Origin: Perna viridis
Taxonomy: Eukaryota
Assembly (NCBI GenBank): GCA_037379345.1
Contig: CM074511.1
Coordinates: 36,152,862 to 36,216,861 of the forward strand
Direction of reading: 5' to 3'
DNA: 64,000 nt
Each line of letters begins with the position of its first letter. Within the stretch, counting starts at the first letter, position 1. This document shows, one piece after another, positions 1 through 64,000 of the stretch. The translations under genes were made by a program, and so were the position numbers. Under the pieces are notes generated by a model, which worked only from the letters and a program-made list of their open reading frames with translations, did not search any database and had not been told where the DNA came from.

Positions 1-112
1 TGCACATTTTTAAAAATTACCCTATTTTTCCACTTGTAATTAGCATATTTTTCACATTAAACATTCATATGCATTTACAAACATTCTATTGTATATATAT
101 ATATATATATAA

Positions 113-187
113 TTTATTAATATTTCTATTTTTGTAATGAGATATTTTACAACGTTGCAAAACATATGCAGTAATATACATTTTATT
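113..187 (-). terminator. Candidate polyadenylation signals of the FREM1-like gene
   Basis: AATAAA on the minus strand at 182-187 and 113-118, downstream of the stop at 334. Common by chance in AT-rich DNA. Confidence 0.35.
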
Positions 188-333
188 TCAAAATGATATG
201 AAATTTCACATCAGTTATTCTGTCAGCACTATCTTTTGTCAGAGACATATCACCACGTTCGCTTAATATTCAGTCACAACCTTTGTTGTTCATATTTGCC
301 AATTTCTACAATGAAACTGACATAAAAACTGTT

Positions 334-602
334 TTAAAAGTTCCATGAATATCTATGTCTCCTTCTTGAACGTGATCGCTTTGTTTTAGTTGATTTGGTA
401 TTTGGAATTCCTTCACATATAAACCTTTTTGTGGTTGTATCACAGCGTTTATTTCGCCAAGTGTGATTTTTACCCACTTGTACACAGCGTTTATTAAGAT
501 TTCGCCCACTCGTGTTGGGCTGTCTAACACCCCAGTTAGCGAATTGATATGGATCATAGTTCAGATATTTCCAAACTTTAGGATTCTCTTTATTATTCAA
601 AC
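334..602 (-). CDS. FREM1: FREM1-like exon 10 (end of C-type lectin, basic tail, stop)
   Basis: GLNNKENPKVWKYLNYDPYQFANWGVRQPNTSGRNLNKRCVQVGKNHTWRNKRCDTTTKRFICE, then TKSTKTKRSRSRRRHRYSWNF and stop. Acceptor ttgtag|GT completes the WIG-L motif. Confidence 0.92.
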
Positions 603-1698
603 CTACAAATAGAATAATTATAAGTCATAAAAGATTAAAATTACTTTGATTAACTTTTATACCAATCATAAAAATTCTCCTCAGTCAAGCAATATTTCTT
701 TTCCACTAGGAAGCAAAACCCAGATTGTACAAAATTGTTAATGACTTACTAATATATTCAAAGCAAGTATTTTAGAACCGTATCTTTCTCCTGAAAGGAT
801 CCTCAATAATAGAAAATTATCAATTAAGAAATTACACGTGTATAAAGACGTGTTTGCCAGTCGAATATATGGGGCAACCATTCACATTTCCTGAATATAT
901 ACATTTTCTTCTGATTTATTGCCAGATGCAACAAATATGATATTCAAAAAGCCAGTGATTATGAATGCCAATAAGACATTTTTAATCAGTTAACTTTTTC
1001 AGGTAAATATACGTGTGCTATGAAAACTTGTGATTGAAGCTCTAGCATGTAGACATATCAATTAGAATATATTGATTTATACACCCAAAGTTATAGTGAG
1101 AAAAAAATACAAAAAATGTATATGATTATTAAGTTTTCATTCTGATTTCTGTAATAGATGGATTGCTGACTGCATTCGACACTTTCAAAATTGATGAAAT
1201 GTTTGGAATAGGAATGGAAGATTGAGGTTTAGCGCTGTAAAACCTAGATCTAACCCACCATTGCGGTACCAACTGCTCCGGGGGTGCAATATCTATTTGC
1301 CAGATTTATTTTGGACTTGACTTGATTTTGAAACGGATAAGTGTTCGTTAATTCTGTTGTAACCCTTATTTTATGACAAAACAGCGAAAGTATGAGATCA
1401 ATTTTAAAGTAGCAAAAATTAAGTCAGACGTTCTTTTCGGAACAATATTTACAGAAATTGACAACTAATCCAACTGCACTTGTACGTATTACACTAACTG
1501 TTACATAGGCTTCGTGTTGTGATAAGTAAAGAAGAAAAGGGACATAAATCTACGGTATGCAAAGAAATGATTAAGAAACAACTTTGGCCCCGATTCCTAA
1601 ACATGTATCTTACTCTTGTTAAAATGGGGATAGTTTTGGTTTGTCTTATTTTATTTCAGGTAAAAGTACAAAATAAATTGAATAAAGATCAAACTTAC

Positions 1699-1872
1699 CA
1701 ATCCAGAAAGATTTTTTATTAGACAAACTAATAAGGAAATCAAAATGTTCCTTAGATCTGACTGAAGTTATTGTGGATTTCATAGACGACAATGAAGCAC
1801 ATTTATACTGAGCAGCATTCCAAGTGAGTCTCTCGTTGACAAAGGTATAACACCTTCCTTCAAAATGGGCTC
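1699..1872 (-). CDS. FREM1: FREM1-like exon 9 (C-type lectin domain, first part; this frame is not in the ORF track)
   Basis: Acceptor tttcag|GA; AHFEGRCYTFVNERLTWNAAQYKCASLSSMKSTITSVRSKEHFDFLISLSNKKSFWIG has the CTLD CY...TW..A...C and WIG motifs (cf. FREM1 TWNAAAQAC, RKSFWIGLN). GTAAGT donor; phase 1-1. Confidence 0.92.
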
Positions 1873-2642
1873 CTGAAATATGAAAAAAATAAATGACTTT
1901 TTGTCAGTATACGTTTCAGGTTGCTCATGGTAGAAGAAGAAAAAGGTATTTCTATAAATTACCTTACATTGGCCTCTCACAACAAACAAAAATTACTCAC
2001 CTTCCCAGGTTTTTTATAGTGGGGTTCGTGCTTTGTTCGTGTGTGCATTTTGATTATTTTATGTTATACTGGTTTATCCTAGGTTGTCATTTTGATGTTG
2101 CCGGTTTAATATGTCCTCGGATTTCCACTATTTTGTACCATCGGTAATGATACTTCCACTTTTAGAAATACGATGAAATAATACTAGTATTTTGCAGTTT
2201 CAACATCGATAAAGTTAATTTATATTAACACTTTCTGACTTTAATGTATGCCAAATTACATTGTGCCATAATACTATTTGATAAGACGGGTCAACTTACA
2301 TTATCTAAAATTCTCAACATAATTTACGTTTTATCTTTCTATTGACTCTTCTTGCATAATTAAACTGTAAAAATGGCAAACGATTAAACAATAAAAATGG
2401 CACTTTATTTATTCAAACCGCTTTCTTCAAATTTATTTTAAGTATAACCTTTTCCTATTTCAAATTAAGTGCGTCTTCGTAAGAATCAGGTAAAAAAAAT
2501 AAAAATCTATCATTATGCAAATTGTTTTTTTAATTACCAAAGTTTGATTTAGATTCAGAATATAACGTATGGCAGTTTTTTTCCCCACATTTTTCGATTT
2601 ACATAGATTTTAAGTAGATAAGTCCAAAAAGTCTGGTCGAAA

Positions 2643-2880
2643 AGAGTAATCAAGAGAACCAAAATTCTAGCGGAATTTAAAAGAATGTAATCCAGGGACA
2701 AAGACCAGAAATGGGAAACAGACAAATACAACAAAGAACATAAATAACCAAATTATACATACAAAGTCACAAAAGTAAATGAGCAACTCAGACGCCACTA
2801 AAAACTGGAAGGATGGACCAGGTACACCGGTAGAGTAACTGTCTTCCTCTAGAAAGACCTGCCGAGTTGCTAATAAAAAA
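2643..2880 (+). repeat. Interspersed ~240-bp repeat family A, copy 1 (strand is relative)
   Basis: Aligns end to end with 17728-17978, and in reverse with 40503-40755 and 15750-15966 (shared ctagcggaa..aaaagaatg..atccagggacaaagacc, ccactaaaaactgg, caccggtag, gccgagttgct). Confidence 0.9.
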
Positions 2881-2954
2881 CATATATGTTTGTGTGTAAT
2901 ACTTAACATATTGCCCGATTCTTACAAAGACTTGATTTAAACACATATACTTAC

Positions 2955-3117
2955 CACTATTACATTTGTTCCCGCCTGACTGACTATCAGACTGCTCGTC
3001 AGTGCTGTCTGATGTCCACCTCTTCCAGTTTCCATCTTTTCCACAAATGTACATTTGTTGAGTAAACAAATCGAAATGTAACAGTCCTTTTGTCGTCGAA
3101 GTACACTCTTGAGGTGC
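2955..3117 (-). CDS. FREM1: FREM1-like exon 8 (Cys-containing module before the lectin domain)
   Basis: APQECTSTTKGLLHFDLFTQQMYICGKDGNWKRW, cf. FREM1 [38 protein letters not shown] donor; phases 0 and 1 fit. Confidence 0.9.
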
Positions 3118-3450
3118 CTATGGGGTTTATAAGTTTGCGTTATTTGAAAAAATGAACAGGTTTTGTACATATTTATAAATATATTTGAAAATAGCCATGA
3201 AAATGGTGACTATAAAGAAAAAATGGCACAATTTTGTTTTTCATGTTATCATTTTGAATAATACACTTGAGATTTATTGTGCATTCAAGCAGTTTTAATG
3301 TCTACTTGTTGTCGTGTAAGATCACCATTTCTCTTTGGTTATTCTTTTTTTTTTTGGTTACTTTTGCAGGTTTTTTTTCAAACTTTAGTACTGAAAAAGG
3401 ACTATGTATCGAATTCGATGTGTCAATTGAAAATATTAAGGTTTTCTTAC

Positions 3451-3702
3451 CTGAATATTTATTTTTGGTATTGGAGTCTTCTTCCTTCGTCTTTTCGTTT
3501 TCTTATTTCTCCTCCGTTTCTTTCCCTTTCTCTTCTTTTTTCTATTTTTGTTTTTCTTTCTATTGTTTCTAGTTCTTTTTCTCTTCTTGGCTTTTTCTCC
3601 AGATGTTTTATTAATGTTGCTGTCATCATTTTTCTTTCCAGGTTCTGTGTTATATGTGTTGTCGATAGGATTAGACGACTTAAACTGTGTCAAGGATGGC
3701 CG
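3451..3702 (-). CDS. FREM1: FREM1-like exon 7 (polybasic Lys/Arg linker; symmetric phase 0-0)
   Basis: Strong acceptor ttattctttattctgcag| and donor CAG|GTAAGA bracket a 252-nt open frame containing KAKKRKRTRNNRKKNKNRKKKRKGKKRRRNKKTKRRRKK. No homology support. Confidence 0.72.
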
Positions 3703-4876
3703 CTGCAGAATAAAGAATAAAAGACATCAAGAATAAATCAAGGTCTATCGGAGTAAAATCTGTGTCTAAGACGGACAACCTAAGATAATATTCCATTTCC
3801 CTTAATGATTAATTACTAGTTTATGTTTAGTCTTATCGTGAAACTAATTGTTAAAAATATGGAAATATGTTGAAGTAATATTTTGTTCAAGTTGATAGCT
3901 TGTATAGATGGATTTTCACATTTACAAGTAAATTCTGTTCTAATTGACAAGTGTCTTTGCGAAAAAAAAAATAATGGCATGTTCTTCAATCTCATAAATG
4001 TGAAATAAAATGTACTTATTTATAAATGGGCATGCTTTTGTTGCATCGTTCATGTATTCCCAAAACTATTTTGACAGGATCAGAAACCTTCACCAAAACT
4101 AACATCACACTCTTAAGCTATCATTTTTATCTGTAATTAAAGTGCCAATCTCCAGTTCAATGTTAAAGTTTTTGTAACTTTTGACGTCTTATCTCTTCCA
4201 ATTCGATTAACACCCCGCAAAGAGTGCATGTTTTTGTTTTGGCGTGCTTAAAGTTCGGCACGATTTTAACTAGGGCGTTTAAGCACTGTACACAATGTAC
4301 TGACCCCTACTCAATATTGCTGATATTTAAAATTAATTCTCAAGTGATTTTGTTTAGTCCGAAATTGCATTTCAATACAGAAGGTTTTAGTTGTTATTCT
4401 GAAATCTATTTCATATTTTCAGAAATGCTTTGAAAACTTACCTAAGTAATTCAAGAGCGTTTCTTTGCATTGCCTTTAAAGTTATCGATGCATTTTATAC
4501 GAAGATTAAGAATGGTGTTATTGTAACAAAATATGTTATGTTTTTTATTATGTGATATGCTTTGGACATATTCCAGTTTTGACTGCATCTACAGTTCATA
4601 TTCATTTAGTCAGTATTGAATGAATTTATTTTATATTAATATATGTTATTATATAGTTCATATAGTTCCTAATCAGCATTCAATGAATTTATTTCACATT
4701 TAATGTGCGTTACTATTATATATTTTCAGGTAAATCAAGTTCAAATAATATTACACTGTTGCTTTTCATAAAGACATAAATAGGCTAATTAGAAAATCGC
4801 CCAGACTTGCCAGAAACCAAAAGGATGGTATTGCTGGAAAATCGTGATAGATGAAAATAATTAGAAGCATTCTTAC

Positions 4877-4983
4877 TCCTATGACAGTGTCTGTTTTTCC
4901 TGCTCCAGGTCTGAAACCATTATCAATATCGTCTAATTCTGTTGTGTCCTTTGAAATCATGCCGATATATTGGTCACATTCTC
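4877..4983 (-). CDS. FREM1: FREM1-like exon 6 (linker after Calx-beta)
   Basis: Acceptor ctttgtcgtaatag|GA; GECDQYIGMISKDTTELDDIDNGFRPGAGKTDTVIG (KGEC, cf. FREM1 KGGQC); GTAAGA donor; phases 1 and 0 fit. Confidence 0.8.
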
Positions 4984-5380
4984 CTATTACGACAAAGGAG
5001 TGAAAGAAATGATAATTAAGTAAATGAATAATGCTTCAAGTGAAATGAATCTATATTTTTTTGCAATTTGTTTTCAATTTGTTTTATGTATGTTATACTG
5101 TAACCGCCAACTGTCATATCTAAATCATTGATGGTTATTGAATGCCAAGTTATAATTTTTAAATGAAACTCAACAATCATAGGTTTTCAAGTTTATGAAG
5201 TTAATATTTTCATTGAAACTAATTTAATGAGATTTATTTCATTATTACCTAAAACACTGAGTCTTCATGCTTTGAATTATTAATGGTAAAAACTCTGGGT
5301 GTTGGATTTGGCACCTATGTCTATATTTTGTGTTTTGAGTACTTCTTGCACACATTTTTTGTGATACATACGTTTCCTTA

Positions 5381-5424
5381 ATGCTTCTGATGAGAGGTTA
5401 CTCCTTGAAACACATGTGCAGCAT
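5381..5424 (+). ncRNA. Degenerate minimal type I hammerhead ribozyme motif
   Basis: ATGCT-T-CTGATGA-GAGG(TTACT)CCTT-GAAA-CACATGTG-C-AGCAT: both core boxes, stem II, palindromic stem III and stem I (ATGCT/AGCAT) are present; the cleavage triplet is not NUH. Confidence 0.5.
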
Positions 5425-5621
5425 ATCAAAATTTGCAATCTATTTGATTGGCATTGTTGTATTCATACTTGAATTCGAGTGGTGGAAACATCAACGGATA
5501 AGATTAAACGACCTTTTAAAGCGTAAATGTAAATCTTTGCATTCTTTATTTATAATTTAACTTGCTGTGTTAAAAACAAAATATTATATCCAAATACATG
5601 TAGTGATATATTTATGTGTAC

Positions 5622-5771
5622 CTTTTCTTGCATTTATTATTCGTACTGTAACTCGCTCATTGTTTCCCATGATTGCATTCACCGGTTCCTCTAAGACTAT
5701 TCTGAACTTTTCGTTTTCCTCTTCTATCTTATCATCAGGTATTCTTACGTCCCAAAATGCTTGTGCTTGTC
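5622..5771 (-). CDS. FREM1: FREM1-like exon 5 (Calx-beta domain, second half)
   Basis: QAQAFWDVRIPDDKIEEENEKFRIVLEEPVNAIMG has the Calx-beta DD..EE.E.F.I.L..P signature. 150 nt, phase 1-1; GTACAC donor is weak. Confidence 0.9.
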
Positions 5772-6058
5772 CTAAAACATATAAACGAGTTTTCTTTACA
5801 TTTAAGAGTTTTAATGAATATGCTGAACAAATATTCTTATTTGGCACATAGCTCTTATTATGCAATAGAAATATGTATATGTATATGGTTATATTGACAG
5901 AACTTTATTTTGCAATGAAATAACATTTAAAAGAACACTTACTGTTTTCTAACTGTTAACATGCAGTGAACCCGAATAATTGTCCATATGAATTGCTTTC
6001 TTAATAAGTGTAGCTGTTGTTTGTTTTTAAAATGACAATATTACTGTTATATTTATAC

Positions 6059-6261
6059 CTGGATTAAATTGGACTTGCTGAGCAGTACTTGGTACAAAAT
6101 CCATTCCTTCTGTAGCAGACATTTCTCTTATAGCAATTCCTACAAAAGCCATACTGTCAAGAGCACCTCTTCTCCTGAGTGCAACACTCAAGGTTCCAAC
6201 ATTCTCACAAACCACTATATCTTTCTTTGCAAACTCAACAATTGACCAGCCGAGTTCAAAT
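6059..6261 (-). CDS. FREM1: FREM1-like exon 4 (Calx-beta domain, first half)
   Basis: FELGWSIVEFAKKDIVVCENVGTLSVALRRRGALDSMAFVGI...QVQFNPG, cf. FREM1 LELKWSHIEW...VCENVG...RRG...SAFVGI...QFDPG. Phases 2 and 1 fit. Confidence 0.92.
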
Positions 6262-7058
6262 CTGTAATCAGGTAGAAAAAAGTTAAAAGAATGTTATCGA
6301 CGACCTGATTTTATATCATTTGAACAATCAGTATCATTAAACCTTTGTAGGGCGTTTGGAACGCGTTCAGTTCTTAACTTGATAATTGTTATCTTTTTAC
6401 ATGCAAACTGTCTGCACACTTTTTATATCTGGATTTGAAAAAAAAAACTAAAAGGTTAAGAATCTTAAAGAGTATAATCCCATTTGAATCATGTTTTCAT
6501 ATGATCGTGCATACTTTAAGAGCCTCTTAGTACTTTTTCGTGTCACAGGTGACTTTTCAGGTGTGTTTTGAAATCGGCTTTATTAGTCAGTTTATCGTCT
6601 CTAATCGTATCATTATGTCGACAGTATTATATATACATGCAAATAAAATGCATATTACCCACCCGTAAAACCCATTAATGCACCTATCATCGATTTGGTA
6701 TGTAGTGCGTTTCTCCAATTTGTCATGTACATTTTTACTTTCACTGCAAAGCAAAACATTGGGGTCTTCTTTTCCATACATACATTTTGGATTCAATAAA
6801 ATATATAGTTAATTTGTAAAATTGAACTTGATCAAAAAAGAGTTGCGCATCATATTGTCTTGCTATTTTCATTTTACCACGTTTGAAATTTTGTAAATCC
6901 TTATGCGTAGATCTATCTCAGCTATTTGATGTTAGATATTTTGTATACCCCTTTTTGATTCACTGTTCGGTATAGTTTTACATCTGTTCATATCCCGAAG
7001 ATTAATCTATACTTAAAGTACCATAATTAGTGTAAGAATAAGATACAAAGCCACTCAC

Positions 7059-9659
7059 TTTATTTCATCTAAGCTGTTCCCTCTGCTGTCCATGATACGG
7101 AAAATGAAGTGATCTTTGGCAATGTCCGTATTTTCATTTAAAATATACAGTAAACTATTCTCATCAAGGTCTTTTTGTGTAAATCTTCGTCTGACAAATC
7201 GTTTAGTTGCAACATTTTGAATGTGACCAAACATTGGGCGTTTGACAATGATATACATAAGTCTACTATTATCGGTATCTGAATCAACCGCCTTTAAATT
7301 TCGACTTGATAACCTGAATCCATATTTTTCCTGTCCGAAATACTCCAGCGTGTCAGGGGGACTGTTAACTATTAGTTTAGGTGCATCATTTACAGTGGGA
7401 TTTACAAATATACTACAGATAACTGGATTTGTTTGAAGTGTTTCATTCACCAAGAAACCACTGTGACGACCATCTGACACTGTAAATAAAAAGTTATCTA
7501 GTCCAGCATAAGACAACTCACTTTCATACGTAACGTACCCTAAGTCGATGTCCCTTTGTGTGAAGTTTCTGGTTTCTACAAGTCCTCCCTTGTAAATATG
7601 ACCAAATGTAGGGGGTTTGGCAATGATATATGTTATGTTCGAGCTCGGAGTATCAGGATCTTCGGCTAGAAGATTCCCTGAGTTAAGAACAATGTCACTT
7701 CCCTGAGAAACTTCAATGAGATTATTTTTACGTAATGATGGCAAAACTCGATCTAGTGGTTCAATTTTAATATTGAATACTCCATCTTTAGCTTGACTAA
7801 GGCCGTTTGTTACCGTAAATGAAAATGAATCCTTAGTATTATCGCCTTTCGACAAATGGTTGTAAACAACTTTCTGAGCAGCAATATCAAGTTGAGAAAA
7901 GCTCGTTATGCTGACAAGAGGCTTATAAATGTTTTCAATCTGTCCATGTTTTGGTGGTTGAGTAATAGCGAATACTATTTCCTCAGGCTTAGTAGATTCA
8001 TCAGAAGCATTTAGGTCTGAAGAAGTTATTGATGTCCTTTCTCCTTCTCTTACTTCTATTCCTTTGTTTAGTAAAGCTAGGTTAGCCTTTCTTGAGTTTC
8101 TTATTCTAATTTCAAATGTTTCAATATGCCTTTTGTTTCTTCCATCAGACAAGAGAAAACGGAAATTATCAGTTTCTGAATTTCCCATACGTTTTGTGTG
8201 AACATAACGAATTCGATTCATATCTATATCATATTGTGTAAAATTTGATCCAACACGTAAATCTGAACAAGCAGAAACCCTTGACGGTATGTAAGGATCT
8301 GAACAAAATTGTAGAGATCCCTTCTTGGGAGTTGATGTCAGTATGTAATACACTTCATTTTGACTGTTGTCTGGGTCTGTTGATTGCAAAACAACGCTAG
8401 AAATCATAGCATAGTCTCCATATTCTAACTGAAGACCTGCATTTTTTGTGATTTCTGGTCGTTCGTCGTTTACGGGATTAACAGTGATGTTACACAGTCT
8501 TTTCACTTCATGTCTACCATCCGATACAGTGACGGCAAATTTGTCATGGAAATTCTCGGTATTGTCATGTTTATACTTCAACCTGAGACCAGAGTGTAGC
8601 TCATCTGAATTAAATTCTTCAATAGCAGCCTCAACATCGCCATTTCGCGTTCTAATCATAGCAACAATGTTTCCATGTTCTGGGGGTTGTGAAATGGCAA
8701 AGTTCAGTTTATCTTTGGGCATGTCCATATCTACTGCATCAATCATTGATTTGTCCATCATCATGCTTTCACCTTCATTTAGACTAAAATCATGAAGCAT
8801 AACAGTAGGCTCTTCATCATTCTGAGGTAGAATTCTTATACCAAAGTTTTTGATTGATGACCTATGGTTTCCATCAGTCGCATAGACTTCCATGTCATCA
8901 TAAACTGGTTCGACTCCTTTATGGGTCGCTTGAACAAAATTTACTGAGTTATCAATTATATCTTGCAACCGGAAAGTTGTTATTCGTTTCCCTTTGTTGG
9001 ATTTCTCCGACCCCGGACTTGGTTTTATATTCTCAATGAAACCCCACTGAGGTTGCCTCACGACTATGAACTGGATTTCGTCCGGGTCAGTGTCAGGGTC
9101 TTTCGCAGTAATGATGTCAGGTGTTAAAGTAATTGTACCACCCTCTTTTACTGAGACTTCCCTTCCAGTTATGATTGTAGGCTTCGAGTTATCAATTGGT
9201 GTTATAGTAATATTCAAATCATACACTGGTAGGTCTGCAGTTGCAAGATAATTCTGATCAGAAACAATGAAAGTCACGCTGTCCTTCATTATAGCTGTTC
9301 CAATTTCCCCTGCAGTGTGTATATATTTGACAAGTTTATCTTTGACATTCTGTTGTGTAAACTTGGTTGCTGGTCTGTTATTTAACTGCATTACTCCATG
9401 CTTAGGCTGTTTTATTATCAGAAAAACGAGATTTTTGTCGTCGGTATCTACGTCTGTTGCTGACAGCACCGCTGAAGTTATAAAAGCCTCGGAGCCTTCG
9501 GACACAATGAGACGGGGGCGGAGGTTTTTGCCAAGTTGGGGGGTTTCGTCATCGAGTGGAACAATATTGACAGACATCACCCTTGTTGCTTGGTTAATAC
9601 CGTCAGATAATGTTAGAGTAAACGTATCCAAGATAACATCAGATCCATCGTTCACATAC
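7059..9659 (-). CDS. FREM1: FREM1-like exon 3 (2601 nt; remaining CSPG repeats)
   Basis: Acceptor ttgtag|G completes the Arg codon (R-YVNDGSDVILD, cf. FREM1 RYQHDGTEVLQD). Motifs YIHTAGEIG, PVYDLNITI, GSEKSN and FTQKDL; GTGAGT donor, phase 2. Confidence 0.95.
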
Positions 9660-9698
9660 CTACAACATGGAATTCATGAAGTCATTTGCAAATATTAA

Positions 9699-10100
9699 GA
9701 AGCTGTCCACGTAAAAATTAAGCCGATCATATGATATGAGTGGCACAGTGTAAATTTTATCCTACTGATTTGTTTCCAAATGTAATATATATATATATCA
9801 TAATTCATCTATGTCAAATAGATTAAAGTTTGTTCTAAATCGACAATGGATTGCTCAAAAGTTGATCTTAAAATTCCCTAACAAAGAAACCAAATTTTGC
9901 TCAAATTAAAGAGTTATCTCCCTATTTTCAATGAATTTCAATGCTTTCTATGCATTTTATTTCTATTTAATTGTTGAAAAAAAAAAATCAAAAACCAGCT
10001 TTCAACTTCGAGCAAAGATACATTTTAATATGAAATGTATTTTTTTAAAATAAAATTTATCATGTGTCATTCACTGCCTGGTTTTTTCATGGATTCCCTC
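9699..10100. mobile_element. Second, more degenerate copy of the Sola3-like MITE
   Basis: TTAA|GAAGCTGTCCACG...CATGGATTCCCTC, collinear with 30926-31299 (atgatatg.gtggcac, cgacaatgga, gag.tatctcc, ttcaactt.gag). Confidence 0.65.
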
Positions 10101-12426
10101 ATCAGAATATTATGATTATTTTATTTCACTAGATTGGGAAATTACAGTATAAAACTACTGATATTAGATATGAATTGTAATATTCATATCTTTGTACTAC
10201 TTGTGCTTGATTACTTTTAACAACAACTACAACAAAAATACACTTTTTTTTAAATATTGATAAAAATCAATTAGAAGTTAAAAAAAAAGACAAATTGCTG
10301 ACCTAATTATCCAATTACATGGTTGTTTATTTTAACATTTAACAATGTCGATAATATTTGTCAATATAAATATTCTGTCATTAGATTCGTAGACAAAATA
10401 AATTCTGATTCTATCATGATTGTGCATGTCTTGATCATGAATCATTAAGTACTTAGATTAGTCACATCATCCTCTCGTCCATCCAACTTTCTTCTGTTTG
10501 TTTGATTAATAAAATACAGGCAAAGTGAAATAGATAAAGCTTATATTACACAATAAAAAAAACGAGTCAGTTTGAGTCTACTTATTACACATTCTATGTA
10601 ATACTGTGCCCGTTCTGATATTTTATTGCATGTTTCCTCTCGTTTATTAAGTTTTTATGCTTTATCATCATGATGACATAATAAATAAACAAGGAACATA
10701 GTATCATTAATTCCTACCAAATATTTCAGAAAAAACATAGCTTATGAAATCTGAGAGGCGAATATGAAAGTGTATTAATTTAAAGTGTATTAATTTTCAA
10801 ACATATTAAAGTTAAAATGGACCAGCCTAGTAATTCAAATCTTTGTTAACGTAAAATGTATTTTTTTCTGCAAGTATCTTTTTATATCAGTTTGTTCAAT
10901 ATTTTCGTTAAAGCGTTTGGAGCAGTTATGTTGTTTATTATAACTCTCATAGATGTTTTCACTGATAATAAAGGTTGTCGATTTTTGTTCATTTTGTTTA
11001 CAAATGATCATATAAATCAGAACTTGGTGAGAAGACAAATTACTTTCGAATCGAAAATATGTCATGATATATTTTCTTTTCATTAGATTAAGTCCGATTT
11101 ACAAATGGCTTTGAACACAGTGCAATTATTAATGATTATAAAATACGACCTTTACTCATGGAATAGTTTGTTTTCCCGGAGAATTATATTTGCACCAATT
11201 TACTACAATGCTATTAATATCGGTTTCCTTTGTAGTTTGAATGGATCTATAAAACAGTATGTGAAAATAGAATTTGGTTTTAAAATTCATATGCCACGTT
11301 TCGGTGCTATTGAAAGTTTGTCTTTGGAATTAATGTTGTGAAATATAACATCAACCATTGATTTCGTAATTGCATTGCCGGAGAAAAAGAGTTTGGCTTC
11401 CACAAAAAATAGAAACATCAAACGAGATATAATATTTGTGTTCATTAAAAACAGAGCCTACTTCAAAGATTTTTCCATTGGTCAGGAATAGTCATTAAAT
11501 ATAATTTCTTGTAATTTTCTCTTGACTTTGTCTGGGGTAGCTCTGTAAAACCTCAGAACTCCTTTCAGCAAACACAAAATGATTTCATAAGTCTTCATAT
11601 TGATTACTTTCTAATGAAGAGAATTTCTACAAAAAGGAGGATGATTAAAGCTTGTAATATTTTTCTTAGATAACCATTACTTTAATTAGTTGTGATTACG
11701 AGAGCGATTATGTGTGAAATAGCACAGAAACTTAAAACATATTCCAAGCATTTTTGTGCGTTCTTTTCTTCACAAATTATTCTAACTACAACACAGATAG
11801 AACAAGAATGTTGATTAACGCCATGATTTTTACAATGATCTTTTCAGACATCAGTTTAGATGATGTGTGCTTATGGACCAATGAATGTTGGATTAAAAAA
11901 AAAACAAAACAAAAAGGCATAGTGCCTTGTCGTATCGATAATGCATTAAAGAAATAAGGACATTTTTAAAGTGCTTACATTTTCTCAAACATATTTGCAT
12001 CCTATCATTTCAATTTCAGATAACGTAGCTTACTAAGTAGAAACTGTAAAATTTCTATACATTCAACCAAAAGACTGCACAAAATAAAACTTTAAAAATA
12101 TTCGTTTTTCATTGGAGTTTTGTCACGTAAATGCCTTGTTGCAGTTGATGTTGATGTTTTTTCAAAGTTCTTTTCCGAATGATAATAAGCACATTTTACT
12201 GAATTTGTTTTACATCACAAAAACGTCTCGTCACAAAATGCGGTGGGTGTTCTAAAGTGATCAATCTGTTCGTCCGTCTGTAACAAATTGTGCGCAGTCT
12301 GGAACATTTATATCATTCAAAATAAGTATTTGATATTAAGCACAATTGTTGACAACCCAAAAACGACGGTAAACGACATTCTGGCATTTAACATAACGTC
12401 AAATGTTACTGTTTTTGTTTTGTTTT

Positions 12427-12458
<32 letters not shown>

Positions 12459-12858
12459 TTTTTGTGGGGGGGGGTATTTTTTTCCTTTTCCCCCCTTTTG
12501 TGTGACAAACTGTGTCCGGGTTGTAACGTTTTTCCCTTTACGACAATATATTGAAATTTGATACCAGGTTTACCATTAGACTGTCTTGAAACAAATTCAC
12601 CAGCATTTATTTATGGCGGGTGCACATTGATGGATTTCGTCTTATGATATCTAGTTTATTTTAATTGCAATTTGTGGGTGTGTTAGATTTTGTTGGCATT
12701 TTAATTTCGTTCATGTTGGTATTGTATTCCTGTTGTTCCAATTACTTTTTTGTCAAAGTGTATTTATAACTAAGCACTTCGCAAAGTACCAAATTAATAC
12801 TGCTGTTTTTCTTACTAATTGCTCATTGATAATGGCTGAATATCTATTACTAACTCAC

Positions 12859-15080
12859 CTGATTCGTTTCTTTTTCAGGTCCTTTAAATTGAATTTACCC
12901 CCAGTAGTCATGACGTCACCAGCTTTCTGTAGGACACCAAATGACGGGGTTGCTTCTACGATGAAAAAGAGTTCTGTTGGTTTAGTGTCTACATCTGTAG
13001 CAGAAAGTTGATCTGTAGTTATTCCTAAGATGCCACCTTCCTCGACTAGTAGTTTTGAGGTAACGAATGTTGGGGCCTTGTCATTAACTGGTTGTACATC
13101 AATATCAAAATATTGACCGAGAACCCGATTGCCGCTGGCGTCTTGTACGGTATAGACAAACCTGACAAGTCTACCAGATGACCCAATGTCCGTCAATGGT
13201 GGCATGTAAGCAATTTTCATATGGTTGATATCTTCTTGCTTAAAAGTACGTATTTCTTTGAGTGACGGGTCTTTTGATACCATTGACATATTGTGTGTTG
13301 CAATGAGACGCCCAGCATCTTCATGTCCCCTGTTTGCAACAAAATATGGTGGTGCAGTTATTATGTATGTTAGTTGGTTATCGTCGGATTCTTTATCAGT
13401 ATATTGAAGTTCTGCTTTTGTTATGTAAGCAAGGTCATTCTCTAATACGTGCATTAGGCGAGTAGCGTCAGGTGACAACTCTGGGGGGTTTTCATTAACT
13501 TGGTGAATAATAATGTTAAATGTTTCGACATTTGATTTATTAGGTGGATCGTGTTGATCTCTGATACGAAATTGGAACGAGTCCACGAACATCTCTCGCC
13601 CAAAATGACGGTAGTATATTGCACCTCGTTCAATATCACGCTGTGAGAATCTAGTTACTCTAGTCCCAGTTTCTGCTCTACGAAGCCGACGTATTATTTC
13701 TCCAGCCTCAGGTGGATGAACAATTACGAATATGATATTGCTATCAACGGTGTCGATGTCATGAGCTTTTAATATATCTGTGTTGAATTTTTTCAAACCA
13801 CCCTTGTTTAACTCTAAGCCTAAATTATTAACTACATATGGCGCTGTGTCGTCTTTTGGTATTATTGTAATTGGAAAATTTGTAAGAACTGTATTGACAC
13901 CGTCACTAATTCTTATATCAATCCGATCTTTAGTAGTTTCGCTATCATCATGTACATAAACTACAGATCTTCGTTGTAAATCCTCGACTGAAAAGTAAAG
14001 AGAGGGTTTGCTGTTTACTTCTATGCGTCCATGAAAAAGTCCACCGGTGACATACAGGCGAACTTTGTTGACGTTGTCTCTATCGACAATTCTTAAATTA
14101 TCTTGAGTAATCGGTCGCGACTGTCCTTCGAGAATTACCAAACCGCTATTTCTAGACACTCTTGGCGCTGTCGTTGCAGAAGATCGAACAGCTATATGCA
14201 AATATATTTCCTGGCTATGTGCAAAATGACTATCAAATACGGTAAAGCCAACTTTGTAAATTCTTTGCTCAAGATAGCTGATGGCGGGTGGTTGGTATGC
14301 TATTCGTTCATTCTCTATGTCAGTTTGTTGAAAAGAAGTGATGGGTGTCGTGTGGTCGTCCAAATTCACGAAATAACCCCCGTTTTCTCCTGGTGGGTGG
14401 CTTATGTTATAAACGAGCCGAGAGTTGGGTGTTTCATAATCTTCTGCAAAAATAACTCCTGGAATTATTGAAGACAGAACAAATTGATCTACATCCATCA
14501 TGTATATGCTACGATGAGAAGACGTCGGAGGAAAATTTGGCTGAACATCTTTGATATATATTGGTAAAAAGAAATTTTCAACAGTCGGTTCATGTGTTGT
14601 TTTAGAATCAGAAAGTTCGATTTTCAGAGGAATGTAATCGACATCAGGGCTATGAGATTTAAGATGCTGGTAATGAATTTGCGATAACAAAAACTCATGA
14701 CATGACTTTTTGAAATTATCTACAGCTTCTAGAGAATCTGCAATGATTAGGTTGCCAGCAAGTGGCCAAACTGTTCGATGACGTGAAAATGATACGGTAC
14801 ATGACGCATTTTGATGATTCCTCAGATTAAACGATAATACCTTTGAATCTATTATATTTGAAACAGCTTTAGCTTCTGGCACAACAACAGACCTAAGTCC
14901 TCTAGTCCGTACTAAGTCATGAGTAGAATTCACAATTCGAACAGTGACGTAAAAGTTTTCTATTTCGGTAGAGTATTTTGTAAATCTAAATGCACGAAAT
15001 TTGATTTGGTCTTCTGTTAATAATGGTGACCCACTATGAAAATACTGTACTGTCAAAGGTGGAAAGTTGCAATCGAATAC
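12859..15080 (-). CDS. FREM1: FREM1-like exon 2 (2222 nt; rest of NV domain and first CSPG repeats)
   Basis: Acceptor ttttttacag|GTA TTC GAT TGC (VFDCNF, cf. FREM1 VFDCHF). Motifs DVDQFVLS, APRVSRNSGLVILEGQSRPIT, IYYRHFGREMFVDSFQF and MKIAYMPPLTDIG are collinear with FREM1. GTGAGT donor, phase 2. Confidence 0.95.
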
Positions 15081-15749
15081 CTGTAAAAAAAATCTGTTTA
15101 GATGAATTAAAATATACAACAATTTTCAAATGGTCAATGCTAAAGTATAAACCCTTTCGACTTGACTCAATGAGCATGCGTGATATATACTTTCGTGAAT
15201 TAGGGCTTGGGTAGAACAAACGATGGGTGTACTGAGTCGGCTATACGCATACTCATCGACTGCCCACCATATATATGGCTACAGCAATCAAATGATAAAT
15301 CTTATTGAATCGTAGTTTTCCTTTAGCAAGAACTATAAAAAGTATAGACAGTGAATAACTATTAAGTGATATGGTTCATGTATCAATAAATATTAGGCCT
15401 GATTAAAAATATGACCAATTATAGAAATGTTTACTATTAATGACTTGTGTTTGACTGAACATTAATGGAAGTTTATCGGCGATTTTGACCTCTTGGGATC
15501 CAGTTTTTATAAGACAATTACTTTTACAATTTACCAGTAGCAACCCCTGGATAGTCTCTTATTGCTACACAGTAATTAACCATTTACATCTTTCATGTAA
15601 CAGTATGATTCAAAAGAGTTGAAGGCTTACAGATCAATATTAAGTCGAACAATTATTATTCTGATCCCGTAGACATGTCCTATGGGGTAAAGATTGACTG
15701 TGTATCAGTTTGATACTTCATTCTGGGTATTTCAGTACTCGATGACATC

Positions 15750-15966
15750 CCTAGAAAAGCAGAGGATGCTTCACCTACCGTTGCACCTGGTCCGTACTCC
15801 CTGTTAGTTGAGTCCGGGTTGCCCATTTATTTTTGTTTCTTCGAAGGTGTTATTTTATTTATTTCTTGTATTTTGTTGTGTGTGTCTATTTTCCTTGTCT
15901 AGTATTTATCCTTGGAATATTTTTCTTTTGATTTCCGCTCGAATCTTGGTTCCTTTAACGACTCTT
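15750..15966 (-). repeat. Repeat family A, copy 2 (more diverged)
   Basis: ctagaaaagcagaggatgct...gcacctggtcc...cttttgatttccgctcgaatcttggttcc matches the 40.5-kb copy. Confidence 0.85.
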
Positions 15967-17727
15967 GCAAAACATAGTGCATTTTGCTTTCAATATGCTT
16001 TGCGATATTTTACACATTGCAATATATTATTATCAACTTGATCAAAGGACTACTGGCATTTATGCAATCCAATTCATACTAATACAACAAAATTAGTTTC
16101 TGCTATCTCCTTCTATGATATTTTATTGCCAAGAAGAAGAATTCAGTAGTTAAACCCGTTCTATTACTGTGTGGTATCTAACACAAGGTTTATATCACCT
16201 TAATCTTACGTCAGATTGAATATTTACCGATGCATTGAGATGACGTATGTATTTTAAACGACTGAACTGATACATAGAGGAGGCGTTTAATCACTTGGTC
16301 AAGATTGATTAGGTTTCGCGAAGTCATTTTGAGAAAAAAAAAGTAGTTTGAATATGGCAAGATATTATTGGCATATTTCTTATGAAAGTTCTATACTCTT
16401 ATTTGAAAATAAATTATATTAAAGAAAATACTGTTTTGTTAATAAGTGGGCACGTCGAGGTTTATTAGAACAATAACATCTTGACTGTTTGCTTCAATGG
16501 AGAGTTTTTGCTAACATTTTAACGTAACTTTCAACACGTCGTTTATCATATTGAGAAACAAATGATAGGATAATCTTGGATGTTCAAATATATCATAAAA
16601 ATGCTTAGACAGAAGGAACATCAACACAATGCAGATTAAACTATTCAAGATCCTTTCAGAGACTGACAGCAGCTTCTCAACGCAGTTGTCAAAGAGCAAA
16701 AAGAGTTCACTCAAACGTTAAATGAAGCAGAGAAAAACATTGTGTTTATTTTACAACTGTCAATATACGTAAATGAAAGGATATAGAGAATGCAAAGATA
16801 ACAATGAATTCCTCTCCGGGATTCTGACAGGGAAAAATTAATTGAACACAAGATGAAGACACGTAAGAAACCATATACCTGTTAATTAACGCCAGAAAAG
16901 AAGAAGTATCAAAGAAGACATGAAACTTTGACAAAGAAGTTAATGTAGCATTCATTCATTAAACAGCTTTTCCAGACAAATTTCTAGCTATTGAACATTG
17001 AAGTTGTTACATCTTAAGGCAAAAATCTAAGTTATGGTATATTGAAGCAGAACTAATAGCATCTTCATTATCAAAGAGAAAAAGTGAAAAACTAGTATGT
17101 GCTCATTAGAGCTTAATTTTAAAAATTAATTGGTGATGACTTATTTATAACGTAGCCTTAAATGATGTGAAAGTACAAGTATGCTTTTAGCTTTTAATTT
17201 GCTCACAGAACGATGATGAAGTAATCTTTTTATAGGAGTCTACATTGATAACTTCATTGATTTCAATTCATAATATGGGCGCATACAAGAAGCAAAATTT
17301 TTTGCTTTTATTGCACTTGTTATAATCTTATTACATATAATAAAGAATAGAAATCTCCTGCGCAGAGGGTATATTCGTCATTTCATATGTATTGAGTCAA
17401 GAAGTGGCTATGGGTCTGCGGAGGAGACAGGAAAAAATACATGTAGTGTTAAGTTACGACATATAAAAAAAAAAAAAAAAACTACAAATATAAAAAAATA
17501 AAATCTACTCTTCATATATGTACGTGTATAACTCGTATTACAGCTTGCGCAATTTTGTCCTTTATAGATCTAATTGAACTATCCAATCAACTTCTACACC
17601 ATTTGAACATTTCAAAATGTAGTAAACTTGTTAATTTCTTCTGACTTCATGTAATAATTAAAATTTGAAATACCTACAGATTAAGTCTTCAGATTCAGAA
17701 CTGGACACAATGTAGTAATATCTACAT

Positions 17728-17978
17728 AGAGTGATCAAGGGAACCAAGATTCTAGCGGAAATCAAAAGAATGTGATCCAGGGACAAAGACCCGACATGGA
17801 AAACAGAAATTACAACAAAAAACATAAAGTAACTAAAATAATACATACAAAGTAACAAAAGTAAATGAGCAAATCGGACCCCACTAAAAACTGGGAGCAT
17901 GGACCGGGTGCACCGGTAGGGTAAGCGTACTCTGCTTTTATAGAAACACTCGCCGAGTTGCTCATAAAAAGTCAAATC
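17728..17978 (+). repeat. Repeat family A, copy 3
   Basis: High identity to the reverse complement of 40503-40755. Confidence 0.9.
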
Positions 17979-19011
17979 CGGGGTAGACGAAAGAGGAAAG
18001 GAAAATTATGACACGTTGAACGATCGAATTCAGCCATGCGTCAATATGGAGAAGAATAATACTTCAGACATGTACAAAACTTGAAAATCGGAGAGAACAC
18101 ATATGAACAATACCAAAAACCATTCACCATACATGAAACACTGTATAGAACCATCAAAGACCCACAGAAGACTACCAGGTTAACATTGCAAGAGTGTTAG
18201 GCAATGAGAAGAAAAAAATCAAGAACAATCATCATAGAACAATCATTTTTTTGCCTAATATTTCTAAAACTTCAACTCAAAGTAGAATTCGTTACAAAAC
18301 AGGAAGTAATTAAGAGGACAATTATACTATAATGATGTTCTAACCCTCTTTCTAAATAAAATCAATAATTTCCATCCGAATTTTTCATTCATAAAATTTA
18401 ATCTCGACATTTTCTTCTTTTGGTATAAGTGCTGATTAATTTTAAAAGTATATCGTTTCTGTGAAAAAAAAAGAAAAGAAAGGATTGTCATAGACCATAC
18501 AGTATCACCACGAATGTCGTATAAATTGGTTCAAAACTTGAATGAACAGGGAAAGATTCGTATCAGTTCCAAATCTAAGCAATGTAAAGTAGTTAAAATT
18601 TAAGTGTGTGGTATTTTGACAGCTAAATGATAATAGTTATTGGCGTTGATAGAATATTGTGATAAAATGCATGAAGTTAAGCGATAAAAGAATCATTTGA
18701 TTAACATTTGTTAAAACTCAAGCGTTTTGGTGTGATAAGCATTATGTATTTTAAGGTATCCACTTTTTGCTTGTAGGATTATTTTGTGTTATGATATGCA
18801 TAGACTGCAGTTCTCATTGAAGTCATTTCAGCATACGAACAAACTTAAATAGTTCTCGAATTTTATGAATCTTTAGACAAATTAAGATATTTTCCAAAAG
18901 AAAATATTCATACCACCATGTAAAAATTAAAGATTATATGACTTGTTCAGCACAGTTAATGCTTGTATGTATGTTTCACAAAAAAAAAACCACCATAATG
19001 AAAGACTATTA

Positions 19012-19385
19012 GGATAATTAATTGGAAAGAGTGAATAACCAAAATATGATCATGAATGCCGAAGAACGCCTAGATTTAACGAGTGTGCGGAACTTGTTCC
19101 ATGCACGAGTTAAATCTTAATGCGTTCTTGGCACGAGTGATCATATTTTGGTTATTCACGATAACCAGTTGATTATCTTATTTATTATATAGATTTCCTC
19201 CATTATTGATTATTTTCAACATAAATCAAAAATTTGGTGAACGGCGGATTGATATTCGTGTTGTGACGTTTTGGCGTGAGAAAGAGCGAGAGTGAAATTA
19301 CCGAATTTATTTCACAGTGTGAATTATCGAGAAAAAAATACACTGGGTACATTTGGTAAATCACTGTCATCTATATAATAATTGA
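19012..19385. mobile_element. Palindromic non-autonomous element
   Basis: Perfect 22-bp inverted repeat (19031-19052 and 19138-19159) within a ~165-nt fold-back, plus a second inverted pair attatatagat/atctatataat (about 19184 and 19369). Confidence 0.6.
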
Positions 19386-22300
19386 TTATATTTTCCTTAT
19401 ATAAACAAAGCCTAAAACTTCTTTATTTGGCATACGCATTTCAATTGGTGTTTGTCTTAGTTCGTTCCTGGTAGTGTGTATTTTGAAAAATGAACATCTT
19501 GTTGTTTAGAGACAGTTTTTGCACATTTCAAATGTTAAATATGCAAAAAGATGTGTCTCTTTGTATTTCTTTATGAGCAGTTTTCTTGGAATTTTACTCA
19601 TACCTCTTCTTTCCACCTATCCCATTTATGAATTGGTTGTCATTTCAAATAACGAGGTTATACTATACTGCCCGGATGCAGGAAAAAAATAACGTTTATT
19701 ATTATTTTATTATTGTTATAAATGGCACTTTCACATGTGAAAACCATTCAAAGATTATCTAATTCACTCGCAATTTGTGTCAGTTGAGAAGCAGACATTC
19801 AAACATTAATGAATTTCCTTTTTTTTGGTCAAAATCATAATTGCGGTGTAATTAAATATTACTTTTTATTTTATAAAAGAATTATAAAAGAGCTAAACTG
19901 TCTTCTCGATCAATTATTTTTTACCCGCAAATTGAATTATAAGGTAAACAAAATTTGAAGCCGAATAAAAATTTAAAAAGTTACTCAGAAATAATAAGAA
20001 AAAATACCTTCTACATACAGGTGTTCTAATTGTGATTTCTTTGTTTAAACAAGCATATTATGCAAATATTTTTTTCTTCATATTCTAATGTTCGTATTCA
20101 TTTGTCTTTGTCATGCTGATAGATAATAACTTCTTGAGAAAAAGTTAAAAGTCAAAATACGTCTTTTTTATATTTTTTTCCATTATTTGGAACGCTTCTA
20201 ACAATCATTTATACAGCAGCAAAGGGAATAAAATTTATGAATTCCATAGAAAAAAATCAATGGATAATTTCTTCTCAATGAGAGTTCTTCTACTCAGTAA
20301 ATAAAGAGGAACAAACGAACAAATTTATTTTGCTGTAACAAACTTTTTGACTAATGATATTGTATGTCAGCTTTTAAAATTTTGGTAAATTAAGTTTCTT
20401 TTTGATACAGGTGTTCTTAGTTTTCTTGTTCTCTGTCAGGGTTTAAACAAGCACCCTATACAAACCAGTTATTTTCTTATCTTTGCAGGTTCTTTGTCAA
20501 AACCTCTTGTACATATTTTATAAAAGTTGATGCTCAACTATATGAGTCAACTGAGAAGTCGAAATGTAATTGTAAAGTTATTAATTCTTAGATTTAGGCA
20601 TGCAAACAGCAAGATAATTTGCAAATTACAATTGCTTTTCGTGTATCCGTTTCTTTACCATAACAATTATAAGACACGGGAAAATATTTACTTTTAATGG
20701 TAGTTCAAATTTGGAATTGGCTTTTTGAGACTTTATATTTGTTTTCTTCTGAGACACAGGTGTTCCAATTGTTCGGAGAGCTTTTTTCTTTTACATCACA
20801 CTCTGTGTGTTAAAAATACCGTTCAAACTAAATTGTCAGGAGCATTCCGTAAAAATAAACAAAATCTTAGCTCAACTTTGAGTGAACAGTAAAAAGTCAT
20901 TTTACATTTTTCAAAGTATAAAAGGAACTGTAAAACTAACTGCAAGGGAATTTTAAATTGCAATTCTGACTTTTTAAAATCACAATTATTATATTTCTTT
21001 TAATGTTGAAAGGTTTGATTGATTCAAATTGGTTTACCAAAAGAACTTGCCATCGATCTAATCCTTTATTTAATGCCAAATTGCATCACAAATAACTCCA
21101 TTCTATTTAATTTATCAAATTCATTTTACTAATGTAAGTACTTTGCCACCTTCAATTCGTCATTGCGCCAGTTTCCTTTTTCAGTACTGAAGTTACACCA
21201 ATTGAAAAGATAATTTTTTTATGTTGTAAAATTAATTTCATGGTGATAATACTGAATCAGTGAGCGACTTCTGGAGTGTATCTCTAAATTGAACAATTTA
21301 CCTTGCAACCCGGTTCACTTTTAAAGAGGCGTGAACAAAAAATACCATTAAAGCGCTTTTTTTGCTATGGGATTCGTTTTGATATTCAAATTTGCACCTA
21401 AATTCGTTTGATAAATATTAATTTAACTTTATTGCTTTTTAAAGAAAGGGTTAGTAGACAGACGAATGGCGACGAAATATTTGAAAGTTCGCTAGGTTGC
21501 ATGGGAAATATCGTGGAACACTATTCTCGATAAAGAGCACATTACGGTGTTGTTATTGTTAAACTTTCAAAATTGTTTAAGCAATAAAACTTCAAAGTCC
21601 GTAAATAATGGGCACTCTTGACGATTAAAAATCGCATTTATGAAATTCATTGAATAATATTGCATTTTGTCAGTTGACAACATCACCGTTGTATGTTTGT
21701 TTTATGCCAAAAATATTAAGGAAATCTTCCAGAAAGGTCAAACGACCCCTGTATTTTAAACCGGTAGAGATTATGACTAGAATTTGAAGTCGTAAATTTT
21801 GAGCTAAAGGTATTATTATAGTTTACCTACATGCATGTTTTGACGATCTGAGTAGTGACACTCTGTTTTTTTTCCTAGACTGTTAAAGTTTTTTATCTAC
21901 TTAAGGGTCCCCCACACACGTTGAAATCATGCTTATAAGGTTGCATGATCACGAAATCAACGTTTTCATTCGAATTTATGAATGGATACTACAGTAAATT
22001 AAGGTTAGAAAATTTAGTATGCTCTAGTCAATGGAGTATTCAAGAAAATGAAGCGGATGTTTCTCCCAATAATAAAGTTTTTTTTTCTTCGAATAGGGGA
22101 GGGGGTAAAATTTTATTATCAAGTCTGAGACTCGATGATTTTGCATCTCCTAAACAACGACTTGCACTTGGAAACACTGGTCAAAGGTGACAAAGGTGAC
22201 AAAGGTGTTCAATGTAAACAAGTTCTATCTTTAAAAAGATAGCCGACGAATATTCCCCCTTTCTTTATTGGAGAACTGTGTGATTACTGTACTATGTTTC

Positions 22301-25300
22301 GTATTTCAAATATTTTATTGGTGCAACAAGTACACTATTTCCAATAATTCGATTAATAATAGATTATTCAATAAATAAAATTGATCGAAAATATTTCGGA
22401 CACCTATGCCTCCAATGTAGCCTTAAATTTCACGGTTGCTATCACAGTTGTCCAATCAAATGCAAGTTTGTAAGCTACATCGGTTAGGTTGCCATGGTTA
22501 AACATCATGGATGTCACGTGATGTTAATGCGAACTCAATACCGACTGCGTCGGAAAAAAAAGACGTAGGGTTTTCCACACTATTGTTCAGTCGAAACGGC
22601 ATTGTGTTAATGGGAATCGTTGAATTACGGTACAGCGGTTAATAACCAACTCTATTGTACAATGTCCTTGTTGGGTTGATACTAACAAGACACTTTCATC
22701 GCCCAAACACTCGCATTTGGCCTGTCATTTAATACTTATGAATAAAAGGGCTGTGGAAGTGTCAAACAAGAGCACTCTTGAATACGGAACGTAGATGGTG
22801 GTCGTTTTATTATAGGTTAACTTTAACCAAAAACCCTTGCCAGGTGTTAATTGTGGCTTCATTTTGGACTCTTGTTGAACTCCGTATTTCGAATTGATTG
22901 ATAAAAGACATAATTTTATACTACCTCAATTAAATTCCTTTTAAGTATCTACCGCAGAGATCTTTCGACCTCAGTCGTATTTGCTATAGTACTCGTTGTA
23001 GTGTTACACCTAAGTTTATTCTTAGTTTCAGTTACCGACATAAATTTGTGTTTAGTAATATCTTACTCATCCGTAATCAATAATTTGTTTAAATAATTTA
23101 TACGTTTGATTTAATAATAATACAATAAATAATGAAGTTGGTTGATTTATATTTTGTAATTTCCACACTATTACCCCCTAATGACTTGAAAGACACCTGT
23201 GTCTACCCAGTGGCACTCGGGTAACTGATTGTTCATTGTGATAATATTATCTAATTTTGTTGAAAAATATATCGTATTACTTTAAAAGTATGGAAGAATT
23301 TAAAAACGTTCATTGCTCTATAAATGTTGAACATAGTCTCGAGTTTTAATTCATCCCATTATGAATTCTAATAAAACAAATGGTATATTCCAATTGTCTC
23401 AACCGGGTTAATTGTTCTTATGTGGCTCTATTTATTGCTGAGTATTCAAAATTCTAGACGTAAATGGTCAGCAACCCTATACAGCTTCCTAATATGCCCA
23501 TAATGTAACGCCTCGACAATAACTTAATCACAATAGAGTTGGGGCACATCGAGTGGTCTGAAATCTCGACACCTCAACTAGAACTTTTGATGACCATGAC
23601 CTATGGCTGTGAGACACTTTACGGTACAATATGTTCAAATATTTATTCATTACATATGTGGAAATTCAATTTTATGTTGATATGCAAAACTTAAAAATGC
23701 GAGAAAAAGTATTAAATTTTGAAACACCTGAATATGAAATTATCTTTACTTAAATTTCTGGCAAAAAGCACCATCAATTGCCAATTTAATTTTTAATGTT
23801 CTAAAACTTCATCAAAAATAATTACATAACTGGCAAATCAATCTTTTTATTAGCAATATCCAGATAATATAGTGCATGTATTAGAGAAAACATGCATTAC
23901 TATTGCCAATTAAAATACTTTACATGATCATAGGAAGGTCAGTGCTACAATTATAACATGTTTATCAGATACGAGACGAAACTGAGAGTATTTATCATAC
24001 AAGGTGGATGAATGTACTTCAAAATAGCGGTTTCATATTCAAGATCATGTAATGTTAGGTGAAAATATGCAATTGTTCCCTTTGTTTACATATCTGAGAG
24101 AATTTGAATGGTAGATTGTATACAACAATGTTTTATGATGATGTACTAGCCATATCTCTTAATGTAATTGTATTTTATGATGTAATATCGCCTTTCAAGT
24201 TGTGCAGTATTTATTTAATATGGTGGAGTTTTTTTCTTGCAAGTAACTTGATTTTTCTACCATTTCCCTCTAAACTGTAATTGTTTATGTCAAGTAAATA
24301 CTAGTGTACGATTAAAGGTTGATAAATTGTTACAGTTTACTAGTATCATTTTCATCTATGGGAAGTTGGTTCAGTTTGTAAGTGACCCTGATGTGGATAC
24401 ACCCAAGACAAACCCCGTTAAGAAAATGTTTCAACACTTTCTAGAAAACTTACACTGAATCAGTGTTGATGTTCTTACCCGAAGGCATTTTTTCTAATTT
24501 TTTTTCTCTAAAAATAAACCTTAAAGATATTTATAGACGCAGTAGCAGTTTCTTAACCACAAATATTAAAGGGGAATTCATTGGACGAGACAACACCGGG
24601 AATACCAAGAGGACAATACATGGAAAACAAATCATACAACAACAAACAAACAAAAAAGAACTAAAAAAGCACACACAGAAAAACGAATACTCCGTTAAAT
24701 ATCTGGGGCGAACTCAGGTGCTCATGCAGGTAGGCTTGATATGTGCCTGCGTCTTGCAAGACACACGCCGAAGGGTATAGGGTCTTCATTACACATCAAT
24801 CAAACTATATAAATCCCTGACCATGAATTCAACAATAAATAAGTTGGTTATTGTGTCAAGCTGTTACAAAGTAACATATTTTTCGTAACAACTGTCATAA
24901 AAACATAAAAATATTTGATTCTAAACCTTTAATCTATATGCGGTGCAATTTTCTTTGATTTAACTTTCAACTCTTTGTTATCTAGGATGTAAAGCAGATG
25001 ATTACCAGAGCTCTACAGAAAGATCTGCTGAAAAAGCAAGAGTGCAGCTGGCGCGAAGAATCTTATCCTGAAACACCATGAGTAAGTTTGCAAACGCCAC
25101 CTGAGACCTAAACAATGTAAGTTTAAGTAACAAAGCTGATTACGTTTTAGGCTAAATGTTACCCAGTACTTAAGTTTCTAAAAACTTAATTTTGTGGTTT
25201 AGAGTCTCTTTTTGCATTCATTCGCAAGTATAAGACTAATGACCCTTTAAGATACATAATGAAAAAAGCATAATTTTCTTCTTTTTGTGTTTTATTTTGT

Positions 25301-25389
25301 CCTGCTCCTGGTATTCAAACCAACCAGCATTTAGTGTTTTTGCAATCGTTCCTGGTGTCTTGATACTAAATGGAACACAAGAATCTTGT

Positions 25390-25712
25390 CAACGTTTTAA
25401 ACATGTAATACTAAAAACTAAATGAAAAATAAATATCGAAAAAAGAAAACCGAAGCATGAAAATGGGTCAAAATCCAAATACATGGCCAGAACATGAAAA
25501 CATGAAACAAAGACAATCGATACATGCAATGTAGCAAACCGAATAAAATAGATTACATTAAAAAAAACAACCTGAAGATAAGGCAAAACAAGACGTAAAA
25601 CAAAAAACTGCAAAACTACAGTAGTATTAACTCCTACAAAAAAACCTTGGTGACATCAGGTGCCTCGGAAGGGTCAGCATGTCCTGCTCCGCCAGCAGCA
25701 CCCGTCATACTG
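25390..25712 (+). repeat. Diverged relative of family A (similar fragments at about 1995-2130, 24570-24772 and 46872-47060)
   Basis: A-rich arm followed by the core tcaggtgcctcggaagggtcagcatgtcctgctcc...gcacccgtc, related to the family A core. Confidence 0.6.
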
Positions 25713-28700
25713 CAAGTGAGTGTAATCCGGTAACGTTTAAGATAATTTGTAATGGCAGAGATATAGAATAGTTGTTATCTATCATTGGTCGTCTAAAATC
25801 ACAAATTTTTACTTTGAACATTTAACGTGTGAAGGTAAAACCTTATAAAGCCCAATAAAGTGTCATGTTTCTGTTGAAAAAGAATTCAAATTATTTAATA
25901 GTGATTCATTATTTTCTGTGACGTTTTCTGTCGTATGGCATATACTGCAAAAGTAGTGAAAATGCCACATGGTGTCATAAAAAGAAGTGTTTTTGTTATA
26001 ACTATTGCATAAAAAAATATCATAAGAAGAAGTGTTCCCCCTTGTTCAAATTGTGTTTAACGATAATTTGATAACTTGAACTAGCGCAGACAATACAATC
26101 ATTAATAAATTATATTGGAAACACTTGTGACGACCATTAATAATTATTTTTTTATTCTGTCTCACTGCGTGCCCATCCAAAACATCTGTACATTACATGT
26201 CTGTTCGACGTCATAACAAATAGTTTCCCATCGCAGACGCACAGCACATGTAAAACAAATTCTAAAGACATGCTTTGCATCTTTTGTTAGCTTTCCCTTT
26301 GGAACTTGAATAATTATATATTAATTGGTCATTAGGAGACGGATTTCCATATGTTCTAACTTTCTTAACCAGATTTTACACGCAACTTAATAAAAAGGAA
26401 GACTTTAAATACATGGTTTTTCCTTAAAAAAGCGGAATTTTTTTCGTATATCAGTAAAATTTCTGAAAATGATCACTGGTATGCCTAAGTTCTAAACAGA
26501 ATGATACCAAAACATTGCCATTAACATTGACATATGTGCACTGTCGCAGTTACAAGTTACTAAAGACGACAAGTTTGAGCTTTTAAGGAGCACAACATAA
26601 ATTATTTTGTACAACGTTTCACTCAAAACAATCTTGTTAAAATTGTAGCATCATGACAAACATCTTGAGAAAGTGGAATCAAGGTAAGAGCCATATGAAC
26701 GAATCAGAAATCAAGAAAACATAAAAGGACACGACAAAACAAAACAGTAAGTTACATGATAAAAAAACATTGCAGAAAAGGGAATGAAACAGACAAGTTC
26801 AATGACAGATTTATGTTTTATTAGTGTTTTTAGTGAGTTCCAGCTCATTACGAGCATGTTATGTGGCGAAGCTGTGCAACGCTATCCTGATAATCTGTTT
26901 AACACTATCAGCAGTATGAGAAGCAACATATCGAACACGCGATCAGTGTCGGTAAAATAATTACCCTGTTCCTGCAGAATAGTTTAATTTTTGCAGTTTA
27001 TTTATCTAATAGCCTATATTTCTTTTAGAAAACATATTAATTTTGCAAAAAAGTTTACTTCTGTTCCAATAAAACTGAAAAAGTAGCATCATATCGTTTT
27101 TACAACATAATAAATCACACATGCATGATCAGTGTCGTGTTGGGTTTCAAAACTGTTTTCAATATTTTTTAACTTAACGATGAAATTTAATTTATCAATT
27201 CTTGTTTCTATACTTTATAGAAAATATATTTCACAATTTTGATCGACAAAACCGTTGCCTCATGAAGTAATTAAAAATTCATGATATATACGTTTGAATT
27301 AAAGCATTTCAACGGAAAATTTAAAAGTTTTCATTAAGTAAAATGTTATGTCGTTTTGATATTTCCGATTTGGCAAATTTTCATATACATTTGTAATTCA
27401 AATTCCCTTTACAGCCAAAACACCGCATCAACATAATTACACCTAATTGAGGTCGACCTAATGTAAATAAAAACCCTTTTTTATTGGTCCCGTGCATGGT
27501 CAAGTAGATACCTTGCAGCTAAAGTACAGGTGCGGGGCTTGGCTTCAATTCTATATCTCAATTTACTGCATGCATGTTTACGCTCAGGCAAATTTTCTGC
27601 CTTGTTTATCTTAAACAAACGACTTGTCAAAGGAATGATGTGAGAAAGTTATTGAGTGAACATTTTCATCGGCACGGGCCTTAGGGTCGGTGGCTTGTTC
27701 ATCATTCAACATCACAATCCTGTTAACTAACCATTTACAAAATTATCACTTACAGCAAAAAATACTTTAGCTTAAATTTTTACCATTTTCTAAATGCAGG
27801 TTTTTAGGTTTTGATATTATGGCTTACGCCCAAAATACTTCTTGTAACACATATATTTTTTTTTGCTTTCCGCCTAATATCATGTCAGAAGTGAGAGCAT
27901 TTTTGAAGGCGGGTAACAATCATTAATTCTTCACATTTGATGGCAGTATTCTTTCTCCGTAAATTCATCTAACATAAACTTTTGTAAAGTAAAACACAAC
28001 ATAATTACTAGACAAATAAATCAAAAGACACCTTCATTAACATTAACCAAACCAGGAGCTACAAAGTTTACATTATTCAACGCCAAAGATTATCCAATTT
28101 TGGAAGGACATCAATCATAGCAAATAGCTGGTAATTAACTACACCTGATTAGCTCATGAAGGTATCTTGTGGATAACCTCCCCTGTTTCAATCTTCATAA
28201 ATCAGTTTTAAAATGATATCTGAAGTGTCTTCACTCTCTTCAAAATATTCAAAAATAATTTTTGTAACTTTAAACGCAGCAGGGATGACATTCCTTCAAA
28301 AATTAATATGTTCTTCTAGAATTGAAGTTGGATAGTTAGAATAATTTCATTTCAAAAGATGCTTAAATGCGCTTGTAAATCCCCTGACTTGTGAACGATA
28401 ATATAAAACCATTTGTCATTTATGGTTTTAAAAGGGAATATATATTACAAACATTTGATTGTCCTATGTAAAAAAAACGTTCATTGTCACCTGTTTTCTT
28501 TATTTGTAATATTTTCGCCTTGGTACAGCCTTTCACAGATTTACTAGTCAATTTAACACCTTTTCTTCAAATATAAACAAAACTGTTTGTAAATATACTT
28601 TTTCCAACTTTTAGATAATTGGATGGAAAATACATTGCTCAAACATTCTTTCTTTGATGAATTTGTGCTTTGTTTACACCAAATGCGAAAAGGACTCGTA

Positions 28701-30925
28701 TTTCATGAATATGTTTGCTTTTTGCTGAAACCCTAATCTTTTTTCAAACAATCTATTTTCCTATATAGCAGAAATGTTACCCTTCTGATGCCAGGCCGTT
28801 TAAATGAATGCTTGAATGGAATTCCATCTCATTATGACGAGATTAACAAATCAGGGTACACGATGAATAAAATCGCCATTAAAACTCGACAACAAGGAGA
28901 TTTCTATTCACAGATGTATTGGCGAAGACTTGATTTTTGATGGAGTACACGTCTTCTTTTCACCCCTGCACGGCTTCTTTTGAACAACTGCTCAATAGAT
29001 ACTTCAACCAATAGCTGTGATAATTTGAATTTTATTACTTCTTAAGCACTTCGACAACTGATATATTGTCAAGAACTGATTTAATGTGCCGAAAATTCTA
29101 TTCCCAAGTCTTTCTCAAGGCGTATTGACAGTGTAGAATATCACCCTCTGATAAAAAAGAAAAAATCTACTTTTACGTTTCACTGAAAGTGTCTGAGAAA
29201 AAAAATGAACATTGTAAACGAGATGTGAAGTTCAGATATCAATGAAAAAAACTCTTAGTAAATTTTACTTTCTGGCAACAACCCACTATTATTTCATGTA
29301 GCAATTCCGTCCTAAATTAAACAGAACTGCATCAATAGAAATGTTATACTAAATATCTGTAGACTACTAACGTACTTTCCCCTAGTTTTATAACCCGTTT
29401 TATTTGTACATTCTGCATACCACACTGAAGTAAATTGTTATAATTCATGCACTGGCATTAAAAAGCCTCAAATTATACCAATCGTGATCGTTTAATTGTA
29501 TTGTCGGCGATAAATTAACGGTTTAGAAGAGTCATAGCGTTAGACGATCTCCCAAGTAAATCACTTCAAGTTATATGCAGCTTATGAATAGTACTCAAGT
29601 AAGTTTTCTCAGGGAAATCCACGTCGTTTCTTCTTGTTGACCAGAAATAAATCTATGTGAAGGATGACGTTAGCATATCATCTTTATTTGAATTTGCATT
29701 CCACCTTGGCTTTCTAAGTTCGAAACGTCAGATAATTGATTTGGGTTTTCAAGTCAACTAATAGGTGCAAGTAACTTTTGGAATCAATGTACTTAGAAAA
29801 TATTGCCAACAATTCAAACAGCTAAGCATCAAAGTACTTACTTATATATTTTCGAGGGTTAATCAACATGCATTTGGGCCAGTCAGAAGGAATTATTCGT
29901 ACTTTCACCCAACACGAGATAGATGTATGAGGAAAAACGGAATTACTTATTTGCATGCATATAAAACTAATTGTATTACTGATACAAATGGGTTTATGTT
30001 CATATACCTTTAATGAACTTAAAAACGGTTATATTGGAATCTGTCCACTTTTATTTCAGTAATTGTACAAAGTTTCTATTACAACACGAACATATACTGA
30101 CAATGTGATCAGTATCTTATCAAGTAATGCATTATATTACTGTAGCTTTTTTTTTTATTTTTGCAAGATCCTATTTAAAATATTCAGTAACATTCATTAG
30201 ATACAATGGAGTTATTTTTTGCCAATTGTATCCCGAATACGAATGAATCGTTAATAACACAGTGTCAATTTAAATCTATAATTCACTATGTCAGTAACAT
30301 CGCTAGAATTGTCTGTCAACAAGCTTATAAAATGGTTTTTGACCCACGTTACGTGTGGTTAGGGTGTAAAAGTGTCAAATGAATTAGGGCTCTGTCCATC
30401 ACAGTATCTTTCATGTGTGATTTCCGAGCTTAAACACCTGGTACATAGTTTGTACTTTGTCCCGCTGCCATCATGCAAGAAAACCCTTTCGTATCACCTT
30501 ACAGATATTTTTGCACTCCTATTTCAAATCCAGCCGAGAAAAGAAGTCGGAAATTCAATTACGATTATCATCACTCCGCATAAAAATAATTCCGAAATTT
30601 AAATAGGGGCGTTTAAGGTCTAAAGGTCCTGTCACAGATTAATCTAAAATAACTTGTCTCTAGGTGGTCAACATTTCAAATATCATCACTCTGAACTACG
30701 CAAACTATGCAACAAATTTGTCATGTGCAAAACAAACGAATTGATATGTTTTTATAATAATTTGATGGATAACTGTATATGATCATGTTTATTAAATGTG
30801 GTCTCTTACGTCAGAACTAATCAAATTTATATTTTTACGAGTTTATTAGTAAACTCCCATGCAATGCTACTTCATCCTTCCATATGTTGTGATTTCAACA
30901 ATCAAATAAAGCCCACATTTTTTAA

Positions 30926-31299
30926 GAGGCTGTCCATGTTAAAATCAGTCAAATTCTATGATATGGGTGGCACCACATATTTTTTTTCAACTGAATTTTT
31001 AGTTTCAAAGTAATATTTGTATCATACAAGGTAAATATGTAAAAGATTGTTTTAAGCGACAATGGATGATCAGAAAATGATTTTAAAGTTCCTTAACAAA
31101 GCAAACAATTTTTGCAAAATTACGAGCTATCTCCTTATTTCAATAAATGTCAATACTTCCTGTGTAATTTATTTCTCTTTAATCCTAAACAAACATTCAA
31201 CTTTGAGAAAATATGCATTTCTTATATGCTATAGATGATTTTTTTAAAACAAAATTTCTCACGTGCCACCCTCTGCCTTGTTTTTGCATGGACACACTC
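30926..31299. mobile_element. Sola3-like non-autonomous DNA transposon (MITE)
   Basis: Termini GAGGCTGTCCATG...CATGGACACACTC flanked on both sides by TTAA (30922-30925 and 31300-31303). GAG...CTC ends with a TTAA TSD are the Sola3 signature. A homologous copy lies at 9699-10100. Confidence 0.7.
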
Positions 31300-33454
31300 T
31301 TAAGTGTATAAATGAAACAGTTTGCTAATGAGACAGAATGTGTACAACTGTAATTTCGCACCCTTTACTGATCTAAGATTTCTCGTCAGACGAAAAAGTG
31401 CTTTTTATTTGTTTTTTTTTACCATGATATACAAGCACATACATATATGCTGGTTATCTTTAAGGCGATTTAAGGTTGAAGTACTGTTGTGAGATCCATA
31501 ATCAAAATACAGTTTTCTTTGAAGACATTATCTATTGTGTTGAGGTTTTGTATTGTCAGATTCATTCTTCTTTTTCGATGTTTCTCACGATTTAAATGCA
31601 GGAAATACATCTTTACATGATGCAGCGATTGTCCTTAATTGGAGAATCATTGTCATTTTGTAAATAGTGGGCGGATTCTGTCTTACGGTGTAACGACTTT
31701 TCGATACTTTTGTACTTTGCTTAAACTTAAGCGTACGTATAAAACATTATGTTCGCCATGTATTATAAAATAACAAAGACTTAAATACTAACACGGTGTC
31801 TGCGGTTTCAAGCATTTCATCCCCTCTGACCTTGAAAAGAATACAGTATTTGGTATTCAGATGTTCCAATACTGGGGATTATAGGTCAAACTAGGGTTAC
31901 GAATGCAACTTCCTTTCGGGTCCCTTTTTGCATGAGAATATACTCATTAATGAAACTTTATATCAAAATGATACTAAAGATGAAAAAAAAATCATGATAG
32001 CGAATTCTCTAAAAAGATAGCGATGACATCATTAAAGATGGATTTTGATAGTTCTTTGAAATTTAATGAACGATAAAAATGCGATTTAAAGAGAAGCTAC
32101 ATCATCACTATATTGTCATGTCTTAGTTTTAAAACAGCTTGAAGAAAAACTGCAAAAGAATCTGGAAAATTGATAAGTAAAAAAAAAGAGGCTACACTTT
32201 AATACATTTCAATTTGAATTTGACATCAATGTATTTGAAGCCGTCTGTGGCATATCTTCTTCGTTTGAAGTTTTCTGGCAAATTAAACCAAACAGAGGGT
32301 CGGATAATGCTTACCCATTTTCTTTTTTTGTGATTTAACAAACTGGAGATAATTTTGATATCAAAACGTTATCTGAGGTATTTGTTTTCCACCTGATTTT
32401 TGTTCTGCTTAACATTGGGAGGATCTTCGTATATAATGTAAACTTAAGAGCTTGTAGGCTTAGTCGGTGTTATATATTTGACACGTTTTTGTTGCATTTT
32501 ATGTTATTTTAATGATTTTTGTTTTAGGCTGTATGTGATTGATTAACTTTTCATAACAAAATAGTTAACTTTGTAGTAAAAATGAAAATGCTAGAAAGGT
32601 GAAGCAAATTGGGGGTTGAGTGTTTTTCACGCATTTTTCTTCTTCAGAATATTGTGTCAAATCTAACAAAATTTTAATATCACAATAATTAGAAATGATC
32701 AATGAAATATCGACTTAATTAAGCAATTGTGTCTATCTGTTTTTCATACTTCGTGACCTATTAATTTTAATATTTGACAAGTGTTTTATTTAAACAACTA
32801 ATAATAATCACACAAACCAGTGTGTCACAGAAAATAGATGTATAAACTGAAAAAATTTGACAGTTTCAATTAAAATCACCGCAAATGTATTATATATTTC
32901 ATTTGAATAAACTTAGAAATGATTTAAATGAGCATTCTTGTGTTCCTTTTCAAAGTACCTCGAAAATGATATTTTCCCTTTCTTTCTCTTATATAAATGG
33001 AATTTGAAACTAACGCCTTCGACTGAAGAAAATATAAAAGTTAATCAAGTATTAAAAAGGGAGGGGCGCAATTTTATTGAGTTAAAGCTGCATCAATCAT
33101 TCAAAAGCATATCTTTTAACCTATCATTTAATTTTTCTAATGATAAATGTTGCTTCCAGAAAAAAAAAGCAAGTCATCTTGCACTGTCTTTTTAGAATAC
33201 TTTTTACGATAGTATTTTTACTGAATTTTATAAAATTGGAAAAGTGTATTTATTGGCTGTATGTATTTAATTTAATAATTAAATCAATATTTGAGTTTTT
33301 ATCTATACATTTGTAACCATTGTAAATACATTGACTTATTGACAAGTCATAATATCAAAGTTCAATAAATATCTAAAAATGGTAATTGTGCAAGTTAAAA
33401 TAACTTTGGATCGGGAGAGTGATGGCACAACAGACAACTTTAAGGTGTACTTAC

Positions 33455-33673
33455 GTGAGGTTCAACATATCCTACTCGTTGTGTGATTGGATCATTTCTA
33501 ACAACTTCTATTCTACATTCCTCCCCCTTTTCTGTCCGCGAAAATCGAATATCATCCCTTTTCAAGTACACACTTCGTCCTATGTCGACCGAAAGCTCCT
33601 TTGTATCCAGGACAATTTGACACGAAACACATATTGAAAGCAGAGACACAACTGCTAATTCCTGAACTTTCAT
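33455..33673 (-). CDS. FREM1: FREM1-like protein, coding exon 1 (signal peptide and start of NV domain)
   Basis: ATG at 33673 gives MKVQELAVVSLLSICVSC-QIVLDTKELSVDIGRSVYLKRDDIRF...CRIEVVRNDPITQRVGYVEPH, matching recalled vertebrate FREM1 [21 protein letters not shown]. In-frame TAG upstream; GTAAGT donor at 33454, phase 0. Confidence 0.9.
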
Positions 33674-33872
33674 GTTTACTCCAAATCCTAAACACAACAC
33701 TCCATTCTACATCCTAGAAATTTATTTGACTCCTTCCATATCTGTTTAACCACTAGTTTTGAATAATCCATCTATGTATTCCGTTTTTTTTAAATCTTGT
33801 CACATTTTTTTCGACCTTACTGCAGATTTTTCCACTTTAGAAAGCTATAATCTTCACATACAAACAAACCAC
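33674..33872 (-). other. 5' UTR part of the first FREM1-like coding exon, containing several uORFs
   Basis: Acceptor ctgtttgttttcacag| ending at 33873 implies a non-coding exon further upstream, which could not be located reliably (candidate donors at 37187 and 37864). Confidence 0.6.
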
Positions 33873-36800
33873 CTGTGAAAACAAACAGTTAGTATAAATC
33901 TACAACTCTCGTGTTTGTTATAATGTTCCTTTTAATCATAGCTAATAATTCGATGAATAGAGGCTTGTAATCGAAAGAAAGCTTTTGTTATGTCTTAAAA
34001 TAAACACTGCCCTTGACGGTACATCACAAAAATATATAAGAATGCCTCAAAGACATTCCAAATCCGTTTGCTCATAGTCCAATTTTTTAAGTCATACATA
34101 TGTAAAATATTACATTTTTCTAGGTTGGAAGTTAAGGCCGCCAAGCTGTGAATAATACGTTGACGATTTTGACGATTAGAAGTGTTTTGAGATCAAAATC
34201 CAACAATACTACTTAAAACGAGCCATGTTTGGCAAAGAATTAAAAATAAAATAGATTAGGTAAGGCTAGATTACACTTATATAAACAAAGATTTACGTTT
34301 TAAGGATTTAGACCGTTGGTTGTAATCTTTTACTTTCCAACTCGGTGCTCGGATATATCTTTCCAAGTGTCAAGTTTGGAGCAAACTACCCAATTAATCA
34401 AGTACTCCCCGGTTTAATGCGATAAAGTTCTCACCTTCATTTCAAGCTCATATTTAAATATCTAATTAGATTTCAACGTTTCTTGCCTTTCCTTTGTGAA
34501 GAAATATTTCAATTTTGACGAATAAGATAATTTGAAATACTCTTTTCGGAACGTCTCTTTTGCTCTAGGGTCTCTTTTTTTCGTTTCGGATTCTAATTTA
34601 TTCGCAGCTCGAAAGCCATTATAAGACGTGTCCAAAACCATTCATTTCCTTTAGTCGGTGTAAAAATAAAGTTATGAATGGAAAAATGTGACATTGATAG
34701 AAAAAAGTCATTGTACGGGTTAGATTTAATGAATTATAAACAGAAGTGGTTTACGAACACCTGTTTCTTGCTTTACGAGACAGTTAAGGTGCGTGATAAA
34801 TACTAGTGGATCTGACATATTAGCCCATTCGATATGTCACTGTTTAGATTAACATAAATATATATTTCTCAAGTGAGATGTGAAGAGAAAATAAAGTATT
34901 TTCTAATACATGAGTACATTGTTGGCTTTCCTACTTTGCTAGGAGTATCGTCACTGGAAGCAAACTACTATTTCTAGCGACGAGTCAGGGGATTGAATTT
35001 TTTATGAATTTAAACACTAATAGTATGATTTAAATGCAGGGGTCATCAAATAGTGCACTATAAAACTTCAAGTGCATGACATGTAATCTTTTTAGAATTA
35101 TATACATGCCCAAAGGCAGGGATCGGCTGCAAATCCCATTGATTCAAAAATTGGCTTGTTAGTATTTTTGTTCGTTTAGCTTTGTAAACATCAGATATCT
35201 AAAGAAAAAATATAACTAGAAAGATTGTTTTATGAAAATACATTATTACGAGAAATCTCGAGTAATATGTTTCATGAAACCTTTCTAAACCCCTGTTTAA
35301 AGAACAAGATGGTGGTTAGCGTAGTTCTTCATTGAGATAGACTTGTATTAGGGTATTGGGCCGGGTGAACATACTTAGTTCTTTACTTAAACCTGCTTGA
35401 CTATGTATATTAGCATTAAAATTTTCAGATCAAATAAAATACCCGTGACTTGTTCGCGTTTACGTGTTAAAACAAACAATAATTATAAGGGTAAATAACG
35501 AAAGAATGAGAACTTCATAATCATAGTATGAAAATGGTCACACACAAAGAAATCTAGCAGTTTGGTAAACAAAAATATGATAAAACAAAATCCTAAAATC
35601 AATTTTCGTAATCCTGTAAATCACCATCATGTCATGCACTCAATATGCTAAGACAAATATTTGAGGACTAATTCTTCTAATAACATTTGAAATTTGATAA
35701 CCACACATTTTTAAAATATTATTTAATGGTGAACTGGGCTTAGCGTAAACGGTATTGATTTTAATGTAGCTCTGAAGATAATAGTAGTCGGGTATTTCAG
35801 TATTAGGGTGCTGGTAAATACTGGGATCGAGTCACGCAAATTGTCAACTAAAGCACAGGTGTGCTGTTCTTAATTACGCCTGTATAAGCCGCAAACTCGT
35901 GTTTTGTTACTTTTGATATTGCTCATAGGATGGAAATAACGCGAATGACATATAATAGAAGCTATGCGACATTTCGCAACCGTGATACGAAAATATGATC
36001 ATAAAATCCATTACAGCATAGCATCATTTCTCTACGTACACCGGTATTGTAAGATAACAAATGATCAGAGATAACAATCTTTATTTGCCAAAATTTATTT
36101 AACATAACAAATGAAACCTACGTTTAATGATATACGGAGACAACTTTCTAGCTTTTAATTATGCAAAAACCCTATAAAAAACCCTTTTATATACTATTGA
36201 TAATATATTAAACACTTTTAACATTTTTCAAGCCTTTAAAACGATTAGATCTGAATGTACTATCGATGGAAGTCTTAGCTGCGGTTCGGATACGGTATAT
36301 TAGATTCTATTATCTTAATTTAATTATCAATAGATATTATAATGGCATGTTTTCTCCACACGCCATAGTAAATTTCGAGGTTATATCATGAAAATGGAAA
36401 ATTAATTATTCAAGGTATTTTATATTAAAAATGTGATGGTGAACTCCATATTCAAATATCTATTGAAATAAACAAACTATCTTTGGTCTTCTTGATGCGT
36501 AACAGTGGTGCAGAAACTTGTCAATGACACCCGAGATGAAATGAATTACATTTTGAAATACACTTAGTAGCATATGCAAAATGGAACTAGAGACTTTCTC
36601 TCTTCGGAAGCTGTACCCGTTTTAAAAGTTGATTTGCCCCTCTTCCCAACTGTGTCTATCCCGATTTCACCCCTGAAACATTAAAAACCTTTTCAATCAA
36701 AATTGAAGCTAAATTGTCCGACTGGTGTTTGTTTATATATGATATTGATGCGTTAAAAACCCTATGGACTAGGCGTTATTACACCCGGAAAACAAATGAT

Positions 36801-39800
36801 CGCTTTAATTTTCGAAAAAAAATCCATTTAATAAGTATTTAACATAACTTCTGGAAAAAATTAAAAATATATAAATAAAAATCAAAATGCTAAAGATATA
36901 GAGAAGAGGCCAACAAAGCTACAAGCATAATGATACACTAGTCATTTGACTCTGTGTGATACGTTGTCAAGACGTTGTTAATTTGCTATAAAGTTATTCA
37001 TATTCAGTCTGATTTGACCAACGCGAAGCTATATGTCTGCATTTTTGCCACTCTGTTAAAGTAAGATTTTCTTTGCTATAAAATTATATGGTATTGTCTA
37101 TGATTGTCAATTTATTATTCAACTTAAAGAGATACAGGCAAGATGAGACGGAATGTCATTGCTAAATAGAAAAACAAATATACTTACAATAGTCGAAAAG
37201 TTCGAATAGCTCTAAAAGAGATGAGATATGAATTTGAAATCCAACTCCTTTTCACTGTAATAGATTTTGTTGTTATACAAGAAAATAAATCATCGTCTTA
37301 AGCACACCGCTCTTCGAAATCTGAAAAGATCATCAATTTTAACACTAAAAATTATTCCAATGCTTTGAAACGAATATTATTTGTGTTCAGTTAGACTACG
37401 GACTGATATACATCACCATGATGTCGCACGCCCATTTTACGGATGACTTTCTTAAAATTCAAATGCTTCATTTAATGATATTGATAATTTTTCCTTCCAA
37501 TGAGAAATTTCCATTGCACATGATTTCACTCAGTGTCCATTGATTCAAACGATTTACAAGAATTTTCACTTGAAATGCCTAATACCCGATTTCACATCAA
37601 AACATTCTATTAAAATTTGTCGTATTTTTTTATTTCACAGAAAATTTGTTAACACGGAATATTCACATCAACGGATAGATTTGTTCATTTAATCTCCAAT
37701 CATTTCTCGTGCACCTTTCGAATCACCCACGTGACTCCGCTATCATAGCCGTCATATAAAACCTTTAATTTTATACATTGACTGTTATATGTACGTTGTA
37801 TTCAACGTTCAGGTAGAGAGAATGGTAAAATTAATGATCTCTCAGCATTCCCACACCTTCTTACCTATGTTGATGAAGTTAACGTTCATAAACATTTGTT
37901 TTTCCATGTTCATTTTCAACGTAATTGCACTTAGCCAGAAATAGCACTCCATTTGAATATTTAATTAAATTTGTAATTGATTACACATTCAATAATTTAT
38001 ATCCTTTCTATTTGACAACGACTTTGATTCATTTGACAAAAGTACTCTTTCAATTTTGCCAATACAAACCTCATTATTGCACATTCTGCATGTCGCATGA
38101 GGCGTTACTGTTGTTTATTACTGTCTGGCGCACTCAAATACATTTTTGTACTTATTTCCATTTTTTTTCGGTGCTGTTAATTTAAAAAGAGGTGTGCTCT
38201 GTTAGTTTAACTCTATATTTTATGATGGATGATGATGCAAAATAACGTTGTTTATTGTAAAAAACGATATTTTATCCCCTTTCTTGCATCTCAAGCAGGT
38301 TAAAAAAAAAAACTCGGAAGTTTTAATGGAAATATCTGAAGATACAGTTTCATTCAACGTTTGTGCTCTGAAATAAACCTCTACAGAACACCGCCCAAAC
38401 AATTTTTAATGCCAAATAGTCAATTTAAAAATTTGTAATTGCAGATAAAGAGCTTAATATTAAGATTTTCATCTTAATGTTTGCGGTATAGAACGTCGTA
38501 TTTTGGCAAGTCGCGTCTATTGAAGTCCAAGAATGAAACCGTTTGACACTTGTTATTTTTTCCTTTCTTCTAAATGTTTGAGTAATATAATTCTCCAAGA
38601 TTAATTTTGCTAGTCGGCCGTTCGTTCGTCCGTTACCACGTTGGTCTTTTCGTAATGCTGAAAGTTAAGTTTTGGTATTAAAGGATTATTCAAATGAAAT
38701 TATGTTTCAATACCTTTTAACTTGATCAAACTCATGACTGGTGTCGTCACATCGGTTACGAACAAGAATACCCCCAAAATATTTCTTTAAATGAAAATCT
38801 GCTAATTCTAATTTAGAATAATAGACCAACCAAAAAATAAATTCTTGTTACAGTTGGTCAAAATGCCCCACGCTAAATCACTCGATAACCACGCTCCTCA
38901 TTTAAAGTTGCTTAAATTTTACCTCTGAAATGAAAATTGAAATAATTCTTTCCAAGAAGACATAAATAGCCTTATTTTTCTTAAAACTTCGAGTTGTTAT
39001 ATACACTGTGGACGCACTGACGGACTCCAATGTACCATAATACGGGAGTTTAAAATCAAAATCTGTTAAAATTTCTCCACAAAAATGGAAATGACTAAAA
39101 TGTGAAAAACAACATTCACGAGCATTTCTTACGCTCAAAATAATTAATGATCCGGGAGAGATTTATAATATAGCAATCAGAGTTGCGAATAGATATCTAC
39201 GATGTTAATTGCTAAAATTTGCTGTTACTACAGTGAGAGCCCTAATTCAATTGATTTATTTATTATCTTTTAGAACAGAGCTCGTAGTAGAGAAAACGTA
39301 GTTGCAAGGTCTTAACTATTGGCAACTTCATTCTTCAAATGGTGCCAATTTCAATCCGATAGTTTGTGAATAATGGCGACCCACATCAAGAACTTAGCTC
39401 CATCAAACTTGCACTTGATGATTGATAAATATGTACGCACTCGGTTATTGGCAACTCATAAAACTTACAGGAAACATATGCGCAAAATATGATATTCTTC
39501 ATTTATATGTTTTCATCAAACATGTTTGAGATGGGATCATTAAAACAAGAACCAGTAAGCATCTGAGCGTGGTTATCACTTTCTATAAGACAGTAATTAC
39601 TGTAGAGGCGATGACCTGTATATATTCAAGGAATCATCTGCTGGAAGATAATCCGGCTATTACGTTAATACAAAAGGGTTAGTTGAACCATGCAAAAACC
39701 CAAACCTCATGAAGACTAGACTTTGCAAAAAAATCTCTTGATATCATTTCAACAATGCTTATAACAATGATTGTGTCTAGAGATACATTTATTTTTACCT

Positions 39801-40502
39801 CTACATTTATCCGTTCTTATGCTGGATATTATTTTTTTTTGCTTTTTAAGCTCCTTAGAGATGATTGACATTTTAATAATCCATACTTTTATTTCACTTT
39901 AATATTATATCACCCAAACGGAATTGTTAGTCTTGTTTTTGCATGGTCAAAATTTTCCAAAGCTATTTGTTGGATGAGCATTTCCTCTTGACCATGCTCT
40001 TTGTTATATCTCTTTCTGCATACTAGTGTTGCCTCCATGTTATTTTCATTTGTGTTCATTTTATTGAGTTAAAGTGAAAGTAAGAATTGCTCACTGATGT
40101 TGTCCATCGCAAGGCAGCATCAAGTCGCGGTTCAACGAAACATTCCAAAAATGAAAAGTGTTGAACGAAAAGAAAGATCTACAACACACAACATTAATTA
40201 AAGTTCCAGTGTTGACTTTACTAAAAATAAATCAACCATTCAAGTTTAAATCTCAATTTTTTTCCTTCTATCTTCCTTCTTTTTTTAATTTGCATACCAC
40301 CCCAAAATACGCCGTCTTTCGATATTTTGGTAAGAGGTCATATTCTATTTAGAACCAAAAAAAAAAGCTGCTGTTTCTTGCATGGTGATTTCTTAAAGAC
40401 TATTAGCTCTGCACTACAGAATACAGGCAGATTTGTTGCAGTACAAATACTAACAACTAAAGTGTTTGTAGCTGTTGCTATACCTATCTCTGATCAGGAA
40501 CC

Positions 40503-40755
40503 TTAACTTTTTATGAGCAACTCGGCGGGTGTTTCTAGAAAAGCAAAGGACGCTTACTATACCGGTGCACCTGGTTCATGCTCCCAGTTTTTAGTGGAGT
40601 CCGAGTTGCTCATTCATGCTTTTGTTACTTTGTATGTATGATTTTAGTTACTTTATGTTCTTTGTTGTGTATATCTGTTTTCCATGTCTGGTCTTTGTCT
40701 CTGGATTACATTCTTTTGATTACCGCTATAACCTTGGTTCCCTTGATTATTCTTC
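40503..40755 (-). repeat. Repeat family A, copy 4
   Basis: tttttatgagcaactcggcg...accggtgcacctgg..catgctcccagtttttagtgg...cttggttcccttgatta is the reverse complement of the 17.7-kb copy. Confidence 0.9.
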
Positions 40756-43614
40756 AACGAGTTCGCGCTTTTCTTCGTCGACGGTTATAACCCCACGCTT
40801 CAATCTATAGACTACACAATATTGAAAAACATATGTTATGTCTAGTGATTTATCATTGTTTCATAAATGCAATTTCTGACATAAGGGATCATACGCCAAA
40901 ATGTCTATCTGTTGTCTCTTTGTTTTGAATTCGTTGAGTAATTTGTCTGTTGCTCAAGTGAATGATGATCTGGTATGAATTAAGCCGAAACGAAAAGGTG
41001 GAACAATACCAAAGATCCGGTGGTGCAGAAATGTTGCGCGATGCTGTTAACGTATTTTGATCGATATATAAAATGATGGAGTATATTTCAGAATTCCGTC
41101 GACCGGGTACGTTTTTGTGAATAATACATTGATTGATTGATTGATACACCAACCGAGTTGTGAAAATGTCTGACCTTTCAATCACTAAATTGGAGAAACT
41201 TATTTGCCCACTTTCTATGCAAGCAATTGATATCTTTTTCACTTAAGATTCTAATATCTGAATTAATAGGTGATCAGTTGGATAGATTTTACCAAATAAT
41301 TTCACCAGTATGAAAAGTGTAATTTCTTATATTTTTGGGTTCTTGATCAAGTTTTGGTAACACTCATAAGTATATATTTCATATATTTGTTTCTCTCTAT
41401 TTGAAATGAAAATGCACAATTGGCAAATGTTCTAATTGAGATTTCAGTTGATACCAGCTCTTAGATGTGGATATATACTCTAGGAAGTCAGCAAAAGCAG
41501 AAAAGTGAAGTTGTTAAAAAACAAGTTTATTTTCACGTAATACAGCTACCCAATCTCCTCCACATACCTATAAGCACTTCCTGGTATACTATGTATCCCT
41601 CTGCTAATTTACAGTCTCTGATAATTTGAAAAAAAAAAATCACTGTGCTTGAGCACTACTGATTACAAATCCGCGCAGCTATTTTCGTTGTGCTGTACTA
41701 ATTTGAATAAAAAGGTGGTGTTAAATAGTTTGGTAAAGGTGTAAAGCTTTCAAATAACGATCGGATATACCTCTGTACCGGAAATCGACATCGACCATCG
41801 TATTTCTGTGCCGAGGAATAGAGACAAATGTACATGGACTTGAATTCGAGTTACGGAAGAGGTAAAAAAAATAAACACACGCAACAGATTCTTGTTTTTT
41901 TCTTATTTGTGATGTAATACTTTCTTATCTGTTTCAAAATCAAGTTATCTGAACTCTTGGTATTTGTTATAGTTTACATGTATCTGAGAGTGTAAGTTGT
42001 ACATTTCCCTTGTCTTTGCATCTGGTGGTTTCTCCTTTTAGAATCATTTTAACCAATGCATGAACGTTTCAAGGAACCAGACAAGTTGTTATCACAGTGA
42101 GATACTGCACCAGTGACATAGATACGAACAAGTCCAGACAAACCTAACATTTCTGATATCCCCATGCATGTGCATTTGCCATGCATTTTCTAATTATTCT
42201 TGTTAATTTATATAGAAGACATCTGCGAACGTAATCGATAATTCGATATCTTGTTCTTAGGAAGGTTGTGACTGTGTACAACATCTGCAACGTTATGTAA
42301 GTAATGGACTTTTTCGCCTTTTTACAACATTTTTCTCAAAAGTGCTCGAGACCGTAATCTGGAAAACCTTAAGCGATTACGCAAGACTTCGATATCAGTC
42401 TGGCCGCAATTTTTACAAACGATTGTGTGAAAATGTTTACATTGCTGCTATTCAACTTTTCATGGGTTTTTACAGTAATGAGAATTCTGTTTTTAAATTC
42501 TTTGGCTATCGTTGTTGAAATCTTACAAACGCGATATTTTACATAATTCATATTCCTACTTCACTTTAAAGCACATAAAAATAGAAAAACCACGTTCGAT
42601 AGGAATACAAATTTTCCAATATGGTTTGCAATTTAATTTTAATTTCAAGTGGCGACTATATATTTACAGTCAATGTTTCGTTAAATTTTAGAAGAATCCT
42701 CAATTCTGGGTGATCTATGAAGAACAGTCCTTGAAAAAGTTACGGCGTTGAAGTAAATCGTCAAGTAAGGTATCGGGTGATTCGAAGGACAACATCTGTG
42801 GACTTTTCTATCATTAGGACTAAACGCCTTACAAAATTAATTGCATAATGGTCTTTGAAGTACCATAGGGATATTTACTATCTAAGTCGAAACCAAACAG
42901 CGAGGCGTTGGTATAATTTTATCCAGTGGATTAAGTGATTCTTTCTTATTTGTTTTTATTCGCTTTACAATGAAACATCAATGCGGTGGGTCGTCATTAG
43001 TAGTACATTTAGATATTTAACTTGAAATTATTCAATGAATCGAGTAAATCTTGTTCTAAGTACAAACAATTGCTTAAAAAGGTGTTTGGTGTCAAATGGT
43101 TACGTTTAAAAAGCGTGATAAGTTCCTCATAACGTTACAGCACGAAATGTTTTTCATTCATAATAATTATGTGGTTAATGGCATTCCTCCGAGAATAAGG
43201 GTTAATGATGCAATCATAGCGAATACGTCTCAACGTGATTTGCCTACGATATGGAAAGAAATATCTGTTATGCCAGCATTCTGGCTTCCCGTAACAGGCT
43301 CTTGAGGTTACGCTGCTTGTTTGAATAGTACCATTGAAGTTTAGTTGTACTTTATCTTTAAATTGATGTTTCTGAAAAATATGTTGAGGCATGCTTAACT
43401 GGATTAAGCTTAGACGGTTCTAATTGGTTAATAACCAGGGTAAATCATCTCATTTGTTATGCTTTGAATCAATAGCTGAATCGATATAAAGTGTTGTATA
43501 GTAATGATAACAAGTATGGTTTCTTATTTTGTATGTGTGTTTTTATTTTGTAGTATCTCTATTTCCTAGTTTGTGTGACTGTCATTGAGATACAATTAAA
43601 TGAAATAACGACGA

Positions 43615-43725
43615 CAGTGGCGTGTTCAGGGGTTCGGGTTCCGGGTTTGAACCCTCATTTGTGAAGTTCGTGCAATTTTTTTTTGCAAATGAGCAACCCC
43701 TCATCAAATCTCTGGATTAGCCTTG
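43615..43725. mobile_element. Degenerate short MITE of the CAGGGGCGGATCCAG...CTGGATCCGCCCCTG type (related pieces at about 46561-46797 and 59197-59296)
   Basis: cagtggcgtgttcagg ... tctggattagccttg form imperfect inverted ends. Confidence 0.4.
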
Positions 43726-44832
43726 TACTGCAACTATTTCAATTTTACATTTGGCTAATGTATTTACATGTGCATAAATATATCTAGTCTTCTTAAGTCT
43801 ACTTGTATAACACCTAGACGGGCTTTGACATATTCTGTCTGGTATTTTTTCTCTAAAAAATATATATCCAGATATATGATTACGAAGCAAACAGGACAAG
43901 AAAGTGACATTAGGTAATGGAATTTGGGGGAAAAACACCTGCGATGTAGGCAATGTCTATGTCATCGCCAAAATGCCTTCAACGAGGTTTGTATGCAAAG
44001 TCTCAATACATGATATGCTTGATAAAAGCATGGTATGATAGAATTCCATTCCAGAACTATAACACATATGTACTTGTGAATGAATGGTAAAAAAGATCAC
44101 TTTATAATAATTTATCACCAAGTCACACTGACAAATGTGACATCCTATCTCGAAAGGCTGTGTAGAACATGCACGAATTACCATATTATATAACATTTTT
44201 CTAGTTTCTTGTCTATATTTTGTTCATATCGCATACCTTCGTAAAATCGGAAAATGCAATGCCAATCTACGCAACATAAATATTGGTTTGACTTTTAACC
44301 TTCTAGGATAATGAATCAAAACAATAGCAGACCTTGGGAGTGAAATTTGTCAATTTGGGTAGGCAGACTTAGGACAATTAATGACACGGGGATTACAGAA
44401 GGTGGTGATATCTGCATAATTCACCCCTATAACATAGGAATTAAAAGATTAAATTTCTTCTAATGCACTTGATATATAGTTTATTCATAGTAGAGGTACC
44501 AAAAATACCCTATCATTAATCATCTCTTGATTTATTAAGTAATGTTGATCCAATAAGAATTTCTTAATGGTGCGAACTCTTTAGATATGAACTAGATTTA
44601 GGTTACATCACCCGTACGTAGAAAAACCTGCCTAAACCGAACCCAGTAAAAACTGAATATTTTCATTGAAATATATAGTCAACCCTGTCTTTAGTGATCA
44701 AAATCGTAGTCGCATAAGGCAGGTGTTCTTCATTCTATATCGAAAGCACTATTTCAGGTGTTGTTGAATGCATGTAGTTGCTTCGACTGTATTTATAAAA
44801 TGCACGAACAGGTCATTACTTAGGAGTATATA

Positions 44833-45073
44833 TATAGAAGGGTCTGAAAAATTCCCAACGATGTGGACTTAGTGCAGGCGGTGTTGCCATAGATGTCACA
44901 GCGGTATGAGTTCGAGTCCCGCGGAGGGAACGACAAAAATTTGCTTCGCAAATTTGACAGTTCTAACATCGTTGGGAATTTTTCAGACCCTTCTATAAGT
45001 TTACGTTATCTTCCCTGTATCAATGTGATCCGATTGAGCAGTGTAGAGAATAGAGTCGTCACATTCTGAGACG

Positions 45074-45129
<56 letters not shown>
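44833..45129 (+). mobile_element. tRNA-related (SINE-like) element with a 32-bp inverted repeat, ending in (TA)n
   Basis: Inverted repeat 44833-44864 and 44966-44997; A-box-like TAGTGCAGGCGG and B-box GAGTTCGAGTCCC inside; (TA)n at 45075-45129. Confidence 0.65.
45075..45129. repeat. (TA)n microsatellite
   Basis: Seen directly; shorter (TA)n at 92-111. Confidence 0.95.
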
Positions 45130-45131
<2 letters not shown>

Positions 45132-47925
45132 CAAGTTTTCGGTTACCGAAGGACCAGAGGAGACAAGCTTCACCACATATTTGGTTATCATACGATACGA
45201 TCTATGGATTCAAAATAAAGTCGTTTTACGTCCTTCTGACAGAAAACTTACAAATAGACCCAAACACATTTACGTTTTCTTCTTATTTTAAGGTGTCAGG
45301 GCGAGGTTAAATGTCTACGAACTTTAGACTATGAACTTAATTCTAAGGTAACATAAATAAAGAGAAAATAACTATTCTGCTTTGATTTATTTCCAAGCAA
45401 ATTACAGCTATTTAAATCAAACGAGCGTTTCACGTTCAACATGTTGTATTATGATACCATATATTTATTTTCGCATTGTATTTGTATATTATAATTACTG
45501 TATTTTCAATTTGAATGTGTTGTAACTCTCATTTTCTACGTCTAGACTGATAGTTGTCTTTTTTTTAGCGTTGTATAATCGCATTTAAGAGAAATGTCGT
45601 TTCAAGAATTGGTGTACTCAGCTGGATTAGGGCTTTATATTCGAGACCGATAGAAATTCGAGACTAGACCTGAAAAATGGGCCAAATAAATAAACGCAAT
45701 GAAGATGAGTACCACAAGTAAAACGAAAAAAAAAAATAATAAAACGCTTAATACGAATCTTGTCTTGTATTCCCCTGATTCTACTTGAATGAACAACTCC
45801 ACTTTTGACAAATGGTAATAAACTAATGATATTGATCAAAATGAACTGTATCACAATTTGCCCATGTTTTATCATGTATAGGATGTCATTTGAGAATTAT
45901 TCTCTATATTAAAGCCACTTGTTACCAGTAGATAACTAATTTTCCATTTTTTCTCCAATATTAATCATGTCTTGATGCCACAATGGCGAGATCAAACAAT
46001 ATTAATAACTCAACACTGCTTTGATGTACAAAAGACTGGAATTATGCAGCCAGTCAAAACAAACATCCCCAACATCGAGCATACTTGCTAGAATGTTTAT
46101 TCTTTTGTCATAGTGCTTTTGATATTATTGAAAACATAACGTCTGTGTGTTTGCAAATATCTTTTGTGTCAATGAAAGCAGGACAAACAATTACATACAT
46201 TTTTAAACTATCAATTGTCAAACGCTTGCTATATTGTTTTGAATTTTATTGAAATATTCTTCGGGTTTCAAAGAACTTCAATCGTGCGTTGGATGACTTT
46301 ACAACATGACTCTAGGTTGAATTGTTTTGAAGGCTTATACAAAATCGATAACATCCCTAACCTCTGCCTTTTATCCCAAACATGATACTATTCAATACAC
46401 TCAGCTGGTAGTCAGATTTACTGAAAATTGTGTTAAAATCCTTTAAAACTTTGAAGATAACATGATCAAAACAATTTAAAGAAGAAGGTACCGGTATTGC
46501 ATCAATTGGGATTTATGTTGTAACAATGCATGCCAAATGATCGCAAAGGCTATATCCTATCAGGGGCGGACCAGAATCCAGAATGTTCAGGATTTGAAGT
46601 TAAGAGAGAGCATTCGAGAGCTTTTCCTTTTAATTGTTTGCCCTACTAAACGAAAGCTTACATGTTTTAGTAATATGATGTGTTATAAAAACCGACCTGT
46701 GCATTGCTTTCCCTGTTTTATTTACTATTTTAACGCATGCCTTGTAAAATTTAGAGAAGGAACACGTCTGCCACGCCTCAGTCAAAATCCACCCTTGCTT
46801 ATGTACTTGCAAAGACATGTCATTAACATTAAGACATGCTTGTCTTCACCGGACTTGACCTTTGAAATAAAAATCATGCCGGTTGTATTAACAGAAGAGG
46901 GAACTGTACGCCTTTGTGAGAAATGAGTTAGACCCTGTTTTTCGTTAGGTTCGTTTTGTTTGGTTTTCTGGGAATATTTGTGCTGAGCCGCTTGTTCGTC
47001 TGTTGTCCTAAAAATGTTCAAGACATTTTTTCCACGGATCTGTCCTTGTTGGAATAATCTGTATATCTACTCACTTTTCGTCATCAGGTATCTTGGGCTC
47101 CGTTGAAAGTTCTTCGTTGAAAGTTGCCGAATATATGTGTACATTTTAACATTCTAAGTACTCGATGAATTGAATATTTGTTGAATACAATCTAGTTTCG
47201 AACATGTGGTTTTAAAATTCGCGGTCCAAGAATGCGGTATATATAATTTCAATAAATGGCTATCCCAAATTTGTATTTTTGAAGCTTTTAATTTACTATA
47301 GATGAGCACGTCAGAAGAGTAATTAGATATTTTATTTTATTGAATACATGAAATATATACCAAATTTAATCGGTGAACCATCTTATAATTGAAACTGAGC
47401 AAAGAAAGAAATCAATGACATTTGCCTCAAAGGACATTTAAAAACATCGTAAGAATGTGACATATATCTAAGTTCAGTTTTTTTAAAACTATATTGCTAA
47501 ATTGTACCTATAACATTTCCATTTAGAGAAGACTCTTGACCAATCACCAGTTTTAATACAACTTACGATTGTATATAAACTTGTATTTATCAAACGGGCG
47601 TAATACATCGTGTAGTTACTGCAATGTAAAATGAAAATGAATTAAAAAATAGAAGTACAAAAATATTTACCTGTAGGTATTTTTATGAACATCTAGGTGT
47701 CTTAATTATAACTATGATAAGGTCTGATGTGTGTCTCTCTTCATTTGACCACTGACATAATTGATGGTTAGTATCAAAACGCCCCCACGTCTTTCGATGT
47801 AATTACGCTTCGTTGAGGTAGATTTGTTAGAGCAAACCCAGACATTATTTTCGTGTGCACGATCCTCTGCAAGGATTTTACTTCTTTTTTCTTAGAAAAT
47901 TTCTTTTTTGTTTACCGAATTATCT

Positions 47926-47955
47926 GTGTGTGTATGTGTGTGTGTGTGTGTGTGT
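47926..47955. repeat. (TG)n microsatellite
   Basis: Seen directly, with one interruption. Confidence 0.9.
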
Positions 47956-49849
47956 TGGTTGGTGCTTTTCTAAAGAGACCGATTAAATTTGGAATGGTCG
48001 TTTTAGAAGACAACGAGTAAGGTATACCACAATATTCGTCCTTGTCCTTACCTGCTCATTTTCTCAGTCCTCTTTGTGCTGCGGTGCATATAAATCCAAT
48101 ACATATCTCAAATGAGCCATGCTACTATTGTGATTGTTACAATCTGTTAGGGTAAAATTTTTAAAATCCGTCGGCGAGATTGGACCCATATATTTTTTTT
48201 TTCAAAGTATTGATGACATGTTTGAATCTTTAATTGAAAAACATGAATGACAAGATTTGCCATTGAGACCTGATGACAAATGTTAGAATAATATCGTATT
48301 TAACTTAGTCGAGTTCGGTCATCTCGATTATCTTATGTCGGTCCTATCAATGTTGGATCCCAAAGGGCAATATGCACATTCTTCCGCCATTAATCTTGAC
48401 ATTTCTGTCAGAATTCCTGTCAAATGAGGTCTCTTACAGCACGATATCTTTCGGTAGTGTCAATAATTTGAGGAGAATTATGTCAGAGGTTTAGATAAAA
48501 ATCTTTTGATAACGGGCAGTGTCATGCAATTCATGGATTTGTCAATTGGTTTTTATAATATAAATGACAACACCGCGCGGGGTGCACAACTCTACGACAT
48601 ACTTGGTCAAATATTTATTGATTGACAATGGGGTATCTTATTTACTTAAAAGATATTTTATTGTATAAAGAATGAAGTATTCTCTTCATGAGTAGCAACT
48701 TACTTGTAGGAAACCATCTTAAACAATATGTATTTAGAACACCCAAGGTTGACGGTGACTGTTGTCTTTTTCCTGTTTTCTTTTATACTACTCAACCAAT
48801 CGAATCGGGTTATGTCGAATAAGTTTTTTTTTGTAAACATTACTAAAACCGGTATTGTTGTGTTATAGCTTTGTCTTGTGAACATTCAAAGTTGTCGTGT
48901 TACCAATCTTGAACACGTAAAAAAAAAAAAAAAAAAACACCAACAATTTCTCGTGTTACATTTAGAATCTTGCTTAAATTAATCATGCATACTAAACACG
49001 AACTGAAACTTTTTCAAATTTAATTTCGACTACTAATTTTTAAACAGACAATTGTGCGATATCCATCCTGTTGATGTTGCGATCTGGTAGGTTGCTGAAG
49101 ACGAGAATACCCAAAGTATTATTATCAGTTTGGTGAATGATGGCGGTTTACTTACACTCGGTTTGCTACTTTTTGCTACTTAGTACATGATATTTGGTCA
49201 TAAATCGGCCATTCCGAATGACACAAGAAAAATTGTATTGAAATTTGACACTATTTGTGATGAATTACGATTTGAAAGACTTTCTAGTGTCTTCGTTTTT
49301 TTCATGTCACTCGATACTCGTGAAACGGAAAATAAGATATATCATGTCCTATTTTTCTTCCGAATGAATGAAACCGATTTGATGCCCAGAGAAGAAAAAT
49401 AAAACGATATGATTGTTCGTTGACAGATACTTTTAAACTATCATTTAAAAGTTGTATAAATTTTCGACACGTACATATAAAGAACATTTTTGCCAAGTTT
49501 CATTGTAATCAAAGGTGTATGGCACAGTTTGTGTAAGATAATTTTGGGAAAGGGCAGATCTCATTTTGAGGTGAAGTAACAATTGGACAATTTACGTTCT
49601 TTGAAATGATAAATAAATCCTTACCTGTATATGTGAATGACATATTCGAGATTCTTGTATGTACTTGCAAATATATTTTTTTCAAAATTCTTCTCAAGTT
49701 TTTGAGGCTTTATATGAATAGTGTTGCACTTTATTTTCAAAAGTACCTGTTAGTATTTCTATAATACAACTATTAAAAAAGTCACTGTTCTACAAATGGC
49801 GTTTGTGACAATAAATTCTATTTATGAGCTTTGATAAAGTATTGCTTCT

Positions 49850-50494
49850 GCCAGCACTCCACAGTATTGTAGAACTGCCTAATTTTGGTCTTGTAATCTG
49901 ATGCTTTGTAACATTTATCACTTTAAAAAATTGTCAAGCATCTGTAAATCTATATATCTAGAAATAGCTCAAGCCAAGGCCATCAGGATGCAGTAAAAAT
50001 TTTCTGGAAAAAAATTACCCACAGCATATAGGGTTACCATAGAAACCATGTAAAAATATGCGAAAATTTGCAAAAAAGTTCATAAAATCGGGTTTGAAAA
50101 TATCAAATTTCCCGCAAAATATCTGAAATTTTTATTTCAATCCCTGAAACTGTTTAAACTTTTCCGTTCAAAAACCCCTTCCTCATATGGGCATCGCCGG
50201 TTAGATTTTGAGCTATTTCACTTTGTAATCCACTTATTAAATTTAGCATGGTAAAAAATTGACTTACTTTCACTTTCACAATGAAGTCAAATTGTCATTG
50301 AAAAAAAGCCCCTTCAACATTGAAAATATATAAAACATTGCAAAATACTTTTAAAAGTCCCCTTTTTTCAGAAAATGTTTTATCAACAATAGATTCTTCA
50401 TTTTTAATCACTATAGCAACCACCGGTTTCCATTTATGTCATTTTTCATCCCTAGCCAAAAGTGCGAAACTAAACTAAACTGTGGAGTGCTGGC
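49850..50494. mobile_element. 645-bp non-autonomous TIR element
   Basis: Perfect 16-bp TIR GCCAGCACTCCACAGT / ACTGTGGAGTGCTGGC; no ORF; TSD not clean. Confidence 0.75.
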
Positions 50495-51229
50495 TTAAAC
50501 AGAATGCAATATTAAATATTGTAATTTTCTAGTTATTTCTTGAAAGCTTACCTTCTTACGAGTAAAATGATACCAAATTTATCATAATTGGACAATTGAT
50601 AACAATTTTAGAGGCATTCTCATACTAGGCTATCTCCTCGTCATTAGTGGAGAACTTTCCTTACACCTAAGTGCAGATATGCATTTCACTGTTTTGCTAT
50701 AATCATCTTTTAAATGAAAATTTCCACTTAAAACATACAAAATCACAATCCATATGTACTTATAAACCCTAAATTTGGGGTTTTGTAAGCTTTTAACACA
50801 GGTTTTATGCCAAAATAGTGCATTTGAAGCTCATCACATGAAAAATCACAGAAATCTGAATGAACTGAAAACCAAATACTAAAAAGTCCACTCCATGTCT
50901 AAGGTAATTAAACCTTTGCTTATTGTGCACTTAAAAGTTGCCCGGTTAACTATTTTACATGTAACCTGCGCAAATATTTAGCTTTTAAAAATATATTTCA
51001 TTCTTTGTGATGGCAAGAGCCATATTCACACATGAATCAGTTCAATGATTGTTTTGTTAACTTTGCAAAAAATCTGCATACTTGGTTGCTAGGGACTTAT
51101 TAGCTAACAACAACATAGGTCCATACAATAAGTTACACTGTTTTAACCCTTGTATCAAAGCATAGCATAAAAACACTAGTTTCTAAGATGTAAAGCAATG
51201 TTTTAAATGTGTAGGGGTATAGGCAGCTC

Positions 51230-51430
51230 CCTTGATGAACACTCCAGATGCTGTTGTATAACCATGTATTGCGCAAGTACGCAATAAGCTGTTGTAGTTG
51301 TGGTGATTTATCTAAATTCATTGTCTAATTGGTAAAATTAAATATTTTTTTTGGGGGGACGGAACGACTTTTAAAATGAGGCCGGATCGACTTGGGGCCG
51401 GAACGACTTGGGGACGGAACGACTGGAAAA
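51230..51430 (-). mobile_element. Mutator-like (MULE) transposon remnant
   Basis: Minus-strand peptide QLQQLIAYLRNTWLYNSIWSV resembles the MULE transposase L..Y...TW....W motif. It lies next to four ~15-bp repeats ggg(a/c)cggaacgact typical of a terminal region. Confidence 0.55.
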
Positions 51431-52806
51431 TATTTAAACGACGGTAGGTGTCAATGAAGTCGTTGAAAATATTTTTATTCAAATTTTAACAGTATGTTAT
51501 TTATGTGACGCCGAGTATAGTGAGTCTGCAAGGACGTTATGTTGTGGTATTGGACGTCGCTTCGAACGTCGGAAGTGGGAACATACAATGACGTTACTTT
51601 CATCTACCGTAACGACGGTTCAGCGCCATCATGAAAGCGGTAACGTTAATATTGGCAAACCTATGTTTGCTTATGTTGAGACCAATTAATGATGACTCAA
51701 CTTATGGTATGAGGTGAGTTTTTGGTTGCTTTTAACAAAAAAGAGTTGAACTTTTCATATCTACATCAAGACGAAATGTCAAACGCGTAGTTCCTTTAAT
51801 TGCTTTATCGTTAACTTTTCGTTATTTTTTTTACTGTTTAAGAACGTCTTAACCTTCGTATTACTTTGTTTTACCGTCAAATGGGTAAGGCAAAATTTAC
51901 TGAACTTACATCTTGTCTCCATTTACAAATTACAAAACTTTCAGAATGACAATGTTAGACATATAAAATTAAGGGCTATATAATTTTCTGACCAAGCACA
52001 ACATGGTAAGGTATTACAAATTATAAATAATAGTTGTTTTACGATATGATACTTGGTTATAAATGAATGATTTCGCCCTAATGTCAATGTTGGTCATCAA
52101 TATTTTTTCGTGTCTTTTGACTTTTTAATTATTTTGAAGAAGTGTCATCGTTCTGTTACCGTGTATTTTATTACCTTTGTTGTCGGGCCTTTTAGAGCTT
52201 ACTTGAAGGTGTGTTTACACTTTTTGAAGATATTTGGTTGATCTCAGTATTTTCTGTTTTAAAAAGGGTTATACGATGGTGCAGTTGTTGCGTTTCACCA
52301 TACCTGTTCCTTTTTCACTTGAGTGAATGTATTGGAAAGGAGTTATACCTATAACAATGATTTTGGTATTATTCTATTCGAACTAGCTGTATTCGTGTAA
52401 TTGTTTTTTTTCTTTCAGAAATGGCATTTGCAAAAAGTGTGTTCAAGATGGTCTTGCAGCAAGTTTCCAGAGAAGTTTAAATTTGCCAAGTGTGCTCGTT
52501 TTAAAGCAATGAATGGTTGGCTATTTTTAAAATTTAAATTTGAGAAGGCTGTATGATTTATTACCCATGACTTGCAATGGTGCCAGTAGTAATATTTATA
52601 TTATGAGGAAAGAAAAATTATCTGCCTAATATGCTATATGCTGCAATATGTTGGATTAAACCAAAGCAAAGGCTAGGTATACCTTAGTCGAAACACATTT
52701 TTAAACGGAACAAAAAAAAAACTGCATGTAATTGCTTTCATTAATCTGCAGAATTAAGCCTATAATTACCAAATTAAAGAGAAGTTTTCCTTTTACATTA
52801 CAGCGC

Positions 52807-55184
52807 ATGGGAACCTACAGTTTTGGAATTTGGAATGATATAGTTTTAGTCCAAGCTGTATTTACTCTTATCATCTTTTTGATATATCTGCTCTGTGCCA
52901 TTTATTGGAACGAGAAGGGTGAGTTGTGATCTTGGGGAAAGTCTAAAATTTAAAATTCCTAGTTTCACTATTACAAGATACTGTAATTAAGTTATTGCAT
53001 GCAAAAGGCGTAAAGAGTACATTCTTTTTTTATCTGCTGTAATATGTTGTAACCAGTTTTAAATTTGTTAATAAAGTCTACTCTAGTTTATAGCTAGGGA
53101 GTACTCCTACAATGTAAGAGGTTGGAATTTCGTTCCCCCATACCCAGTCAGAAAATAGCTTGCCGGACAACCTCTAGCACAACTGGAGTAAGCTAGGGAG
53201 CATAGGAATTGGGACGTGTATGATATGTAAAAAAATGTTTTCATACATCAATGTGATGATCATAACAAATGAAATCATATTCATTTTACAGAAATTGATA
53301 CGATTACAAAGTCAACCAGATGCGTTCAAAAGAAAATTGAAGAATTGGCAAAGTTTTATAAACGTATGTCTATCAGTATCTTTCCTCCAGATCCTTACTG
53401 ACACGTTGCCATTCATCAAAAAAAGAGAATTTATGTTTTCAATTTTGTTTTCAGTCTTAAAGCGAATTATGTATTTGAAAGATCTAAAATCACCCACTGC
53501 AAACAATTTACAGTTTTGGATTGAAAAAAAAACCATCTCTATAAATGAACCTCGCTTTCTCACTCTATCTAAGAATATAAACAAAGCTTAATCTGGTAAA
53601 AAAGCATTCTAAAACCGTTTTCTAAATTCATGAGCAAGATGGAATTGTGTCAGCTGGAACTAAAAATACATATTTCTTTCAGTCAAACAAACTTTACAAA
53701 AAAATCTATATAGAATGTTTACTACATTTTTTTCTGAGCTGATTTTTATCTAAATTGACAGATTTTTCTCATGAAAAAAAAAACTAACGTATTAACTTTT
53801 TCTGCAATATTTCATTGTATCTGAAGGCTCATTTCATACCCAGACATCAAGGACAAATTGCACCTTAATTTCATTTTTTACATCCAGCAAATTAAAATTA
53901 TGTTCATTGTAGATACAGAAAACAAATTCTTTGGACTGAGGAAAGCTTTATCTCAGTCAAGGAGAGATTCAGGTAATTTGATTGCAGAGTCGGCGACTAT
54001 GGAGTTTTGAAAACTGAAGTTTATTCCCTTAAACAGGCCTGGAGAAACCAATTAATCTTCTTCAATGGCTATGGTATTGAACTTGGCAGAGATCCTCTAA
54101 CTGAAGCAAGCTTTAAAGCACAACTAGCAATGGCCGAAGGATTTGTCGGTAAGCTGGTCCTGGTTTTAATGTCTTTTGCTATATAGTTATGTTTGTTTGT
54201 TTTATTAAACATGGTTTGCATATTTACTTCTGTTCAACTGATGGAAGTAGAACATTACTTTGAAACTCCTCCCACTGTAACTACATGTATTTTTATCATT
54301 ATTTACGGATTCACTTCATAATATCAAAAGCTTATTGTAAGTAAAAATTCACTGCTTGTAATAAACCTTTTTTTTTCCTCTGTAGGATATAACATTAGGA
54401 AGGTAGAAAAAGCTTCTGGAGAGGACCTTTTATCACTTTGTGAAGTAAAGAGAGAGATCAGAATACTCCAGAAATATTTTGGTAAGTAAAAAAGGGTTAG
54501 GATCTGCATTACATCTTTGCAACCTCCACTATCCCTGGAAAATGAACAAACCTAATCACTAAAAGCTACATGCAAAGGAAAAAACAAAGAAGTATAGACT
54601 TGAAGAAGAGGAGGGGAATGTGTCCGAGACAACATACCATCTGACTGTGAAAAAAAAAATGAATTTGAAAAATTATCCACACTTGGCCTTCAACTGGCAC
54701 TGGTACAGCAAAACTAAGCTTATTCAAATAAAATTTGACCGGTACAATATTTAGCAAATGAATAATAACCATCCACATCCACTTTGATGATCCCACCATT
54801 TTATATTTCTGAGTTATCTACAGATTTCACGGGAGAAACCAATTCTCCTTCAGCCGATTCTTGATATAAATTATTTCTCCACCCTCTATTGTGAAATTAA
54901 GATTTTATCATGCTCGCTAAAGCTCACATCTTAAAAATTAAAATTTACCATCTCATGTGGAGAAATAGATTCTCCTACACTGAGTGGATTAAAAAATTAA
55001 AACTTGGAAATATAAAATGGCAGGAAAACTATCACATAAATTTAATCACCACCTGGTGGTTAAAAGTCACATGCATTTTTAATCATCAGCTTATAATGGG
55101 AGAAATAATTTAAACCACTCGCTACTGAAGGAGAATTTGTATAGAACTGTTTTTTATTTATCTTTTTCAGGAAAAACTGTCTAG
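52807..55184 (+). CDS. Possible 117-aa single-pass membrane protein (join 52807-52918, 53292-53363, 53913-53972, 54386-54481, 55171-55184)
   Basis: All junctions are phase 1 and the frame stays open: MGTYSFGIWNDIVLVQAVFTLIIFLIYLLCAIYWNEKEIDTITKSTRCVQKKIEELAKFYKHTENKFFGLRKALSQSRRDSGYNIRKVEKASGEDLLSLCEVKREIRILQKYFGKTV. Confidence 0.4.
53102..53190. mobile_element. 89-bp mini TIR element with a 10-bp target-site duplication
   Basis: AGCTAGGGAG (53092-53101) | TACTCC...AGAGGTTG ... CAACCTCT...GGAGTA | AGCTAGGGAG (53191-53200). Confidence 0.75.
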
Positions 55185-58100
55185 AGAGAGCATAGTAGAA
55201 ACAACGAACATATCTTTATTTTTCATTTTAATAATAATAAAAAATTTGATTTTTGTGTTACTTCATAATGTGAAATTCTTTTCCTTGAAGAAGACACTGA
55301 GAACCACAAAGGAAGAGAAAATAAATGTTCTAGAAAAATGTAGAAATACTGAGTAAGCTCACATACAGAATATCCTCCACTATAAATAAACTTACTTCTA
55401 GTGACACCCTGAATAACCCCTCTTGTAGGAACCGAACATGAATATCTTTCTTCATGAAAATCTACATATGATGCCTAAACTTCCTTCAGATCTCATTTAA
55501 ATTCATTCAACTGTGTGTTTAATACTTTTACTTACTAGGTTTCATTATGTAAAACCCTTCAGTTGGATCTTTTCCTTCATGCACATCCACAAAAACTTTC
55601 CTTAAAATCGGAGTGGTTTAGTTGTGCTTTGACATAATATCTGAAACCCAGTTGAATTATCTCCCTTTGCAGACATTTGGGCCAAAAATGATCTTCTGTC
55701 AAGCACACCTACACATGATGTTTTTACCTTCCTTTAAAACAATTTTATCAATTTTCTATCTTGTTGTTTAAACAAATTAAAATTCCCATTACCAGTGCAT
55801 TTCTATTGAACATTATCACACAAATTATCGTCCCTTGAAAGATGTTTTTTTTAAGAATAAATTAATGTTATGTAACCATATAAAGTTTAATGTAAAAAGT
55901 TCTTTCAAAAGAATTAAAGCATTAAGTTAAACATTATATCAAATACTATTTACTCATTGAAAATGCCTATACATGATCTTGCAAAATGACTGAAAAAGAT
56001 GCTGCTTTGAAAAAATTGGCAAAAGGTTCCTTAAATGTCATCTCAAAATTTATGCGACAGACATTAAAACCACTATTTATCCCTAACAAGTCAATTTAAA
56101 TTACCGAGTAGATACAAAAATGTTGTTTGTCATTTTTATCATGGAATTTTGATCTTTTTTTTTTCAGAATATAATCTTGTACATATTTTATTCAAATAAA
56201 ATAAATATGGTGGGTCTAAGAGATTGGGCTCTGCATTGTGTTCAAGGTTACACTTCTTGCATACTTTTTGTTCTACTACACCACTGAGTTGAAAAGGAAC
56301 AGGTTAAAGCTGTTCAAATTCACCATGTTCAACTAAACTTGCAACCAGTTTTGTATTTTGCTGTTGTTATAATGACGTTAACTTTTGATTATACAAGAGC
56401 CAAATTAATATACAGTGTATTCTAGATATCTGAAGTAGAATTTACCTATATTAGTTTTACCTTTTAAAATATGGGCTGATATGTGACTTGAAATATATTT
56501 TCAAAAGATTTTTATTAAATAGAAATTGAGTTATTTATTTCATTTATCTCTAATTTTCACTAATATTTCTTGTTTCTAGAGAGATTTGACTTCTCAGACG
56601 CTGATTGGTCGAAATACATAGGGGCTACGGGCTGTAGTGTGAGTGGGTCCCATTGTCTATAAAATATCAAAAGTGACTGTGACATTTCTTATGTTTTTAA
56701 CCTGTAACCATATTTGAGGTCATAGACAGACAATAGCTAGAATGTCCGCCAAGGCACAGATGCAAAATAATGCCTTAGTTTTCCTTTTGAAAAATTAAAA
56801 GAAATGGAATCAACAACTTAAGCTTATTAATTATGAATTTCTCAAAATATAAATAAATATTGATAGTTTTAATGTCTTTGTAAGCCTCAATACTAAAAAA
56901 ACCTAAGAAAATGTATTTTTCTCGATGTGTGAAATTTCATAATCAACTCACTATTGTTGTAGATTCTATATTTATCAGATACATTGAAAACATCTTCAAT
57001 ATCATTACTTAAGTATTAAGTAGCACTCCAGCTATGAATCATTCAAAATGTGATTCATGGGTGAAAGCCTACATATTTTTATTTTTTATATTTTGTTTGA
57101 ATTGCCATAATAAACAGAAGTTAACATTGGGTTTTGATATAACCTGTTTTCTTAGGAGATAAAAAATATACAGAATGCACTGTAGAGTTCAAAATTAAGG
57201 GAGATAACTCTGTAAATGACACTCAAACACAATAGAATCTATTGGATTTTCAAAGTTATCTTTTAATCACAGACAGATTGGAACAAATAAGTACACATTT
57301 CATAATATAGACCCATAAAACAACTTAATTACAAAAATAAAAATATGTAGCCTTTTTTGGGGTGTATCACATTTTTCAGATTTTGCATGATTCTTGCATA
57401 GACTACTACTTAATGTTATTACATGTACTTAAGTATTACCTGAGGACAGATTTTAGACTGACTGTCAACAAGTAACAAAGTAGGAAAGTAAAAAAAATCA
57501 AACTTGCAAAATCTGGTACCACATGGTGAATATTTTTAGCTGTGTTTATCCATGGTCCTAAGTGGAAAATATTCACATTATATAGTGAACAGGAATACCA
57601 TACTCTGAAAGTATTTTCTGACACAGCAAAGTACTGTTTTCAAATATCAAACTGTCAATTAGATATTTCATGTCAGTAACAAAACAGATAATTGGAGATG
57701 TAATAAAATTCATTGAAAAAAAACTAATACATAGAAACACTCATTATATACAACTTTATATAATTATGTATAAAGATTCCTTGCACAGTCCCCACTTGAG
57801 ATCTCTTCAATGGCTAAAAAATCTGAAAAAAAAAAAAAAAAAATGGTATCATTAATTGAAATTTTTTGCACTTTCATGAAAATTAATATATCCTTTAGTG
57901 CCACCTAGATTAAGCAAATGAACAAATTACTTATTTTCAAATCTTTCTATTAATTAAATGATGATTATGGGTATTATAGTGCAGTGTTTAGCTGAAACTA
58001 TAGGTACAGGCAAAGATGTCAAAACACTTATAAATGAAATTAATAAAGACATTAATACTGTTCTAAGACTCAAGAATTATAAAGTTTTGGGGTGTCCAGG

Positions 58101-58566
58101 TCTGGACTCAGTTGCAAGAATTCAGTTTTAACTCAAGGTAGTCTCAGTTTATGCCAATATTCCTATGCAGCCACCTTAGAAATAACTGTCGTCATTGTGA
58201 AAGCATTTATATAAAGCTCAGGCAACTGGGTCCTGATTTATAAAATGGATGTTGCTTTCTATAAGTGCTAACATTCTAAATTTTATCAATTATCAGCTAG
58301 CTTTAAGATGCAACTTTCAAAATAGATGTGTGTCGCCCATCTGTGAGACAATATTCTGGCTTAAAACCAAATAGTGGTCACTCTATCTCTTGTATGCACA
58401 TGCTTGGCAGATAATTCAAGAATACCAATTTTACCAAGTCTTTTGTATAACTATGAAAAAATGATGGAGTTGAAGAACTTCCTGAATTTAGACATACATG
58501 TAGTACATAAAATAATATGCAGGTGCAAACAGTCTAAACTGGATATTGATTCTCTGGTCTTACTTA

Positions 58567-58701
<135 letters not shown>

Positions 58702-59896
58702 TTAAAGTTGATTATTACAAGCATTGTATCAAAACTGACCATTTATTACATTCCATTTCGAGAGATCATAGAAGTAAATAAAAATTATTATACAACTGCA
58801 ATGGTCATATTCAATACATTAAGGAGATAACTGTATTGCACTTTAAGATTTGGGGGCTTCTATTGTGGATTTGGTGGTTCAAATTGAGTTTACTTGTGTC
58901 ATGTCAGCAGAGTATAAATTATAATTTGAGACTGTCAAATTAAGGTTTTTACCTTCAAATTGAGGCAGTAATGGAATATAACTGTTAGACTGTAACTTGA
59001 AATTTTGAGGTTATCTGATGACGTTCAATGTTACAACAGATTTTACATAAGAATTTGTACTAGAATGTATATTTTACAAAAGAAATATGGTTACATATTC
59101 TTACCAAAGGAAGGCTCCAAACTAGCTCCAAATACTTCTTCTTTTCGCTTTTTCCTGTAAAACAAAACATGAAATAAAAGGTAAATGTCAATCAATACGC
59201 CAGATCCTTTTGTTAAAAGTAAATTTACAAATTTTGGCAAATTGAGCAAAAGACAGTCTCAAAACCCACTTTTATAAATTCCTAGATCTGCCCCATGAAT
59301 TAATAACACATGCTAAACAAAAAGCTTCACACAGTGCAGCATGATACTACTGAAGCCTGTTTAACTCTCTAAATTGGGGACCAACGTGGACAAAGTTTAT
59401 GAATGACACATGCTTAGAATGGTGGACTGTCTGCATTTTTGAAACAAACTGCATTAAATAATCAAGTAGTAATGCATTGTATTGTTTCAATCACTAAGAA
59501 CCCAATTTAATTCTTAAACAGTGTACAAGGTTTATATGGATCACTTTGGAAATTTGTTGGCAATAAGCAATCTTGGCATACTTCTAAAAGTCCATGAAAA
59601 GTAAAAAAAAAATCATCAAAAAAGGATGAATTTTTTTAAAATTCAGTCTTTCAAAAAATTAAGTTTTTCGACCCTTTGACTTTTTGTAAATCAAAAACTG
59701 TAAAAATTTTCAAAATTGGAAAGCTTATTTTAAGGGTGTGGCCCCAATTTGGTCCCTTACAAAATAAATACCTTTAAAAGCTATTTATCATGTAAAACTG
59801 AATTCAATAAGAAATTTTTTTTTGGAAAAATTATCAAAATTGTAAACAAATTAAGTTTTTTACATCAATTTTAATTAAACACCCATTTTACCCCCT

Positions 59897-60325
59897 TTTT
59901 AAGCTAGCCGAAGGCCATGTGAGCTACATGTATTGCTATCACTTGGTGTCTGTCTTCATCATTATCTTTAATAATTTTTTAAAACTCTTCTCCTCTGAAA
60001 CTACTGGAACAAATAAACACTAACTTGGTATGAATATTTCTTGGTGTATTGTTCATAGAAATGATGTGGGGATTATTGATCTGTGGAGAAAACATGCCAC
60101 CCTTACTAGGGGTCAGACAGAAGTTTTTTGCATTTATCTCAAAACTGTTAGATGTAGCCAGCTTCTGACAAGCGTAAAAGTGTTCAGCATGATGGAATCT
60201 ATCTGTGGTCAAATTTTCACGTTAACCTGTTACACCATAATGAAATTATTGCCCTTTTCAACATTTTTCCCTACTTTAATGTTATTTCTTTATAAATCTC
60301 CTCTAAAACAATAGGACCAATTTCT
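59897..60325 (+). mobile_element. Helentron-associated (HINE-like) element with bivalve satellite-like core repeats
   Basis: T-run, then agct..ccgaaggcc..gtgagct, then repeated core cttctcctctgaaactactgg / tctcctctaaaacaataggacc, resembling recalled bivalve Helentron-satellite elements. A similar degraded piece lies at about 12236-12570. Confidence 0.55.
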
Positions 60326-61194
60326 TCTAGCAGAGAGTAACAATATATCAAAATGATTTCATGACACTGAGTTAACTCCAACTTAAGTCATTGCACAGAA
60401 ACTAAAAATTAACACTGAACAACAACAGCAACATAACATCAAATGACTACAAAAATTGCAGTTGTATAAGAATTGGGGTTCACTTACAACCATTTTTACA
60501 TGTGATTCATTATTCATGTTAAAATGAACAATTTTCATTGAAGTAATCTGTATTATAATATTGCATAATTATAAAAAGATAAATATTGTGAACATTTCTT
60601 TAACTGATTTAACCAATTGTCACTATTATTTGGCACATCAATTATATTTCTCTTGTGGCTGTGCAATACAATTTTGTAATAAAAACATTATATCACACTG
60701 TGACACTGTAGATTTCAATTTAAAATAGTTAACAGTAAAATCTTGCTCTAAAATTATGTTTGTTAATACAACTGTGTATAATAATTGTGTAATTTACATC
60801 CAAATTTGTACTACGCATAATAACATGTCTTTTAAGGATATATTCCTAGAGATATAGTTTATTCTTTGTGTCTTAACTGTCTGAGTGTATAACAAAATCT
60901 GAAATCAGTGTAATAATATTATATTTGTATTATGCTCCCAATCAGTGTAATCATTATATCTGATTTTCTTTGCATTCAAGGTCCAGTGATTTGGATAATA
61001 AAGTGTTGTTCTTCTGTATACTTACAGTTTAAAATTCAAAATTGCCCCTGCATTCACCATCAATGTGCTAAAATTAAAAAAAGGTTAATTTTACATGTGC
61101 AGTTGTAAGATAAATCAAAGCAAAGTTAAACAAAACAACAAGAAAATACATCAAATTGCAATTTTTCTCAAATGATAGTTTCTGAAATACAACA

Positions 61195-61467
61195 GCAGGG
61201 TTCTTTAAAGTGCAAGGAACGTGGCATCTTTCCCAATACGGTACACCACTATGGTTTGAGGTCAGGTTTTCCAAATTAAAGCCTGACAACCCCAGCATGT
61301 AACACATCAGGGGTACCCCATTCCACCACCTGGGGCACACATCCCAGTTGCTCTGTGGGCAGAGCACCTAGCCCCAAGTTAGGTTTCTGAGCACTATTTA
61401 GTCGCCTTTTACGACAAGCTTAGCGCTGCTGCAGGCTTATTCATTTAACACCCAGACCTGCACCGGG
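61195..61467 (-). mobile_element. Non-LTR retroelement-related fragment (RTE-like 5' motif or SINE body)
   Basis: GC-rich island; the minus strand has cttgtcgtaaaaggcgactaaa and gcactttaaagaaccc, motifs recalled from RTE 5' ends and invertebrate SINE bodies. Confidence 0.45.
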
Positions 61468-61804
61468 CTTCTGGAATAAATAAAACAATTTTATTACTGT
61501 GATTAAAATAGGAAAATGTGATTTATTTAATGGAAGAGCACTATCTAATTCACATTACTATACCTTCACCACCAATAATCAAATCATAGACCAGTTCATG
61601 AAAATGGCATAGCCAGTGACAAACCAATTTGAATAGAGAATCAATCCTTTAGCTATCATATTCAGCCAAGTCAATTAACTGACTATTTAAATCAATTACC
61701 TACTACAACACAGGTAGGCCATTCTGCCTCATAATATTTGGGAAGAAAAATCCCAATTTGCACACAAATAAATTGGAAGTTTTATTAAATCCTTTGATTG
61801 TAAA

Positions 61805-62070
61805 TAAGGCCAGATAAAATTATACCTCTGTTTCCTGACCGACTTATTTTCAAATTAACAAACAACAAAAAGTACCACCAATCTGCCCAATATTTTACAG
61901 ATGGTAGTCAATTTTCACTTTCCACAGTCTCGGTAGTTATTAAGATGTTTTTGAAGTTGTTTTCTATGAATATCAGGAAAAAATAAGTAAATAAAATAAT
62001 ATCCCGACCTCCCAACCCTCTTTTTTCTGCCATGTAACAGGGAACAGAGGTATAATTTTATTTGGCCTTA
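61805..62070. mobile_element. MITE with 33-bp TIRs and TA flanks
   Basis: TAAGGCCAGATAAAATTATACCTCTGTTTCCTG and CAGGGAACAGAGGTATAATTTTATTTGGCCTTA are inverted repeats with 2 mismatches in 33. Confidence 0.85.
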
Positions 62071-62513
62071 CTAAAACCCTTGAGTTGTTGCTTCCATGAT
62101 AGCGCAAAATGTTATGGTAGAAAACATAAAGCAGTACTAAGCTACCCAAAGCAGATCTTCAGTGTCACTGTGTGCTAGTAAATGGTGCATTTATGTACAC
62201 GGTTCATAACTGAATCATTCATGTAAAAAAAAACAGGCATCTAAGTTTTTTTTTCTAACGATCCCTTATATTGCGTTAGAAAGAGGTATATTTGACAATA
62301 TTAAATATGAAAAACACACCCAAACAATATCAGATCTGATATCATTGTGATTGGTACATAAATGAGAAAATAATCATATCAAGACTGAAAAACTTTTTCG
62401 TGTTGTCACCGGAAATTCAGTGTAATGTAAAATCGGATGCGTTTCAGGAACAACTAGCACTCCGATTTGTTTACATTAGGTCACAAGTTGTGCAATGCAG
62501 GATATTTCTGAAG

Positions 62514-62600
62514 ATGGCAGAAGGAGGGATAGGCATTGACGCTGATTCATTTCAGTGGATTGCAGAGGATTATGAAAATCTTAATGAGCAGAAGGACGAG
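62514..62600 (+). CDS. RWD-domain protein (possibly RNF14-like E3 ligase), exon 1
   Basis: aagATGG Kozak context; MAEGGIGIDADSFQWIAEDYENLNEQKDE, then GT, phase 0. ETS motif CCGGAAAT near 62409. Confidence 0.75.
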
Positions 62601-63090
62601 GTTGTTAACCACAAGCCAGTAGCACTTTTTTGATTCCCTAAAAAAATTCCTGGGAGTTACGCCACTTAGAGTTAGAATGTACATTGCAGCCTTGTCGTTC
62701 ATTAAAGACCCATGGGTGGCTTTTAGCTGACATTTTTCATCCCAATGGGATTTTTGAAATTGTCACATTCACCACATCCATTCTCATTATATTGTAGTTT
62801 GCAGAAGTGCACTACTGAAGTGAAGCATCTTGTCATCACAACTCTTATCAAACAACTGGACAGAATTTTAGTCTTGTTGTCACCATGTTCGATTGCCCAG
62901 CTTATTATTCTTAAAGGTATCCTGTTGCTTACAAAAAAATTGTATGAATGGATATATGAATACACATATATCGCAATAAGAGTTTGGTTTCATTATGTTT
63001 GAATAAATCACAACAATCTCAAGAATGACATTATTGAACAGTGATGTACAGTGTAATTACTATGAAGTGGGAGACTTGAATAATTTACTG

Positions 63091-63311
63091 CAGTAAATCT
63101 TAATCATAAACCTGTCTAAACAAAAAAAATCTGTCTAAACCAAACACTGCATAAACGAAAAACTGGCTAAACTAACCACTTTAAAAAGTCCATCCATATC
63201 AGTTTTAAATGTATTTTTAACCTACATTTATACAGTGTAGATAAACTGAACATCTGTCTAAAGTGAATTAATTTTACTGTCCTTGACTCCAAAATGGGTT
63301 TGGTTTTACTG
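63091..63311. mobile_element. Tc1/mariner (pogo-like) derived MITE in intron 1 of the RWD gene
   Basis: CAGTAAA...TTTACTG-TA ends with internal ctgtctaaac repeats; a related fragment lies near 44620-44790. Confidence 0.5.
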
Positions 63312-63375
63312 TATGTTAAATTTCTTGTTCATTAATTGCTTTTTTAACTACCACTATTAGTGTTTTTTGACACAG

Positions 63376-63489
63376 GTGCTAGCATTCCAAAGTTTGTTTG
63401 AGATAGAAGGAGACCAAAGATTTAGTGTCGTAAACCATGGACCAGCAAATATTGGTGATGATGATGATGATCAAGTATTTACACTGCAG
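63376..63489 (+). CDS. RWD-domain protein, exon 2 (gene continues past the window)
   Basis: tttttgacacag|VLAFQSLFEIEGDQRFSVVNHGPANIGDDDDDQVFTLQ|GTATGT. Joined EQKDEVLAFQSLF matches the RWD first-helix pattern (RNF14 AQEDELLALASIY). Confidence 0.75.
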
Positions 63490-64000
63490 GTATGTTGTAT
63501 GATTAATAGTTTAAAGATATGGAAAGTTTGATGACTTAAGGCTAGAAACCACTAATTCCACTTCCCATAGGCTTCTATGCTAATTTCACAATATTCAATG
63601 GCTTCTCTGGACTTTACCTTAACTTTAACCTGCAGAGGACTATATATCAGCATGATTCTACATATGTCAGCTCACAATCCTCAGAATGGCATGTGGGGTT
63701 AGCAGACTTGCAGTGCAGTACTGGTCACCGGAAGTGAAGTGTCTATAAATAGCATGGGAAATCCCAGTGTTTTCACAAGATAGGGGTATATTTAGAAATC
63801 ATTATGGAGATTATGCTTCACATCACAAGAAGCAAAATGCACCTATAAAATGTACAGAAATGTTTTTCCTTTCAGAAACTGTTTAAATTTTTTAAATGAG
63901 ATGAGAACTTTTTTCACAGCACTATGAGGAACAGGGGTAATTTCTGCGTAGGACTATTTTTGCGTACGTTCCAAATGCTCATTGGTTGAATTGGTGGTCT

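What the first reader, a model, noticed from the sequence alone, without database searches (positions are those of the whole stretch)
3451..3702. Skippable polybasic exon in FREM1-like gene: candidate matrix-retention switch
Seen: a 252-nt phase 0-0 exon with strong splice sites between Calx-beta and the lectin encodes 30 K/R in 39 residues (3478-3594) with no acidic residue; skipping it keeps the frame. Known: VEGF-A and PDGF-A use alternatively spliced basic exons as heparan-sulfate retention motifs, and vertebrate FREM1 has an RGD-containing linker here (recalled). Inference: the exon could tether the protein to sulfated glycans or acidic shell or basement-membrane matrix, offer many dibasic sites that release the lectin, or yield a cationic peptide. 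Such a basic run may also slow ribosomes. This is the best candidate for an undescribed mechanism in the window.
Basis: partly seen in the sequence, partly recalled or inferred. Interest (0 to 1): 0.75.

Follow-up and report, generated by a model that had tools for sequence, protein, structure and literature searches.

The report
Conserved polybasic linker exon of mussel FREM1
This is a real exon, included in every transcript examined, of a mussel FREM1-like matrix gene; its lysine/arginine-rich linker is shared by molluscs, annelids and nemerteans and probably binds acidic sugars rather than acting as a splicing switch.

Summary
Window 3702..3451 (minus strand) is a 252-nt, phase 0-0 exon with AG/GT borders. 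It encodes 84 residues, with 30 K/R and no D/E in 39 residues at 3594..3478. It lies between the Calx-beta exons and the C-type lectin exons of a FREM1-like gene.

Spliced contigs from 4 of 4 runs, from 4 studies, include the exon with exactly the predicted joints. No 4877-to-3117 skipping joint was listed.

The basic run is not peculiar to this gene. All 68 of 68 held spiralian FREM1-like proteins with the upstream anchor carry 13-27 K/R per 39 residues at the same place. Their first ~1800 residues reach only 9-11. Mytilus edulis aligns to the whole exon at 61.5% identity. Deuterostome orthologues reach only 5-13, and the four vertebrate-type sequences printed carry RGDVP in this linker instead.

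No model or transcript lacking the basic block was found in Mytilus, oysters or scallops. A nemertean isoform pair does differ by a 361-residue polybasic-rich segment.

Best reading: a disordered basic linker that is always included and whose charge, not sequence, is conserved. It probably binds sulfated glycans; that function is inferred. The "skippable switch" idea is not supported here.

The parts
3451..3702 (-). 252-nt phase 0-0 coding exon (84 aa): the linker exon of the FREM1-like gene
   Evidence: AG/GT borders, open frame, and joints 4877|3702 and 3451|3117 in one long spliced contig in each of 4 of 4 runs. Single copy in the genome. 61.5% identical over all 84 residues to Mytilus edulis P0232 residues 1836-1921.
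3478..3594 (-). Polybasic run: 39 residues with 18 K, 12 R and no D/E; 105 of 117 nt are purines
   Evidence: Shuffles: no D/E in 0.079%, >=30 K/R in 0.01%. The homologous position in 68 of 68 held spiralian proteins has 13-27 K/R per 39 residues.
3640..3672 (-). Short conserved motif NPIDNTYNTEP upstream of the basic run
   Evidence: It aligns with NPFDNTYNTDP / NPLDNAYNTDP in Pinctada, Saccostrea, scallops, unionids and Logan venerid-like proteins and with NPIDNTYNTEP in Mytilus P0232 and P0231. In Biomphalaria the 40 aa holding the FDNTYLNTE form of the motif are what distinguishes isoform X1 from X2.
4877..4983 (-). Upstream exon (107 nt) encoding ECDQYIGMISKD...; it ends in phase 0
   Evidence: Joints 5621/2|4982/3 and 4877|3702; translation. 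The anchor CPQYxGMISK is conserved in molluscs and Owenia.
2955..3117 (-). Downstream exon (163 nt) encoding APQECTSTTKGLLHFD...YICGKDGNWKRW, a Cys motif that precedes the lectin
   Evidence: Joints; translation. Conserved from molluscs to frog (KKCTPGLKGLLHFD in P0012).
1699..1872 (-). First C-type lectin exon (174 nt)
   Evidence: Joints; translation; blastp to orthologue lectin domains.
334..602 (-). Last coding exon: the end of the C-type lectin domain, a second basic tail (KSTKTKRSRSRRRHRYSWNF) and the stop codon at 334-336
   Evidence: Pfam Lectin_C, E 3.4e-05. Basic C-terminal tails are also present in 15 of the 16 mollusc orthologues printed (not Potamilus) and absent in Owenia.
5622..5771 (-). 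Calx-beta exon (second half)
   Evidence: Pfam Calx-beta, E 0.0013 and below the curated cut-off on this piece alone; joints.
6059..6215 (-). Calx-beta exon (first half). The upstream border was not determined here; the contigs run to at least 6250.
   Evidence: Pfam Calx-beta, 28.8 bits against a cut-off of 27; joint 5770/1|6058/9.
7055..9655 (-). Large CSPG-repeat exon (ORF limits, not exact exon borders)
   Evidence: Pfam Cadherin_3, E 1.5e-129, 7 stretches. 86.7% identical to Mytilus edulis FREM1-like P0232.
12855..15122 (-). Frem_N plus CSPG-repeat exon (ORF limits)
   Evidence: Pfam Frem_N, E 4e-19, and Cadherin_3, E 1.8e-69.

Best explanation
The exon is included in every transcript contig examined. 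It belongs to the FREM1 orthologue (FRAS1-related extracellular matrix protein 1) of a mytilid mussel. It encodes the core of a disordered linker between the Calx-beta domain and the pre-lectin Cys motif plus C-type lectin. The linker has a short conserved motif (NPIDNTYNTEP) followed by a run of lysines and arginines. A basic run at this position is ancestral to molluscs and is shared with annelid and nemertean orthologues. Its sequence, length and K:R ratio drift freely, while its positive charge and position are kept. The most likely mechanism (inferred, not shown) is electrostatic. The basic run, together with a second basic tail after the lectin, would hold the lectin end of the protein on sulfated glycosaminoglycans or other polyanions of the basement-membrane matrix. 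That is a fixed retention or anchoring element, not one regulated by splicing. The purine-rich coding sequence and strong splice sites fit constant inclusion. Shown: the exon, its borders, its inclusion, and conservation of charge. Inferred: disorder, polyanion binding and matrix retention. The confidence given (0.6) is for the whole statement including the inferred polyanion-binding role; for the shown parts alone (real, included, conserved basic linker exon of a FREM1 orthologue) it would be about 0.9.
For: Exon borders and frame. Gene identity: Pfam Frem_N, Cadherin_3, Calx-beta and Lectin_C; the 866-aa exon is 86.7% identical to Mytilus edulis 'FRAS1-related extracellular matrix protein 1-like'. 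Inclusion: each of 4 of 4 runs from 4 studies gives one long contig with joints 4877|3702 and 3451|3117, and no skipping joint was listed. Conservation: all 17 mollusc and Owenia linkers printed have 14-26 K/R per 39 aa. 68 of 68 held proteins with the spiralian anchor have 13-27, against 9-11 anywhere in their upstream ~1800 aa. Lottia, Patella, Biomphalaria and Lineus have 20-23. Among the 150 best FRAS/FREM-family representatives, only 4 have any window with >=16 K/R per 39, and 3 of those 4 are at this linker. Charge rather than motif is what is conserved: the cuttlefish-type run has 20 K and 0 R, others are R-rich, and R-X-K/R-R counts range from 0 to 3. Only the NPxDNTYNTDP motif and the last residues (..IQ) align across orders. 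Composition fits disorder: 8 of 84 residues are hydrophobic. A functional precedent for K/R-rich matrix retention is the PDGF-A long isoform (abstract of PMC3072383, seen in the listing).
Against: No binding, localisation or proteomic data exist here, so polyanion binding is inference from composition. Low-complexity basic runs can persist partly through mutational bias, since these are purine-rich tracts in an AT-rich genome (105 of 117 nt purines; GC about 0.31). The frame-specific absence of D/E argues against pure drift. The sequences counted are not phylogenetically independent; many are near-identical isoforms or congeners. Constant inclusion rests on assembled contigs, which drop rare variants and give no levels or tissues. 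The run kind 'RNA' was a guess by the tool, although the GT-AG joints show spliced molecules. Annotated isoforms in other species do vary within this linker, so regulation by splicing somewhere in the clade cannot be dismissed.
Confidence: 0.6

Rival explanations
1. Cassette-exon switch. The exon is alternatively skipped in some tissue or stage, giving a matrix-bound isoform and a more diffusible one, as with the long and short forms of PDGF-A or VEGF-A.
For: Skipping keeps the frame. The linker is a site of annotated isoform variation in other animals. Lineus longissimus X1 and X2 differ by a 361-aa segment rich in polybasic clusters. Biomphalaria glabrata X2 lacks the 40 aa that hold the conserved motif. 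Crassostrea angulata X2 lacks 31 aa of the pre-lectin motif. Haliotis isoforms differ by 5 aa and amphioxus isoforms by 16 aa. Contigs cannot exclude a rare isoform.
Against: In 4 of 4 runs from 4 studies only the inclusion joints were listed, at a 5% threshold. None of the 9 named Mytilus models of 5 species, the 5 Logan transcripts of the nearest cluster (P0231), or the oyster and scallop sequences lacks the basic block. The strong acceptor tract and CAG|GTAAGA donor, plus a purine-rich body, are typical of constitutive exons; the link between purine-rich sequence and splicing enhancement is from established knowledge and is recalled. Three of the 5 neighbouring internal exons are also multiples of three. 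Even the Lineus short isoform keeps a 23/39 basic window.
Confidence: 0.1
2. Processing region. The many dibasic sites are cut by proprotein convertases to release the C-terminal lectin (or a cationic peptide) from the CSPG/Calx-beta body.
For: There are 22 overlapping dibasic pairs in the exon. Several orthologues contain 1-3 R-X-K/R-R motifs (Mya, Babylonia, Aplysia, Dreissena and others). The protein is secreted by family analogy (inference).
Against: The exon itself has 0 R-X-K/R-R motifs, although shuffles of the same 39 residues give a mean of 2.43 (P of 0 = 0.046). Twelve of the 25 basic blocks tested have none (the window's exon and 11 orthologues), and the cuttlefish-type run contains no arginine at all. 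No cleavage motif is therefore conserved. No proteomic evidence was available.
Confidence: 0.12
3. Neutral low-complexity spacer. The run is an expanded purine-rich tract tolerated in a flexible linker and has no specific function beyond spacing.
For: The sequence is not alignable across orders except at its edges. Linker length (Ec to Ee anchors) varies from 113 to 156 aa among molluscs, the run's K/R density from 13 to 27 per 39 among the spiralian proteins held, and the run is 90% purine.
Against: The position and the positive charge are kept in bivalves, gastropods, a cephalopod-type protein, an annelid and two nemerteans. The reading frame excludes D/E, although the other frames of the same DNA encode many E. 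No comparable window exists in the other ~1800 residues of any orthologue.
Confidence: 0.15

Closest known systems
Vertebrate FREM1 (QBRICK) and its short isoform TILRR
   Same: The domain order is the same: Frem_N, CSPG repeats, Calx-beta, a linker, a Cys motif (..C..TKGLLHFD..), and a C-type lectin. Passages of PMC8346017 read describe human FREM1 this way. PMC10140915 (passage read) already notes that bivalve and chordate FRAS1-related proteins share a domain structure.
   Different: In vertebrates the linker between Calx-beta and the lectin carries an RGD (RGDVP in P0012, P0016, P0019 and P0024; aa 1907-1909 in human) and a glycosaminoglycan attachment site. It reaches at most 7-10 K/R per 39 aa. 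The mussel and other spiralian linkers have no RGD in the exon and instead carry a polybasic run. The charge logic is therefore inverted: the spiralian linker looks like it binds a polyanion rather than bearing one.
K/R-rich matrix-retention tails of PDGF-A (long isoform) and VEGF-A
   Same: A short lysine/arginine-rich stretch encoded by its own exon in a secreted protein. [quoted passage not shown] The VEGF-A part is recalled.
   Different: Those exons are alternatively spliced and lie at the C-terminus of small growth factors. Here the exon is internal to a ~2100-residue matrix protein and was included in every transcript contig examined. No heparin binding has been measured.
FREM1-like proteins of other Spiralia (Mytilus, Crassostrea, Pinctada, scallops, Aplysia, Haliotis, Owenia, Tubulanus, Lineus)
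   Same: Orthologous position, the NPxDNTYNTDP motif in bivalves, a basic run of 13-27 K/R per 39 aa, and (in most molluscs) a second basic tail after the lectin.
   Different: The window's run is the densest seen, at 30/39 against a maximum of 27/39 in Mytilus californianus P0326. Its spacer to the exon's end is the shortest. Nemertean and annelid linkers are 2-3 times longer and have several basic clusters separated by acidic stretches.

Membership tests
FREM1 (FRAS1-related extracellular matrix protein 1) orthologue | N-terminal Frem_N (NV) domain | tested here: met
   PF19309 Frem_N, E 4e-19 and 69.6 bits (cut-off 27), in ORF 12855-15122. It is one of only 2 Frem_N loci found in the genome.
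FREM1 (FRAS1-related extracellular matrix protein 1) orthologue | Array of CSPG (Cadherin_3) repeats | tested here: met
   PF16184 with 7 stretches in 7055-9655 and 5 in 12855-15122. The total of 12 was not checked against intervening exons.
FREM1 (FRAS1-related extracellular matrix protein 1) orthologue | A single Calx-beta followed by a C-terminal C-type lectin domain (the lectin distinguishes FREM1 from FREM2, FREM3 and FRAS1) | tested here: met
   Calx-beta, 28.8 bits, in 6027-6215; Lectin_C, 25 bits (cut-off 22.6), in 334-600. All are joined in one spliced contig per run.
FREM1 (FRAS1-related extracellular matrix protein 1) orthologue | Best matches are proteins named FREM1 by their sources | tested here: met
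   Mytilus edulis XP_071131154.1 at 86.7% on the big exon. Saccostrea, Pinctada and Ylistrum at about 65%, Lingula at 42%, and frog FREM1 in the same hit list.
FREM1 (FRAS1-related extracellular matrix protein 1) orthologue | RGD integrin-binding motif in the linker between Calx-beta and the lectin (a vertebrate feature) | tested here: not met
   There is no RGD in the 84-aa exon or in the two flanking exon peptides. RGDVP is present in P0012, P0016, P0019 and P0024. This is a difference within the family, not a bar to orthology.
Alternatively spliced basic retention exon (PDGF-A / VEGF-A type) | An exon that encodes a K/R-rich stretch | tested here: met
   30 K/R in 39 residues.
Alternatively spliced basic retention exon (PDGF-A / VEGF-A type) | Both inclusion and skipping isoforms are expressed | tested here: not met
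   Only inclusion joints in 4 of 4 runs. No exon-less relative in Mytilus, oysters or scallops. The limit is that contigs can hide rare isoforms.
Alternatively spliced basic retention exon (PDGF-A / VEGF-A type) | Binding to heparan sulfate or retention in the matrix | not testable with these tools
   Needs heparin-affinity or localisation experiments.
Proprotein-convertase processing linker | A conserved R-X-K/R-R cleavage consensus | tested here: not met
   0 motifs in the exon. 12 of the 25 basic blocks tested have none (the window's exon and 11 orthologues), and the cuttlefish-type run has no R.

The most novel reading that the evidence does not exclude
Spiralian FREM1 orthologues have inverted the charge logic of the FREM1 C-terminal linker. 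Vertebrate FREM1/TILRR carries a glycosaminoglycan chain and an RGD there. Molluscs, annelids and nemerteans carry instead a conserved-by-charge polybasic glycosaminoglycan-binding clamp: the linker run plus the basic tail that flanks the lectin. In some lineages (the Lineus X1 and X2 isoforms) the amount of basic linker may be tuned by alternative splicing. This would be a different, undescribed way of anchoring the Fraser-complex protein to basement membranes.
Probability: 0.3. Interest if true: 0.5.

Novelty: new variant of a known kind. Interest (0 to 1): 0.3.

Why it matters
FREM1 is a basement-membrane protein whose loss causes developmental defects in vertebrates. Its invertebrate orthologues are almost unstudied, and one 2012 analysis even concluded that invertebrates lack FREM1 (PMC4009816, passages read, based on fly, Ciona and worm).

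If spiralian FREM1 proteins carry a conserved polybasic linker where vertebrates have an RGD and a glycosaminoglycan attachment site, there is a concrete, testable hypothesis: the lectin end of the protein is tethered to the matrix in a different way in a large part of the animal kingdom.

For the scan itself, the main value is corrective. The exon is ordinary in that it was included in every transcript contig examined and is conserved. It is not a species-specific splicing switch.

Tried and rejected
1. **Intronic low-complexity DNA rather than an exon.** Rejected: spliced contigs in 4 of 4 runs contain it with the exact GT-AG joints.

2. **Repeat or transposon origin.** Rejected: the 252 nt are single-copy in the 723-Mb genome. 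The tool skips simple repeats, so this is a lower bound.

3. **A possible alternative transcript.** Table 5c suggested a contig joining 3550 and 6052 with 29 other letters between, seen in 3 runs. Rejected: the 29 letters are absent from the window and occur once elsewhere, at G000:C6 near 17.30 Mb. That contig therefore belongs to another locus that cross-matches the purine-rich run.

4. **Avoidance of furin sites as a conserved signal.** The exon has 0 motifs against 2.43 expected (P = 0.046). Orthologues show no consistent trend, so I make no claim.

5. **Poly(A)-track ribosome stalling.** The longest A run is 6 and the richest 12-nt window has 10 A. The threshold I recall (about 11 of 12) is not reached. 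Not testable here.

6. **Shell-matrix binding.** Judged unlikely, because Aplysia, a cuttlefish-type protein, nemerteans and an annelid share the feature.

7. **Rfam scan of window 1-16000.** No family reached the gathering score.

8. **Earlier findings of the scan.** Nothing by place or by words.

9. **Literature.** 'FREM1' + 'polybasic' gave 0 papers. 'FREM1' + 'mollusc' gave 3 irrelevant papers. 'FRAS1-related extracellular matrix' + 'oyster' gave 3 papers, of which I read one passage each from PMC10140915 and PMC12607631. Supplementary files were not opened. The supplements of the bivalve C-type-lectin paper might list this gene family, but they would not bear on the linker.

10. **Steps not done.**
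Exon peptides were translated and compared one by one.
   - Structure prediction was not run, because a single low-complexity sequence would give no usable model.
Full report
**1. What is in the sequence**

The gene runs on the minus strand. One search shows a pyrimidine-rich acceptor (ttttattctttattctgcag) ending at 3703. It is followed by an open 252-nt stretch, 3702..3451, and a CAG|gtaaga donor at 3450.

One search translates the stretch as 84 codons with no stop.

The run is 105/117 purines, but purine richness alone does not explain the charge:
- In 100,000 shuffles of the 117 nt, 0.079% lacked D/E and 0.01% reached 30 K/R.
- None did both without a stop.
- The two other sense frames encode many E or stops.

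**2. The gene**

Pfam finds these domains:
- Frem_N plus Cadherin_3 (CSPG repeats) in ORF 12855-15122.
- Seven Cadherin_3 stretches in ORF 7055-9655.
- Calx-beta in 6027-6215 and 5584-5865.
- Lectin_C in 334-600.

This is the FREM1 architecture. The genome (723 Mb, 46 contigs) has only two Frem_N loci, and the exon is single-copy.

**3. Is the exon expressed, and is it skipped?**

The look-up of sequencing runs listed 20 holders in 7 studies. Runs holding about half of the words of 2900-9700 fit spliced RNA, although the tool only guessed 'RNA?'.

I laid four runs from four studies (X1, X18, X5, X6) on window 251-6250. Each run gave one long contig (3.9-8.6 kb) with the same six GT-AG joints. 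Read with the GT-AG rule, they define these exons:
- ..6059
- 5771-5622
- 4983-4877
- 3702-3451
- 3117-2955
- 1872-1699
- 602-334

The exon is therefore real, its borders are as predicted, and it is included in 4 of 4 runs. No 4877-to-3117 joint was listed at a 5% threshold.

Caveats: these are assembled contigs.

A contig joining 3550 and 6052 through 29 foreign letters (table 5c) belongs to another locus on contig C6. It is a cross-match to the purine run, not an isoform.

**4. Relatives**

Single-exon queries cannot reach full-length proteins in the word search because of its length limit. I therefore first ran the exhaustive phmmer search with the 866-aa exon. It gave 3499 hits at E <= 0.001, of which the best 150 were listed.

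Names came from the listing of cluster members: Dreissena, Lingula, Ptychodera, Tubulanus, Owenia, Branchiostoma and dendrobatid frogs, all called FRAS1-related extracellular matrix protein 1 or unnamed.

Two word searches seeded with full-length ids followed (Dreissena P0151, residues 1700-2200; Saccostrea P0185, residues 815-1677). They added:
- Bivalves: Mya, Mercenaria, Mactra, Potamilus, Pinctada, Saccostrea, Crassostrea, Mytilus, Tegillarca and scallops.
- Gastropods: Haliotis, Lottia, Patella, Batillaria, Babylonia, Aplysia, Biomphalaria and Physella.
- Others: Lineus and unnamed Logan transcripts.

It is about 65% identical to oyster, pearl oyster and scallop. The window therefore comes from a mytilid mussel other than Mytilus. 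This is an inference; no tool named the organism.

**5. The basic run is conserved**

Between the anchors CPQYxGMISK (the window's exon 4983-4877) and APQxCTxxTKGL (exon 3117-2955), every one of the 16 mollusc proteins and Owenia printed has a K/R-rich window of 14-26 per 39 residues.

A wider tally covered the held proteins that have the anchor and at least 150 residues after it. All 68 of 68 have 13-27 K/R per 39, against a maximum of 9-11 anywhere in their upstream ~1800 residues. These 68 include many near-identical isoforms and congeners, so they are not independent.

Proteins missed by the anchor pattern were checked separately: Lottia 20, Patella 20, Biomphalaria 22, Lineus 23.

As a family-wide control, only 4 of the 150 best FRAS/FREM representatives have any window with >=16 K/R per 39. 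Three of those are at this linker (Dreissena, Tubulanus, Owenia).

Deuterostome orthologues are much weaker:

| Orthologue | Max K/R per 39 |
|---|---|
| Ptychodera | 5 |
| Amphiura | 7 |
| Saccoglossus | 8 |
| Frogs | 8-10 |
| Shark | 9 |
| Clavelina | 12 |
| Antedon | 13 |

. Lingula, a brachiopod, is intermediate at 11.

The whole exon aligns to Mytilus edulis residues 1836-1921 at 61.5% identity. Across bivalve orders only three things align: the motif NP(F/I/L)DN(T/A)YNTDP, the basic block, and the last residues (..IQ before APQ).

The K:R ratio is free. The cuttlefish-type run has 20 K and 0 R, while Aplysia has 12 R and 10 K. What is conserved is position and positive charge.

A second basic tail follows the lectin in the window (KSTKTKRSRSRRRHRYSWNF) and in 15 of the 16 mollusc orthologues printed, Potamilus being the exception.

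**6. Isoforms in relatives**

I compared cluster members of different lengths.

No sequence lacking the basic block was found among:
- 9 named Mytilus models from 5 species. The 21-aa differences are N-terminal.
- 5 Logan transcripts of the P0231 cluster.
- The Saccostrea, scallop, Mya and Aplysia sequences, and the cuttlefish-type transcripts.

The linker is nevertheless a site of annotated variation:
- Crassostrea angulata X2 lacks 31 aa of the pre-lectin Cys motif.
- Biomphalaria glabrata X2 lacks the 40 aa that hold the FDNTYLNTE motif but keeps the basic run.
- Haliotis isoforms differ by 5 aa, and amphioxus isoforms by 16 aa.
- Lineus longissimus X1 has an extra 361 aa rich in polybasic clusters.

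These are database models whose RNA support I could not check. For the 625-member Crassostrea cluster only 40 members were read and 15 listed.

**7. Mechanism**

The exon peptide has 8 hydrophobic residues in 84, one N-glycosylation sequon and 36 K/R. It is almost certainly disordered (inference from composition).

The best-supported reading is a fixed electrostatic tether. A basic linker and a basic C-terminal tail flank the lectin and would bind sulfated glycosaminoglycans or other matrix polyanions.

The precedent for K/R-rich matrix retention is the PDGF-A long isoform (abstract of PMC3072383 in the listing). VEGF-A is recalled.

In human FREM1 the same linker carries an RGD at 1907-1909 and a glycosaminoglycan attachment site (passages of PMC8346017). 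RGDVP is visible in P0012, P0016, P0019 and P0024. The spiralian linker may therefore bind what the vertebrate linker bears.

A convertase-processing role lacks a conserved motif. The exon has 0 R-X-K/R-R motifs (shuffle mean 2.43, P = 0.046), 12 of the 25 basic blocks tested have none (the window's exon and 11 orthologues), and one run has no arginine.

A shell-matrix role is unlikely given the feature's presence in nemerteans, an annelid, Aplysia and a cuttlefish-type protein.

Ribosome slowing was not testable; the A content is below the poly(A)-track level I recall.

**8. What is known**

- Bivalve FRAS1-related proteins with chordate-like domain structure have been noted (PMC10140915, one passage).
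- A 2012 paper concluded that invertebrates lack FREM1, based on fly, Ciona and worm (PMC4009816, passages). The present hits contradict that as a generalisation.
- No paper in the held library combines 'FREM1' and 'polybasic'.
- I did not open supplements.

**9. Verdict**

- The 'skippable switch' interpretation is not supported in this species or its nearest relatives.
- The matrix-retention idea remains plausible, but as a fixed, ancient feature of spiralian FREM1 rather than a new mechanism of this window.
- The finding is of modest interest as a lineage-wide variant of a known protein.

Noticed in passing
window 2677-2752 (intron between exons 3117-2955 and 1872-1699): A segment of about 70 nt has summed contig depth of 24,000-32,500 in all four runs, with many loose ends on both sides at 2677-2680 and 2744-2752. 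It is probably a dispersed repeat embedded in many transcripts. No Rfam family matched. The sequence was read.
   Followed up: partly
window 3526-3550 and 6052; G000:C6:17299990-17300018 (L004): In 3 of 4 runs a contig matches the purine run up to 3550 and a short piece at 6052, with 29 foreign letters between (table 5c). The 29 letters map once to another contig of the genome. An unrelated transcript therefore shares the purine-rich low-complexity sequence.
   Followed up: partly
window 558 and 4907: Coding-exon differences between runs: A>T at 558 in X18, X5 and X6 but not X1, and A>G at 4907 in X1 only (table 3). They are probably polymorphisms between individuals or populations.
   Followed up: no
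P0230 vs P0347/P0354; P0238 vs P0359; P0246 vs P0362; P0366 vs P0365; P0013 vs P0154: The linker between Calx-beta and the lectin is a recurrent site of annotated isoform differences. Crassostrea angulata X2 lacks 31 aa of the pre-lectin Cys motif. Biomphalaria X2 lacks 40 aa holding the FDNTYLNTE motif. Lineus X1 has 361 extra aa with several polybasic clusters. Haliotis isoforms differ by 5 aa and amphioxus isoforms by 16 aa.
   Followed up: partly
window 337-396 and the C-termini of P0171-P0185: A second basic tail follows the lectin domain in the window. In many molluscs the protein ends in a GFFFG-like motif (e.g. ..GFFFGN..GFFYGA). Mytilid and oyster proteins end differently (..RYSWNF..RFRWSN).
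   Followed up: no
PMC4009816 (2012): [quoted passage not shown] The present searches find FREM1-architecture proteins in molluscs, annelid, nemerteans, brachiopod, hemichordates, echinoderms, amphioxus and a tunicate, Clavelina.
   Followed up: partly
G000:C10:35560142-35560741 (L002): The only other Frem_N locus in the genome lies in a 1675-aa open frame and is presumably the FRAS1/FREM2-type partner gene.
   Followed up: no
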